This document shows, one piece after another, positions 1-32,000 of a stretch of DNA of 32,000 nucleotides. Numbering within the stretch: the stretch's first letter is position 1; every line of letters begins with the position of its first letter. A model generated the notes under the pieces. It ran no database searches and had not been told where the DNA came from. It worked only from the letters and a program-made list of their open reading frames with translations. The stretch comes from Ktedonobacterales bacterium. Lineage in GTDB: Bacteria; Chloroflexota; Ktedonobacteria; Ktedonobacterales; JADMIN01. The position numbers were made by a program, and so were the translations under genes. The stretch covers positions 3,240,001 to 3,272,000 of the forward strand of contig CP126532.1 in assembly GCA_030167145.1 (NCBI GenBank), given 5' to 3'.

Positions 1-70
1 CGCCGATGATCGCCTTGATGTGCCTATATGGTACAAGATGCGAGTACAGATTGTCAGGAAGGAGATGGGC

Positions 71-916
71 ATGTCACAGCCAACCTATGACGCGGCGCAC
101 ATCAGTGGCTTCTACGATGCCTACGGCGAGCAGGAGTGGGAGCGCATGGTCGCGGGGCCGCGCCAGCGCGTCAGCTTCGCCATCCACCAGCACTACTTGG
201 CGCGCTTCATCGAGGCGGGCGACGCAGTATTAGAGGCGGGCGCGGGACCGGGCCGCTTCACCATCGAGCTGGCGCGGCTGGGCGCGCGTGTGACGGTTGG
301 CGACATCTCGCCCGCGCAGCTTGCCCTGCACGCCCAGAAGTCCCGCGACGCGGGCATCGAAGCCAGCGTCGTCATCCGCGACGTGCTCGACATCGTAGAC
401 CTCTCGCGCTACCCATCCGCGGCGTTCGACGCGGTCGTCTGCTATGGCGGCCCGCTGAGCTACGTCTTCGACCGCGCCGACGAGGCGCTGGCGGAAATGC
501 TGCGCGTGACCAAGCCGGGCGGCCACGTGCTGCTCAGCGTCATGTCGCTGCTCGGCACGTCCCAACTCTTCTTCCCAGCGATTTTAGGAATCGCCGCCGC
601 CCAGGGACTGGAGACCGTAGAGCAGGTGAACCAGACGGGCGACCTCACCAACCAGCAGGCCTCGCCCAACGGCCACTATTGCCGCATGTATCGCTGGTCA
701 CGTCTCAACTCGCTACTGAAGCGCCACCCCTGCGAGATCATCGCCGCCTCCGCCTCGAACTTCCTCTCGATGCGCGACGACGATGAACTGCTTGCTCAGG
801 TCGCGGCGAATCCCGCACTCTGGGAGGCATTCGTGCGCTGGGAGCTTGACTTCTGCCAGGAGCCAGGCGCCCTCGATGGCGGCACACACATCCTCGCCGT
901 CGTCCGCAAATCCTGA
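71..916 (+). CDS. class I SAM-dependent methyltransferase
   Basis: ORF 20..916. It carries the Rossmann SAM-binding motif VLEAGAGPGRFT, then ...VTVGDIS and AVVCYGGPL, then KPGGHVLLS. I moved the start to ATG 71 because GGAAGGAG (56-63) lies 7 nt upstream. ATG 65 or 20 remain possible. Confidence 0.8.
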   Translation: MSQPTYDAAHISGFYDAYGEQEWERMVAGPRQRVSFAIHQHYLARFIEAGDAVLEAGAGPGRFTIELARLGARVTVGDISPAQLALHAQKSRDAGIEASVVIRDVLDIVDLSRYPSAAFDAVVCYGGPLSYVFDRADEALAEMLRVTKPGGHVLLSVMSLLGTSQLFFPAILGIAAAQGLETVEQVNQTGDLTNQQASPNGHYCRMYRWSRLNSLLKRHPCEIIAASASNFLSMRDDDELLAQVAANPALWEAFVRWELDFCQEPGALDGGTHILAVVRKS

Positions 917-973
917 ATACAAGGGCTGATTCCGCGCTCGAGCAGATTATTGACGAAAAGTTGCCGGATGCTA

Positions 974-1002
974 TTGACAGCACGGCGCAAGATGGGTATA
1001 CT
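974..1002 (+). promoter_or_regulatory. sigma70-type promoter candidate (TTGACA-17 nt-TATACT)
   Basis: TTGACA at 974-979, an exact 17-nt spacer, and TATACT at 997-1002. It lies in the 336-bp gap upstream of the SH3b gene. Confidence 0.55.
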
Positions 1003-1007
1003 ACATC

Positions 1008-1252
1008 GTGCTGACGATGATGTCAGCACAAATGCGCAAATTGTGAAAGGAGGTCAGGCACTTCGGGTGCGGCAGGAGTCGCGCATACAGGCCTGTGCGT
1101 TGATTACCGCAGCCCCTTCGTTTCTGGCATATGAACGCCAGAACGCTCCCATCAGGACGGCTTCACCTAGAGAACATTACCACGCGACCTAATCCCGAAC
1201 ACGAACCCAGGAAGTGGATAGTAGGAACCTTACAGGGTGAGGAGGAATCACC
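1008..1252 (+). promoter_or_regulatory. long structured 5' leader of the SH3b secreted-protein gene (candidate cis-regulatory RNA)
   Basis: About 245 nt lie between the predicted TSS and the GTG start. Hand-folded hairpins: GTGCTGAC-GATGAT-GTCAGCAC (1008-1029); GCAC-UUCGG-GUGC; CGC-au-ACA[GGCC]UGU-GCG; CUGGC-N8-GCCAG. GGTGA(1236-1240)/TCACC(1248-1252) places the SD GGAGGAA in its loop. Confidence 0.3.
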
Positions 1253-2032
1253 GTGTCTCGGATCATATCGCTTGCTTTGTCTAGGTTTGGCGCATGGCGT
1301 ACCACCCGGGGACGCCTAACGCTCTTGTTGATCGTCGGACTCGCCGCATCGAGCGTGCTTGCCTCCGCTGGCACAGCGCTTGCCTACGGCGGCAAGCCCA
1401 CTACGCTTGGTGCAAAAGTCACACCATTTACCTGCGCGCCCGATAACTCATCACATACCACCAGTTGGACCGCTGACACCGTCTACTACGTGAACGCTAC
1501 TGGCGGCGTCAACGTCCGCAACGGCCCAGGAACCGGGTACTGCATCGTCACGTCGCAGGGCTACACCGCCGACGTCGTTGCCGTCCCCAACACCGCCACC
1601 GTCAACGCCAACGGCTACACGTGGATCAAGGTCGCGTATTATGAGGGCAACTGCCAGACCTGCACCAATTACTCCTGGTCGCAGACCGGCTGGATGGCCA
1701 TCAACTTCCTGACCAAAATGTCCTCAGGCTTCGAGTGCGTAGAGAGCGCGGGCTGCGCCCTGTACTTTGTTGACTCGTCGAGTGGCTATCCCTACCCTTC
1801 CAGTTACGACCCCAACCTGAGTCAATCGCAGTGCAGCGCCAGCAGCTCGCCAATGCCCTGCGAATGGCACGCCAACGGCTACAACTCCACCATCTCTCCC
1901 CCAAGCACCCAGTACACGCTCAAATACGGCGCGTATGACGGGAATCCTAACTGGTTCGCTTACCTGTACTCCTTCAAAGACGGCTCCTTTGAGGGTGACT
2001 ACTACTGGAACTACGACTGGTGGGCGCACTAG
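1253..2032 (+). CDS. secreted or membrane-anchored protein with a bacterial SH3 (SH3b) domain and a Trp/Tyr-rich C-terminus
   Basis: GTG start 7 nt after GGTGAGGAGG. N-terminal Arg-rich segment plus hydrophobic helix (LTLLLIVGLAASSVLASAGTALA). SH3b-like core GGVNVRNGPGTGYCIV...YTWIKVAY. Confidence 0.75.
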   Translation: MSRIISLALSRFGAWRTTRGRLTLLLIVGLAASSVLASAGTALAYGGKPTTLGAKVTPFTCAPDNSSHTTSWTADTVYYVNATGGVNVRNGPGTGYCIVTSQGYTADVVAVPNTATVNANGYTWIKVAYYEGNCQTCTNYSWSQTGWMAINFLTKMSSGFECVESAGCALYFVDSSSGYPYPSSYDPNLSQSQCSASSSPMPCEWHANGYNSTISPPSTQYTLKYGAYDGNPNWFAYLYSFKDGSFEGDYYWNYDWWAH

Positions 2033-2435
2033 CCCCTGCCAGCAAACAGACCCGTAAACGGAACCATAGGATAACATAAGCCAGGTACGGAGAAGTAATC
2101 CTGGGCGCGCCCATCCACATGCGCGCTTCTCCACAGGGAAATAGGAACCGCGGGCAGTCTGAGCCATGCGGGCAGGGCGGACGCGCCCTCTCGTTCGCTC
2201 AGACTCGCCGCGTTCCTGTATCCACGCCTACCCCCGCCGCGCCCCATACCCCCACCATCGGTGCAACCCAGCAGCCGTTGACGCCGTCCTCATTTCCCCC
2301 ATGCCTCCGCGAGCGCCGCAATTCTGGTATCCTTAACCGCAGATGCGATGGCCGCCAACCAGACACCGCCGCATAGCTAGACGCCAGTATACGCCAAAAG
2401 TTCCAGTGGGTCATCTCGTCACATGGGGAGGGCAT

Positions 2436-2927
2436 ATGCGCGAAGAGCTTGTCACACCGACCACCGCTCGGCGGCTCGCCGCTGCTGGCTTCGCCTGGGA
2501 GCCACAGATCGGCGACTGGTGTACCATCTTCGGCGGCGAACACATCACCGAAACGCGCGTAGGGTTATGGGTCGTTGTCGCACTCCTGCCGCATCTTGGC
2601 ATGCTCGGCCTCGCCGACGCCACCGGCCAGTGGCCGGTAACCCAGGTTGCCCAGCGCGATTGCGTGCCCCTGCCCACCATCGGCCAGCTCAAAACGTGGC
2701 TTCGTGCGCGCGGCTACCGCGTCGCCACCGGCGAAGCCCCCGCCATGCTCCTCGGCGCCACCGCTCCCACCGTGCGCCACGTCTGCCGCCTCACCCGCTC
2801 CGATGCCTCCACGCCCCTGGACGGCGAAGGAACCAGCGAAGCCGAAGCCCTCGCCGACGTCATCCTTCGGCTCCTCGGCTCAGACACCGCCGACGCCCCA
2901 CCACCCACCATGAGCGGTGGCTGGTAG
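2436..2927 (+). CDS. hypothetical protein
   Basis: ORF 2343..2927 has high-GC codon usage like its neighbours. Start placed at ATG 2436, just after GGGGAGGG (2425-2432). I recognise no family. Confidence 0.55.
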   Translation: MREELVTPTTARRLAAAGFAWEPQIGDWCTIFGGEHITETRVGLWVVVALLPHLGMLGLADATGQWPVTQVAQRDCVPLPTIGQLKTWLRARGYRVATGEAPAMLLGATAPTVRHVCRLTRSDASTPLDGEGTSEAEALADVILRLLGSDTADAPPPTMSGGW

Positions 2928-2931
2928 CCAT

Positions 2932-4254
2932 CTACTTCATCCATCCATCCGTGACCCCGCGCAACCCGCCCAGCACCTCATCCCACCCTACGCGCAGCAA
3001 CTCGCCGTCGTGGAAGACGGTCTCCCCGCCCACGATCACCTCACGAATCGCGTGCGGCGTCATCGCGTACACCACGTTCTTCTCATAGCTAAACGGCGGC
3101 TGCAACGATGGATCATCCATATCCAGCAGCGCAAAGTCGGCATAGTGCCCCGCCTCGATCCGCCCAGCGGCAATGCCCAGCGTATCCGCGCTGCCCGCCG
3201 TGCCCATCGCAAATACTGCCTCCGCCGGAACCACCTCCGAGTTCAGATGTGTCACCTTCTGCAACAGCGCACACATCCGCATCTCATCGAAAACCGACAC
3301 CCGATTGTTCGAGCAGCCGCCATCGCTACCCAGCCCAATCTTGATGCCCGCGTTCATCATATCCACGATCCGCGTCACCCCATCCCCCAGGAACATATTG
3401 CTCGCCGGATTGTAGACCAGCCGCGTGTCGCGCTGCCCCATCAACTGAATATCGTCATCTTCCAGCCACACACAGTGGATCGCCGTCATGCGCTCCATCG
3501 CCAGCCCCAGCGATTCCAGCCAGCGCATCGGCGTCTTGCCATACTTCTCGCGGATCGTGTCGCGTTCGTAGCGCCCCTCTGCCACATGGATATGGAAGCG
3601 CGTATCCAGTTCCTGCGCCAGCTCCGACCCGGCCTGAATCATCGCCGGGCTGGCCGCGTGTGGCGAGTGCGGCGCGGGGCACACATGCACATCGTCGCGC
3701 CCGCGATACGCCTGCCATAGCTCGCGCGTGCGCGCCACTGCATCGGCAATGCTCTCCTGATATTCCTTCGGCGCGCCCTCCCAGTCATACATCGTCCGCG
3801 CCAACACGATACGCATCCCCAACTCCTGCGCCGCGCGAATCACCGCGTGGTCATTGGCGTTGCCATCACGATGGATATAGAAGAAGTCGCAGACCGTCGT
3901 CACGCCATTGCGAATCATCTCCGCGAAGGCAAACCGCGCCCCCTGGTACACCGCCTCCTCATCCATCCGTGGCGTATACGCATACAGCGCCTTGTCGCGC
4001 CACGTAAAGAAGTCGCAGTCATCCGCCACCCCGCGCAGCATAGACTGGAACGAGTGGTTGTGCGCGTTCAGCGTCCCCGGCACCAGCAGCCGCCGCGCAA
4101 ATCGCTCCACCGCCGCATCCGGCGCCAGCTCCGCCACCGGCACGACCCGCGTAATCTTCCCACCCTCCATCACCACCGCCAGCCCTGGCTCGAACTTCCC
4201 GTTCACCATCGTCTGCTCGGCGGCAAGAATCCGCTGCTGTTCAGGTGTCTGCAT
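2932..4254 (-). CDS. metal-dependent amidohydrolase, cog0402 group (formimidoylglutamate deiminase HutF / 8-oxoguanine deaminase / chlorohydrolase-like)
   Basis: Motifs LNAHNHSFQS (HxH metal site), FFTWRDKALY, HIHVAEGRYE...PMRWL, NMFLGDG and GLGSDG match the HutF/SsnA-type layout. The ORF starts at TTG 4269, but GGAG (4264-4267) favours ATG 4254. Confidence 0.85.
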   Translation of the reverse strand: MQTPEQQRILAAEQTMVNGKFEPGLAVVMEGGKITRVVPVAELAPDAAVERFARRLLVPGTLNAHNHSFQSMLRGVADDCDFFTWRDKALYAYTPRMDEEAVYQGARFAFAEMIRNGVTTVCDFFYIHRDGNANDHAVIRAAQELGMRIVLARTMYDWEGAPKEYQESIADAVARTRELWQAYRGRDDVHVCPAPHSPHAASPAMIQAGSELAQELDTRFHIHVAEGRYERDTIREKYGKTPMRWLESLGLAMERMTAIHCVWLEDDDIQLMGQRDTRLVYNPASNMFLGDGVTRIVDMMNAGIKIGLGSDGGCSNNRVSVFDEMRMCALLQKVTHLNSEVVPAEAVFAMGTAGSADTLGIAAGRIEAGHYADFALLDMDDPSLQPPFSYEKNVVYAMTPHAIREVIVGGETVFHDGELLRVGWDEVLGGLRGVTDGWMK

Positions 4255-4594
4255 GTGGTGTATCTCCAATCGTTTGATGTGAGGCGGCTTCCATCTGGCG
4301 TGCTCTTTTTCCAGCCAGCATTATGAGAAATATGCCAATGGAAACCAGAAGGATGCCACATGTCACCGTGATGTCGGCGATCTCATGGATAGTTGCATGG
4401 TGAAGCAGTGAAGTGTTAATCTCTTCGGCGCCTTGATAGATGACAGCGCTTGCCCAGGTAGCTGTGCCAAGTACGAAAACCGCCTGGCCGGTGCGAGATG
4501 AACCACGATTTAGCCGGAGCGCCCGAGGCGCCCAATAGAGTTGCCAGAGAAGGGTAACTACCGCTATCACAATAAGCGCGATGCCCCAAATCAT
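4241..4594 (-). CDS. small integral membrane protein (about 3 TM), low GC
   Basis: 117 aa with hydrophobic helices IWGIALIVIAVVTLLW, AVFVLGTATWASAVIY and ITVTCGILLVSIGIFLIML. Its 3' end overlaps the amidohydrolase start by 14 nt. An open frame this long survives in AT-richer sequence. Confidence 0.6.
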   Translation of the reverse strand: MIWGIALIVIAVVTLLWQLYWAPRALRLNRGSSRTGQAVFVLGTATWASAVIYQGAEEINTSLLHHATIHEIADITVTCGILLVSIGIFLIMLAGKRARQMEAASHQTIGDTPHADT

Positions 4595-4614
4595 ATCTCG
4601 CTTCTTTCACATCC

Positions 4615-5010
4615 CTACACTGGACGGCGTGCATCATGCTCATCGAAGAGCCAACGATACGCCCAGCGTGGCACATGTAGGGCCTCCACGGCCCCAGGGA
4701 CTCGTACCGTTACGATGAACGTCGTACACACAAAACAGAACACCGACATAACTAGTGAAAATCTGAAGGCAAACCAGATCACGGAATCGTAAAGTAGGGT
4801 TTCCAATCCCAGCGTCCCGCAAGCTGTAAAGATAGCCATGAAAAGGAATCCAGCAGCCAATGCCGCATTTTGAATGCGCCAGGAGCGGCCCATGTCATGA
4901 GGCAGTTTGCCATTAAGCACATATATCATCAAAAAAGCGCCGATCATAGCAGCCAGACTCGCTAGTATTACAAACATACTCCCCATTATCCAAAAGAATG
5001 CGTTCCACAT
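4615..5010 (-). CDS. small integral membrane protein (about 4 TM), low GC
   Basis: 131 aa with 4 hydrophobic segments. AAGGGGG lies 7 nt upstream of ATG 5010. It ends 20 nt before the next minus-strand gene. Confidence 0.65.
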   Translation of the reverse strand: MWNAFFWIMGSMFVILASLAAMIGAFLMIYVLNGKLPHDMGRSWRIQNAALAAGFLFMAIFTACGTLGLETLLYDSVIWFAFRFSLVMSVFCFVCTTFIVTVRVPGAVEALHVPRWAYRWLFDEHDARRPV

Positions 5011-5014
5011 AATA

Positions 5015-5122
5015 CCCCCTTATAGCCGAGATTCGCGCCTCCGCCCCATAGCATTGCTGCCTTCCGCCGCCACTCCAGTGTCCCCTATTTAGCACGCGCT
5101 TGCAAGTCCTTCGCTAGCGATG
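5015..5122 (-). repeat. conserved non-coding element, copy A (leader/upstream element ending in the RBS)
   Basis: About 85% identical by hand alignment to 6789-6892. Minus-strand core: GGGGAsACTGGA..GGCGrCGGAAGsCAGCrATGCwATGG.GC.GAGGCGCGAATCTCGrCTATAAGGrGG. Confidence 0.7.
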
Positions 5123-5268
5123 CGCGATGCTTACAATTGATGAGCCGTATGGCGAAGAATCCCATCACCCCTATGCCGCAACCTCGGTTGTCTCTGTGAC
5201 GTTTCGCTTCCACGCCATCTCTGCCTCAGATCTCCAGTGGAGCGCAAATCCTGATAAACATCGGGTTA

Positions 5269-5922
5269 TCAGTGGCTGAGTGGTGTGAGCCGTATCTGCT
5301 TCGCAAGCCCGTAGGCGGTCGGCAGATCGCTGTCGCTCTCGACAAATACACGACCGATCACGAGCACCGACTTGTTCGGCGAAGTAATCTGCGCCATTCC
5401 CTGCGGCACGGTTCCTTTCCAGCTCGGTCCGCTGATGAGGTACTCGCCCGCCGCGGTTCCCGTGGTGCGTGTGCCGACATAGGCAAAATCAGTCCCGTCC
5501 GACGGATCAGTGAACTGCACGCTGTAGTAGCGGCCCGCCATCTCCGGCACATGCAACACCAGCGGCCCGTTGGCCAGGTCGAGCCAGCCGCCGACGTAGA
5601 GCAGGTCATCAACCCCGGTGGCTAATAAGCTGGCGTTTGACGCCCCAGCCGAAACGCGATTAGGCGTCGCGTACAGCGTATTGACGGGGATGGGGCCGCC
5701 AGGTCCATGCTGAAGGATCGCTCGTTTGTAGGCGCTGTACGCGAACGTTGGCCAAAGATAAAGGAACACGACCGTGCCGACTCCCCAGACGACGGCAGCC
5801 AGGACGACGAACCCAATAACCCCGCTTCCCCCCGCAGAGAAAATCCTGTAGACGACCCAGGCGAGGATGGCCAGGATGACGAACGTAATGGGATAGCCGT
5901 ACTTCAGAATCAACCGGTTCAT
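5269..5922 (-). CDS. DUF1254 domain protein with two N-terminal TM helices
   Basis: DUF1254-like core LLYVGGWLDLANGPLVLHVPEMAGRYYSVQFTD. SD-like GAGGTGAG precedes ATG 5922. The start lies 6 nt after the DUF1214 gene stop. Confidence 0.75.
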   Translation of the reverse strand: MNRLILKYGYPITFVILAILAWVVYRIFSAGGSGVIGFVVLAAVVWGVGTVVFLYLWPTFAYSAYKRAILQHGPGGPIPVNTLYATPNRVSAGASNASLLATGVDDLLYVGGWLDLANGPLVLHVPEMAGRYYSVQFTDPSDGTDFAYVGTRTTGTAAGEYLISGPSWKGTVPQGMAQITSPNKSVLVIGRVFVESDSDLPTAYGLAKQIRLTPLSH

Positions 5923-5928
5923 CTCACC

Positions 5929-6531
5929 TCACCGCACTCTCTTCACTGGTGGCACGTGATACGCGCCGTCGAGGACCGCACGGCCGGGCAGATACGCGCG
6001 GAGCATCAGCTTGAAGTTGCCTGACGGTGCAGGTAGCCAGTTCGACTCGTGGCCTGCGGGAGGTGTGCGCTGAATATAAATGTCAATGGAACCATCGGCG
6101 TTCGGCGCCAGGCCGGAGCGACTGCCGACGCTGTAGCGGGCGATGGGGTTCGGCGTCATATACCCCACAACATCGGTCATGGTCAGCGACCAAAAGGCCT
6201 CGTTCGGCGGGAGTTGTCCGGCAGGAAAATGCAATACGTACTCGTGCCGGCCGCTCAGCGCCCGCCCCGCGCTGTCCTCAGTCGCCGTCCAGTACGCTGC
6301 CTCTTGCACCACATTGACGGCAGGTAGGATTCTGGCGCATGCGGCCCGCACCAGAATGCCATTGCCAGGCTGGCCGGCTTTCACCGTGGTGCTCCAACCA
6401 TTGACGGTCGTGGTCATGGCTTTCACCACCGCGTTCATAATGACTTGTGCCGTGAGAAACGCCAGCACAGCGCCGACAATGATGCCTTGCGCGACGTGAG
6501 AGGCTGAGAGCAGTGTGAAGAAATTGCTCAT
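5929..6531 (-). CDS. DUF1214 domain protein with an N-terminal TM helix
   Basis: DUF1214-like motifs FWSLTMTD and NWLPAPSGNFKLMLRAYLP. N-terminal anchor IIVGAVLAFLTAQVIMNAVV. Confidence 0.75.
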   Translation of the reverse strand: MSNFFTLLSASHVAQGIIVGAVLAFLTAQVIMNAVVKAMTTTVNGWSTTVKAGQPGNGILVRAACARILPAVNVVQEAAYWTATEDSAGRALSGRHEYVLHFPAGQLPPNEAFWSLTMTDVVGYMTPNPIARYSVGSRSGLAPNADGSIDIYIQRTPPAGHESNWLPAPSGNFKLMLRAYLPGRAVLDGAYHVPPVKRVR

Positions 6532-6685
6532 ACCTTGGCCCTCGGCATGATCCGAGCGCGCAGCGCCACTGCTTGCGGTGTGCTATGCGCTCGCATGAGC
6601 TGTTGAAACAACGTACCTTCTTCAGCGGTCAAGTGAACTGGATGATTGGGCTTGGAACCACGCATTGGTTTCACCGCTCACTCTC

Positions 6686-6714
6686 AATCTATCCTGTGTC
6701 ATCCCTCCTGTCAA
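6686..6714 (-). promoter_or_regulatory. promoter candidate TTGACA-17 nt-TAGATT for the DUF1214/DUF1254 operon
   Basis: On the minus strand: TTGACA (6714-6709), a 17-nt spacer, TAGATT (6691-6686). It lies about 155 nt upstream of ATG 6531. Confidence 0.35.
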
Positions 6715-6788
6715 AGGCGGAACGGACGCATGATAGCCTCTACTCACTAGAATGTTCATAACCCCCAAAGAGACATTCTGCACCGGAG

Positions 6789-6892
6789 CCTCCTTATAGT
6801 CGAGATTCGCGCCTCAGCGCCATTGCATCGCTGGCTTCCGTCGCCCTTCCAGTCTCCCCCATTCGTCCAGCGCTGGCAAGCCTTTCGCGATG
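6789..6892 (-). repeat. conserved non-coding element, copy B
   Basis: Paralogue of 5015-5122 in the same orientation. It ends in AAGGAGG followed by GTG 6783, which opens only a dubious 53-codon frame. Confidence 0.7.
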
Positions 6893-6996
6893 ATATGATA
6901 CGTGGCCGCCACGCTACTCCACCTATCGAAAGCGAGAAAGCGGATGCGTAATGATACATCAGGCCGTTGGCCTCGCTTCGCGTTGGCGACATGCTC

Positions 6997-7068
6997 CCCC
7001 ATCCCCATCCCCATCCTCATCCCCATCCCCATCCTCATCCCCATCCCCGTGCCCATACCCGACCCCAT
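6997..7068. repeat. hexanucleotide microsatellite (CCCCAT)n, 12 units, with an 18-nt super-period CCCCATCCCCATCCTCAT
   Basis: Read directly from the sequence: CCCCAT x3, CCTCAT, CCCCAT x2, CCTCAT, CCCCAT, CCCCGT, GCCCAT, ACCCGA, CCCCAT. Confidence 0.9.
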
Positions 7069-7116
7069 CTGACCACACCTGTCCCCAACTGACCGCCCAC
7101 CTCCGCGCCTCCCACA

Positions 7117-7125
7117 TGCTACACT
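7117..7125 (+). promoter_or_regulatory. extended -10-like element TGCTACACT heading repeat island 1
   Basis: It sits within the 12-mer CATGCTACACTA, which is identical at the head of the second island (18954-18965, minus strand). I see no convincing -35. Confidence 0.3.
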
Positions 7126-7712
7126 ATCCATCTGGCTGCTTATCTCACTCTCTCAAGGACGCGCACATGCTATTGAGAAATCGGCCATGTCGGCCATTGC
7201 ATACATCGGCCACATCGGCCACTGGTGGGGCAGACATTCCTGTCTGCCAGCACGTCATATCGGCAACTTCGGCAACTGTTATCCCGGCAAATCGCAAAAT
7301 CGGCAGAATCGGCAACTGTTACAATTCCAAATCGCGGCGAAAACGGCGAAAAATCTCCCGTCACCTTTGGCCATTCGCCCCCACCCAGCCACAAAACCGG
7401 CCATTTCGGCCACTGTGGCAACCTACACAATCCAAAAATCGGCAGAATCGGCAACTCCGGCGATTGGCATTTTCGCGAAATTGCGGCGAAAACGGCGAAA
7501 ATTGTCCAGCCATTTCCCGTCATTTCCCGTCACCTCTCCCACCCTCGCGCGCAAATCGGCAAAATCGGCAACTCGCATATCGGCCACCACCTGTCGACCT
7601 GGATTACCCGTGGCCTTCAGGCCGAGAACTCGCTTTACCATCCTCCCGCCCTCCACGCGCAAATCGGCAGAATCGGCAACTCAAGTGGGCGGACATTCCT
7701 GTCTGCCTATGC

Positions 7713-7800
7713 GGCCACATCGGCCACATCGGCCACATCGGCCACATCGGCCACATCGGCCACATCGGCCACATCGGCCACATCGGCCACATCGGCCACC
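7713..7800. repeat. tandem repeat (GGCCACATC) x9 perfect copies plus a partial copy
   Basis: Nine perfect 9-bp units span 7713-7793, followed by GGCCACC. This repeat explains the GHIGHIG / RPHRPH / ATSATS peptides in the ORF track. Confidence 0.95.
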
Positions 7801-7905
7801 ATCGCCTATCCAGGATTACCCGTGGGTCTTCAGCCCACGTCCTCGCCTTACGGCCCGGCGCGTCCATCCTGGCATTCATGCCCCGCGCCTGTGCTCCGGC
7901 CATGT

Positions 7906-7941
7906 ATGGCCGAGACCATGGCCGAGAGCATGGCCGAGAGC
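7906..7941. repeat. tandem 12-mer ATGGCCGAGAGC x3, abutting the palindrome CGGCCAT-GT-ATGGCCG
   Basis: ATGGCCGAGACC, ATGGCCGAGAGC, ATGGCCGAGAGC. The palindrome lies at 7897-7912. Confidence 0.9.
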
Positions 7942-8064
7942 GCCCGCCACAGCGCGAGTGATATACTCGAATACTGGCTCTTTATTGCCGCCGCCACCAC
8001 CAGCACGACTACATTCAGTAGTAGAGCGCCGCGCGCCAACACATCATCCACGGAGGAGGAAGAT

Positions 8065-9291
8065 ATGCCGCACCGCCCACATGAAGGCCCTGCCCGCGAC
8101 CAAAGCGACAGCCAAAGCGACAGCCAAAGCGACAGCCAAACCGAGACTGACGCCTCAGGCGCCAACGGCGACTACCTCAGCGGCGAGCGCATCGTGCCCC
8201 GCCATATTGCGCCAGACATCACCGTCGCCGACCTGCTCGATGGCTCCTTCCAGGCCTACAATGCCGGCCGCATCAACGAAGCTGCGCGGCTCTATGCTCA
8301 GCAAATGCTCGACCCCGAACAAGACGTCACCATCTGCCTCACCATCGCCGGCGCGATGACCCCGGCAGGCGTCGGCGGCAGCATCATCACCCTCATGGAG
8401 CGCGGCGCGATAGACTTCATGGTCAGCACCGGTGCCAACCTCTACCACGACATCCACCACGCGCTCGATTACGCCCTGCGGCGCGGCACCTTCCAACTCA
8501 GCGATACCGTCCTGCACGATGCCGGCGTCATCCGCATCTACGACGTGCTCTTCGCCGACGCCGTGCTGCTCGATACCGACCGTTTCCTGCGCGAGATATT
8601 CAAGACCTTCCCGCAGCGGCCCATGTCCACCGCCGAACTGCATTATCACATCGGCATGAGCCTGCTCGAACTTGGTGTAGACCCCGAACACTCCGTGCTG
8701 GCCATGGCCGCCAAATGGAACGTTCCCATCTACACCTCCTCCCCTGGCGACTCCTCCATCGGCATGAACCTCGCGCGACATCAACTCGATGGCTACGCCC
8801 TCACCATAGATCCGCTCTACGACGTGCATGAAACCACCGCCATCGTCCATGCCGCCACGCGCAACGGCGTCATCATCCTTGGCGGCGGCTCCCCCAAAAA
8901 CTTCTACCTGCAAACCCAGCCGCAACTCTGGGAGGTGCTCGGCATCAACAAAGGTGGCCACGACTACTTCATCCAGATCACCCAAGATGCCCCCCACTGG
9001 GGCGGCCTCTCCGGCGCGACTCCCTCCGAAGCCGTCTCCTGGGGCAAGATCAAGCCCGACATGCTGCGCGACACCGTCGTCGTCTACGCCGACACCACCA
9101 TCGCCTTCCCGCTGATCGCCGCCTACGCCGTCACCCGCGCCGCCCCGCGTCCGCGCCGCGAACTCTATACCCGCCGCGACGACCTGCTCGCCGCGCTGCG
9201 CGAAGGCTATCGCCAGGGCGCGGGCAGCATCGCCGCCACCGCCCAAATCGAAGAAACCGCCGAAAACGTCGCCATAGACCGCGACCGTTGA
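8065..9291 (+). CDS. deoxyhypusine synthase-like (DHS / homospermidine synthase family) protein
   Basis: C-terminal 408 aa of ORF 7225..9291. ATG 8065 follows GGAGGAGGAAG. DHS-like blocks: ICLTIAGAMTPAGVGG, DFMVSTGANLYHD, ILGGGSPKNF, WGGLSGATPSEAVSWGK. The N-terminus carries (SDSQ)x3 from a 12-nt tandem repeat at 8101-8136. Confidence 0.8.
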   Translation: MPHRPHEGPARDQSDSQSDSQSDSQTETDASGANGDYLSGERIVPRHIAPDITVADLLDGSFQAYNAGRINEAARLYAQQMLDPEQDVTICLTIAGAMTPAGVGGSIITLMERGAIDFMVSTGANLYHDIHHALDYALRRGTFQLSDTVLHDAGVIRIYDVLFADAVLLDTDRFLREIFKTFPQRPMSTAELHYHIGMSLLELGVDPEHSVLAMAAKWNVPIYTSSPGDSSIGMNLARHQLDGYALTIDPLYDVHETTAIVHAATRNGVIILGGGSPKNFYLQTQPQLWEVLGINKGGHDYFIQITQDAPHWGGLSGATPSEAVSWGKIKPDMLRDTVVVYADTTIAFPLIAAYAVTRAAPRPRRELYTRRDDLLAALREGYRQGAGSIAATAQIEETAENVAIDRDR

Positions 9292-9336
9292 CTATCTCTA
9301 TCAACCTGTGCCAATTCCCGCGAAAGGAGCGGAACC

Positions 9337-10383
9337 ATGCGTGACGTAGTAGATGACATCGAACGATGGCGAGCCTCTGGCGAGCGGGTCGCGCTGGCCA
9401 CCGTCGTCTCCGTCACCGGATCCGCGCCGCGCGGCATCGGAGCCATGCTTGCCGTCAGCGAGGGCGGCGAGATCAGCGGCTCCGTCAGCGGCGGCTGCGT
9501 CGAACCTGCCGTTATTGAAGAAGAACTGCGCACGCTGCGCGCCAGCCCTCCCAAGCTACTCCAGTTCGGCATCACCGAAGAACAGAACGTCGAACGCATC
9601 GGCCTCTCCTGCGGCGGCGAGATTCGCGTCTTCGTCGAGCGCATGGACGACGCCCACGAAGCGCTCGCGCAAGCGGTCCGCGCTGGGCAGCCAGCGGCCC
9701 TGGCGACGGTCATCGCCAGCGACTCTCCCCAGTTCTTGGGCAGAAAGCTGCTGGTGCGCGAGGACGGCCAGACACTCGGCAGCCTGGGCGAGCCATCGCT
9801 CGATGCCCTGGCCCTGGCGGACGCCACCGTCATGCTGCGCCAGGGTGCGTCCGGCACGCGACAATATCCGTCAGAATCCGGGCAATGCGAGATCTTTATT
9901 GACGTCCACGCGCCGCCACCTACCCTCATCATCGTCGGCGCGGGCCACGTCTCGATTCCCCTGGCGAAGCTGGCCAAGGTGCTCGGCTATCACGTCGTCG
10001 TCGTGGATGCTCGCGAAGCCTTCGCCACCCGCGAACGCCTGCCCGACGCCGACGAGCTGCTCGTCGAATGGCCCGACGAAGTGCTCGCGCGTCTGCCGCT
10101 CACCAGGGCCACCGCCATCGCCGTGCTCACCCACGACGACAAATTCGACGTGCCCGCGCTCGCCGTCGCGCTGCGCTCTAATGTCAGCTATGTCGGTGCC
10201 ATCGGCAGCCGTAGCACCCGTGAGCGGCGCGACGCGCGCCTGCGCGAAGCTGGCGTCACCGACGAGCAGATCGCCCGCATCCACGGCCCTATCGGCCTCG
10301 ACCTCGGCGCGCGTGTACCCGAAGAAATCGCGCTCGCTATCCTTGCCCAAATCGTCGCCGTCCGCAATGGGCGTGTCCCATGA
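9337..10383 (+). CDS. XdhC/CoxI family accessory protein (XdhC_CoxI N-domain plus Rossmann-like C-domain)
   Basis: N-terminus ...VALATVVSVTGSAPRGIGAMLAV...GSVSGGCVE. C-terminal half LIIVGAGHVSIPLAKLAKVLGYHVVVVD...YVGAIGSR. AAAGGAG precedes the ATG. Confidence 0.85.
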   Translation: MRDVVDDIERWRASGERVALATVVSVTGSAPRGIGAMLAVSEGGEISGSVSGGCVEPAVIEEELRTLRASPPKLLQFGITEEQNVERIGLSCGGEIRVFVERMDDAHEALAQAVRAGQPAALATVIASDSPQFLGRKLLVREDGQTLGSLGEPSLDALALADATVMLRQGASGTRQYPSESGQCEIFIDVHAPPPTLIIVGAGHVSIPLAKLAKVLGYHVVVVDAREAFATRERLPDADELLVEWPDEVLARLPLTRATAIAVLTHDDKFDVPALAVALRSNVSYVGAIGSRSTRERRDARLREAGVTDEQIARIHGPIGLDLGARVPEEIALAILAQIVAVRNGRVP

Positions 10384-10401
10384 TATACGCGCTGCCGGTG
10401 C

Positions 10402-10430
10402 TTGACCGCTCGCCACGGCTGTGATACGGT
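10402..10430 (+). promoter_or_regulatory. weak promoter candidate TTGACC-17 nt-TACGGT
   Basis: TTGACC at 10402-10407, a 17-nt spacer, TACGGT at 10425-10430, upstream of the small ORF at 10505. Confidence 0.25.
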
Positions 10431-10504
10431 AAGGTAAGCTGCGCGTACTAGAGCATTCCGCGCCAGGCGGTGCGCACATACCCGCGTCGCGCCGGAGGAG
10501 AGAC

Positions 10505-10795
10505 ATGGCAAAGCCCGTTACCAAGCGGCAACTCTTGGAAATACAGATCAAGACCTACGAATTCTACGCCGGTTTGATTGGCCGCGCCGTCGGCAGTGTG
10601 CAGGCTGGCGGCGCGCGTCTGCCCAAGTGGGACGACCAACGTGCCCTGGAATATCGCCAGCTCGCCGATGAACTGCGCGCCCAACTCGCGACACTCTCGC
10701 CCGAAGAATTGGACGCCCCCGCCGTGGACCCCGGCGTGACAGCGGTCATCGAGAGCGCCACCGGTGGCGGTGGCGGTGGTGTTGCTCCGGAGTAA
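10505..10795 (+). CDS. hypothetical small protein (96 aa, helical N-terminus, Gly-rich C-terminus)
   Basis: GGAGGAGAGAC directly precedes ATG 10505. Codon usage is high-GC. I recognise no family. Confidence 0.5.
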   Translation: MAKPVTKRQLLEIQIKTYEFYAGLIGRAVGSVQAGGARLPKWDDQRALEYRQLADELRAQLATLSPEELDAPAVDPGVTAVIESATGGGGGGVAPE

Positions 10796-10807
10796 GTCTA
10801 CCGTGCG

Positions 10808-10888
10808 CGCCCATCCTGGCATTCATGCTTGGCTCCTGTGTTCTGGCCATTCATGGCTGAGAGCACAGACATGGCCGAGAGCACAGAC
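10808..10888. repeat. M5-type palindromic repeat block (third locus) with tandem 18-mer ATGGCyGAGAGCACAGAC x2
   Basis: CCATCCTGGCATTCATGC...CCTGTGTTCTGGCCAT-TC-ATGGCTGAGAGC aligns at about 80% with 7862-7917. The 18-mers lie at 10853-10870 and 10871-10888. Confidence 0.8.
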
Positions 10889-11280
10889 AAATGGGCATGC
10901 GTTCTCGCTATTTCTTGACAGGTGTGTTAATGTAGCCACGATGATGTTTACGCGGTTCGCTTCAATAAGCGCGCCTCGTGGCAGCGCCATTCTGTGGCGG
11001 CGGCACAAGTCCAGCCTGAGAATCGGCTGCGGAATGGCATCGCGACAACCCACAATGGTGTGGCATCTCTTCTCTCCAATTGTTGGAGCCGGGGCCAGAG
11101 CCGCGCAATGAAGCGCCGCCGGAAGAGCCTGTGACAGCACAACTTGCGGCGCGCAATCATACGTGGATATCTATTCCCCCGGACGCGCAACCCAGTGGCG
11201 GATGATGTGTGGTTGGTAGGTGCTGGCATGAGTTGGCACGAGCGTATGGCTCTGATGTTGGATACAGGGAGTGTGATACG

Positions 11281-12051
11281 ATGGCCGCCCAATTTCTCAC
11301 GACGAGCAAACTCAACAACATCATAAGCATGATCTCTTTGGGCAGGCAAAGCGGTATCCTCAGAGTGATCCGTGGGCAAGGGCCAACACGAGAGATCGGG
11401 CAGATCAAATTTTCGGCAGGCGAGCCGGTCTCCGCGCTGTTGGGCCAGATGACCGGCGCAAATGCGATGACCGTCCTCAACAACTGGGGCGAATGCATCT
11501 ACGCCTTCGATGAGCAGGCCATCACCGATGCCGGTGAAGGCGAGATCTATGCTTCTGACCCTGGACGTTTCTCGCCCACCAGTGGCATCACCAGTGGCTC
11601 CTGGCCCACCTACATGTTCCCTGATGGCGCCCTTCCACAGTCGCCCTCCACCTCATACCCCTCAGGCTCCTATCCTACGCAAAACAGCGGCAGCATGCCA
11701 CCAGGCTACGCCGGCGGCTACAACGCGCCACCACCCAACAACGCCACCAGCGGTCCCGGTCGCGATACGCAATATAATATGAGTCGCCAGTACACGATGT
11801 CAGGCGTGCCGGTGCCGCAAGTCAGCGAGACCATTAGTCCCGAACTAATGGCGGCGTGCCCCCAGCGTACAATACTCTCGGAACAGGTGGAACAGCTTCC
11901 GTTGGATCGGCGCGAGCGCATGGTGCTGCTGCTAGTAGATGGCCGCCGGTCACTATCCGATCTGGCACGGCTGACCCGGCGCAACGAGCGCGAAGTCCTG
12001 GCCGTACTGGATCATATGGCGGGCCTCGGCCTGATCCATTTCAATGGCTGA
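11281..12051 (+). CDS. DUF4388 (PATAN) domain protein with a low-complexity linker and a C-terminal wHTH-like region
   Basis: N-terminus LNNIISMISLGRQSGILRVIRG...GQIKFSAGEPVSA...NWGECIYAF fits the DUF4388 pattern. A P/S/G/Y-rich linker follows. C-terminus RMVLLLVDGRRSLSDLARLT. Start moved from 11209 to ATG 11281. Confidence 0.7.
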   Translation: MAAQFLTTSKLNNIISMISLGRQSGILRVIRGQGPTREIGQIKFSAGEPVSALLGQMTGANAMTVLNNWGECIYAFDEQAITDAGEGEIYASDPGRFSPTSGITSGSWPTYMFPDGALPQSPSTSYPSGSYPTQNSGSMPPGYAGGYNAPPPNNATSGPGRDTQYNMSRQYTMSGVPVPQVSETISPELMAACPQRTILSEQVEQLPLDRRERMVLLLVDGRRSLSDLARLTRRNEREVLAVLDHMAGLGLIHFNG

Positions 12052-12232
12052 GCCATGGCCGCCATCAAGGGTATCATCATACGAGATAGTACAGAACGTA
12101 TGCGCTGTATCAAATGTGAGGCAAAGCGCGTTCTGAATGAACAAGGATATCAAAGCGCGCACGATTGGGTGACGCAGGTGGAGAGGGCAATGCAAGCAGT
12201 GATCCCAGGCGAAAGTAGGAGGGTGTGCCAAG

Positions 12233-14173
12233 ATGTTTCCTAGATGGCGGCGTCTGGGCATTCGCCCACAGCTAACATTCATCGTGATCCTGGGAGCGAT
12301 CTTGAGCACTGTCGCTACCCTTTTCATCGCTGATAACGCAATTCAGAACTATGTGCTGGACCAGGCTCGAACCCAGGAACAGCAAAACATGAATATCATG
12401 CGGCTGGTATTGGAAACGCAGTACGGGCCGAATATCTCCATCGCCCATGACAACACCATGGTGGTTGACCAACCGAGCACCAGCCAGGGCACGTTTAGCT
12501 GCAATCCTAATGCCGCGCCGTCCACCCCCTGTTATGGGCGCTACGTACTCAACAACGATACCGACCTTGTTGACAACGTCCAGAATCTGATCGGCGGCAA
12601 CGTCTCGATCTTCCAATGCGCCAACGCCACCGGCAGCACCACCGGCTGCCTGCGCATTGCCACCACCTTTGGCAAAGGCAACTCCTCAGCAGGCACGTCC
12701 ACGCGCGCAACCGGTCAGCAATTGTGCCAGAGCGTCGCGCGCAATATGAACCTGGATGGCACACCGCGTGCCTGGCTTGGCACTGATACCTGCGATGGCG
12801 CGGCCTATTTCGCGAACTATGCCCCGCTCTTCAACCCCCAGGGCCAGTTTATCGGCGTGCTCTATGTCGGTGTTCCGCTCGACGTCATCACCACCGTCGT
12901 CAGCCGCACGACCATCGAACTGGTGGTCATCGGCTCGATCATCATGATCGCCGGAATCATCTTCGCGCTCTTCTTTGCTAACACCATCGTTGGCACACTC
13001 CAACGCGCCGCGCGACAAATCAGCGGCGCCTCCGAGCGCATGGGCGGCATCGCCGCACAGCAATCCAGTGGCGCGGCGCAGCAGGTCTGGGCCATCAACG
13101 CCATCAATCAGGCGCTCCAGAACTTCTCAGAGACCGCCAAAGATATCTCACATCGCACCGACCAGCTTGCGTTGATGGGCAATCAAGTCTTGCAGCGCCG
13201 CGCCGAGATCTCGCCCGCGCAGATAGACTCGATCCTCGCCTACATCACCCGTTCCGTGCGCGACATCAGCGTCGCCAGCAAGCAACAGTCAGTGCAGTAT
13301 GAGCGTATGACTGGGGCCATGCAGGCGGTCATCGAGATCGCCGAGCAGGTCGCGGGCAACTCGCAGCAAGCCTCTGAAAGCTCAGAGCGGCTGGAGTTGG
13401 TCGTCCGGCAGATGCGGCAGTTGGTGGGTGTGCGCCTGGGTGCGCGCAAGACCACCGAAGATGCCATGGCGATGGAACTGGCGGCAGAGATTGGCGCGCG
13501 GGCTGGTATCGGCGCCAACAGCCAGAACGACATGCGCGATGGCAAGCGTGCCCGCAGCCCCTTGCGCCGCAATGCTTCTGGCCCGGCAACGGGTGGCAAC
13601 GGTATGGGCAATCCCATGGGCGGCCCCGGTCAGATGATGTTCCCCGATGCGAGCGGCGTCGTCAACATGGGCGCCATGGGCGGTATGGGCAACATGAACA
13701 GCGCCGGGAATATGGGCGGCATGGGCAACATGGGTGGTATGGGTATGATGCCGCCGATGTCCGGCCCAATGCGAGACGCCGGTGGCCAGCGGCAAGACCG
13801 TGGCCTTATGCCCGCTCCGGTCGGCAATGGGTACGCTGGCGGCGGTGGCATGCCGAATATGCAGCCACCTAATAGCGGTCGTTTTGCCCCGCGTCCCGGC
13901 GGCGCGAATGGCATGCGCCCCGCGCCGAACGGCGGTGGCATGGGCAACTATGGGTATCAGCCCGGCGCGGCGCCTGGTGAGAACCCCTTCGCTGGCGGCG
14001 AAGATTGGCGATTGCCGCCATTGCCTCAGATGCCGCAATGGGGCGATAACAATGGACGCATGGGCGGTCCAAGCCAGGGATCGCGCGGCGGATGGGACCG
14101 CGATGGGCGCTCGTATGGCGGGCAAGATGCGTCGTATGATGGCGAGGGCTGGCCGCGCCTCCGAGGCGAATAG
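12233..14173 (+). CDS. transmembrane Cache-type sensor with a short, degenerate MCP-like coiled coil and a Gly/Met/Pro/Asn-rich tail of about 200 aa
   Basis: TM1 LTFIVILGAILSTVATLFI. Periplasmic sCache-like block VLNNDTDLVDNVQNLIGGNVSIFQ...YFANYAPLFNPQGQFIGVLYVGVP. TM2 IELVVIGSIIMIAGIIFALFF. MCP-like heptads follow (AAQQSSGAAQQV..., SKQQSVQYERMTGAMQAVIEIAEQVAGNSQQASESSERL), but the conserved tip EAARAGE-GRGFAVVA is absent. The tail (13580-14170) reads GGMGNMNSAGNMGGMGNMGGMGMMPPM. Confidence 0.7.
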   Translation: MFPRWRRLGIRPQLTFIVILGAILSTVATLFIADNAIQNYVLDQARTQEQQNMNIMRLVLETQYGPNISIAHDNTMVVDQPSTSQGTFSCNPNAAPSTPCYGRYVLNNDTDLVDNVQNLIGGNVSIFQCANATGSTTGCLRIATTFGKGNSSAGTSTRATGQQLCQSVARNMNLDGTPRAWLGTDTCDGAAYFANYAPLFNPQGQFIGVLYVGVPLDVITTVVSRTTIELVVIGSIIMIAGIIFALFFANTIVGTLQRAARQISGASERMGGIAAQQSSGAAQQVWAINAINQALQNFSETAKDISHRTDQLALMGNQVLQRRAEISPAQIDSILAYITRSVRDISVASKQQSVQYERMTGAMQAVIEIAEQVAGNSQQASESSERLELVVRQMRQLVGVRLGARKTTEDAMAMELAAEIGARAGIGANSQNDMRDGKRARSPLRRNASGPATGGNGMGNPMGGPGQMMFPDASGVVNMGAMGGMGNMNSAGNMGGMGNMGGMGMMPPMSGPMRDAGGQRQDRGLMPAPVGNGYAGGGGMPNMQPPNSGRFAPRPGGANGMRPAPNGGGMGNYGYQPGAAPGENPFAGGEDWRLPPLPQMPQWGDNNGRMGGPSQGSRGGWDRDGRSYGGQDASYDGEGWPRLRGE

Positions 14174-14187
14174 GCGGCGTCACGCGG

Positions 14188-14230
14188 ATGATGAGTCGGG
14201 GTGCCCTACTCCGGCTCATCATGTGCAATT
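14188..14230 (+). terminator. intrinsic-terminator-like hairpin after the MCP-like gene
   Basis: A 12-bp stem, ATGATGAGTCGG (14188-14199) paired with CCGGCTCATCAT (14211-14222, one G-U), encloses an 11-nt loop. The downstream T tract is only weak (GTGCAATTTGG). Confidence 0.4.
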
Positions 14231-14348
14231 TGGTAGTAGACGCCGAACAGGCGATACAATACAATGGCGGCGGTCTCGGAATCTTCCCGTTCATTTTGCC
14301 GCTCCACCCACTAGCCGGCTGATCCTGAAGAAAGGCGGAAGGTAGCCC

Positions 14349-14771
14349 ATGTACGAAGAAGTGATCGCGCAAGTGCCGCTGTTCAGTGGCCTCTCTGACC
14401 GTGAACTGCGTGTGCTCGCGTCCAATTGCCGCGAACGTGACTACGCTGCGGGCGCGGCGCTGCTGCGTCAGGGTGAAACCGGCGTTGGGCTGTTCATCAT
14501 CACCGGCGGTGTGGTGCGGGTGACACAGCAGGCCGACGACGGCAACGTGCGTGACCTTGGTACGTTCGAGCGTGGCGCAGTGCTGGGCGAGATGTCGCTG
14601 CTGGACGACCTGCCGCGCACCGCCACCGTCACCGCGCTCGAACCCGCCCGCGCGCTGGTCATTCCCGTGTGGGACTTCCGCGCCGCGCTGCGCGAGTCGC
14701 CAGAGATCGGCATCAAGCTGCTGGCGGTGATGAGCCAGCGCCTGCGCCAGCACGAGCTACACGATTCTTAG
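14349..14771 (+). CDS. stand-alone cyclic nucleotide-binding (CAP_ED) domain protein
   Basis: GETGVGLFIITGGVVRV...FERGAVLGEMSLLDDLPRTATVTA...LLAVMSQRLR is the classical cNMP-binding fold pattern. No output domain is present (140 aa). Confidence 0.85.
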   Translation: MYEEVIAQVPLFSGLSDRELRVLASNCRERDYAAGAALLRQGETGVGLFIITGGVVRVTQQADDGNVRDLGTFERGAVLGEMSLLDDLPRTATVTALEPARALVIPVWDFRAALRESPEIGIKLLAVMSQRLRQHELHDS

Positions 14772-14803
14772 GCCATCCATCTGCTCTGCTGCTGATGGGA
14801 TGC

Positions 14804-14843
14804 GCGGCTGCTCCTTGCGGGGAGGGCCGCGTTTTCGTCTGTT
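14804..14843 (+). terminator. intrinsic terminator after the cNMP-binding gene
   Basis: The hairpin GCGGC-ug-CUCC [UUGCGG] GGAG-g-GCCGC (14804-14830) is followed by GTTTTCGTCTGTT. Confidence 0.55.
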
Positions 14844-14880
14844 ACGTGGTATGGTGAAGGCGGAATGAAGGAGCCTGCCC

Positions 14881-15339
14881 ATGCGCTTGTTGCCCGATGA
14901 CGCGGGGAAGCCGTACAATCGCCGCGAGCCGATCCCGCTGGAGATGGTTCCCGCTGAGCGGTGCGCTGGGCCGCCGCCGGAAGGGCTGTTGTTGGGTATC
15001 GCGCAGTTCAACCAGCGTGAGTATTTCGAGTGCCACGAGACACTTGAGAACCTCTGGAATGCTGAGCCGGGGCCGGTGCGCACCCTCTACAAGGGCATCT
15101 TGCAGGTTGGTGTCGGCTGCTATCACCTGCTGCGCGGCAATTACCGTGGCGCGGTACTCAAGCTCCAGACGGGCGCAGACTATCTGGGACCGTTCGCGCC
15201 GCGCTGCATGCATGTGGAGGTGGCACGGTTGATCGCCGATGCCCACCGCCTGCGTGGGGCTGTGGTGGCGCTCGGCCCCGAACGCATGACCGAGATTGAT
15301 GTGTCGTTGCTGCCCCGTATCGTGCTTGTCGAATTGTAA
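14881..15339 (+). CDS. DUF309 domain protein
   Basis: FNQREYFECHETLENLW...LYKGILQVGVGCYHLLRGNYRGA matches the DUF309 signature. GAAGGAG lies 8 nt upstream of the ATG. Confidence 0.8.
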   Translation: MRLLPDDAGKPYNRREPIPLEMVPAERCAGPPPEGLLLGIAQFNQREYFECHETLENLWNAEPGPVRTLYKGILQVGVGCYHLLRGNYRGAVLKLQTGADYLGPFAPRCMHVEVARLIADAHRLRGAVVALGPERMTEIDVSLLPRIVLVEL

Positions 15340-15496
15340 AGGTACTGTTACCGGCTGGTCTCGTATGCGCTGCTATCGCGCCACTTGGTCGCCTGTGGTG
15401 AATATTGCTATTCAGCGGAATATTCGAAGAGGGCGGAGATTTCAGCCGCCTATTCTCTGCGGCCTGCCCGATTGTGGAAAGCCTCCTTCTAGCTGG

Positions 15497-16306
15497 TTAT
15501 CTGGCTTTGGTGGCGCTGAATAGCCCGGTCTCCTTGGTGATATGGATAGCGCTGTCGGTGGCGATGCGCTGCTCGATGTCGCGAGTGAAGTGCGGGATCT
15601 GCTCTGGTGGCGGCGCAAAGCCACTGGGCATCGAGCGGACGTAGGCGACCAGTGGCGCGGCTTCGGTTATGCGCAACCCATCGTCGAAGCGTTCGATGGT
15701 GATGTCGCTGAAGCATGGGGCAAGCTGCTCCGCGCCGTTTTGCAGGGTGAAGCCCCTCAGCGGATAGGGAAACTCGTCAGATGCAGATGTGGGGAGATAG
15801 GGCGCGATCAACTCGGTCAGTTCGCGCATGTTGTTCTCGCCGTTGGTTGCAGCGAAGAGATGGCCGTCTGGGGTGAGGACGCGGGCTAGCTCAGCGATGG
15901 CGCGCGGGCGGTCGGGGACGTGGTACAGCATGTAGTTGGCGATGGCGGTATCGAATGAGGCATCGGCGAAGGGCAGCGCCTGGGTATCGGCGACCTGGAA
16001 GCTGAACTGCGCCTCGTGGCCCATGAGCGCGCTCTGTGCCGCTGCAATCATGCCCGGCGAGAAGTCGGTGAGAGTGACGCGCCAGCCTGCGGGCAGACGA
16101 TCCAGATTCTTGCGCCAGAGGTCAGCGGGGCCGCAGCCCACTTCGAGGATGCGCGCGTCGGGGCTGAGCGCGGCCAGCAGGTGATCGAAGAGCCAGCGGT
16201 GCAGATCGCCGGTGTTGGTGCTGAAGCGCTGGTGCAGGGCGATGCGCGAGTTGAGGTTGCTGGCGTCGCGGTATTGCTGGGTGCGCAGGTAGGTCGCATC
16301 GTTCAT
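15497..16306 (-). CDS. class I SAM-dependent methyltransferase
   Basis: Motif I ILEVGCGPADLW, then TLTDFSPGM, FDTAIANYMLYHV and LTPDGHLF. Start set at ATG 16306 (MNDATYL). The Arg-rich 133-aa extension in ORF 15497..16705 overlaps the hutU 3' end and is rejected. Confidence 0.85.
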   Translation of the reverse strand: MNDATYLRTQQYRDASNLNSRIALHQRFSTNTGDLHRWLFDHLLAALSPDARILEVGCGPADLWRKNLDRLPAGWRVTLTDFSPGMIAAAQSALMGHEAQFSFQVADTQALPFADASFDTAIANYMLYHVPDRPRAIAELARVLTPDGHLFAATNGENNMRELTELIAPYLPTSASDEFPYPLRGFTLQNGAEQLAPCFSDITIERFDDGLRITEAAPLVAYVRSMPSGFAPPPEQIPHFTRDIEQRIATDSAIHITKETGLFSATKAR

Positions 16307-16419
16307 ATCGGTCACGCGGGCAGTATCCTTTCGTAACCTAACCCCCGGCCCCTTCCCGCCTCGGAACGGCTCGGCGGGGCTGCGCTCCGCTTGCCCTACC
16401 AGGGAAGGGGAGTAGAGAA

Positions 16420-16438
16420 GGGCGTTCGCCAGACGCCC
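16420..16438 (-). terminator. weak terminator-like hairpin downstream of hutU
   Basis: Minus strand reads GGGCGT-CTGGCGA-ACGCCC followed by TTCTCT. The adjacent inverted repeat CCCCTTCCC...GGGAAGGGG (16349-16410) may form a second stem. Confidence 0.3.
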
Positions 16439-16482
16439 CCACGCTGGGGAGCAGAGATGGGCGTTGGGATGACGTCTGTATG

Positions 16483-18177
16483 TTATTGGCCGAGCATGGG
16501 AATGTTGACGCCGCGCTCGCGGGCGCAGGCGATGGCTTCGTCGTAGCCAGCGTCTACGTGGCGCATGACGCCAGTGCCGGGGTCGTTGGTGAGCACGCGC
16601 TGGAGCTTCGCGGCGGCTTCGTCGGTGCCGTCGGCGACGGTGACGACGCCCGCGTGCAGCGAGTAGCCGATGCCCACGCCGCCGCCATGATGGAACGAGA
16701 CCCACGAAGCGCCGCTGGCGGTGTTGAGCAGCGCGTTGAGGATCGGCCAGTCGCCGATGGCATCGGAGCCGTCGCGCATGCTTTCGGTCTCGCGGTAGGG
16801 CGAGGCGACGGAGCCGGAGTCGAGGTGGTCGCGGCCAATGACGATGGGCGCTTTGACCTCGCCGCGCCGCACCAGTTCGTTGAAGGCGACGCCCGCTTTG
16901 TCGCGCTCGCCGTAGCCCAGCCAGCAGATGCGCGCGGGCAGCCCCTGGAAGTGGATGCGCTCCTGGGCCATACGCATCCAGCGGGCGAGCGATTCGTCTT
17001 CGGGGAAGAGGCGCAAGATCTCTTCGTCGGTGCGGCGGATGTCGGCGGGGTCGCCAGAGAGCGCGACCCAGCGGAAGGGGCCTTTGCCGCGACAGAAGAG
17101 CGGACGTACGAAGGCGGGGACGAAGCCGGGGAAGTGCATGGCGTCTTCGACGCCGACGCGCAGCGCCTGGCCGCGGAGGTTGTTGCCGTAGTCGAAGACC
17201 ACCGCGCCCATTTCGTCGAAGTCGAGCATGGCGCGGACGTGGTCGGCCATGGACGCGAGGGAGCGGCGTTCGTACTCCTGCGGGTCGGTGCGGCGCAGTT
17301 CGGCGGCGGCATCTAGTGAGAGGCCGGCGGGGACGTAGCCGTTGAGGGCATCGTGTGCGGCGGTCTGGTCGGTGACAAGCTGGACATTGACGCCACGGCG
17401 CACCATCTCTGGCAGGATTTCGGCGGCGTTGCCGAGCAGGCCGATGCTCTTGGCGACGCCCTGCTGGCGGTAGTCGTCGGCGCGGCGCAGGGCTTCATCG
17501 AGGTCCGTGACCATTTCATCGAGGTAGCCGGTATCCAGACGGCGCTGGATGCGGGTGGGGTCCACTTCGATGGCGAGGCAGACGCCTTCGTTCATGGTGA
17601 CGGCGAGGGGCTGCGCGCCGCCCATGCCGCCGAGGCCAGCGGTGACGGTGAGCGTGTGCTTGAGGGTGCCGCCGTAGTGCTGGCGCGCGGCTTCGGCGAA
17701 GGTTTCGTAGGTGCCCTGGACGATGCCCTGCGAGCCGATGTAGATCCAGGAGCCTGCGGTCATCTGGCCGTACATGGTCAGCCCTTCGGCTTCGAGGCGG
17801 CGGAATTCGTCCCAGTTGGCCCAATGTGGCACGAGGTTGGAGTTGGCGATGAGCACGCGCGGCGCGCCGGGGTGGGTGCGGAAGATGCCGACTGGCTTGC
17901 CGGATTGCACGAGCAGTGTTTCGTCGTTTTCGAGCGAGCGGAGTGAGCGCACGATGGCGTCGAAGCATTCCCAGTTGCGCGCGGCTTTGCCGGAGCCGCC
18001 GTAGACGACGAGATCATCGGGGCGCTCGGCGACTTCGGGGTCGAGGTTGTTCATCAGCATGCGGAGCGCGGCTTCTTGCTGCCAGCCTTTGCATGAGATG
18101 TCGGTTCCACGCGGCGCGCGGACGGGGCGGGGTCCGCTGGTGGGGGTTGTGCTGGTATTGTCGTCGGTCTGCGTCAT
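16483..18177 (-). CDS. hutU: urocanate hydratase
   Basis: 564 aa with near-canonical HutU blocks: [112 protein letters not shown] 18177 follows GAGGAGA. Confidence 0.95.
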
Positions 18178-18189
18178 CGCGGTGTCTCC

Positions 18190-18905
18190 TCTACGATGGG
18201 GTGGGCTGGGATGGCGGCCATGAATGGGTCGCGGCCATGAATGGCCGGCGCACGGTGGCGAGGGGCTGAAGCCCAGGGATGTGTCGAGTGTTCGCCTTCG
18301 CACGATAGCATGGGAAGCGCGGGTGGGGCAAGGCAGTTGCCGATTTTGCCGATATTGCCGATATTGCGCGGTGGGCATGATGTGGCGGTAAGGGAAGCTC
18401 TCGGCCATGATTGGCGGGAGCACAGCAGGATGGGCATGAATGCCTGGAGTGGCCGAAATGGCCGATTTTGTGGCGAAGGTGAGGGGATGTGGCCGGAGAT
18501 GACTGGATATGGCCGGAGATTTTTCGCCGTTTTCGCCGCAATTGCGTATGCTCCCGGCCATAAATGGCCGGAGCACAGACGATATGGTATACATGCCAGA
18601 ATGAGCGTAGTGGGCGATGTTGCCAGAGTTGCCGATTCTGCCGAATTTCTGGATCGGGTACGGAGGGTGAGCGTGGGTGGTGTAGGAAGCTCCCAGCCTG
18701 AAGGCCGCGGCTAATCTCAATGGCAGGGTTGTGGCCGAAATGACCGTTTTGCGCGTGTGCGTAGTTGCCGATTCTGCCGATCTTGTGATGGGCGGGTGAT
18801 AGCAGTGGCCGAAATGGCCGATTTTCGCATGCTTTCGCAGGAGGGCAGACAAGAATGTCTGCTCCACACGTGGTGGCAGATATGAGTGGCCGATGTGGCC
18901 GATTT
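18190..18905 (-). repeat. repeat island 2: the same motif set as island 1, oriented toward hutU
   Basis: Plus-strand coordinates of reverse-complement motifs. M1 at 18336-18362 (3 units), 18628-18646 and 18764-18781. M2 at 18449-18466, 18731-18748, 18805-18822 and 18886-18903. M3 at 18520-18539. M4 hairpin at 18845-18862. M5-type palindromes at about 18205-18250, 18395-18450 and 18550-18580. Confidence 0.85.
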
Positions 18906-18956
18906 TTCATTTTTGCGCACTCCTTTGGCGTTCGGTGGCGTGGGGCTTATCGAGGT

Positions 18957-18965
18957 AGTGTAGCA
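18957..18965 (-). promoter_or_regulatory. extended -10-like element TGCTACACT heading repeat island 2
   Basis: The reverse complement of 18957-18965 is TGCTACACT, identical to 7117-7125. The surrounding ~125-nt header (18886-19012) aligns with 7078-7200. Confidence 0.3.
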
Positions 18966-19025
18966 TGCGAGGGTGGAGGGCGAGCGGACAATGCCGGTCA
19001 GGGGTGGACAGGAGATGACGGCGCG

Positions 19026-20306
19026 CTAGAAGTGGGGGCGCGAGGCGGGATCATCGTGCGTGGTGGTTGGCTTTTGCCAGGCTGCCATAGCTGGGACGGG
19101 CTGGCGCTGCGGCTGGTGTTGGGGTATGCGGCGGAATGGAGAGAGGGTGATACCGGCGCTGCGCAGATAGAGGACGCCGCAGAGTGTCCAGAGGAGCAGC
19201 GTCGCGAGGACGCTGGTGGCGTCGTTGAAGCGGATCAGCGTCATGGTGGCGTAGGCAGCGGCGAGCGCGGCGAGGGTGGACCAGCGTTGCCAGGGCAGGA
19301 GCCGTTGCTGCGGGTCGAGGGCGACATAGAGGCAGGCGGCGAAGGCGGGTAGCAGCCAGGTGAGGTAGAACCACCAGACCAGCGGCGAGAGCAGCAGCAT
19401 GGTGCAGAGCGCCCAGCCCAGCCCCAGCCAGGCATCGCCGCCTTTGCCCTTGCCCCGACTACCACGGCGCGCGGCCCAGAGCACGCCAGCGACGAAGCCA
19501 AGGAAGGCGAGCGCCGCAAAGGCGATACCGCCCGGCACGGCCGAGACCCAGAGGCCGTGGGATTGCCCCTGCACGGAATGGAGGCTGCCGAAGACGCCGT
19601 CAAGCAGCGTTTGCGGGCCGACGATGAGGGCCTGGGCGAGGACCAGCACGACGCCGGCTACCGCCGCTCCGGCAACCACACGCCACTGGCCGCGGAGCAG
19701 GAAATAGAGGATGAGGAAGGCGGGAAAGTATTTGATGAACGCGCCGAAGGCCAGCAGCGCGCCCGCGCTATACGCGCCAGAGGGCCGGTTGCGCTGCGCC
19801 AGGACCAGCGCGCCCAGGCAGCAGGCCAGCACGACGACATGGACCTGCCCGATCTCCAGCCCTTGCATGAGCGGGAGGAAGAAGGCCGAGAGCGCGGTGA
19901 CGGCAAGCGCCTGCCAGGGACCGATGGCCAGGGCGCGGCGCGCCATGACCAGCGTGCAGCCTGCCCAGAGGGCGATGGTCAGCGCATGCCAGAGATAGGT
20001 AGTGTAGGTGCAGGGGAGATAGGTGAAGGGGATCAGTAGAATAGCAAGCAGGGGGGGGTAGACGTACAGTGGATTATGCCAGGGCTTGCAGCCGCCATGC
20101 GCCTGGACGGTGGCGAGGAGGGTGTGGGCCTGGTAGATGTTGGCGTGGGGATCGAAGCGGAGGGCCTGCCCGGCGGCGAGGAAGATGCCGAAGTCGGAGC
20201 CGGTGCCGCCGCGTGGCAACTTGAGCAGCAGATAGGTGGCGAGCGTGGTCCAGGCGAGCGCCAGCAGCGCGGAGCCAGTGTAGAGCGCATACCGCCGCCA
20301 CTGCAT
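19026..20306 (-). CDS. polytopic membrane protein, DUF2029 / GT87-like glycosyltransferase
   Basis: About 10 hydrophobic helices. The N-terminal signature GTGSDFGIFLAAGQAL...YVYPPLLAILLIPF is typical of DUF2029 (PimE-like) proteins. Confidence 0.7.
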   Translation of the reverse strand: MQWRRYALYTGSALLALAWTTLATYLLLKLPRGGTGSDFGIFLAAGQALRFDPHANIYQAHTLLATVQAHGGCKPWHNPLYVYPPLLAILLIPFTYLPCTYTTYLWHALTIALWAGCTLVMARRALAIGPWQALAVTALSAFFLPLMQGLEIGQVHVVVLACCLGALVLAQRNRPSGAYSAGALLAFGAFIKYFPAFLILYFLLRGQWRVVAGAAVAGVVLVLAQALIVGPQTLLDGVFGSLHSVQGQSHGLWVSAVPGGIAFAALAFLGFVAGVLWAARRGSRGKGKGGDAWLGLGWALCTMLLLSPLVWWFYLTWLLPAFAACLYVALDPQQRLLPWQRWSTLAALAAAYATMTLIRFNDATSVLATLLLWTLCGVLYLRSAGITLSPFRRIPQHQPQRQPVPAMAAWQKPTTTHDDPASRPHF

Positions 20307-20479
20307 GATGATCTTCTCCCCTCGCCCACGTTCCCACTTACGTACTACCGAGGCATCTCAGCCTGCCTCGGCATGTCTATCATGCCACTGTGGCGGGGGC
20401 AGGGTCTACCGGGCAGGGCAAGAAGTCCTACTCGTCCCCGTCCGCCTACCAAGCTCACCAGGATAACCTGTTCACTCAG

Positions 20480-21829
20480 TTATGGCATACCTCTGGGCGT
20501 CGTAGGCACTGAGAAGGCATAGAACTTCTCATCCATGTTGCTCCCGTAATTGAAGACGCTTAGGTAAATCGCGCCATTTATCACTACTGGCGTCGAATCA
20601 ATAAGCCCGCCGGTGGCATACGTCCACAGTGGATTACATGTGCTGCTGCCACAGCCTGCTGCCTTAAAGGCGTAGAGCGTTCCATAGCTGGAACCAAAGT
20701 ATACGACGCCATTTGCAACCGACAGCGAGGAGGTGATGCCTTCATATTGTGCGGACACATGACCCGTCCAAGTCGGGGAGCAGGTCGCGCTGCCGCACCC
20801 TGCTGCTGGGAATGCATCGAGATTGCCGTCATCGGTACCCACATACAGGAGGCCATTCGCAACAGCAAGTGACCATGCATGGACCGTTCCGGCACTCGCT
20901 TGCCACAGTGGGGAGCAGGTCGCGCTGCCACAGCCGGCGGCAGAGTAGGCGAAGATCGTGCCATCTTCAGCACCTTCATAGACGATACCGTTCGCGATGG
21001 TCGGCGCGCTATCGCCACTTCCAGTGCTGGTCCAGAGCAGTGCGCCCGTGCTCGCATTGAACGCATAGAGTACATCAGCTCCTACATACACGACACCGTT
21101 CGCTAGTGCCGGTGCCCTGAAGAATGCGACACCAGCATTGAGCGGGGTACTCCAGAGCAGTGCGCCAGTCGTGGCGTTGTAGGCAGCGATGTTCGATCTG
21201 AAATTCGCGCCGACATAAATGACACCGTTTGCCACCATTGGATCGACTGCCTGGAAATTCTGGAGATAGACCTTCCACAGCGGGGCACAGGTCATCGCGC
21301 CACAGCCAGCGGCGTTGAAGGCATAGAGGTAGCCATCGCTCGCGGTGAAGTACAGGACACCGTTCACCACCGCAGGGGTGGAAATGCTGCTCCCCGAGGT
21401 CACGCTCGCACCCCAGCGTAACGCACCCGTCGCGGCGTCAAGTGCGTAGAATGTTCCGTTATCAGTTTCAGCGTAAGCGTTGCCACTTACCACAGCGAAC
21501 GACGCCGAACTCGGCACATCAGTCTCATCAGCCCACTTGACCGCTAGCTGCGAGACATTCCACGTTCCAATGGTGCGCTCGTAGGGATTGTAGCCAGTGT
21601 GCTGCGGCGAAAAGCCGAATTGCGACCATGTGCGTGGAAGGTATGGCACGCTCATCAGGGTACTCTGCTGCTGGCTGGCGGCTGCGCCACCGCGGCCGGA
21701 TGTGCTCGCGAGCCGCGTGGAGAGAGGGCTGGCCGCTGTCGCTTGTGCCGCGACTGGCAACGCACAGGCACCGATCACAACGCATAAAAGTGCGATGGCC
21801 ACTACATGTCGTATCATTCGCCGAATCAC
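20480..21829 (-). CDS. secreted PQQ-like beta-propeller repeat protein
   Basis: GTG start 7 nt after GGAGGAG. Signal peptide VVAIALLCVVIGACALPVAAQA. Repeated blades (NGVVYVG..DG.LYAF.A.TGALLW). The motif AAGCGxxTCxPLW occurs four times. Confidence 0.8.
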   Translation of the reverse strand: MIRRMIRHVVAIALLCVVIGACALPVAAQATAASPLSTRLASTSGRGGAAASQQQSTLMSVPYLPRTWSQFGFSPQHTGYNPYERTIGTWNVSQLAVKWADETDVPSSASFAVVSGNAYAETDNGTFYALDAATGALRWGASVTSGSSISTPAVVNGVLYFTASDGYLYAFNAAGCGAMTCAPLWKVYLQNFQAVDPMVANGVIYVGANFRSNIAAYNATTGALLWSTPLNAGVAFFRAPALANGVVYVGADVLYAFNASTGALLWTSTGSGDSAPTIANGIVYEGAEDGTIFAYSAAGCGSATCSPLWQASAGTVHAWSLAVANGLLYVGTDDGNLDAFPAAGCGSATCSPTWTGHVSAQYEGITSSLSVANGVVYFGSSYGTLYAFKAAGCGSSTCNPLWTYATGGLIDSTPVVINGAIYLSVFNYGSNMDEKFYAFSVPTTPRGMP

Positions 21830-22030
21830 TTGCTGTCTCCTCCAGTGTCAGACTGCTATGTCAGAAACAGTCACCGCGCGATATTTACTATAGAGATAGG
21901 GAGGGATCATGTCAAGCGAAATAGTGGTTGCGACATGTGATCGTAGTAGAGCCATAGACAAAGGGCGCATCACGCCAAATACCCAGCGACTTTAAGCGCC
22001 GATTGGCGAACTGTCATCGCTATACGCTGG

Positions 22031-22246
22031 CTACACTATGGGGTGCGGCAACGGCTCGTTGTGCTTACGAGCTGAAGCGATCAGGGCTTCCAGAGCTTTG
22101 CGTCCGCGCTGGATGGCCTGTTCGCAGGTGTTACTGCGGCTCACTGGCCCAAGCACGCGCTTGGCCCATTCTGGAAGGGTGACAAGATAGGTGTGGTCTT
22201 CATCGGACCATTGGATCAACATTGAGTAGTGTGGAGTGTCGCTCAT
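22031..22246 (-). CDS. HicB-like (UPF0150 / RNase H-like fold) small protein
   Basis: YSMLIQWSDEDHTYLVTLPEW...AIQRGRKALEALIASARKHNEPLPHP follows the short HicB-family pattern. The usual PGC.THG.T.EEA segment is replaced by GPVSRSNTCEQA. The ATG overlaps the upstream stop (ATGA). Confidence 0.6.
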   Translation of the reverse strand: MSDTPHYSMLIQWSDEDHTYLVTLPEWAKRVLGPVSRSNTCEQAIQRGRKALEALIASARKHNEPLPHPIV

Positions 22247-22716
22247 GGTTGTTCCCGCCTTCGCAGCCGATATAAGCCCAGTATCAAGACGACGATGCTA
22301 CACAATACAGCAATCATCATGAATGAACCTACCCATGCACCCACCGTGAGGTTAAGCCAAGACCTTCCACCCGCATCCGACAAGCACAGACAAGGATGTA
22401 CTGATGCACCGGAATATGCAGCGAAGAGAAGGCCGAACACGATGACCAGCACAGGGGCACACAATGCCAACATGAACAGATAGGCGCTGTATCCATTACC
22501 CGTTATCAGGTTGAGGATCTCATCTCGATGCGGGCCGTGTTCCCACTTCCAGAAGATCCGCACCACCGTCAACACGATGCCCAGGGCTACGAGTGGGACA
22601 TAGATACGCTTATCCTGAGTGAGCGCCAGCCCTCCTGCCGTGGCGATGCCTATAACACTGCTGCCGGCGAGTATGACCCACTGGATTTTTTGTGGCGGAG
22701 TCACGGCCATCGTCAC
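22243..22716 (-). CDS. integral membrane protein (4-5 TM), low GC, hypothetical
   Basis: 157 aa with hydrophobic helices IQWVILAGSSVIGIATAGGLAL, IYVPLVALGIVLTVVRIFW, YLFMLALCAPVLVIVFGLLFAAY and VGAWVGSFMMIAVLCSIVVLILGLY. A 60-nt sample gave 47% GC. Confidence 0.6.
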   Translation of the reverse strand: MTMAVTPPQKIQWVILAGSSVIGIATAGGLALTQDKRIYVPLVALGIVLTVVRIFWKWEHGPHRDEILNLITGNGYSAYLFMLALCAPVLVIVFGLLFAAYSGASVHPCLCLSDAGGRSWLNLTVGAWVGSFMMIAVLCSIVVLILGLYRLRRREQP

Positions 22717-22741
22717 TTCTCATGTGAATGCGAACGTTACA

Positions 22742-23542
22742 CTACCGCGCCAACGCGGCGGGCGTGGGGCGGTCGGTGGTGGGCAGGCCGAGGCGGCGCA
22801 GCATGACGTTGTGGGCCTGCCATTCCAGGTCGTCGGGCAGGGGGGTGAGAGCGGCAGGCGCGGATTCGCCACGGGCATGCGCGAGGGCGAGCGCGATGAT
22901 GCGGTCGGCTAGATGGGGGTTTTTGGGCAGCAGCGAACCGTGCAGATAGGTGCCATAGGCGTTCTTGTAGATCACGCCTTCGGTCTTGTCTTCGCTGTTG
23001 TTGCCGTGGCCCGCGAGCACACGCCCCAGCGGCGTGGCGCGTTCGCCCAGGTAGGTGCGGCCGCCGTGGTTCTCGAAGCCGACGAGGGTGGCGCCCTCCC
23101 AACTGAGGGCGACGTTGCCGATGCAGCGCGCGACCTGCTTGCCCTTGTGGATGGTCCAGGCGTCGAAGAGGCCGATGCCGGGGAGTTCTTCGCCCTCGGC
23201 GTCGCGATAGTAGTGGCAGAGCAGTTGATAGCCGCCACAGACCGCGAGCAGCGGCGTACCAGCGTCTATCGCCGCGCGCACGTTCGCGGCCTTCACGTCG
23301 CGCATATCACGGGCGACCTCGCCCTGCTCTTTGTCCTGGCCGCCGCCGATGAAGAAGAGATCGTAGGCGTCCGGGTCCACGGCATCGCCGACATCCAGCG
23401 GGAAGACGCGCAGGGTGATGCCGCGCCACTGGCAGCGTTGGGTGAGCGTGATGATGTTGCCACGGTCGCCGTAGACATTGAGCTGGTCGGGGTAGAGGTG
23501 CGCGAGCCGTATCACAGGCGCGGTGGGCGTGGTGTCATTCAT
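22742..23542 (-). CDS. gatD: lipid II isoglutaminyl synthase, glutaminase subunit (CobQ-type GATase)
   Basis: LYPDQLNVYGDRGN, FFIGGGQD, catalytic LAVCGGYQLL and YLHGSLLPKNP. Start set at ATG 23542 (MNDTTP), overlapping the murT stop by 8 nt. Confidence 0.85.
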   Translation of the reverse strand: MNDTTPTAPVIRLAHLYPDQLNVYGDRGNIITLTQRCQWRGITLRVFPLDVGDAVDPDAYDLFFIGGGQDKEQGEVARDMRDVKAANVRAAIDAGTPLLAVCGGYQLLCHYYRDAEGEELPGIGLFDAWTIHKGKQVARCIGNVALSWEGATLVGFENHGGRTYLGERATPLGRVLAGHGNNSEDKTEGVIYKNAYGTYLHGSLLPKNPHLADRIIALALAHARGESAPAALTPLPDDLEWQAHNVMLRRLGLPTTDRPTPAALAR

Positions 23543-25067
23543 CCTGCTGCTCCCAATATTGCGGTGTGTAGCCGCGATGCGCCAGTTCGCCACGGATGGC
23601 GAGCATCGCGGTATAGGTGGGCACGATGTAGAGCGTGCTTCCGGAGGGGGTGTGTTCGAGGGCGTGGGTCAGCGCGCGCCCGAAATCTGGCTCGATGTGC
23701 TGCGGCGGCTGGCCGGTGTACTTCAGGCGCAGGGCGAGGTCGTAGGCGCGGGTGCCGGTGGTGGTGACGTAGGCGGCGATGCCAGGGACACGCTCGTAGT
23801 CGGCGTCCCAGATCCATGAGACGTCTTCGCCGTCCGCCGCTTTGTCGCTAAGGGCGAGCAGCAGATGATGCCTGCCCTCCATCATACCCAGCGCGCGCAG
23901 CACTTCGTTGAGGCCGGTGGGGTTCTTTGCCAGCAGCAGTTGCACGGTCTTGTCGCCGACGGCGATGCGCTCGGCGCGGCCAAACGCGGGGCGGAAGCGC
24001 GCGATAGCCTCGCGGATGCGGGGGGTCTCGGCGCCGACGGTGACGCCGACGGCGGCGGCGGCGAGCGCGTTGTAGACGTTGTAGAGGCCGGGGAGTTCGA
24101 CCCGCGCTTCGGTGACGCCCGCTGGCGTTTCGAGTTGGAAGACCGTGCCAGCGAGGGCGTCTGGATGGATGCCGCGCGCGCGCACGAGCGGGTCGGGGCG
24201 GCGATAGCCGCAGGATGGGCAGGACCAGTGGCCGATGTGGCTGTAGAAGCGCTGCGAGAACTCTAGCACGGCATGGCAGCGGGCGCAGGTGCGCGTGTCA
24301 ATCACCTCGGCGCAGTCGCCTGGCTCGCGGCCCGCCGTGACGATGGGCGCTTCCTCCACGCCGTAGTAGACGACGGGCGCTTCGCGGTCGCTATCGGCGA
24401 GGGCGGCGACGGCGGGGTCGTCGGCGTTGAGGATCAGCGTGGTGGTGGGGGGCAGCTTGCTGAGCGCGAGCCGCCACTTTTCGGCGACGGTATCTACTTC
24501 GCCGTAGCGGTCAAGCTGGTCGCGGAAGAGGTTGGTGATGACGATGGCACGCGGCTGGAGCGCGGCGACGACCGCCGGGAATGCGGCTTCGTCCACCTCG
24601 AAGACGGCGGAGGCGTCGCCACCGCCGCGCAGCTTGCCGTCTGGGCGGGCGCGAATGAGCAGCGATGTGGCGACGCCGCGCATCAGGTTCGAGCCTTCGC
24701 GATTGCGCCAGACGCGATGCCCGGCGGCGCGCAGCACTTCGGTGACCAACCCGCTGGTGGTGGTTTTGCCGTTGGTGCCGGTGACGACGATGGACCCCTG
24801 ACGCAGTTGGGCGCCCAGATAGGCGGGCAAGCCCGGATCAATGCGCAGCGCGACCAGCCCCGGCAGGCTGGTGCCGCCACCCAGGCGCAGCCGCCGCGAG
24901 AGCACCCCGGTCGCGCGGCCAGCGGCTACGGCAAGCGCCGCACGGGTGCGGCTATGGCGCGGACGCGCGATGGCGCGCAACGAGCCGGAGGTGTCGGGAC
25001 GGCGCGAGACGCCGCTGGCGCTGGCTGTGCCGGGCGCAGGTGGCCGTGTGTCGGGGGTGTTCGTCAC
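23535..25067 (-). CDS. murT: lipid II isoglutaminyl synthase, Mur-ligase-type subunit
   Basis: P-loop VVTGTNGKTTTSGL. Cys4 ribbon CARCH...CPSCG. C-terminal DUF1727-like region DVSWIWDADYE. GTG 25067 shares GTGA with the cheA stop, and GGAG lies upstream. An alternative TTG start at 24979 cannot be excluded. Confidence 0.85.
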   Translation of the reverse strand: MTNTPDTRPPAPGTASASGVSRRPDTSGSLRAIARPRHSRTRAALAVAAGRATGVLSRRLRLGGGTSLPGLVALRIDPGLPAYLGAQLRQGSIVVTGTNGKTTTSGLVTEVLRAAGHRVWRNREGSNLMRGVATSLLIRARPDGKLRGGGDASAVFEVDEAAFPAVVAALQPRAIVITNLFRDQLDRYGEVDTVAEKWRLALSKLPPTTTLILNADDPAVAALADSDREAPVVYYGVEEAPIVTAGREPGDCAEVIDTRTCARCHAVLEFSQRFYSHIGHWSCPSCGYRRPDPLVRARGIHPDALAGTVFQLETPAGVTEARVELPGLYNVYNALAAAAVGVTVGAETPRIREAIARFRPAFGRAERIAVGDKTVQLLLAKNPTGLNEVLRALGMMEGRHHLLLALSDKAADGEDVSWIWDADYERVPGIAAYVTTTGTRAYDLALRLKYTGQPPQHIEPDFGRALTHALEHTPSGSTLYIVPTYTAMLAIRGELAHRGYTPQYWEQQDE

Positions 25068-27916
25068 GGTAGGTTCTCCACCGGCGCATCCAGCGCCGTC
25101 CGAATCGTTTCCAGCAGGGTTTCCTGCGGGCAGGGCTTGATGAGATAGGCTGCCGCGCCCAACGCGCTGGCATGCGCGCGATGCTTGTCGGCGGCGCGCG
25201 AGGTGAGCATGATGGTGCGCACCCCGGCAAGCTGCGGCGTGCCGCGCATGATGGCGAGCAACTCGAAGCCGTCTAGCCGGGGCATCTCGATGTCGAGCAC
25301 CATCACCTGTGGCGGGTTGACGAGCATCAACTCCAGCGCCTCGATGCCATCGCGCGCAAGCTGCACGTCGTAGCCTGCGTGGGTGAGTGTCAGTTCCAGC
25401 GATTTGCGGATCGAGATGGAATCATCCACGACCAGCACATGTGGCCCATGCGCCGCCGCTGGTGTTGGCGGGCGGGCACGGCGGATGGGCCGCGCGGAAT
25501 GGCGTTCGCTGGTCGCCGCCAGCAGCACGCCGGCATCCAACAGCAGCAGCAGATCGCCACGCGCGGTCACAGTTGCGCCCTGCACGACACGCCGCCGCAG
25601 GTGCTTCGGCAACGCCTGAATGAGCATCTCCCGTTCATCCAGAATAGCATCTACGAGCAGAACACAGCGCGTTCGGTCCATCTCGACGAGCAGCGCCGCC
25701 TGGGGATTTGTGGGCTGCTGCTCGAAACCGAGCAGGTGGGCAAGGTAGTACGCAGGTACTTCCTCATAGAGCGTGCCACTGGAAACGACTTGATTGAGGG
25801 ACGGGCCGCCCACTTGCTCGCGTTCCATACGCACGCGCAGCGAGAGGATGTCGGTTGCGCCTGGGGGCGCGTCGGGCGCGGCGCGGGTGACCGAGGTGAG
25901 CAGTTCGGCGGGGGTGAGCGAGAGCATGCGACGCATGGCGGTGAAGGGCAGCGCGTAGACTTGCTCGCCCGCCTGCACCTGGAGCGCGCGCACAACGCTG
26001 AGCGAGATGGGCACACGAATGCGGAAGGTTGTGCCTTGATCTGGCTCGCTGTGGACTTCGATGCTGCCCTTCAAGCGGCGGATGGTGGCGCGCACTTCGT
26101 CCATGCCCATGCCGCGCCCGCCGATCACCTGGGCTTCGGCATAGGTGGAGACGCCGGGCAGGAACATCAGATCGAGCGCGTCGGCGACGGTCAGGGAGCG
26201 GGCCGCGTCGCCATCCAGCAAATTGTTGGCGACGGCTGAGGCGGCAAGCCGGTGGGCATTGACACCACGACCATCATCGCCGAGTTCGATCACCACTTCG
26301 TCGCCATTGGCAAAGGCGCGCAAGGTGAGTGTCGCGTCGGTGGGCTTGCCGATCTCGCGCCGCTCGTCGGGCGGCTCGATGCCGTGGATGAGGGCGTTGC
26401 GCACCAGTTGGATCAGCGGCTCGCGCAGGGCATCGCTGATGTTGCGATCAATCTCGGTGAGTTCGCCCGCGACGGTGAACGAGACCTGCTTTTTGAGCAT
26501 GCCCGCCAGCCGCCGAACCTCGACGCGCAGACGAAGGGCCAGCGGTTCCAGCGACACCAGCCGCATCCGCAACACGTCATGCTGGATGCTTTCAGTCAGC
26601 GCGGCTTGCTGCTCGGCGGTCTGGCCGAGGGCGCTGGTGCGTTCGCGCAGGGTGCGCCCGGCGGTGCGGACATCATCCACGGCTTCGGAGAGGGCGCGAC
26701 AGGCGGTGTCGAATTCGCTATAGCGTTCGAGTTCGAGGGCATCGTGCGCGGATTTGTGGGGGTCGTCGGCCAATTGGCGGGTGAGCCGCGCGAAGAAGGG
26801 GCGCTTGGGAGCGGATTGGTCGGCGCTGGCAGCGGAGGAGGGAGGGTCGGCGCTGACGGGCGAGAGCAATGCTGGAGGCTGGCTGTCGGTAATCTGGCTG
26901 CTGAGCGTGGCGACCCGCGCGAGGAGTTGTTCTAGCTCGGCCTGAAGGCGGGCGATCTCGTCGCGTGTGCGCAGGAGCGCGGCGCGGCCAAGCGTGAGCT
27001 GGCTGACACGGTTCATCAGAGCATCCACGCGCCGGACCTCGACCTGAAGCGGTGTGTCGTCGGTGTTTCTGGCGGTGAGCGCGACTTCGCTGATCTCTGG
27101 GGGCAGTGAGGGGATAGATTGTTCGCTGGTGAGCGCTGGTGGCTCTGGCTCGGCGGGCTGCGGGCGCACGCCGTCCGCCCCTACAGGCGCGGTGAGCAGC
27201 AGCGCGGCGAGCAATTCGTCGGCTCGCGCGGGCAGCGTGGGGTCGGCGTCGCGTTCGGCGGAGGCGGCGCTGAGCGCGGCTTGGAGCAGGTCCAGGCAGG
27301 CGAAGAGGGTGGCGATGGCGGCTGGCCCAGCGGCGACACGGCGGGTTTTGATCGCTTTCAGCACGTCCTCGAAGGTGAGCGCCAGTTGGGCCAGGGTGTC
27401 GAAGCCGAGGATGCCGGCTGTGCCTTTGACGCGATGCGCCACGCGCTCCATATCCAGCAGCGCCGCGCGGTTGTCGGGCCGCTGCTCAAGCGCGAGGCAG
27501 CCGCTGTGCAGGCGTTCGAGTTCCTCGGCGGCCTCGATGACGAAGAGCCGACGCATGGCGGGGGGAATGTAGTCGAGATCGTCGCTGGTCAGTGGGGTGG
27601 CGGGGGTTGCGGGCCGTGTGGTGGGCGTAGGGGATGGCTCGCGGAGAATGGGCTGCGTCGCGCCGGTGTCGAACATGGTGAGTGGCGGGCTGTTCTCGCC
27701 TGCGGCGGTGGTGTCGAAGTCAGCGCCGGGAGCGGGCGCGGGCGATGGCGTGTCCGCAGTGGGCGTGTCGCTTTGGAATGCGGCGATCATCGCCAGTTCT
27801 TCGTCGGTGAGGGGCTGGTCGTCTTGCGCGATGGTTTCCTCGAAGGCTGCCAGCATTTCTTCGTCGGTGAGGGGCCGGGTAAAGACCGGCGCGGGCCGCT
27901 GATCCTGGTCATCCAC
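25064..27916 (-). CDS. cheA: CheA-type histidine kinase fused to a C-terminal receiver (Hpt, dimerisation, HATPase_c, CheW-like, REC)
   Basis: Hpt RVAHRVKGTAGILGF. Dimerisation region VRRVDALMNRVSQL. N-box LIQLVRNALIHGIE. G1 LGDDGRGV. G2 GGRGMGMDEV. CheW-like segment ALQVQAGEQVYALPF. REC VLVVDDS...VLDIEMP...IMLTS...YLIKP. GTG start lies 2 nt after the cheW stop. Confidence 0.9.
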   Translation of the reverse strand: MDDQDQRPAPVFTRPLTDEEMLAAFEETIAQDDQPLTDEELAMIAAFQSDTPTADTPSPAPAPGADFDTTAAGENSPPLTMFDTGATQPILREPSPTPTTRPATPATPLTSDDLDYIPPAMRRLFVIEAAEELERLHSGCLALEQRPDNRAALLDMERVAHRVKGTAGILGFDTLAQLALTFEDVLKAIKTRRVAAGPAAIATLFACLDLLQAALSAASAERDADPTLPARADELLAALLLTAPVGADGVRPQPAEPEPPALTSEQSIPSLPPEISEVALTARNTDDTPLQVEVRRVDALMNRVSQLTLGRAALLRTRDEIARLQAELEQLLARVATLSSQITDSQPPALLSPVSADPPSSAASADQSAPKRPFFARLTRQLADDPHKSAHDALELERYSEFDTACRALSEAVDDVRTAGRTLRERTSALGQTAEQQAALTESIQHDVLRMRLVSLEPLALRLRVEVRRLAGMLKKQVSFTVAGELTEIDRNISDALREPLIQLVRNALIHGIEPPDERREIGKPTDATLTLRAFANGDEVVIELGDDGRGVNAHRLAASAVANNLLDGDAARSLTVADALDLMFLPGVSTYAEAQVIGGRGMGMDEVRATIRRLKGSIEVHSEPDQGTTFRIRVPISLSVVRALQVQAGEQVYALPFTAMRRMLSLTPAELLTSVTRAAPDAPPGATDILSLRVRMEREQVGGPSLNQVVSSGTLYEEVPAYYLAHLLGFEQQPTNPQAALLVEMDRTRCVLLVDAILDEREMLIQALPKHLRRRVVQGATVTARGDLLLLLDAGVLLAATSERHSARPIRRARPPTPAAAHGPHVLVVDDSISIRKSLELTLTHAGYDVQLARDGIEALELMLVNPPQVMVLDIEMPRLDGFELLAIMRGTPQLAGVRTIMLTSRAADKHRAHASALGAAAYLIKPCPQETLLETIRTALDAPVENLP

Positions 27917-27918
27917 GG

Positions 27919-28539
27919 TTAGCCGTCCCTTTCTTCCAGTGCCAGGAGCAGGTCGTCGAGCAGGTGGCGCGCGTTGAGGATGATGTGTCGCTGTCCGCCG
28001 TCGGCGGGGGTGTAGAGTCCGGCGTAATAGCGGTCGGCGATAGATGCGGTGAGCGGTGGGTCGCGTAGAATTTCGTCATCGCGCACCAGCGTGATGGCGC
28101 CGACTCGTTCGACGGCCCAGCCGAGGGTATGCTCGCCGTCGCCGACGAGAATGGTGGCGGTGGGAGGGGGGTCGCCGTTGCTGGGGGCCGATGCGCCGAG
28201 CAGCAGTGGGGCGGGGTCCACCAGGCCGAGGAGTTCGGCGCGCAGGGCAAAGAGTCCGAACATCCAGGGCGGCGTGTGGGGCAGCGGGATGGTGGCGGGG
28301 ACGGTGGGTAGCACTTCGCGCATGGTTTCAAGCGTGACGGCGCAGGCGAGCGTCATACAGGTGAAGAGGAGATAGTGCGCGCCCAGGGGCGGCTCTAGCT
28401 CTGCGGCTTCTGCCTGGGCCAGACGCATCAGGTAGCGTTCGGCGGCATCCAGCGGGCGCGTTTGGTCGCCGGGCGCTAGTGGCGCTGCCGCATCGGGCGC
28501 GACGCGCCAGGCTGGCAGGTCGAAGGACGTATCGCTCAC
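27919..28539 (-). CDS. cheW: CheW-like coupling protein
   Basis: YLLFTCMTLACAVTLETMREVL...LPHTPPWMFGLFALRAELLGLVD...ILVGDGEHTLGWAVERVGAI is a CheW-domain pattern. GTG start follows AGAGGGGA. Confidence 0.75.
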   Translation of the reverse strand: MSDTSFDLPAWRVAPDAAAPLAPGDQTRPLDAAERYLMRLAQAEAAELEPPLGAHYLLFTCMTLACAVTLETMREVLPTVPATIPLPHTPPWMFGLFALRAELLGLVDPAPLLLGASAPSNGDPPPTATILVGDGEHTLGWAVERVGAITLVRDDEILRDPPLTASIADRYYAGLYTPADGGQRHIILNARHLLDDLLLALEERDG

Positions 28540-28632
28540 ACCGTCTGTCCCCTCTGTTGTCGCGGCGAATGGACGTGAGTTGGGCGCGCAACCGCCGGTT
28601 GCCCGGCGCGCATCGCAGGGTTACGCGCAGGG

Positions 28633-29088
28633 CTACGCGGGCGGCAGATCCACTGGCGGGGGAACAGGGATGCCCAATTGCTCGCATACCTCGCGGATGA
28701 CCTCTTTGATACGGAACGGCTTTTTGATATAGGCGCTGGCGCGGATGCGCAGGCTGTTCACGTGATCTATCACACCGTTGTGGGCGGTGAGCATGATGAT
28801 CTTCATATCGCTGAACTTCTGGTTGGCGCGGATGATCTGCGCGACCTGATAGCCATTCATGCGCGGCAGGCCGATGTCGAGCAGGAGCAGCGCGGGCGCT
28901 GGAATGTCGTCGGAGGAGAAGGCGCGGATCATCGAAATGCCTTCGGGGAAGGCTAAGACGCGGATACCATGACGCCCGAAGCCGAACTCGATGATTTTGC
29001 GCACCGAGGGCGAATCGTCAATGACCATAATCACCGGCAGCACCCCTGCTGCGATTGTCTGACTGTGTGCTGACTCAGCCGGAGACAT
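28633..29088 (-). CDS. single-domain response regulator (CheY-like receiver)
   Basis: VIMVIDDSPSVRK, LLLLDIGLPRMNG, IIMLTAH and YIKKPF supply the Asp pocket, phospho-Asp, Thr and Lys. Start moved to ATG 29088, 7 nt after GGGGAGGAAA. Confidence 0.85.
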   Translation of the reverse strand: MSPAESAHSQTIAAGVLPVIMVIDDSPSVRKIIEFGFGRHGIRVLAFPEGISMIRAFSSDDIPAPALLLLDIGLPRMNGYQVAQIIRANQKFSDMKIIMLTAHNGVIDHVNSLRIRASAYIKKPFRIKEVIREVCEQLGIPVPPPVDLPPA

Positions 29089-29117
29089 ACTCGTGTTTCC
29101 TCCCCACATCTCATCTT

Positions 29118-29166
29118 GCATCTGCACGTACACGCTCGCTATCTCCTACACCTGCATCTCCTACAC
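29118..29166 (-). promoter_or_regulatory. three direct repeats GTGTAsGwG(c)AGATGCA upstream of the CheY-like gene (candidate operator or internal promoter)
   Basis: Plus strand: ATCTCCTACAC at 29141-29151 and 29156-29166 (15-nt period), plus a degenerate copy CATCTGCACGTACAC at 29118-29133. The repeats lie 30-80 nt upstream of ATG 29088. Confidence 0.3.
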
Positions 29167-29254
29167 ATGTGAACGACTTGCGCTGTGTGATGCGCGCTCT
29201 CGAATTATAACGCTCGACGGCACGCACCCTATGCCAATCGGCTACTCATCCCAA

Positions 29255-30508
29255 CTACTCGCCCATGTCGTTCTCACCACGAATGGTCATCAGCAGCGCT
29301 TCCCACGCTTCGCGATTCTGCTGGCGTTCCAGTGGCAGCGCCACACGCGCGTTGATGGCCTCGAATGCGGCGACGAGCGCGCTCTGGAGCACGGTGCTAC
29401 AGCGGTCGTAGATGAGCTTGGTATTGCCGAGCGAGCCACGTGTGGCGTTGTTCAGGGCGTCGCGGCAATAGCTGGTGAAGTCATCTACATCAATCTGGTT
29501 GTTGGCGATGCGGAAGCGATAGGAGTCTACGCCGAAGAGGCCGCGCTGCGCGAGCAGGGTGTTGAGGGTGTCGGGCGCGAGGCTCAGGCCGCCTTCGCGG
29601 CAGGCGTCTTCGAGCGCTTTCATCGTCTGGTTGATGAAGCTGGCGAGCGCGCTGAGTTGATCCAGCGGCGTTTTGCGTTTCAGCCAGTCTTGCTCCATGC
29701 TGATGAGCAGCGAGAAGAGGTCGAAGTGGCGCATACTGAGGCGCACGGCTTCGGGGGGCAGGCCAGGGCGGCCCGCCGCGCCGATGGCGATGAGCAATCC
29801 CTGCTGCACAAATGGGCCGATCTGCCGCGCGATCTCGACCTCTGGGTGGCGGAGCGAGGTGGCGACGCGGCGCACGGTGTGATGCTCGTTGACGCGGGCG
29901 ATCAGCCGCCAGTCCGTCGCTGAGAAGCGCAGCGGGTGGCCGGGCATCGGCTCGCGGGCCATGGCGAGGTGGGTGCGCATGCCATCGGGGAGGAAGGGTT
30001 GGAGGGTTTCCCATTCGTGCTCGTAGCGCAGGACTTCCATCATGGCGGGGGTGGTCTCGATGTGGATGCCGGTGCTATGGGCGGGCAGACGTTCGTCGGC
30101 GTGAAATTCGTAGCTGCCTTCGCGCCAGAGCGCCAGTTCGCGGACGGTCCAGAGGGTTTGGGTTTTGAGGGCGTGAACGAGATGTTCGGGGCTGATGATG
30201 CCGAGGTCTACGAGTCGCTCGCCGATGCGGGGGCCAAGGGGATCTTGCGTTTGCAGGTGGTAGGCGTGATCGAGATGTTCTGGTCCAGCGAGGTTGAGTT
30301 GTTGGAGCACATGGCCGAGGGTGAGCGCTTCGGTATCGAGTTCGACGCAACTGACCAGCCCGCCGTTATCGAAGTAGACAATGCCCGATTGGCCGGAGTC
30401 ATGGTGTATGTGCAGAGCGCCGGTGTTTGAGCCAAGCCCCATCATTTGGAGCAGTTCAACCAACCGGAACTCTTCGAGCCGGCCATTCAGTACATTGTGT
30501 GCTGCCAC
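29255..30508 (-). CDS. DUF4388 (PATAN) domain protein with a T2SSE_N / MshEN-like repeat
   Basis: N-terminus LEEFRLVELLQMMGLGSNTGALHIHHDSGQSGIVYFDNGGLV fits DUF4388. Residues 94-117, RIGERLVDLGIISPEHLVHALKTQ, fit the 24-residue MshEN motif, and a degenerate copy lies at residues 63-86. GTG start follows GAGGG. Confidence 0.75.
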   Translation of the reverse strand: MAAHNVLNGRLEEFRLVELLQMMGLGSNTGALHIHHDSGQSGIVYFDNGGLVSCVELDTEALTLGHVLQQLNLAGPEHLDHAYHLQTQDPLGPRIGERLVDLGIISPEHLVHALKTQTLWTVRELALWREGSYEFHADERLPAHSTGIHIETTPAMMEVLRYEHEWETLQPFLPDGMRTHLAMAREPMPGHPLRFSATDWRLIARVNEHHTVRRVATSLRHPEVEIARQIGPFVQQGLLIAIGAAGRPGLPPEAVRLSMRHFDLFSLLISMEQDWLKRKTPLDQLSALASFINQTMKALEDACREGGLSLAPDTLNTLLAQRGLFGVDSYRFRIANNQIDVDDFTSYCRDALNNATRGSLGNTKLIYDRCSTVLQSALVAAFEAINARVALPLERQQNREAWEALLMTIRGENDMGE

Positions 30509-30758
30509 GTCGTTGCCCTCGTTCTCTGCGCGCCCGCCGTGTTACGCCGACGGAGGTCGCTCGCGATCATCTAGCGCGCCCAGCCACGGAGGATGCCGCG
30601 CAGATCGCGGCGGCGCTCCCAGACGCATGCCATGCGCCCTGATGTGGCCTGCGCAGGCGCATACCGTGCGCCCCTGCACCACCCACCACGTGTTGCCCGC
30701 TGTGAAGTGGCAACCCCAATCACATCCCCACGCGCGGCATTATACTTCAGCCAGCATC

Positions 30759-31268
30759 TCAGAACAAGTGGCCGCACTGCGTCACATCGGCTGGTGGCAG
30801 CGCGCGTGCCAGTTCGGCCACCGTGGTGTCGAGCGCGGGATGGCGCAGATCGGGGGCGATTTCGGCGAGGGGCGCCAGCACGAAGGCGCGCTCGGCGATG
30901 CGGGGATGGGGGATATGCAGCTCAGGCGTATCCAGGATTAGGTCATCGTAGAAGAGGAGGTCAATGTCTACGACGCGCGGCCCATAACGGATGCCTGGTG
31001 TGCGCCCGACCGCCGCCTCCACGGCTTTGGCGTGGCGCAGCAGCGCGAGCGGGGTGAGGGTGGTGTGGCCGATACAGGCGATATTGTGGAAACGCGGTTG
31101 CGCGGTGACGAGCATTGGCGCGGTGTCATAGATCGCGGAAACACGCGCGATGGTGACGGCCGGGGCGAGATGCGCCAGCGCGGCGCGCAGGTTGGCGTCG
31201 CGGTCGCCCAGGTTGCTGCCCAGCCCCAGTGCGACGGTGTGGGTATGCGCCGCTTCGTCCTCGTGCAT
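30759..31268 (-). CDS. folK: 2-amino-4-hydroxy-6-hydroxymethyldihydropteridine pyrophosphokinase (HPPK)
   Basis: VALGLGSNLGDR, YDTAPM, RYGPRVVDIDLLFYDD, LHIPHPRIAERAFVLAPL. GGAAAGGAG lies upstream of ATG 31268. Confidence 0.9.
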   Translation of the reverse strand: MHEDEAAHTHTVALGLGSNLGDRDANLRAALAHLAPAVTIARVSAIYDTAPMLVTAQPRFHNIACIGHTTLTPLALLRHAKAVEAAVGRTPGIRYGPRVVDIDLLFYDDLILDTPELHIPHPRIAERAFVLAPLAEIAPDLRHPALDTTVAELARALPPADVTQCGHLF

Positions 31269-31443
31269 TGTCGCCGCTCCTTTCCCATATCGTGGCGTAT
31301 CGCGGGTGCGAATAATAAGAATATAGGGTGAATGCCTGACGCGCGGGAGGATCTATCACGGTAGCATACAATAGTGATGGGCTATATCTTTTCTGGTGCG
31401 CTATGATAGGCATGAACTATTTTCAAGGCGGTGTGGATACGGC

Positions 31444-32000
31444 ATGATAGGTCTGATTGGACTCGATCATCACGCGGCGGATGTGGATCTGCGCGGACGG
31501 GTCAGCTTTGCGGACGAGCGCTTGCGGGCGGCGCTGCGCGAGCTGGCGGCGCTGCCCGCGCTGCGCGAGGTGGTGGTGCTTTCGACGTGCAACCGCACGG
31601 AGGTCTATTTCGCGGCTGAGGATGGGATCGCGGCTGGTGATGCGGTGCGGCGCTATCTGGCTGGGGCGTTTGTGCGCGGCGCGGCTGCTGTGCGCGTGGA
31701 TGGGGCGGATGCTGGCGTGCAGACGCAGGCGCCGGTGGCGCTGCCGGTGGCGCTGCCGGTGGAACTGGCGCGGGCGCTCTATGCGCGTGAGGATGAGGAA
31801 GCGGCGCGGCATCTCTGCCAGGTTGCCGCTGGATTGCGCTCGATGGTGCTGGGCGAGGCGGAGATTTTGGGGCAGGTCAAGGATGCGCTGACCGCCGCCG
31901 AGATGGCTCAGACGCTGGGCGACGAACTGCGGGCGCTGTTCACGACGGCGATCAAGGTGGGCAAGCGGGTGCGCGCGGAGACGGAGATCGGGCGCGCGGA
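31444..32000 (+). CDS. hemA: glutamyl-tRNA reductase (5' part, runs off the window)
   Basis: My own translation from ATG 31444: MIGLIGLDHHAADVDLRGRVSF...LREVVVLSTCNRTEVYF (catalytic Cys motif)...LCQVAAGLRSMVLGEAEILGQVK. It is absent from the ORF track because there is no in-window stop. Confidence 0.9.
   Translation, partial: MIGLIGLDHHAADVDLRGRVSFADERLRAALRELAALPALREVVVLSTCNRTEVYFAAEDGIAAGDAVRRYLAGAFVRGAAAVRVDGADAGVQTQAPVALPVALPVELARALYAREDEEAARHLCQVAAGLRSMVLGEAEILGQVKDALTAAEMAQTLGDELRALFTTAIKVGKRVRAETEIGRA

Follow-up and report, generated by a model that had tools for sequence, protein, structure and literature searches.

Mosaic islands of 9-nt doublets and hairpins form a dispersed modular repeat family in soil Chloroflexota, possibly kept in a read-through-compatible form

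Dispersed repeats that are built from short modules are described from several groups of bacteria. The BIMEs of Escherichia coli and other Proteobacteria are extragenic mosaics of short motifs with GC-rich imperfect palindromes (REPs), found in transcribed intergenic DNA; we know of no REP or BIME with 9-nt direct doublets, with a promoter, Shine-Dalgarno (SD) and ATG head, or with a reported depletion of stop codons. The BOX element of Streptococcus pneumoniae is dispersed and modular, with the fixed order boxA-boxB(n)-boxC, is often found upstream of genes and has a predicted RNA fold. The MIRUs of mycobacteria are reportedly intergenic repeats that are oriented like the flanking genes, with ORF ends that abut or overlap the next start; this position of the ORF end suggests translational coupling and an avoidance of polarity. 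Finally, the palindromic elements of Rickettsia (RPEs), 100-150 bp long, are said to lie in frame inside genes without destroying them.

Ktedonobacteria are Chloroflexota with large genomes, mycelial, sporulating and Streptomyces-like. To our knowledge, there is almost no work on their non-coding DNA, and we were not able to find any description of their repeats in the literature that we searched. Here, we describe repeat islands in a window of 32,000 nucleotides (the whole stretch of DNA that was analysed, to which all coordinates refer) from a 5.07 Mb contig of an uncultured Ktedonobacterales MAG. In total, we examined about 40 kb of this native genome and ten islands, two of which lie in the window. 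Note that the islands are not statistically independent, since modules are repeated among them. The 8 kb that were added at the right end of the native contig do not contain the motif. The GC skew of the window changes sign near 12-15 kb; a replication origin or terminus at this point was rejected, because the skew follows gene orientation, the coding strands being C-rich.

Island 1 covers roughly 850 bases (about 7089-7950, + strand) within a divergent intergenic region upstream of a deoxyhypusine-synthase-like (DHS) gene, whose homologues in named Ktedonobacterales are 76-87% identical. An earlier note on this DNA had described the region as a mosaic of a few CGGC doublets with a 9-nt period, together with hairpins, and the counts agree with this description. 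The pattern TCGGCNNNNTCGGC (TCGGC-N4-TCGGC) has 23 matches in the window, as compared with 0.29 +/- 0.52 in shuffles: 15 at 7181-7796 (+), seven at 18339-18902 (-) and an unrelated one at 17431. All matches in the islands are in sense with the downstream gene, and, as the note had said, the region upstream of hutU is built of these same parts, oriented in the same way towards its gene. 10-mers repeated within the set of islands make up about 63% of island 1. The single parts are listed in Table 1.

Table 1. Coordinates of the islands, their parts and the adjacent genes in the window
Feature	Position	Strand	Remarks
(CCCCAT)n microsatellite	6997-7069	+	TRF period 6, 12.2 copies; directly 5' of island 1
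Island 1 head	7089-7125	+	CTGACCGCC boundary block, then extended -10-like TGCTACACT at 7117-7125
SD-like AAGGA (7155-7159) and ATG (7167) of the head	7155-7169	+	Homologues in island 2, L140 and L142
Island-spanning ORF, 264 codons	7167-7961	+	No coding signature; stop TGA inside native TGATATACT
Doublets ATCGGCCATGTCGGCCAT, ATCGGCCACATCGGCCAC	7180-7222	+	
Hairpin H1, GGCAGAC-ATTCCT-GTCTGCC	7229-7248	+	Further copies at 7688-7707 and 18859 (-)
Doublets ATCGGCAACTTCGGCAAC and ATCGGCAGAATCGGCAAC (7299-7316), internal extended -10-like TGTTACAAT (7317-7325)	7259-7325	+	
Module f: GCGGCGAAAACGGCGAAAA with ATCTCCCGTCACC tail	7334-7367	+	
Doublets CCGGCCATTTCGGCCAC (7396), ATCGGCAGAATCGGCAAC (7438)	7396-7455	+	
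Second module f with CATTTCCCGT x2.2	7483-7535	+	
Composite unit	7555-7680	+	Doublet ATCGGCAAAATCGGCAAC, single ATCGGCCAC, hairpin H2, C-rich spacer, doublet ATCGGCAGAATCGGCAAC (7663)
REP-like hairpin H2, GGATTACCCGTGGCCTTCAGGCCGAGAAC	7601-7640	+	Inside composite unit
Hairpin H1', GGCGGACATTCCTGTCTGCC	7688-7707	+	G.T wobble on sense strand
Tandem array of 9-mer ATCGGCCAC, about 10 copies	7710-7804	+	TRF 10.2 copies, 98% matches, at 7712-7804
Second H2 copy, GGATTACCCGTGGGTCTTCAGCCCACGTCC	7813-7850	+	One compensatory pair change vs other copies
3' tail module	7871-7941	+	Palindrome GGCATTCATGCC, REP-like H3 (GCTCCGGCCATGTATGGCCGAGAC, 7893-7916), ATGGCCGAGAGC x3
Native promoter-like TGATATACT of DHS-like gene	7959-7967	+	Outside mosaic
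RBS GGAGGAGG (8052-8059) and DHS-like gene (8065-9291)	8052-9291	+	Pfam PF01916, E = 1.5e-77
Solitary tail-type module GGCATTCATGC...GGCCATTCATGGCTGAGAGC, then CATGGCCGAGAGCACAGA x2	10805-10890	+	3' of 96-codon ORF
hutU (urocanate hydratase)	16483-18177	-	Pfam Urocanase N, central and C domains; downstream of island 2
Island 2	18178-19001	-	Upstream of hutU
Island 2 ORF, 239 aa	18910-18191	-	Annotated as hypothetical protein OJF49_003118; stop 13 nt before hutU start codon
Island 2 AAAGGAG and ATG	18926-18920, 18910	-	
Island 2 head	19001-18993, 18965-18957	-	CTGACCGGC, TGCTACACT
Island 2 content		-	Seven 9-nt repeat sites (eight overlapping pattern matches), H1, H2, H3 x2, module f

Several details of the earlier description can now be made more precise. 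Five copies of the doublet ATCGGCAGAATCGGCAAC had been claimed for island 1; three are exact and one has one mismatch, and a fifth is obtained only with a looser variant at 7259 (island 2 has one exact copy and two with one mismatch). The two claimed copies of GCGGCGAAAACGGCGAAAA are both exact, with one more in island 2. There are three doublets of the ATCGGCCAYNTCGGCCAC type in island 1, as claimed, and the 9-mer array counted with them has 10.2 copies by TRF instead of nine. The hairpins and palindromes were found as described (GGCAGACATTCCTGTCTGCC at 7229 and 7688, GGCATTCATGCC at 7871 and GCTCCGGCCATGTATGGCCGAGAC at 7893). On the other hand, the mosaic does not form the whole upstream region of the gene: it ends near 7950, and 7959-8064 is the gene's own promoter-like element and 5' UTR. 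The RBS, placed at 8053 before, spans 8052-8059, with the start codon at 8065.

The body of an island is made of units, each an A-rich tract with a doublet of 9-nt period (consensus AAAAT-CGGCA-GAAT-CGGCA-AC), and the doublet is followed by a payload: in some units this is a GC-rich, REP-like hairpin (H1, H2 or H3), in others a C-rich spacer that is unique. In a matrix of 57 doublet sites, positions -4 to -1 are rich in A/T, CGGC is invariant and the next position is A or C, with a 9-nt period; the consensus is tight and the spacers are unique. The spacing between doublets is 25-141 nt from start to start, and the simple islands (L012, L140 and L004) are built of repeats of about 25 nt with spacers of about 30 nt between them. 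We also considered DnaA boxes, IHF sites, integron attC sites and iterons and rejected them, since their known consensus or spacing is unlike that of the doublets. The order within the composite unit (single unit or b-type doublet, H2, spacer, doublet) is kept in island 2 and twice in L142, and the best match of this unit extends over 153 nt with 79% identity. The tail module of island 1 returns close to the 3' ends of island 2 and L142, and stands alone at 10805-10890. In summary, a Ktedonobacterales island is a co-oriented cassette with a head at its 5' end and a hairpin tail module at or near its 3' end, and the order and content of the modules differ at every locus. At the 5' edge of the L068 island we see a block that resembles the microsatellite next to island 1 (CCCCATCTG.CC.CACCTG).

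Related islands were found in further Ktedonobacterales (L140, L142, L004 and L081) and in MAGs labelled 'Chloroflexia' (L012, L036, L068 and L017), so that the family is seen in assemblies made independently from different samples. Each of these islands is oriented like the adjacent gene, and the 81 BLAST HSPs between islands 1, 2 and L142 are without exception on the same strand. The earlier note had held that random scatter, with no orientation bias and no transcription, would speak against its reading; as to orientation, the result goes against such a refutation, since 10 of the 10 islands examined lie in sense. It had also seen the motifs only in front of genes, and this does not extend to the relatives, where they are found upstream of genes but also 3' of recA and of a phage terminase gene, and inside the linker of sucA. 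In the last case (L081) the SucA ORF is intact and includes the E1_dh, Transket_pyr and N-terminal domains, and the linker contains two in-frame doublets that encode KSAESAT and PAESAT; the copy number of the linker doublets differs between relatives. We found no copies inside coding sequences in the window.

Scanning genome contigs with an 18-mer gave at least 84 matches, and most among the matches listed are single chance or coding matches. The coding ones include, for example, HEAT or NHL repeats that encode IGRIGN. A scan of metagenomes with a 20-mer, in a collection that does not contain the native contig, gave three matches. The island matches nothing in Rfam, in Pfam, in the phage and plasmid collections or in the literature that we searched, and motif scans of IMG/VR and BLAST against phages and plasmids returned chance single matches or nothing. 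We conclude that the island is a member of an undescribed family of dispersed modular repeats in soil Chloroflexota. That the doublet and H2 are conserved between Ktedonobacterales and a 'Chloroflexia' MAG is explained by a host function as well as by selfish DNA, or better.

A head block is common to four islands (islands 1 and 2, L142, and L140 as TGCTACGCT) and opens an ORF that spans the island in each of them. Of the Ktedonobacterales islands that lie upstream of genes, four out of four have a promoter-like site together with an SD and a start codon; the counterparts of the SD and start in island 1 are AAAGGAG...ATG in island 2, GGAAAGGA...ATG in L140 and AGGAG...GTG in L142. The promoter-like pattern TGNTAYRHT occurs only eight times in the window, six of them intergenic, and from its sequence we infer that the head may act as a promoter. 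The ORF of L140 stops 7 nt before the GTG of the DHS gene and that of L142 overlaps the start of the next gene; in island 1 the ORF stops about 100 nt before the start of the DHS-like gene.

Next to the head, the islands are set apart by a lack of stop codons. In island 1 we count one sense stop as compared with 11.4 +/- 2.6 expected, and in island 2 five as compared with 13.7 +/- 2.9. This is also seen in the non-repeated parts of four islands, where six sense stops stand against 23.7 expected (about 4-fold depleted), whereas the antisense stops in the same parts are at expectation (38 vs 39.8). As controls, other intergenic DNA gave 88 observed for 100.6 expected and 101 for 101.9, and the sense strand of coding sequences 251 for 367. 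L142 repeats the pattern, with three sense and 12 antisense stops. The 'Chloroflexia' islands L012 and L068 are without stop depletion, and therefore the depletion does not define the whole family. A loss of stops of about 4-fold in non-repeated DNA, which exceeds that of real genes, is hard to explain without ribosomes reading the region. Both the head and the depletion of stops in all sense frames, the most unusual properties of the islands, had escaped the earlier note.

Does the downstream gene depend on the island? At the DHS locus, the island is present in two of six genomes (the window and L140) and absent from L089, L090, L141 and L151. The promoter-like TGATATACT is conserved at five of these loci, with or without an island (window, L089, L090, L140 and L141), and L151 has the variant GATACACT in its place. 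The whole of 7959-8064 is kept in relatives that do not have the island. We found no high-scoring doublets in 63 kb from three relatives, and no peptides encoded by the motifs in the N-terminal extensions of DHS homologues. Since the island lies upstream of the native promoter-like site and is missing at most orthologous loci, the DHS gene does not need it; and since the gene has a promoter-like site of its own, a translated leader is not needed for its expression.

As the main reading, to which we give a probability of about 0.45, that is, somewhat below even odds, the islands are a lineage-restricted dispersed mosaic repeat in the manner of REP/BIME, BOX, MIRU and RPE elements, kept only in a read-through-compatible form. 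A cassette would grow by slippage of 9-mers (the halves of a doublet co-vary, and arrays reach 10 copies), and its modules may have been shuffled among loci or copied from one to another (the blocks in common are up to about 150 nt long, with about 80% identity). Going by sequence features only, transcription in sense would start at the head of the cassette, and ribosomes would translate it passively into a peptide without function. Selection would then retain the copies that are compatible with read-through, namely those in sense orientation with no stops in any sense frame. Such copies would exert no polarity on the flanking genes, neither by premature termination nor by loss of coupling, and this would explain their occurrence in 5' leaders and intergenic DNA, and even within the reading frame of a coding linker. 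In antisense, the GGCC-type doublets look like terminators, which would be a reason for selection against the opposite orientation. Because the doublet core is kept across taxa while the spacers drift, the core is probably the recognition site of a trans-acting protein, which could belong to the spreading machinery or be a protein of the host with head-to-tail binding to direct repeats of 9 bp. We were not able to find a transposase, a target-site duplication or a terminal repeat for the islands. Further points that weigh against this reading are the possible host function of the doublet and H2, the two 'Chloroflexia' islands with a normal number of stops, and the DHS gene itself, which has its own promoter-like site and in front of which the ORF of island 1 ends about 100 nt early.

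Alternatively, the doublets could be operators for an oligomerising protein of the BldC/Xis winged-helix type, and the islands would be regulatory or architectural arrays in upstream regions that load filaments of variable length near promoters. The same conserved core with drifting spacers is compatible with operators, the host group is mycelial and sporulating as Streptomyces is, and five islands lie just upstream of promoter-like sites. The sites of BldC have a 9-bp period and come in varying numbers of repeats, to which the protein binds head to tail, for example AATTCGGTC and GATTTCCCC (PMC5859096). The half-site AATTXXXX(C) fits the unit AAAT-CGGC-M or GAAT-CGGC-M, and both systems have 9-bp head-to-tail repeats with an AT-rich tetramer, N4 and C (AATTCGGTC vs AAATCGGCC or GAATCGGCA here), an agreement at the level of the pattern only. 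Helical phasing of the doublet spacing is weak (p about 0.03 at 10.5 bp, uncorrected) and is not significant once the many scanned periods are counted. However, doublets are also found inside a coding sequence, on the 3' side of genes and some 30 nt ahead of a start codon, the island is missing at four of six orthologous loci, and the genes downstream of islands have no common functional theme. BldC sites, unlike the islands, are single operators at the promoters of a regulon, do not form kilobase mosaics with hairpins and are not found in coding sequences or 3' regions, and Pfam scans of 28 ORFs in the window gave no BldC-like gene. Furthermore, operators would leave the stop depletion, the SD/ATG head, the co-oriented hairpins and the strict sense orientation unexplained. 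We therefore regard this explanation as unlikely.

It is also conceivable, if improbable, that the islands are a previously unrecognised class of repeats which carry a promoter and an RBS and are open in all frames, where translation and not its product is selected, and whose doublets are bound head to tail by a dedicated protein. Ribosomes on such a peptide-agnostic 'junk' leader would protect the long transcript, rich in C and poor in G, against decay and Rho-type termination, and a distal promoter would be coupled to the downstream gene.

The islands could also act as RNA, either as a structured leader or as a separate ncRNA, in which the AAAAUCGGCAGAAUCGGCAAC motifs attract an RNA-binding protein, titrate it or act as marks for processing, and the hairpins stabilise the transcript. 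Every copy is on the sense strand of a region that is expected to be transcribed (5' leader, coding sequence or 3' UTR), with the promoter-like head at the 5' side and the hairpins at the 3' side. Read directly from the sequence, the hairpin variants have about five G.T wobbles on the sense strand as opposed to one A.C, and these would be G.U pairs in the RNA, a point that counts for the main reading as well; the solitary module at 10805-10890 has two G.T wobbles on the + strand. Relative to shuffles, the sense strand folds with z = -3.9, but the antisense strand folds nearly as well (z = -2.9), and covariation is nearly nil, with one compensatory pair in H2. Rfam 15 gave no match at E <= 1 in the window and none at the gathering score in six related loci. 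The loss of stop codons is not predicted by a role as RNA, nor does such a role sit well with a module order and content that differ at every locus, and we consider it quite unlikely.

Could the island ORFs be real genes for fast-evolving, repeat-rich, disordered proteins? They open with a promoter-like site, SD and start in all four islands mentioned above, and gene callers label them as hypothetical proteins. The earlier note saw no credible coding sequence in the region; the stop map of island 1 has all three sense frames open, with the 264-codon ORF in one of them, and to this extent the statement was too strict, but none of the frames has a coding signature, a Pfam match or a homologue. 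GC by codon position in the island 1 ORF is flat (0.61/0.58/0.59, as compared with about 0.65/0.48/0.78 in genes), and a Pfam search of the island ORFs gave no family. The island 2 ORF found only itself among 5.8 billion proteins, and an exhaustive search of 1.84 billion representatives added only two further homologues, both of them ORFs derived from islands. Mismatches between islands are spread evenly over the codon positions (7/12/10), three indels of 1 nt in 150 nt shift the frame between copies, and 46% amino-acid identity is the neutral expectation at 79% nucleotide identity. Identical DNA motifs are read in different frames, three altogether, and the openness goes beyond the frame of the ORF. 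The island ORF is thus not a normal gene, having no codon signature and no conservation at the protein level, and genuine protein genes are very improbable.

The last possibility, a degenerate CRISPR array, an IS or MITE remnant or an assembly or chance artefact, has in its favour the CRISPR-like look of the simple islands and can practically be dismissed, in agreement with the earlier note as to CRISPR, IS and MITE, since the repeats are degenerate, of several types per island and irregularly spaced (25-141 nt), Pfam scans gave no Cas domain in 28 window ORFs and no transposase domain in window or island ORFs, terminal inverted repeats and duplications are absent, the island ends being a head block and a tail hairpin and not inverted copies of each other, and an artefact is at odds with the recurrence in independent assemblies and a chance expectation of about zero.

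The repeat family has practical consequences for annotation. It inflates intergenic regions to about 1 kb, yields false 'hypothetical proteins' such as OJF49_003118 and lengthens called N-termini (the DHS of the gene caller has 461 aa). If confirmed, the read-through-compatible reading would illustrate how selection can make dispersed repeats 'polarity-neutral', and it would open a way into the coupling of transcription and translation, and into Rho-type termination, in Chloroflexota. Furthermore, the conserved 9-nt doublet (AAAATCGGCAGAATCGGCAACT) is a ready bait for its putative binding protein, possibly BldC/Xis-like; such a factor, if found, could tie these bacteria to the developmental regulation of the Streptomyces type.

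How do the islands compare with the described families? They had been called unlike any repeat family that can be named, and there is indeed no match in databases or literature, but in their build they resemble BIME/REP, BOX, MIRU and RPE mosaics. As in BIMEs, extragenic short motifs are combined with GC-rich imperfect palindromes (H1, H2 and H3, interleaved with the doublets) in transcribed intergenic DNA, and copy number and composition vary by locus. However, REPs in BIMEs or REPINs alternate in orientation, whereas the modules of the islands are all co-oriented (0 of 81 HSPs on opposite strands). With BOX the islands share dispersed modules, a middle part that varies in tandem and a frequent position upstream of genes. 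BOX elements are not known to have a strict sense orientation or an ORF-like property, and similarity in sequence is not expected. The islands are like MIRUs in their sense orientation and in an ORF that abuts or overlaps the next start (island 2, L140 and L142). MIRUs, on the other hand, are tandem arrays of one unit of 46-101 bp inside operons, whereas the islands are mosaics of many modules with a promoter-like head, are open in all three frames and have copies also inside a coding sequence. Finally, the in-frame doublets in the intact SucA linker recall RPEs, in the related MAG only (L081); unlike RPEs, these copies are short direct doublets in a disordered linker.

The motif mosaic that the earlier note described upstream of the gene for a deoxyhypusine-synthase-like protein (DHS) is present as described, and its counts are far above chance. 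In the 32 kb window there are 23 matches to the pattern TCGGC-N4-TCGGC, compared with 0.29 +/- 0.52 expected from dinucleotide shuffles; 15 matches lie in this mosaic (island 1), 7 upstream of hutU (island 2), and the remaining, unrelated one within hutU. With at most one mismatch, ATCGGCAGAATCGGCAAC is found four times in island 1 and three times in island 2; exact copies of GCGGCGAAAACGGCGAAAA occur twice and once, respectively, and the doublets (two CGGC-bearing halves at a 9-nt period) of the ATCGGCCAY type include a 10.2-copy tandem array. For each of these three motifs the chance expectation is about zero. That the hutU upstream region is built from the same motifs also holds, in sense with hutU, and the hairpins and palindromes reported for the mosaic recur in both islands alike. 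The only related piece elsewhere in the window is a solitary module resembling the tail, a hairpin module found at, or close to, the 3' end of islands. A (CCCCAT)12 microsatellite adjoins the 5' edge of island 1; it may belong to the family, since a related CCCCATCTGCCCCACCTG block lies at the 5' edge of another island (L068).

Positions of islands and neighbouring features. L-handles are loci in other assemblies, all other positions refer to the window; the taxonomic distance of the 'Chloroflexia' MAGs is taken from record titles alone.
Feature	Position	Strand	Remark
Small ORF	4615..5010	-	
~105-nt element, copy 1	5020-5130	-	directly 5' of small ORF
DUF1214 gene	5929..6531	-	
~105-nt element, copy 2	6785-6895	-	~250 nt 5' of DUF1214 gene
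(CCCCAT)12	6997-7069		
Island 1	~7089-7950	+	5' of DHS gene
Annotated ORF, island 1	7167-7961		
TCGGC-N4-TCGGC, island 1	7181-7796	+	
TGNTAYRHT within island 1	7317		
10.2-copy array	7712-7804		
Native DHS GTGATATACT	7959-7967		
DHS-like gene	8065-9291		
Repeat in DHS gene	8100-8144		CCAAAGCGACAG x3.8, encodes (SQSD)n
Solitary tail-type module	10805-10890		
Repeat in Cache-domain gene	13666-13743		9/18-nt repeats (CATGGGCAACATGGGCGG)
hutU	18177..16483	-	
Island 2	~18178-19001	-	5' of hutU
Annotated ORF, island 2	18191-18910		
TCGGC-N4-TCGGC, island 2	18339-18902	-	
63-aa ORF	22031-22222	-	
L140	ORF 292-927		5' of DHS; nearest DHS relative (86% identity) among those with retrievable DNA
L142	ORF 110-688		762-nt soil contig; complete miniature island 5' of a gene
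L004			Ktedonobacterales MAG SMAG_U9705; three 30-nt units right behind phage terminase gene
L081 (also L086, L087)	5446-5740		SMAG_U9705 and soil contigs; two in-frame copies within SucA linker
L012			'Chloroflexia' MAG; 5' of ABC-transporter gene
L068			'Chloroflexia' MAG; 5' of membrane-protein gene, above TTGACG-N17-TACACT promoter-like site
L036			'Chloroflexia' MAG; 3' of recA, ~30 nt ahead of next start codon
ORF-free stretch, L036	360-780	-	~400 nt from recA-downstream island to next gene
L017			'Chloroflexia' MAG; behind TGCTACACT/SD/GTG head

The source of the window is a 5.07 Mb contig (JGI 3300045419, Ga0494333_323) that belongs to a Ktedonobacterales MAG whose locus tags begin with OJF49_; the material covered comprises about 40 kb of native genome and ten islands in all. 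The islands are a dispersed, co-oriented family of modular repeats. Modules are common to unlinked loci and to different organisms, the motif is in sense with the adjacent co-directional gene in 10 of 10 islands, and all 81 BLAST HSPs among island 1, island 2 and L142 are same-strand. A matrix from 57 sites gives the doublet consensus sSnAAAAT-CGGCA-(G/A)AAT-CGGCA-AC-T; in this alignment the flanks are conserved and the spacers unique. Larger units recur as well; one such composite joins a CGGCC-type doublet, the H2 hairpin, a C-rich spacer and a CGGCA-type doublet. The best match among these units covers 153 nt with 79% identity between island 2 and L142. The 9-mers slip, as seen from the co-varying doublet halves (CCAC/CCAC, CAAC/CAAC, CCAT/CCAT, GAAA/GAAA) and from arrays of 3-10 copies. 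Copies also occur within a gene: the N-terminal linker of SucA (2-oxoglutarate dehydrogenase E1) from a related MAG holds two in-frame doublets, AEKSAESAT...FPAESAT. A 75%-identical homologue (P0125) has one (KSAETAT), together with its own SVPSV repeats, and more distant homologues have none. The ORF-free stretch at L036 is lower in GC than the DNA around it, contains much stem-like sequence and has no Rfam match.

Ktedonobacterales islands begin with a head, in the order CTGNCC, 25-45 C-rich nt, CATGCTAC(A/G)CTA, 25-45 nt, SD-like AGGA(G/C) and start codon, which is found in island 1, island 2 and L142 and, in a variant form, in L140. The pattern TGNTAYRHT has only 8 matches in the window (both strands), 6 of them intergenic, including the two island heads, one within island 1 and the native DHS site; because it is rare, mainly intergenic and present in the heads, the head is a credible promoter, judged from its sequence. 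In 4 of 4 islands the start codon of the head opens an ORF spanning the island (264, 239, 211 and 192 codons). Its end falls 13 nt short of hutU in island 2 and 7 nt short of DHS in L140; in island 1 it lies within the native -10, and in L142 the ORF overlaps the next gene. The tail, GGCATTCATGCC followed by GCTCCGGCCAT-NN-ATGGCCGAGAGC, is located at the 3' end of island 1, island 2 and L142 or close to it.

These ORFs are not ordinary genes. Their GC content by codon position is flat (about 0.6/0.57/0.58, compared with about 0.65/0.48/0.78 for real genes here), they match no Pfam family, and a search of 5.8 billion proteins returned no homologue but the query itself; searching 1.84 billion representatives exhaustively added just two further island-derived ORFs. 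Aligned with each other, island 2 and L142 are 79% identical in nucleotides but 46% in amino acids, mismatches are spread over the codon positions as 7/12/10, and there are three 1-nt indels within 150 nt. One DNA motif yields IGRIGN, SAESAT or NRQNRQ, depending on the place. What is conserved is thus the nucleic acid and not a peptide, and a true protein gene fails on all these direct tests. Public gene callers nevertheless list island ORFs as hypothetical proteins (e.g. OJF49_003118), and one model of the native DHS is stretched to 461 aa, reaching into the island; the family feeds spurious proteins into databases.

Stop triplets, observed versus expected.
Region	Sense (or +)	Antisense (or -)
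Island 1	1 vs 11.4 +/- 2.6	23 vs 30.4
Island 2	5 vs 13.7 +/- 2.9	25 vs 28.3
Four islands, non-repeated parts (10-mers masked)	6 vs 23.7	38 vs 39.8
Other intergenic DNA, window	88 vs 100.6	101 vs 101.9
CDS	251 vs 367	453 vs 417.6

The sense strand of the islands avoids stop triplets in all frames, and the depletion exceeds that of genes. Since repeats could mimic such an effect, recurring 10-mers were masked, and the depletion survived. L142 replicates the pattern (3 sense vs 12 antisense); it is not seen in the 'Chloroflexia' islands. The island statistics are not fully independent, because islands have modules in common. We know of no explanation for a sense-strand depletion in all frames besides selection linked to translation. 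Potentially, the head drives transcription of the island and ribosomes read it without a functional product, in which case the versions that persist would be only those halting neither ribosomes nor RNA polymerase. Counted on their reverse complements, stop triplets number about 27-31 per kb of element, and GGCC-type doublets in the opposite orientation look like hairpin-plus-T-run terminators, so that selection against polarity would account for the orientation lock. With 36-38% C and 21-23% G, the sense strand has a C-rich, G-poor composition of the kind that Rho favours on untranslated RNA in E. coli, and translation would thus be protective. Conservation of the core doublet across classes, next to drifting spacers, may imply a trans-acting reader.

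The DHS gene does not need its island. The window, L089, L090, L140 and L141 all have an extended -10-like GTGATATACT about 55-125 nt ahead of the DHS start (L151 has the variant GATACACT), and the mosaic of island 1 sits upstream of this native element. The comparison of orthologous loci proposed in the earlier note found an island at two of six (window, L140), with L089, L090, L141 and L151 lacking it; the window and L140 bodies are wholly different, and what these two loci have in common is limited to the head and the native promoter region. No high-scoring doublets were found in 63 kb from three relatives. Islands are dispensable, and they behave in these respects like accessory DNA with fast turnover.

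The best-defined rival, which we consider unlikely, is that the doublet might be an operator for a protein that occupies direct repeats of 9 bp head to tail. For BldC the published half-site is AATTXXXX(C), repeated a variable number of times (PMC5859096), and it resembles the doublet unit AAAT-CGGC-M. Stop depletion, hairpin modules and the copies located within CDS or 3' regions are left unaccounted for, and helical phasing of sites is only weakly suggested. Slightly less probable still is a functional RNA: the sense bias and the G.T wobbles of hairpin variants on the sense strand agree with it, whereas covariation is near nil, Rfam gives no match, and sense and antisense folds are about equally good.

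Several observations concern the neighbourhood. Island 1 lies between a divergent DUF1214/DUF1254 gene pair and DHS, which is followed by an XdhC-family gene; island 2 has a GT87 glycosyltransferase gene on one side and hutU on the other, all on the - strand. The DHS homologues with 76-87% identity all bear the name Ktedonobacterales. A synteny break falls exactly at island 1 (window 5269-8065 vs L089/L090 6142-10001): in L089/L090 the order is alaS, a conserved 223-227-aa ORF without known function, and DHS, the window has the divergent pair at that place, and L141 and L151 have other neighbours again. GC skew tracks gene orientation across the window (coding strands 37-40% C vs 24-31% G), so its sign change at ~12-15 kb reflects a switch in gene direction, and a replication origin or terminus there is not supported. 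The two copies of the ~105-nt element (~80% identity) end in TATAAGG(A/G)GG; it is a candidate cis-regulatory leader, with no Rfam match and no covariation between the copies. The 63-aa ORF weakly matches a HicB-like antitoxin (E = 0.005, short of the Pfam cut-off) and neighbours a 155-157-aa ORF without family. Real genes also contain in-frame tandem repeats, at the DHS N-terminus and in the Cache-domain gene, and in this genome slippage by multiples of three seems to be common in general.

CRISPR, IS or MITE, from which the mosaic had already been set apart at first reading, and artefact each fail direct tests. In the literature searched we found no description of this repeat family. In kind, the islands belong with BIME/REP, BOX, MIRU and RPE, which are interspersed repeats of mosaic or modular make-up. 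Unlike these, they have all modules co-oriented, a 9-nt direct doublet and no palindrome as their core, a head with promoter-like site, SD and ATG, and a sense strand that is open in all frames.

Follow-up and report, generated by a model that had tools for sequence, protein, structure and literature searches.

Co-oriented mosaic repeat islands with a shared header and stop-depleted sense frames upstream of unrelated enzyme genes in a Ktedonobacterales genome

Two islands of about 0.8-0.9 kb, island A at 7078-8064 (+) and island B at 19012-18178 (-), each lying 5' of an unrelated enzyme gene, are paralogous, and their bodies are essentially devoid of TAA, TAG and TGA in the three sense frames, while the antisense strand is not depleted. 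Coordinates refer to the window, that is, the whole stretch of 32,000 nucleotides that was analysed. From their sequence, we lean towards the reading that the islands belong to a lineage-specific mosaic repeat family, which would be transcribed from its own header and kept translatable and, in this way, non-polar on the downstream gene. Each island is probably a "spacer" cassette that is both transcribed and translated, and not a leader that regulates one particular gene. The analysis is based on three full islands, one fragment and one peptide-level copy, and the source genome, whose locus tags begin with OJF49_, measures 5.07 Mb; this NCBI MAG, with the proteins WIG60370.1 and WIG58050.1, corresponds to 3300045419, contig Ga0494333_323, at JGI.

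Layout and modules of the islands

The features of the window are listed below in the order of their coordinates, with the starts of the modules of island A being approximate.

6997..7069 (+): (CCCCAT)x12 microsatellite directly 5' of header A (Tandem Repeats Finder)
7078..7176 (+): header A, with CCTGTCC, CTGACCG, extended -10, Shine-Dalgarno-like site and ATG; homologous to header B and to L185 1-117
7117..7125 (+), 18957..18965 (-) and L185 54-62: extended -10-like TGCTACACT, a TGn abutting a TAnnnT hexamer
7155..7169 (+): AAGGA-N7-ATG, with the ATG at 7167-7169; arrangement kept in header B and in the L185 header
7167-7169 to 7959-7961 (+): header A frame, 264 codons from ATG to a TGA inside the proximal promoter; shared with ORF 6951-7961
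7177..7960 (+): island A body, with M1 at 7178, 7203 and 7394; M2 hairpin at 7229 and 7688; M3 at 7258, 7297, 7436, 7553 and 7661; M4 at 7334 and 7483; M5 hairpin at 7601 and 7811; then the 9-mer array, M6 and M7
7712..7804 (+): (CGGCCACAT)x10, a tandem expansion of the M1 9-mer (Tandem Repeats Finder)
7868..7941 (+): tail hairpins of island A, M6 (GGCA-UUCA-UGCC) and M7 (long; right arm ATGGCCGAGAGC x3)
7957..7975 (+): predicted proximal, ancestral promoter of the DHS gene, GAGTGATATACTCgaatACTGGC, about 100 nt 5' of the ATG
8065..9291 (+): deoxyhypusine-synthase-like (DHS) gene (Pfam PF01916, E = 1.5e-77)
10811..10889 (+): solitary M6+M7 copy, 16 nt past the stop of a small ORF (3'-end position); fold of -32.9 kcal/mol
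16483..18177 (-): urocanase gene (hutU), with the Pfam Urocanase N-terminal, Rossmann-like and C-terminal domains
18191-18193 (-): TAG that ends the header B frame (239 codons, annotated as OJF49_003118), 13 nt 5' of the hutU ATG
18200..18906 (-): island B body, with its modules in the order M1, M2, M1, M3, M1', M5, M3, M6', M7, M4, M1, M6, M7, M3x3, a promoter-like site, M5' and M7'
18208..18276 (-): M5-like and M7-like hairpins, past the candidate proximal promoter and ahead of the hutU start codon
18302..18310 (-): TGCTATCGT, a candidate for a proximal promoter of hutU, preceded by a TTGCCC at 18 nt and lying 125 nt before the ATG
18908..18925 (-): AAGGAG-N9-ATG, with the ATG at 18910-18908
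18911..19012 (-): header B, which begins 14 nt past the stop of an upstream co-directional GT87 gene

At least seven families of short modules are common to islands A and B, all of them co-oriented. When both islands are read in the direction of their downstream genes, they have 87 10-mers, 60 12-mers and 42 14-mers in common, against none of any of these lengths in the opposite orientation, and the common blocks are 27-68 nt long with identities of 71-96%. These counts bear out the claim of the initial annotation that the two islands are paralogues; support for it is strong, and the islands are mosaics with no collinear duplication.

The body modules are of two classes. One comprises tandem units of 9-10 nt, variants of nnnnnCGGC, to which M1 (ATCGGCCAC), M3 (AATCGGCAG/A) and M4 (CGGCGAAAA) belong, and the other comprises small hairpins with UUCN loops (M2, M5 and M6). 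The tandem unit periods that Tandem Repeats Finder gives for the islands are 9, 9, 9, 10 and 12 nt. The hairpin modules are stable on the sense strand (folding z-scores of -2 to -4), and the tail hairpins of island A at 7868..7941 fold with -40.1 kcal/mol and z = -4.3; among the substitutions between hairpin copies there are a few G-U-compatible or compensatory changes, and the covariation of M5 and M7, of which there are few copies, is weak. A possible identity of M3 as a Spo0A-box or a sigma-54-like element was considered and dropped, because neither its spacing nor the phylogeny agrees with this.

In islands A and B, as in the third full island on contig L185, the header forms the 5' end and M6-M7 lie at the 3' end or close to it, while the number and order of the internal modules vary. 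All modules are co-directional with the downstream gene, the GC skew of the sense strand ranges from -0.24 to -0.34, and no intrinsic terminator was found on the sense strand of the islands ahead of the genes.

The header and the open frames

Both islands begin with a header of about 100 nt. The reverse complement of 18886-19012 had been reported to align with 7078-7200, and direct comparison reproduces the block order, with CCTGTCC, CTGACCG, CCTCC, CATGCTACACTA, AAGGA, GCGCA and AAATCGGCCA following one another in the same order in A and B. The 12-mer CATGCTACACTA, described as identical in the two copies, is indeed so, and the window contains just these two, at 7115-7126 (+) and 18967-18956 (-), with no occurrence in 18 kb more of flanking genome. 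The overall identity of the headers is modest, at 54 of 93 aligned positions (58%). Their local alignment scores 28, compared to 16.2 +/- 2.5 in shuffles, of which 2 out of 2000 reach 28, and the two headers are reciprocal best matches within the window by a small margin. Taken alone, these two copies are only suggestive of homology; at the level of sequence, it is the third island, on an independent contig, that settles it. The header of L185 keeps the order and orientation of A and B (CTGACCGCC ... GCATGCTACACTACC ... AGGAG-N8-GTG-N4-AAAATCGGC), and because of this the header is considered a real part of the element.

No recognisable -35 is present in the header, and the spacing between its conserved upstream blocks and the -10 varies (19, 27 and 39 nt). 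The 9.4 kb of intergenic sequence contain 27 copies of the pattern TGnTAnnnT and the 40.6 kb of coding sequence contain 12, an approximately 10-fold intergenic enrichment, and 21 of the 27 intergenic sites point at a gene start. The longer TGnTACACTA is found four times in 50 kb, always in intergenic positions, one of which is the promoter of tRNA-Phe, whose gene is preceded by TTGACA-N17-TGGTACACT with the same -10 as the header. Since TGnTAnnnT is the usual promoter signature here and TGGTACACT precedes tRNA-Phe, the header promoter is credible. To this extent the promoter proposed in the initial annotation stands; the reading of the islands as dedicated leaders of both enzyme genes is not supported. 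The distance from the header -10 to the enzyme genes, 780-940 nt, is atypical for a genome in which 26-125 nt is usual, while the distance to the start codon of the header itself is typical (41, 46 and 47 nt in the three full islands).

About 30 nt past the -10, the Shine-Dalgarno-like sequences AAGGA, AAGGAG and AGGAG are located 7-9 nt 5' of ATG, ATG and GTG, respectively. The initial annotation had overlooked this site and its start codon, as well as the openness of the islands in all frames. The ORFs that start in the headers end at -104, -13 and +37 nt relative to the downstream start, and the TAG at 18191-18193 overlaps the hutU Shine-Dalgarno sequence GAGGAG; these inconsistent ends argue that tight translational coupling is not common to the islands.

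The depletion of stop codons was evaluated against shuffles that preserve dinucleotides, which never match it in any of the three islands. In the sense frames, island A has no stops (9.3 +/- 2.5 in the shuffles), island B has two, both in the M5 sequence TGAGATTAG (11.0 +/- 2.6), and L185 has none (7.4 +/- 1.9), although one open frame of L185 reflects its discovery through a called ORF. When the islands are pooled and identical 11-nt contexts are collapsed, there are 2 sense stops against 24.2 expected (P about 9e-9) and 45 antisense stops against 54 expected; the non-repeated spacers alone have 2 stops against 7.8-10.1 expected. GGG and CGC are also under-represented. The strict co-orientation of the modules and the strand specificity of the stop depletion argue for expression of the sense strand.

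It is important to note that the open frames do not have the properties of ordinary genes. The GC content at codon positions 1, 2 and 3 is 0.63, 0.56 and 0.59 in the islands, compared to 0.67, 0.48 and 0.77 in genes, all frames score negative as coding sequence, there is no codon bias, and one nucleotide module can be read in different frames within and between ORFs. The amino acid composition of the island ORFs is odd, with 7-10% H, 8-14% R and 11-13% P. A histidine-rich uORF for hutU was considered and rejected, given that the His codons simply follow from the richness of the modules in CAC/CAT and are equally present in the DHS and L185 islands. Of the family of long 5' leaders or ncRNAs proposed initially, the shared header, present in the three full islands out of three, remains, whereas the start codon and the all-frame openness point to a translated cassette.

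Occurrence of the element and promoters of the downstream genes

The source genome contains at least three loci, including OJF49_000795, plus one fragment, and the third complete island is on L185, a forest-soil metagenome contig. No further island was found in the 10 kb added on each side of the window, and scans that covered 185,579 species genomes and 241 M metagenome records showed no module arrays. Scans with exact 18-mers of M3 over metagenome and genome contigs, with the source genome in neither set, returned single hits at chance level except for L097 and L139, and both M3 and, in a separate scan, a header pattern gave only chance matches in viral contigs. L097, another Chloroflexota MAG, has an oriented M3-like array 5' of a gene in which aaaNCGGCAgAAnCGGCAA is repeated 8-9 times; this more distant array is not stop-depleted (8 sense versus 11 antisense stops in 570 nt), and there is no GC-skew switch near it. 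In L139, another Ktedonobacterales MAG, an M3 unit is in-frame in the linker of 2-oxoglutarate dehydrogenase E1 (sucA). An exhaustive search of 1.84 billion representative proteins with the ORF of island B yielded only two homologues, both of them island ORFs (one is P0123), a word-indexed protein search yielded only the self-match, a three-frame translation of both islands gave no match as a protein query, with low-complexity words saturating its candidates, and Rfam had no hit on the islands at the gathering score and only a spurious mir-639 at E <= 1. Neither a transposase nor terminal inverted repeats or target-site duplications were identified for the element, and no RAYT gene was seen within the 50 kb examined.

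The relatives L149-L151 keep the synteny DS-XdhC-...-Cache-...-MTase-urocanase. In L150 and L151, the regions upstream of the DHS and hutU orthologues are only 96-137 nt long and have no modules, and L149 is likewise free of the islands. A 223-aa gene precedes DS in relatives, and the idea that island A is its remnant was rejected, as tblastn detects no trace of it.

The DHS gene has a predicted promoter of its own 3' of the island. Island A adjoins the upstream side of this conserved promoter, whose extended -10 is GAGTGATATACTC..ACTGGC (7957-7975) and which is conserved in L150 (5740-5762) and L151 (TGGTATACT at 2625), where the island is missing. The gene downstream of the L185 island has a candidate proximal TGnTAnnnT at ordinary distance (L185 595-603), while the promoter region of hutU in L151 is not alignable with the candidate proximal promoter of hutU. 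The absence of the islands from syntenic relatives, together with the proximal promoter of DHS, argues against gene-specific leaders, and a dedication of the islands to DHS and hutU is not sustained.

A replication-type GC-skew switch is located at about 13-14.5 kb, with islands A and B inverted and about 5-6 kb to either side of it. An origin or a terminus of replication was considered here, and the switch has no DnaA-box cluster or dif-like site nearby. Since copies are few and the islands lie astride this switch, orientation relative to transcription and orientation relative to replication are inseparable.

Candidate explanations and comparison with known repeats

The element is most likely a selfish or neutral cassette that carries a promoter, and not a regulator tailored to DHS or hutU. 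The header promoter would fire into the island, and ribosomes would initiate at the header start codon and cross the C-rich, G-poor, terminator-free body in whichever frame indels leave. The translated product itself would be meaningless, and continuous translation would shield the rut-like RNA from Rho-dependent termination or decay, so that the element would be non-polar and would either feed additional transcription and translation from upstream into the downstream gene or, at the least, leave it unharmed. The gain, loss and slippage of modules would shift the frame, and the survivors would be those modules without stops in every frame, which would explain the all-frame openness. A more specific version, that the islands are frame-agnostic translated spacers with their own promoter and start codon, whose modules have been selected to be stop-free in all frames and in which translation and not its product is under selection, is put forward tentatively, as a possibility that we hold to be somewhat doubtful.

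The header promoter, which is credible, could also give rise to dedicated cis-regulatory 5' leaders or processed ncRNAs that regulate DHS and hutU by way of their RNA structure or of factors that bind them. The stable hairpins of the sense strand with some compensatory changes, the lack of a terminator on that strand ahead of the genes and the oriented M3-like array 5' of a gene in L097 fit such leaders, but we consider them unlikely: the orthologous genes of syntenic relatives do without islands, a conserved proximal promoter lies 3' of island A, the element precedes at least three unrelated genes and has a fragment at a 3' end (10811-10889), no Rfam family appears even at E <= 1, covariation is weak, and the modules follow no conserved order. 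Moreover, an ncRNA model does not predict a conserved Shine-Dalgarno sequence and start codon, nor the absence of stops in all frames. If the islands had a function at the DNA level, the phased 9-10-bp repeats, in which CGGC cores alternate with A-rich tracts, would form arrays of sites bound by a protein such as an activator of transcription, a nucleoid protein, or a factor that acts with polarity in replication or segregation, and replication would set their orientation. The periodicity of the tandem units is roughly one helical turn, the M3-like aaaNCGGCAgAAnCGGCAA recurs in L097, islands A and B are inverted around the skew switch, and the islands adjoin the -35 side of proximal promoters. 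However, double-stranded binding sites do not predict a strand-specific depletion (2 sense versus 45 antisense stops) and leave the Shine-Dalgarno sequence and start codon of the header unexplained; neither a DnaA-box cluster nor a dif-like site was found near the skew switch, the L097 array has no such switch nearby, and no island-linked gene for a DNA-binding protein is present in the 50 kb examined, which makes this function quite unlikely.

It is also very unlikely, in our estimation, that the islands are neutral, slippage-prone junk, namely micro- and minisatellites and products of gene conversion that have accumulated without selection, in which the likeness of the headers is a strong-promoter consensus and the lack of stops a by-product of composition. 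The genome is rich in short tandem repeats with periods that are multiples of 3, some in coding sequence (8100-8144), the headers are merely 58% identical, the identical 12-mer is largely a promoter consensus used elsewhere, and GGG and CGC are depleted too; yet the stop depletion of the three islands exceeds all dinucleotide-preserving shuffles and persists in the non-repeated spacers and after de-duplication, the order of the header blocks, including the Shine-Dalgarno sequence and start, recurs in a third island, which comes from another sample, and the orientation is absolute. The promoter, the Shine-Dalgarno-like site, the start codon and open frames of 192-264 codons, predicted as ORFs by gene callers, are what would be expected of genuine genes for fast-evolving repetitive proteins, as OJF49_003118 and OJF49_000795 are annotated. 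Against this, which leaves such genes extremely improbable, stand the lack of codon-position GC periodicity, the negative coding score in all frames, the reading of the same module in different frames within and between ORFs, the three open frames with none preferred, the odd amino acid composition, and the fact that 1.84 billion representative proteins include no homologues beyond two other island ORFs.

In kind, the element is comparable to the BOX elements of pneumococci, the BIMEs of E. coli and the MIRUs of mycobacteria. BIMEs contain REPs in alternating orientation; they are not known to have a header with a promoter and a start codon, nor is all-frame openness known for them. The islands share with them the clustering of short motif types, including palindromic hairpins, at extragenic transcribed positions, and the solitary hairpin copy at a gene 3' end (10811-10889) is placed as REPs are, but the modules of the islands have no inverted copies. 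The Correia elements of Neisseria, promoter-carrying MITEs that are about 100-155 bp long, also bring or create promoters and are co-transcribed with the adjacent gene; they are bounded by terminal inverted repeats and duplicate a TA target, and no such ends were seen in the islands. Leader-peptide attenuators, such as the Rho-dependent tnaC, have ORFs of about 10-30 codons with sensing codons, conserved with the operon. Like them, the islands have a promoter, a Shine-Dalgarno sequence and an upstream ORF before a structural gene, and translation of the C-rich RNA would mask Rho loading; unlike them, the islands have 192-264 codons of shuffled repeats that are not conserved with the gene.

MIRU units measure 46-101 bp. 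Like the islands, they are intergenic and co-oriented with the flanking genes, with an open frame through the repeat and a variable copy number; they are of a single unit type and have no promoter of their own, whereas the islands are multi-family mosaics of 0.45-0.8 kb. The ORFs of MIRUs, which are inserted at start codons with a -4 overlap, keep ribosomes translating to the downstream gene, and this is thought to minimise the impact of the insertion (PMC12548453). The islands have no -4 coupling, with header ORFs that end at the three different distances given above.

The pneumococcal BOX elements have the structure boxA-boxB(n)-boxC (Croucher et al. 2011, PMC3049150); above 500 bp, they form ORFs and extend operon transcripts at the 5' or the 3' end, and the long ORFs of large copies have been annotated as hypothetical proteins (PMC3049150). 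The islands are likewise hairpin-rich, modular intergenic mosaics with a defined head and tail and variable internal modules, which can exceed 500 bp and, as far as the scans and the relatives L149-L151 show, belong to one lineage. In contrast, they have no sequence homology to boxA, boxB or boxC, come from the phylum Chloroflexota, and are made largely of 9-10-nt tandem units instead of 45-nt boxB units. BOX ORFs are found on both strands without a good Shine-Dalgarno sequence (PMC3049150), while the openness of the islands is confined to the sense strand, where it extends to all three frames, and their header has a conserved promoter, Shine-Dalgarno-like site and start codon. Repeats that tolerate translation include the Rickettsia palindromic elements (RPEs) and other ORF-compatible MITEs (PMC10969869). 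The M3 unit within the linker of the E1 gene of L139 is in-frame, as RPEs are; these are palindromic, of about 150 bp, and have a conserved peptide in one frame, whereas the islands have no conserved frame and are mainly intergenic.

If our reading is true, this would be the first mosaic interspersed-repeat family described in Ktedonobacteria/Chloroflexota, and a case, cleaner than is usual, in which selection acts on "translatability in any frame" and not on a protein or an RNA structure, an idea that joins selfish repeats, transcription-translation coupling and Rho polarity. Translated spacers would keep ribosomes uninterrupted over 0.45-0.8 kb up to the downstream gene despite frame shifts, could sense translation status and gate read-through from the distal promoter, and could allow single modules to settle inside coding sequences (compare the sucA linker of L139). 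By placing a second, probably strong, predicted promoter before ordinary genes, the elements are relevant to expression prediction in uncultured soil bacteria, and a natural hairpin-bearing sequence open in three frames is a possible template for frame-insensitive translated linkers.

The elements also disrupt short-read assemblies: a short-read (Logan) contig ends at about 7029, and a short-read contig resumes at about 7797. These breaks were considered as a sign of multiple copies, and this was rejected, as they coincide with tandem arrays longer than the assembler k-mer. In annotation, the elements give rise to spurious genes, since island ORFs underlie the hypothetical proteins OJF49_003118 and OJF49_000795, and to an N-terminal over-extension of DHS. 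The JGI start of this gene, at 7906, falls inside M7 and adds 53 residues, while the true start, MPHRPH, is preceded by GGAGGAGG and is kept in L150.

A mosaic repeat family with a common header

The two islands are mosaics of short modules, each module occurring in one orientation only. The features referred to below are listed here.

Genes, islands and module families of the window
7078-8064, +, island A
8065-9291, +, deoxyhypusine-synthase-like gene (DHS; Pfam)
19012-18178, -, island B
16483-18177, -, urocanase gene (hutU; Pfam)
19026-20306, -, GT87 glycosyltransferase gene (Pfam), ending 14 nt ahead of island B
Upstream of island A, -, DUF1214 and DUF1254 genes (Pfam)
10811-10889, solitary M6-M7, 16 nt past the stop of a small ORF
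M1, ATCGGCCAC, with a 10-copy expansion at 7712-7804 (+)
M2, small hairpin GGCAGACA-UUCC-UGUCUGCC
M3, AATCGGCAG/AATCGGCAA
M4, CGGCGAAAA x2, then CATTTCCCGT x2
M5, small hairpin GGCC-UUCA-GGCC, with GGGC/GCCC variants
M6, small hairpin GGCA-UUCA-UGCC
M7, 12-16-bp hairpin around CCGGCCAU..AUGGCCGAG

The paralogy of islands A and B proposed in the initial annotation is borne out: relative to the downstream gene, they have 87 10-mers, 60 12-mers and 42 14-mers in common in the same orientation and none in the opposite one, and they align in blocks of 27-68 nt with 71-96% identity. The header, the opening ~100 nt of each island, had also been described as homologous, with CATGCTACACTA in both copies. 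This sequence indeed occurs exactly twice in the window and is absent from 18 kb of added flanking sequence. Taken alone, the pairwise header alignment is modest (54 of 93 positions identical; local score 28 against 16.2 +/- 2.5 in shuffles, with 2 of 2000 shuffles reaching at least 28). When the spurious ORF annotated across island B was used as a query against 1.84 billion representative proteins, two matches were obtained, P0123 (OJF49_000795) and P0122, the latter encoded on L185, a 762-nt forest-soil metagenome contig. L185 is a complete island that opens with CTGACCGCC ... GCATGCTACACTACC ... AGGAG-N8-GTG ... AAAATCGGC, and it is this third header that makes the homology convincing. We are confident that the header is genuine and that the islands are members of one mosaic family of interspersed repeats.

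In full islands, the head consists of the header followed by M1 and the tail of M6-M7. M1, M3 and M4 are tandem direct units of 9-10 nt with a CGGC core, and the hairpin modules have predicted folding energies of -14 to -40 kcal/mol (z mostly -2 to -4), with weak covariation support because there are so few copies. No Rfam match was found at the gathering score or at E <= 1. Read in antisense, M1 (UGGCCGAAAUGGCCGAUUUU; 7398-7412, 18450-18464 and 18887-18901) is a weak hairpin with a short T-run that could act as a one-way block against antisense transcription; its flags in a terminator scan are no more numerous than in shuffles.

Exact-pattern scans of 241 million metagenome records and 185,579 species (one genome each) returned no further module arrays, apart from matches in two MAGs, and our literature search turned up no description of repeats of this kind from Ktedonobacteria. 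In the Chloroflexota MAG L097, 8-9 co-oriented M3-like units (aaaNCGGCAgAAnCGGCAA; 160-860, -) lie 5' of an ABC ATPase gene; ahead of the units are a sigma-70-type TTGCGA-N16-TATAAT and AAGGAG-N7-ATG, which opens an 18-codon ORF. This array has no other modules and no stop depletion. In the Ktedonobacterales MAG L139, an exact 25-nt M3 unit and a second, partial one (5605-5695) lie in frame (EKSAESAT ... PAESAT) in a linker (residues 56-62) of a 2-oxoglutarate dehydrogenase E1 gene, so single modules are able to reside within coding sequence.

Probable promoter, start codon and missing stops

The extended -10 of the header is credible as a promoter, as initially proposed, given the distribution of its motif in the 50-kb stretch formed by the window and two flanking contigs, L152 and L154. 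There are 27 TGnTAnnnT sites in the 9.4 kb that is intergenic and 12 in the 40.6 kb that is coding; of the 27, 21 face a gene start, usually at 26-125 nt. The longer TGnTACACTA occurs four times, always intergenically: in the two headers, upstream of a gene at -6171 and in the promoter of tRNA-Phe(GAA). There is no tRNA gene in the window; this one lies at 1137-1279 of L152 (window ~40132-39990, -), and its textbook promoter, TTGACA-N17-TGGTACACT, served as the internal reference. The header has no -35 element and was not flagged by a generic scan in which the -35 hexamer is obligatory. On balance, we consider that the header is probably an active promoter.

After the -10, all three headers have a Shine-Dalgarno-like site 7-9 nt 5' of a start codon, and beyond it each of the three sense frames is nearly devoid of TAA, TAG and TGA.

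Start sites and stop codons of the three islands
Island A: AAGGA, ATG 7167, 41 nt from the -10; 0 sense stops in 784 nt (dinucleotide-preserving shuffles, 9.3 +/- 2.5); 17 antisense stops
Island B: AAGGAG, ATG 18910, 46 nt from the -10; 2 sense stops in 707 nt (dinucleotide-preserving shuffles, 11.0 +/- 2.6); 23 antisense stops
L185: AGGAG, GTG 110, 47 nt from the -10; 0 sense stops in 448 nt (shuffles, 7.4 +/- 1.9); 11 antisense stops

No shuffle of any island reached the observed low count. For comparison, the number of stops per kb is 19-42 in other intergenic regions and 7-10 even on the sense strand of real genes. With identical 11-nt contexts collapsed, the three islands have 2 sense stops versus 24.2 expected (P ~9e-9), and 45 antisense stops versus 54. 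In island A and L185, the first stop after the body is the TGA within the proximal promoter.

The islands have probably also left their mark on gene annotation. OJF49_003118, a 239-aa "hypothetical protein" (18191-18910, -), coincides with island B, and OJF49_000795 (71 aa), elsewhere in the source genome, with another island; both are probably misannotations, as is the JGI start of the DHS gene at 7906, within hairpin M7, which adds 53 residues absent from relatives.

Relatives and alternative explanations

Three related genomes were reached through orthologues of the Cache-domain protein encoded between the islands. L150 retains the order DS-XdhC-...-Cache-cNMP-DUF309, and L151 includes MTase and urocanase after it. 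In these two genomes the upstream regions measure only 113-137 nt before DS and 96 nt before urocanase, and island modules are absent from them. Island A ends ~16 nt upstream of GAGTGATATACTCgaatACTGGC (7957-7975, ~100 nt 5' of the DHS start), which is kept in L150 as GAGTGATATACTCccctACTGGC, with TGGTATACT at the equivalent position of L151; this conservation indicates a putative ancestral proximal promoter of the DHS gene. Candidate sites are also found for hutU (TGCTATCGT, 18310-18302) and for the L185 gene (TGATATAAT, 48 nt before the ATG). The islands are lineage-specific and placed upstream of ancestral promoters. Given the proximal sites, transcription starts within ~100 nt of the start codons are likely, at least in part; they would be compatible with further transcription starting in the header.

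From the earlier interpretation, then, the family and the promoter stand, and the gene-specific leaders do not: the modules are missing from the syntenic regions and DHS keeps its own promoter. That the islands are dedicated regulatory leaders or ncRNAs is unlikely. Slightly less likely are DNA-level protein-binding or replication-polar arrays. The replication-polar version gains some weight from a GC-skew switch with the mutually inverted islands ~5-6 kb to either side of it. Neither a DnaA-box cluster nor a dif-like site was found. Since stop depletion is strand-specific, it does not reflect avoidance of a double-stranded-DNA motif. The switch, from negative to positive at ~13-14.5 kb (window ~12500-15500), is of the replication type, being independent of gene strand in the context from -8700 to 41200 (via L154 and L152); it coincides with the convergence of + and - gene blocks, and its sign is origin-like by the usual rule, yet the genes converge as at a terminus.

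Neutral slippage junk is a poor candidate; the non-repeated spacers alone have 2 stops versus 7.8-10.1 expected. Real repetitive proteins are the most improbable of all. The islands differ from ordinary coding sequence: at codon positions 1/2/3 their GC is 0.63/0.56/0.59 versus 0.67/0.48/0.77 in genes, all frames have negative coding scores, and a single ORF can read one module in different frames, M3 for example as KIGRIGN and as NRQNRQL.

A BOX/BIME/MIRU-like element and its proposed translation

The islands are a BOX/BIME/MIRU-like element. The sequence itself establishes how they are built and oriented, that stops are missing from every frame on one strand only, and that a coding signature is lacking. 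The mechanism proposed below fits what is described for large BOX elements of pneumococci: these consist of modules, are longer than 500 bp, contain ORFs and are co-transcribed with operons, which they extend (PMC3049150). What is unusual, and replicated, is one strand open in all three frames behind a conserved header with promoter, Shine-Dalgarno-like site and start codon.

In the mechanism we propose, the header promoter would transcribe the island toward the gene, and ribosomes would initiate on the start codon of the header and continue across the island. Given the C-rich, G-poor composition of the island RNA (skew -0.24 to -0.34) and its lack of an intrinsic terminator, uninterrupted translation would block Rho loading and decay, and the element would thereby be non-polar. 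As slippage and module turnover would constantly change the frame, only modules stop-free in every frame would persist. The same logic of non-polarity by continued translation has been proposed for MIRUs (PMC12548453). That translation through the island is itself the selected property is a tentative suggestion, which we regard as possible.

Several further repeats were observed in the window. That the genome is prone to tandem repeats with multiple-of-three periods is seen from (CCCCAT)x12 at 6997-7069, from the repeats at 13666-13743 and from an in-frame (CCAAAGCGACAG)x3.8 at 8100-8144, which encodes SQSD repeats at the N-terminus of the DHS-like gene. An apparent 1-kb intergenic gap contains two membrane-protein-like ORFs of 117 and 131 aa (4241-5010, -), both called by JGI, which shortens the second at its N-terminus to 110 aa; neither is called in the same organism's Logan assembly. 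The minus-strand regions 5015-5114 and 6789-6888 are paralogous (~115 nt, ~80% identity, 3' end CTATAAGG(G/A)GG), each directly 5' of a small minus-strand ORF (ATG 5010; GTG ~6783), and look like a duplicated promoter/5'-UTR cassette. The four ~86-nt internal repeats of the PQQ/beta-propeller gene (20631-21367; 60-71% identical) are ordinary propeller blade repeats.

Follow-up and report, generated by a model that had tools for sequence, protein, structure and literature searches.

The window, a 32-kb stretch of Ktedonobacterales DNA, carries on its minus strand six open reading frames that follow one another from position 30508 to 22742, and their coordinates and Pfam domains bear out the order and content given in a preliminary description. 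The first gene (29255..30508, 417 aa) encodes a PATAN (DUF4388) protein (Pfam DUF4388, E 1.3e-23), the second a stand-alone CheY-like receiver (28633..29088, 151 aa; Response_reg, E 5.9e-20), the third a CheW-like coupling protein (27919..28539, 206 aa; CheW, E 1.4e-12) and the fourth a hybrid CheA-REC kinase (25064..27916, 950 aa), in which Pfam recognises an Hpt domain, HATPase_c, a CheW-like P5 (CheW) and a C-terminal receiver (Response_reg). The last two encode the ligase subunit MurT of lipid II isoglutaminyl synthase (23535..25067, 510 aa from GTG 25067; Mur_ligase_M and MurT_C) and its glutaminase subunit GatD (22742..23542, 266 aa from ATG 23542; GATase_3, E 1e-38). A start of the receiver gene giving 166 aa was set aside, ATG 29088 being likelier given the GGGAGGA 9 nt upstream and the agreement of the JGI call. 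A membrane-protein ORF of 155 aa (22243..22710, minus strand) starts 31 nt past gatD; it has no Pfam family, is absent downstream of gatD in the relatives compared, and is possibly a genome-specific tail of the transcription unit. No terminator-like site was found on the minus strand of the window. A Pfam scan of the larger ORFs of the window returned no MCP, CheR, CheB, pilus or flagellar gene, in line with the earlier statement that the operon has none, and a Tsr signalling-domain probe had no match there. Each locus was retrieved through its PATAN or murT gene, and a search out to 10 kb from that gene likewise gave no PilJ/PixJ-type MCP.

By sequence comparison, the catalytic and phospho-acceptor residues of the che module are intact: the phospho-acceptor Asp of the stand-alone receiver (28878-28876) is kept in 59 of 59 aligned relatives, the Hpt His of CheA (His161, 27436-27434) in 27 of 27, and the N-box Asn, the G1 Asp, the REC Asp (Asp875, 25294-25292) and the REC Lys of the kinase in 45 of 45 each. 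CheA matches the NCBIfam CheA models with an E value of 1e-76, yet under their cut-offs, and its dimerisation domain is weak, with a score under the Pfam cut-off.

Among the che-module proteins of the block, the PATAN protein is the best conserved (50-68% identity among relatives). Its PATAN domain holds a helical insertion and is joined to a winged-helix-like segment and, at the C-terminus, a bundle of helices. Its AlphaFold2 model has a pLDDT of 86.5, and a fold search of the PDB with the whole protein or its C-terminal half gave no match. Within the helical insertion, residues 63-119 (30152..30322, minus strand) form an MshEN-like tandem motif that we regard as a candidate c-di-GMP-binding site. 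The insertion matches NCBIfam NF053729 "c-di-GMP_motif" with an E value of 8.6e-8 and 31.9 bits, under the cut-off of 38, and the family profile matches the MshE N-domain (5HTL, E 3.6e-4) and PilF (6F8L, E 1.9e-4). Motif II, RIGERLVDLGIISPEHLVHALKTQ, is an exact fit to the 24-residue consensus RLGxxhhxxGhhxxxxLxxxLxxQ (PMC5013675), and motif I is degenerate (TLG...), lacking the Arg and two further consensus positions. The MshEN domains of Vibrio cholerae MshE and Thermus thermophilus PilF likewise consist of two tandem 24-residue helical-hairpin motifs, but their spacer is 5 residues long, versus 7 in the PATAN protein, and they form the N-terminus of a secretion ATPase rather than an insertion in a PATAN domain. 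Since no MCP is encoded nearby, the input of the che module is likely to be intracellular, and it may possibly be c-di-GMP sensed through this motif.

MurT and GatD look like genuine enzymes, in keeping with their earlier description as the lipid II amidation pair. MurT matches NCBIfam isoglutsynth_MurT (E 2.6e-76) and aligns over its full length with Streptococcus pneumoniae MurT (6FQB, E 4e-68), with the P-loop, the Cys4 ribbon and the ADGxDxSWIWDAD motif conserved. GatD matches NCBIfam isoglutsynth_GatD (E 7.9e-61) and the GatD of PDB entry 9SQ9 (E 5.6e-51); in the latter alignment, both catalytic residues, the Cys (CGG) and the His (HG), find their counterparts. At its N-terminus, MurT is in addition prolonged by about 36 low-complexity residues, which are unconserved in sequence among relatives and bridge the distance to the cheA stop.

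Read directly from the sequence, the junctions are as tight as had been described. The cheW TAA is followed after 2 nt by the cheA GTG at 27916, the murT TGA overlaps the gatD ATG (23542) by 8 nt, and the cheA TGA and the murT GTG share GTGA (25067-25064), with a GGAG (25079-25076) 8 nt upstream, within the last cheA codons (junction 25064..25079, minus strand). In relatives, the spacing is mostly -4 between cheA and murT and mostly -8 at both cheW-cheA and murT-gatD. An ATGA or GTGA that unites the murT start with the cheA stop occurs in 22 of 30 relative genomes; in 5 more, the start comes 4-7 nt past the stop, and GGAG, GAGG or AGGA precedes the murT start at 22 of 28 loci. An alternative TTG start of murT does exist, although at 24980-24978 and not at 24979 as first noted, and the JGI call begins there; the comparative data favour GTG 25067, given the conserved overlap and five loci (L004, L011, L014, L016 and L022) in which the overlapping -4 start is the sole start codon 5' of the conserved MurT core. 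As judged from its layout, this junction, a conserved 4-nt overlap preceded by GGAG, is a classic coupled-translation arrangement.

A putative promoter of the whole block stands ahead of the PATAN gene: the -10 hexamer TATAAT (30739..30744, minus strand), 230 nt before the PATAN start, is separated by a 17-nt spacer from a -35-like TTGTTC (30762..30767, likewise minus strand) that overlaps the terminal codons, stop included, of the preceding HPPK (folK) gene. TTGnnn stands 16-18 nt 5' of a perfect TATAAT in all 52 loci that have both HPPK and PATAN, and an exact TATAAT precedes the PATAN-family gene at 98 of 104 loci, the distant che-less tier included (in 4 of the 6 exceptions, the contig is truncated on its 5' side). 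The same hexamer occurs in 2 of 60 PATAN-REC gaps, in none of 42 REC-CheW gaps and in 1 of 42 cheA 3' ends (last 400 nt). These counts bear on the view that murT-gatD is driven by a promoter of its own in the 3' coding region of cheA and is started independently of cheA translation, the gene order being a frozen accident. In the organisms studied, murT-gatD is reported to be essential, so that one might expect the cell to supply it independently; in one subclade (6 of 42 loci), cheA does contain a weak promoter-like CTGACG-18-TATCAT, and the L012/L024 subclade, in which the overlap is lost and the re-separated genes flank a gap with promoter-like boxes, indicates that independent promoters can arise at this place. 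However, our searches, which covered the sigma-70 consensus and could have missed a promoter of another type inside cheA, found no clade-wide promoter-like site between cheA and murT and none in the 3' end of the window's cheA, and the conserved overlap with its GGAG is the layout expected of coupled translation; we thus consider this view very improbable. The preliminary description had named an internal promoter or terminator, a TTG start of murT and a lack of conservation as findings that would speak against its reading; each was looked for, and none emerged from the sequences compared.

The gene-neighbourhood survey that had been suggested indeed revealed a conserved linkage. Retrieved through MurT, the order HPPK-PATAN-REC-CheW-CheA-MurT-GatD is present at 30 of 33 Ktedonobacterales genome loci, and of the tier-1 metagenome contigs retrieved through PATAN, 13 were informative and 11 have the same block. 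Since order and overlapping junctions recur in dozens of relatives as divergent as 36-53% identity for CheA and 54-67% for MurT, the linkage is beyond chance. Synteny extends upstream to hemA and stops directly after gatD, and among the 80 murT loci no two came from the same MAG. In both the PATAN and the MurT tree (neighbour-joining, without support values), the linked loci are monophyletic, with unlinked Ktedonobacterales as sister, and the linked clade includes the GTDB family JADMIN01. The sister lineages L113, L119 and L135 possess the che module without murT-gatD, next to genes that show no cell-wall theme. Conversely, in the Ktedonobacterales loci L027, L030 and L032, murT-gatD stands alone after a divergent gene, with its own promoter-like region (a GATACT -10-like box is common to two of the three), and murT has an SD of its own and a start roughly 10 aa ahead of the core. 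The linkage has the appearance of a single operon fusion passed down within one family of uncultured soil Chloroflexota.

The conserved junctions, the promoter and the two trees support both co-transcription with translational coupling, which we consider well supported at the level of sequence, and a single ancestral fusion. A receptor-gene-less che module (PATAN, REC, CheW and CheA-REC), apparently widespread in Ktedonobacteria, would be transcribed from the near-consensus sigma-70-type promoter TTGTTC-17-TATAAT. In the ancestor of the clade containing JADMIN01, the housekeeping murT-gatD pair would have been placed directly behind cheA, losing its own promoter and ribosome-binding site, while murT would have gained a start overlapping the cheA stop and the Shine-Dalgarno-like GGAG in the last cheA codons. 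The six genes most likely form one mRNA, along which ribosomes would pass by reinitiation from the end of cheA to murT and again from the end of murT to gatD. We infer that co-transcription, reinitiation and co-expression, rather than phospho-control, tie MurT/GatD to the che genes, and a family-specific operon fusion of this kind is the explanation that we favour, with some reserve. If so, the cell would make the lipid II amidation enzymes in step with the expression of the che genes and their translation. The earlier proposal that the pair is co-regulated with the phosphorelay is strongly supported, on comparative grounds, by the conserved overlap and GGAG, the sole-start loci, the PATAN promoter and the lack of a clade-wide internal promoter-like site.

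The other half of that proposal held MurT/GatD to be an output of the phosphorelay, which would tune their activity, localisation or amount, perhaps via PATAN and c-di-GMP. Amidated lipid II is required for efficient transpeptidation, and the phosphorelay could in that case determine how much iso-Gln the wall contains and how far it is cross-linked during growth or differentiation. The block remains intact over a deep clade, with CheA identity as low as 36%, while the downstream flanking genes are replaced, which could reflect selection for a functional tie and not inertia; moreover, murT still adjoins cheA in L012/L024 although the overlap is gone, so that an overlap "lock" alone does not account for retention. 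ChpA-type kinases are reported for each of the three Ktedonobacteria families, at about 99-100% of genomes, even for Ktedonobacteraceae, where type IV pilus genes are largely missing (PMC13374853), which suggests a role other than motility, and the PATAN protein PatA of Anabaena is reported to interact with the divisome (PMC7380572). This reading is weakened by the unlinked sister lineages, as well as by the free-standing murT-gatD elsewhere in the order; furthermore, neither MurT nor GatD carries a fused REC-regulated domain, and no docking motif is evident, the MurT extension created by the fusion being low-complexity and unconserved. Control of MurT/GatD by the phosphorelay is a hypothesis and, in our judgement, a doubtful one.

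Like the Tfp-class systems, Pil-Chp of Pseudomonas aeruginosa and Tax1 PixG-PixL of Synechocystis, the che module brings together in one cluster a PATAN protein, CheW, a CheY-like receiver of one domain and a hybrid CheA that ends in a receiver; the cyanobacterial versions likewise lack CheB and CheR. Compared with these systems, a single Hpt domain was detected here, and murT-gatD is appended and, as it appears, translationally coupled. The module could be a type IV pilus system like Pil-Chp or cyanobacterial Tax/Pix, with PATAN acting on pilus polarity and murT-gatD as a passenger. The JGI annotation labels the kinase ChpA, the set resembles PixG/H/I/L, PATAN domains of Synechocystis PATAN-REC response regulators are reported to bind the pilus motor (bioRxiv 10.1101/2021.06.11.447907), and type IV pilus genes are reported to be broadly present in JADMIN01 (PMC13374853). 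Nevertheless, no PilJ/PixJ-type MCP was found within 10 kb and no pil gene among the larger window ORFs scanned with Pfam, the PATAN domain has as its fusion partners the winged-helix-like segment and the helical bundle and not a receiver, and the ChpA KO is near-universal also in Ktedonobacteraceae, most of which reportedly lack pilus genes. A pilus system thus seems to us unlikely, and we retain the operon fusion as the preferred explanation.

The operon link between MurT/GatD and chemosensory genes has not been reported before, to judge by the literature searched, in which no paper connects the two; the preliminary description likewise knew of no Che-like pathway co-transcribed with peptidoglycan amidation. 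In Staphylococcus aureus, S. pneumoniae and Mycobacterium tuberculosis, murT-gatD is also an adjacent overlapping pair and has in common the P-loop, the Cys4 ribbon, the ADGxD of MurT_C and the GatD Cys/His, but che genes do not precede it there, nor in other Chloroflexota or the unlinked Ktedonobacterales loci, and the present pair is set apart by the absence of a promoter-like region of its own and by the unconserved extension of MurT. Cultured relatives of this lineage are non-motile filaments, and the Che proteins probably serve a non-motor function, as in Wsp, Dif, Che3/CrdA of Myxococcus xanthus and Che3 of Rhodospirillum centenum, where the output is likewise encoded outside the canonical Che set. 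Those pathways, however, include an MCP, and the output protein that they co-encode serves signalling or regulation (a diguanylate cyclase or an NtrC-like regulator), whereas here no receptor is nearby and the partner is a metabolic enzyme pair that modifies a peptidoglycan precursor.

Pfam bears out the domain content first proposed for all six minus-strand ORFs between 30508 and 22742. They encode, in order, a DUF4388/PATAN protein (E 1.3e-23), a single receiver (REC, E 5.9e-20, with ATG 29088 as the most likely start, a correction to the first call), CheW (E 1.4e-12), a 950-aa CheA-REC with Hpt, HATPase_c, CheW-like (P5) and receiver domains, MurT with Mur_ligase_M (E 2.2e-20) and MurT_C (DUF1727, E 6.1e-29) and, directly after murT, a class-I glutamine amidotransferase, GatD (GATase_3, E 1e-38). 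The alignment of MurT with its S. pneumoniae counterpart (6FQB, E 4e-68) is full-length and includes the P-loop TGTNGKT, and MurT retains the Cys4 ribbon (CxxC...CxxC) and the C-terminal ADGxDxSWIWDAD ('aadgedvswiwdadye' versus 'yadgidtswiwdadfe' in 6FQB), the ADGxD motif at the MurT C-terminus being the one that completes the GatD active site. The catalytic Cys (avCGGyQLL) and His (ylHG) of GatD align with GatD 9SQ9 (E 5.6e-51). The best NCBIfam families by far are the lipid II isoglutaminyl synthase models (MurT E 2.6e-76, GatD E 7.9e-61), with scores below equivalog cut-offs that are tuned on Firmicutes/Actinobacteria (257 bits versus 800 for MurT and 206 versus 400 for GatD). We assign the pair as MurT/GatD lipid II isoglutaminyl synthase, with predicted amidation of D-iso-Glu. 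In Gram-positive pathogens, MurT/GatD is essential and a drug target, and to our knowledge little is known about the control of its expression.

The gene junctions are as the preliminary description gave them: the cheW stop and the cheA start form TAA-cc-GTG, the cheA stop and the murT start share GTGA (25067-25064) behind a GGAG (25079-25076), and murT and gatD overlap by 8 nt. Among the relatives, whose fetched loci are designated by L numbers, 22 of 30 loci have a 4-nt overlap between the murT start codon and the cheA stop, 5 more have the murT start 4-7 nt past that stop, and a GGAG-type motif is found 5-14 nt upstream of the start, inside the last cheA codons (22/28 loci); an overlap of -8 is present at the cheW>cheA and murT>gatD junctions in most loci. 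In L004, L011, L014, L016, and L022, no start codon other than the overlap start precedes the conserved MurT core. Since relatives keep this start and several have no alternative before the core, we reject the TTG called by JGI, which had been placed at 24979 and actually occupies 24980-24978, and correct the public annotation of the murT start accordingly.

Between the overlap start and the MurT core lies an unconserved, Pro-, Ser-, Thr-, and Arg-rich bridge peptide of 25-45 residues; unlinked MurTs, those not encoded directly behind cheA, start about 10 residues before the core and have their own Shine-Dalgarno (SD) sequence. An operon fusion in which murT lost its promoter and SD and captured an upstream overlapping start codon would leave such an N-terminal bridge as its trace. 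The lack of conservation of the bridge tells against a second reading of the coupling, with wall amidation as a phosphorelay output, as does the subclade of L012 and L024, where cheA and murT have been separated again: the overlap is lost, and L012 has a gap of 136 nt with a TACAAT. That cheA-murT adjacency outlived the overlap speaks for such an output. In L024 (9200-9890), the cheA-murT insert measures 656 nt (~650) and contains the direct repeats GGCGCGGTTTCAACCGCC... / GGCCCCTCGTTCCGCGGCCGC and a TATAAT box, and it looks like a small repeat element uncoupling cheA from murT in that MAG.

The linkage holds in relatives. A MurT-seeded scan with one genome per species gave 80 loci, which were searched by tblastn with the window proteins. 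As far as each contig reaches, HPPK-PATAN-REC-CheW-CheA-MurT-GatD is present in 30 of 33 Ktedonobacterales loci. In the remaining 47 loci (Dehalococcoidia, Chloroflexia, Solirubrobacterales, and others), murT has no che genes nearby. No MAG is represented more than once in this set of 80, so there is no sign of a genome with two murT copies. Conversely, metagenomes were scanned with PATAN as the seed, and loci with a PATAN identity of at least 50% and enough downstream DNA were informative: CheA is followed directly by MurT-GatD in 11 of these 13, and the che module is followed by unrelated genes in the remaining two, L113 and L119, and also in L135 (PATAN 46% identity). At 42-46% identity, a more distant tier of PATAN loci lacks che genes altogether. 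In neighbor-joining trees of PATAN and of MurT, the linked loci fall into one clade each, with che-only loci outside the linked clade of the PATAN tree and the unlinked Ktedonobacterales loci L027, L030, and L032 as the sister group in the MurT tree. The simplest reading of these topologies is one fusion event, inherited vertically. The existence of che-only and murT-only sister lineages weakens the case for amidation as a phosphorelay output, a case that draws some support from the survival of the block where its downstream neighbors did not survive: synteny extends upstream through a 189-aa ORF and hemA (other strand) and breaks off right after gatD.

The close relatives are MAGs labeled Ktedonobacterales. 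The names of L006 (JAICVS01) and L014 (JAKAIY01) are those of GTDB genera, both of which are placed in the uncultured family JADMIN01 in a published supplement (PMC13374853), and no cultured strain carrying the fusion is among the 120 listed matches of the PATAN or of the MurT search. The window CheA is identical to a JGI protein encoded on a 5.07-Mb contig of metagenome sample 3300045419, the single identical match in a word-indexed CheA search that otherwise gave matches of at most 31% identity; the relatives were collected via MurT and PATAN, not CheA.

Several features of the surroundings deserve mention. After gatD, a 155-aa membrane ORF ends in an ATGA overlap (22243-22246, minus strand) with an ORF of 63-71 aa (MSDTPHYSMLIQWSDEDHTYLV...); the pair has no Pfam match and is not conserved in relatives. 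In L092 (576-4207), a PATAN that nests in the che-plus-murT clade is followed by DXP synthase in place of che genes, and no TATAAT was found upstream of it; a rearrangement, a paralogue, or a misassembly may explain this locus. The PATAN-family gene adjoins pterin/folate genes in both tiers. In the che-linked tier its upstream neighbor is HPPK (folK; window 30759-31268), whereas in the che-less tier (L121-L161; e.g., L126 7357-9787) it lies beside a divergent SDR, 6-pyruvoyl-tetrahydropterin synthase, and a GT4 glycosyltransferase. This adjacency may reflect ancestral synteny or hint at function. Elsewhere in the window, a PQQ-like beta-propeller (20480-21829, minus strand) has four 'AAGCG(S/A)xTCxP(L/T)W' two-cysteine motifs spaced along its blades, and a 688-aa ORF (7225-9291, plus strand) matches a deoxyhypusine-synthase-like domain (E 4.5e-77) only over residues 344-634 and has either a long N-terminal extension or an over-called start.

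A single promoter probably serves the whole block. A perfect TATAAT lies directly after or overlaps the HPPK stop in all 52 loci with both HPPK and PATAN, preceded in the same 52 loci by a TTGnnn hexamer 16-18 nt upstream; in the window, the -35 is TTGTTC (30767-30762) and the -10 is TATAAT (30744-30739), both on the minus strand. Of all 104 loci with upstream sequence, che-less tier included, 98 have TATAAT ahead of the PATAN-family gene, and four of the six exceptions are contigs cut 5'. Inside the operon, an exact TATAAT occurs in 2/60 PATAN>REC gaps, 0/42 REC>CheW gaps, and 1/42 stretches comprising the last 400 nt of cheA and the murT leader, where one subclade (6/42 loci) has a weaker CTGACG-18-TATCAT. 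On the minus strand of the window, no promoter- or terminator-like site was found between the operon genes, the promoter search being limited to the sigma-70-type consensus, and Rfam gave no leader RNA family or riboswitch at gathering thresholds. Given the conserved promoter upstream of PATAN, the lack of internal promoter-like sites, and the gene overlaps, PATAN to gatD is best read as one transcription unit, from which HPPK was rejected as an unnecessary member because the promoter sits after or over its stop. The comparative evidence thus supports well the co-regulation first proposed, in which murT-gatD is cotranscribed with the che genes and coupled to them in translation, and an entire bacterial family appears to make MurT/GatD solely as the tail, coupled by translation, of a signaling operon. 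The cTTGTTn-17-TATAAT arrangement upstream of the PATAN-family gene (window 30739-30767, minus strand; L001-L161) is kept even in distant, lower-GC che-less relatives. Such conservation of a perfect -10 with a non-consensus TTGTT -35 is unusual and might point to a binding site for a regulator or to recognition by a particular sigma factor.

The catalytic and phospho-acceptor residues of the che module are preserved. CheA His161 (Hpt) is conserved in 27/27 aligned relatives, the N-box Asn and the G1 Asp each in 45/45, and the acceptor Asp in 59/59 stand-alone REC and 45/45 CheA-REC sequences; this retention in every aligned relative argues that the phosphorelay is under selection. A putative CheA dimerization domain (P3) matches H-kinase_dim with E 0.0076 and 17.1 bits, under the Pfam cut-off of 23. 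A tblastn probe with the Tsr signaling domain gave no MCP, either in the window or in any che locus, where the sequence covered extends up to 10 kb to each side of the PATAN or murT gene that served to fetch it; its positive control is an MCP-like ORF that it detected in L027, an unrelated locus (3035-3391, minus strand; ~7 kb upstream of the unlinked murT). This ORF has the sole MCP-like signaling domain among the fetched loci and, as L027 is from a Ktedonobacterales MAG, indicates that MCPs do exist in the order. The window also encodes a second, weakly DUF4388-like protein (E 4.7e-4; 11209-12051, plus strand) with a winged-helix-like C-terminal end, followed by a 646-aa single-Cache membrane protein (12233-14173, plus strand) with a long Gly/Met/Asn/Pro-rich tail. 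The latter, considered as the missing MCP, was rejected, having no MCPsignal match up to E 10 and no match to the Tsr probe; its synteny is absent in relatives.

A Pfam scan of the larger ORFs in the window gave no type IV pilus genes. Such genes are reported for family JADMIN01 (PMC13374853). According to the same paper, the ChpA KO is present in ~99-100% of genomes in all three Ktedonobacteria families, so that the che module may be class-wide and not strictly pilus-bound. It seems near-universal in Ktedonobacteria. Cultured members of the class are non-motile filaments, and in this filamentous class the module resembles a system with a role other than motility, which lends some weight to wall amidation as an output.

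Of the che-module proteins in the block, the 417-aa PATAN protein is the best conserved. Its DUF4388 match covers 159 residues for 122 profile positions, and in the predicted structure (pLDDT 86.5), helices (64-126) are inserted in the PATAN sheet (strands 7-58, 131-136, and 179-183); the model further has a winged-helix-like segment and a helical bundle, the latter with no PDB match. The insertion (residues 63-119) matches the MshE/PilF N-domains in the PDB and an NCBIfam c-di-GMP motif model (E 8.6e-8, 31.9 bits, under the cut-off of 38). Compared with MshEN, motif II fits the published 24-residue consensus RLGxxhhxxGhhxxxxLxxxLxxQ fully, whereas motif I (TLGHVLQQLNLAGPEHLDHAYHLQ) is degenerate and misses positions 1, 7, and 10 of the relaxed motif, and the spacer has 7 residues instead of 5. 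With an exact motif II, a degenerate motif I, and a score under the cut-off, c-di-GMP sensing by the PATAN protein is a hypothesis. The MshEN-like insertion and the strikingly conserved promoter are leads in their own right.

All parts of the operon belong to known families. What is new is the conserved che-murT fusion, the apparent lack of a receptor at the loci, and the PATAN protein with its MshEN-like insertion. Our literature search found no paper mentioning MurT and GatD together with chemosensory genes and nothing comparable among Che-like alternative functions and peptidoglycan. If the tie is one of co-expression only, the locus is a clean, datable example of operon fusion. We consider it improbable that a receptor-less, possibly c-di-GMP-sensing Che-like phosphorelay directly governs lipid II amidation, with phospho-REC, phospho-CheA, or PATAN binding MurT/GatD or positioning it at growth zones; wall cross-linking chemistry would in that case be a signaling output, and the pathway the first of Che type to have as its effector an enzyme that modifies a peptidoglycan precursor. 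A functional tie would give a handle on the Ktedonobacteria che module, whose PATAN protein has DUF4388 without Response_reg, in contrast to the PatA/PixG proteins of Tfp-class systems (Pil-Chp/Tax), in which PATAN is fused to a receiver. It would also add to the Che-like alternative-function pathways an output of a new kind, cell-wall chemistry.
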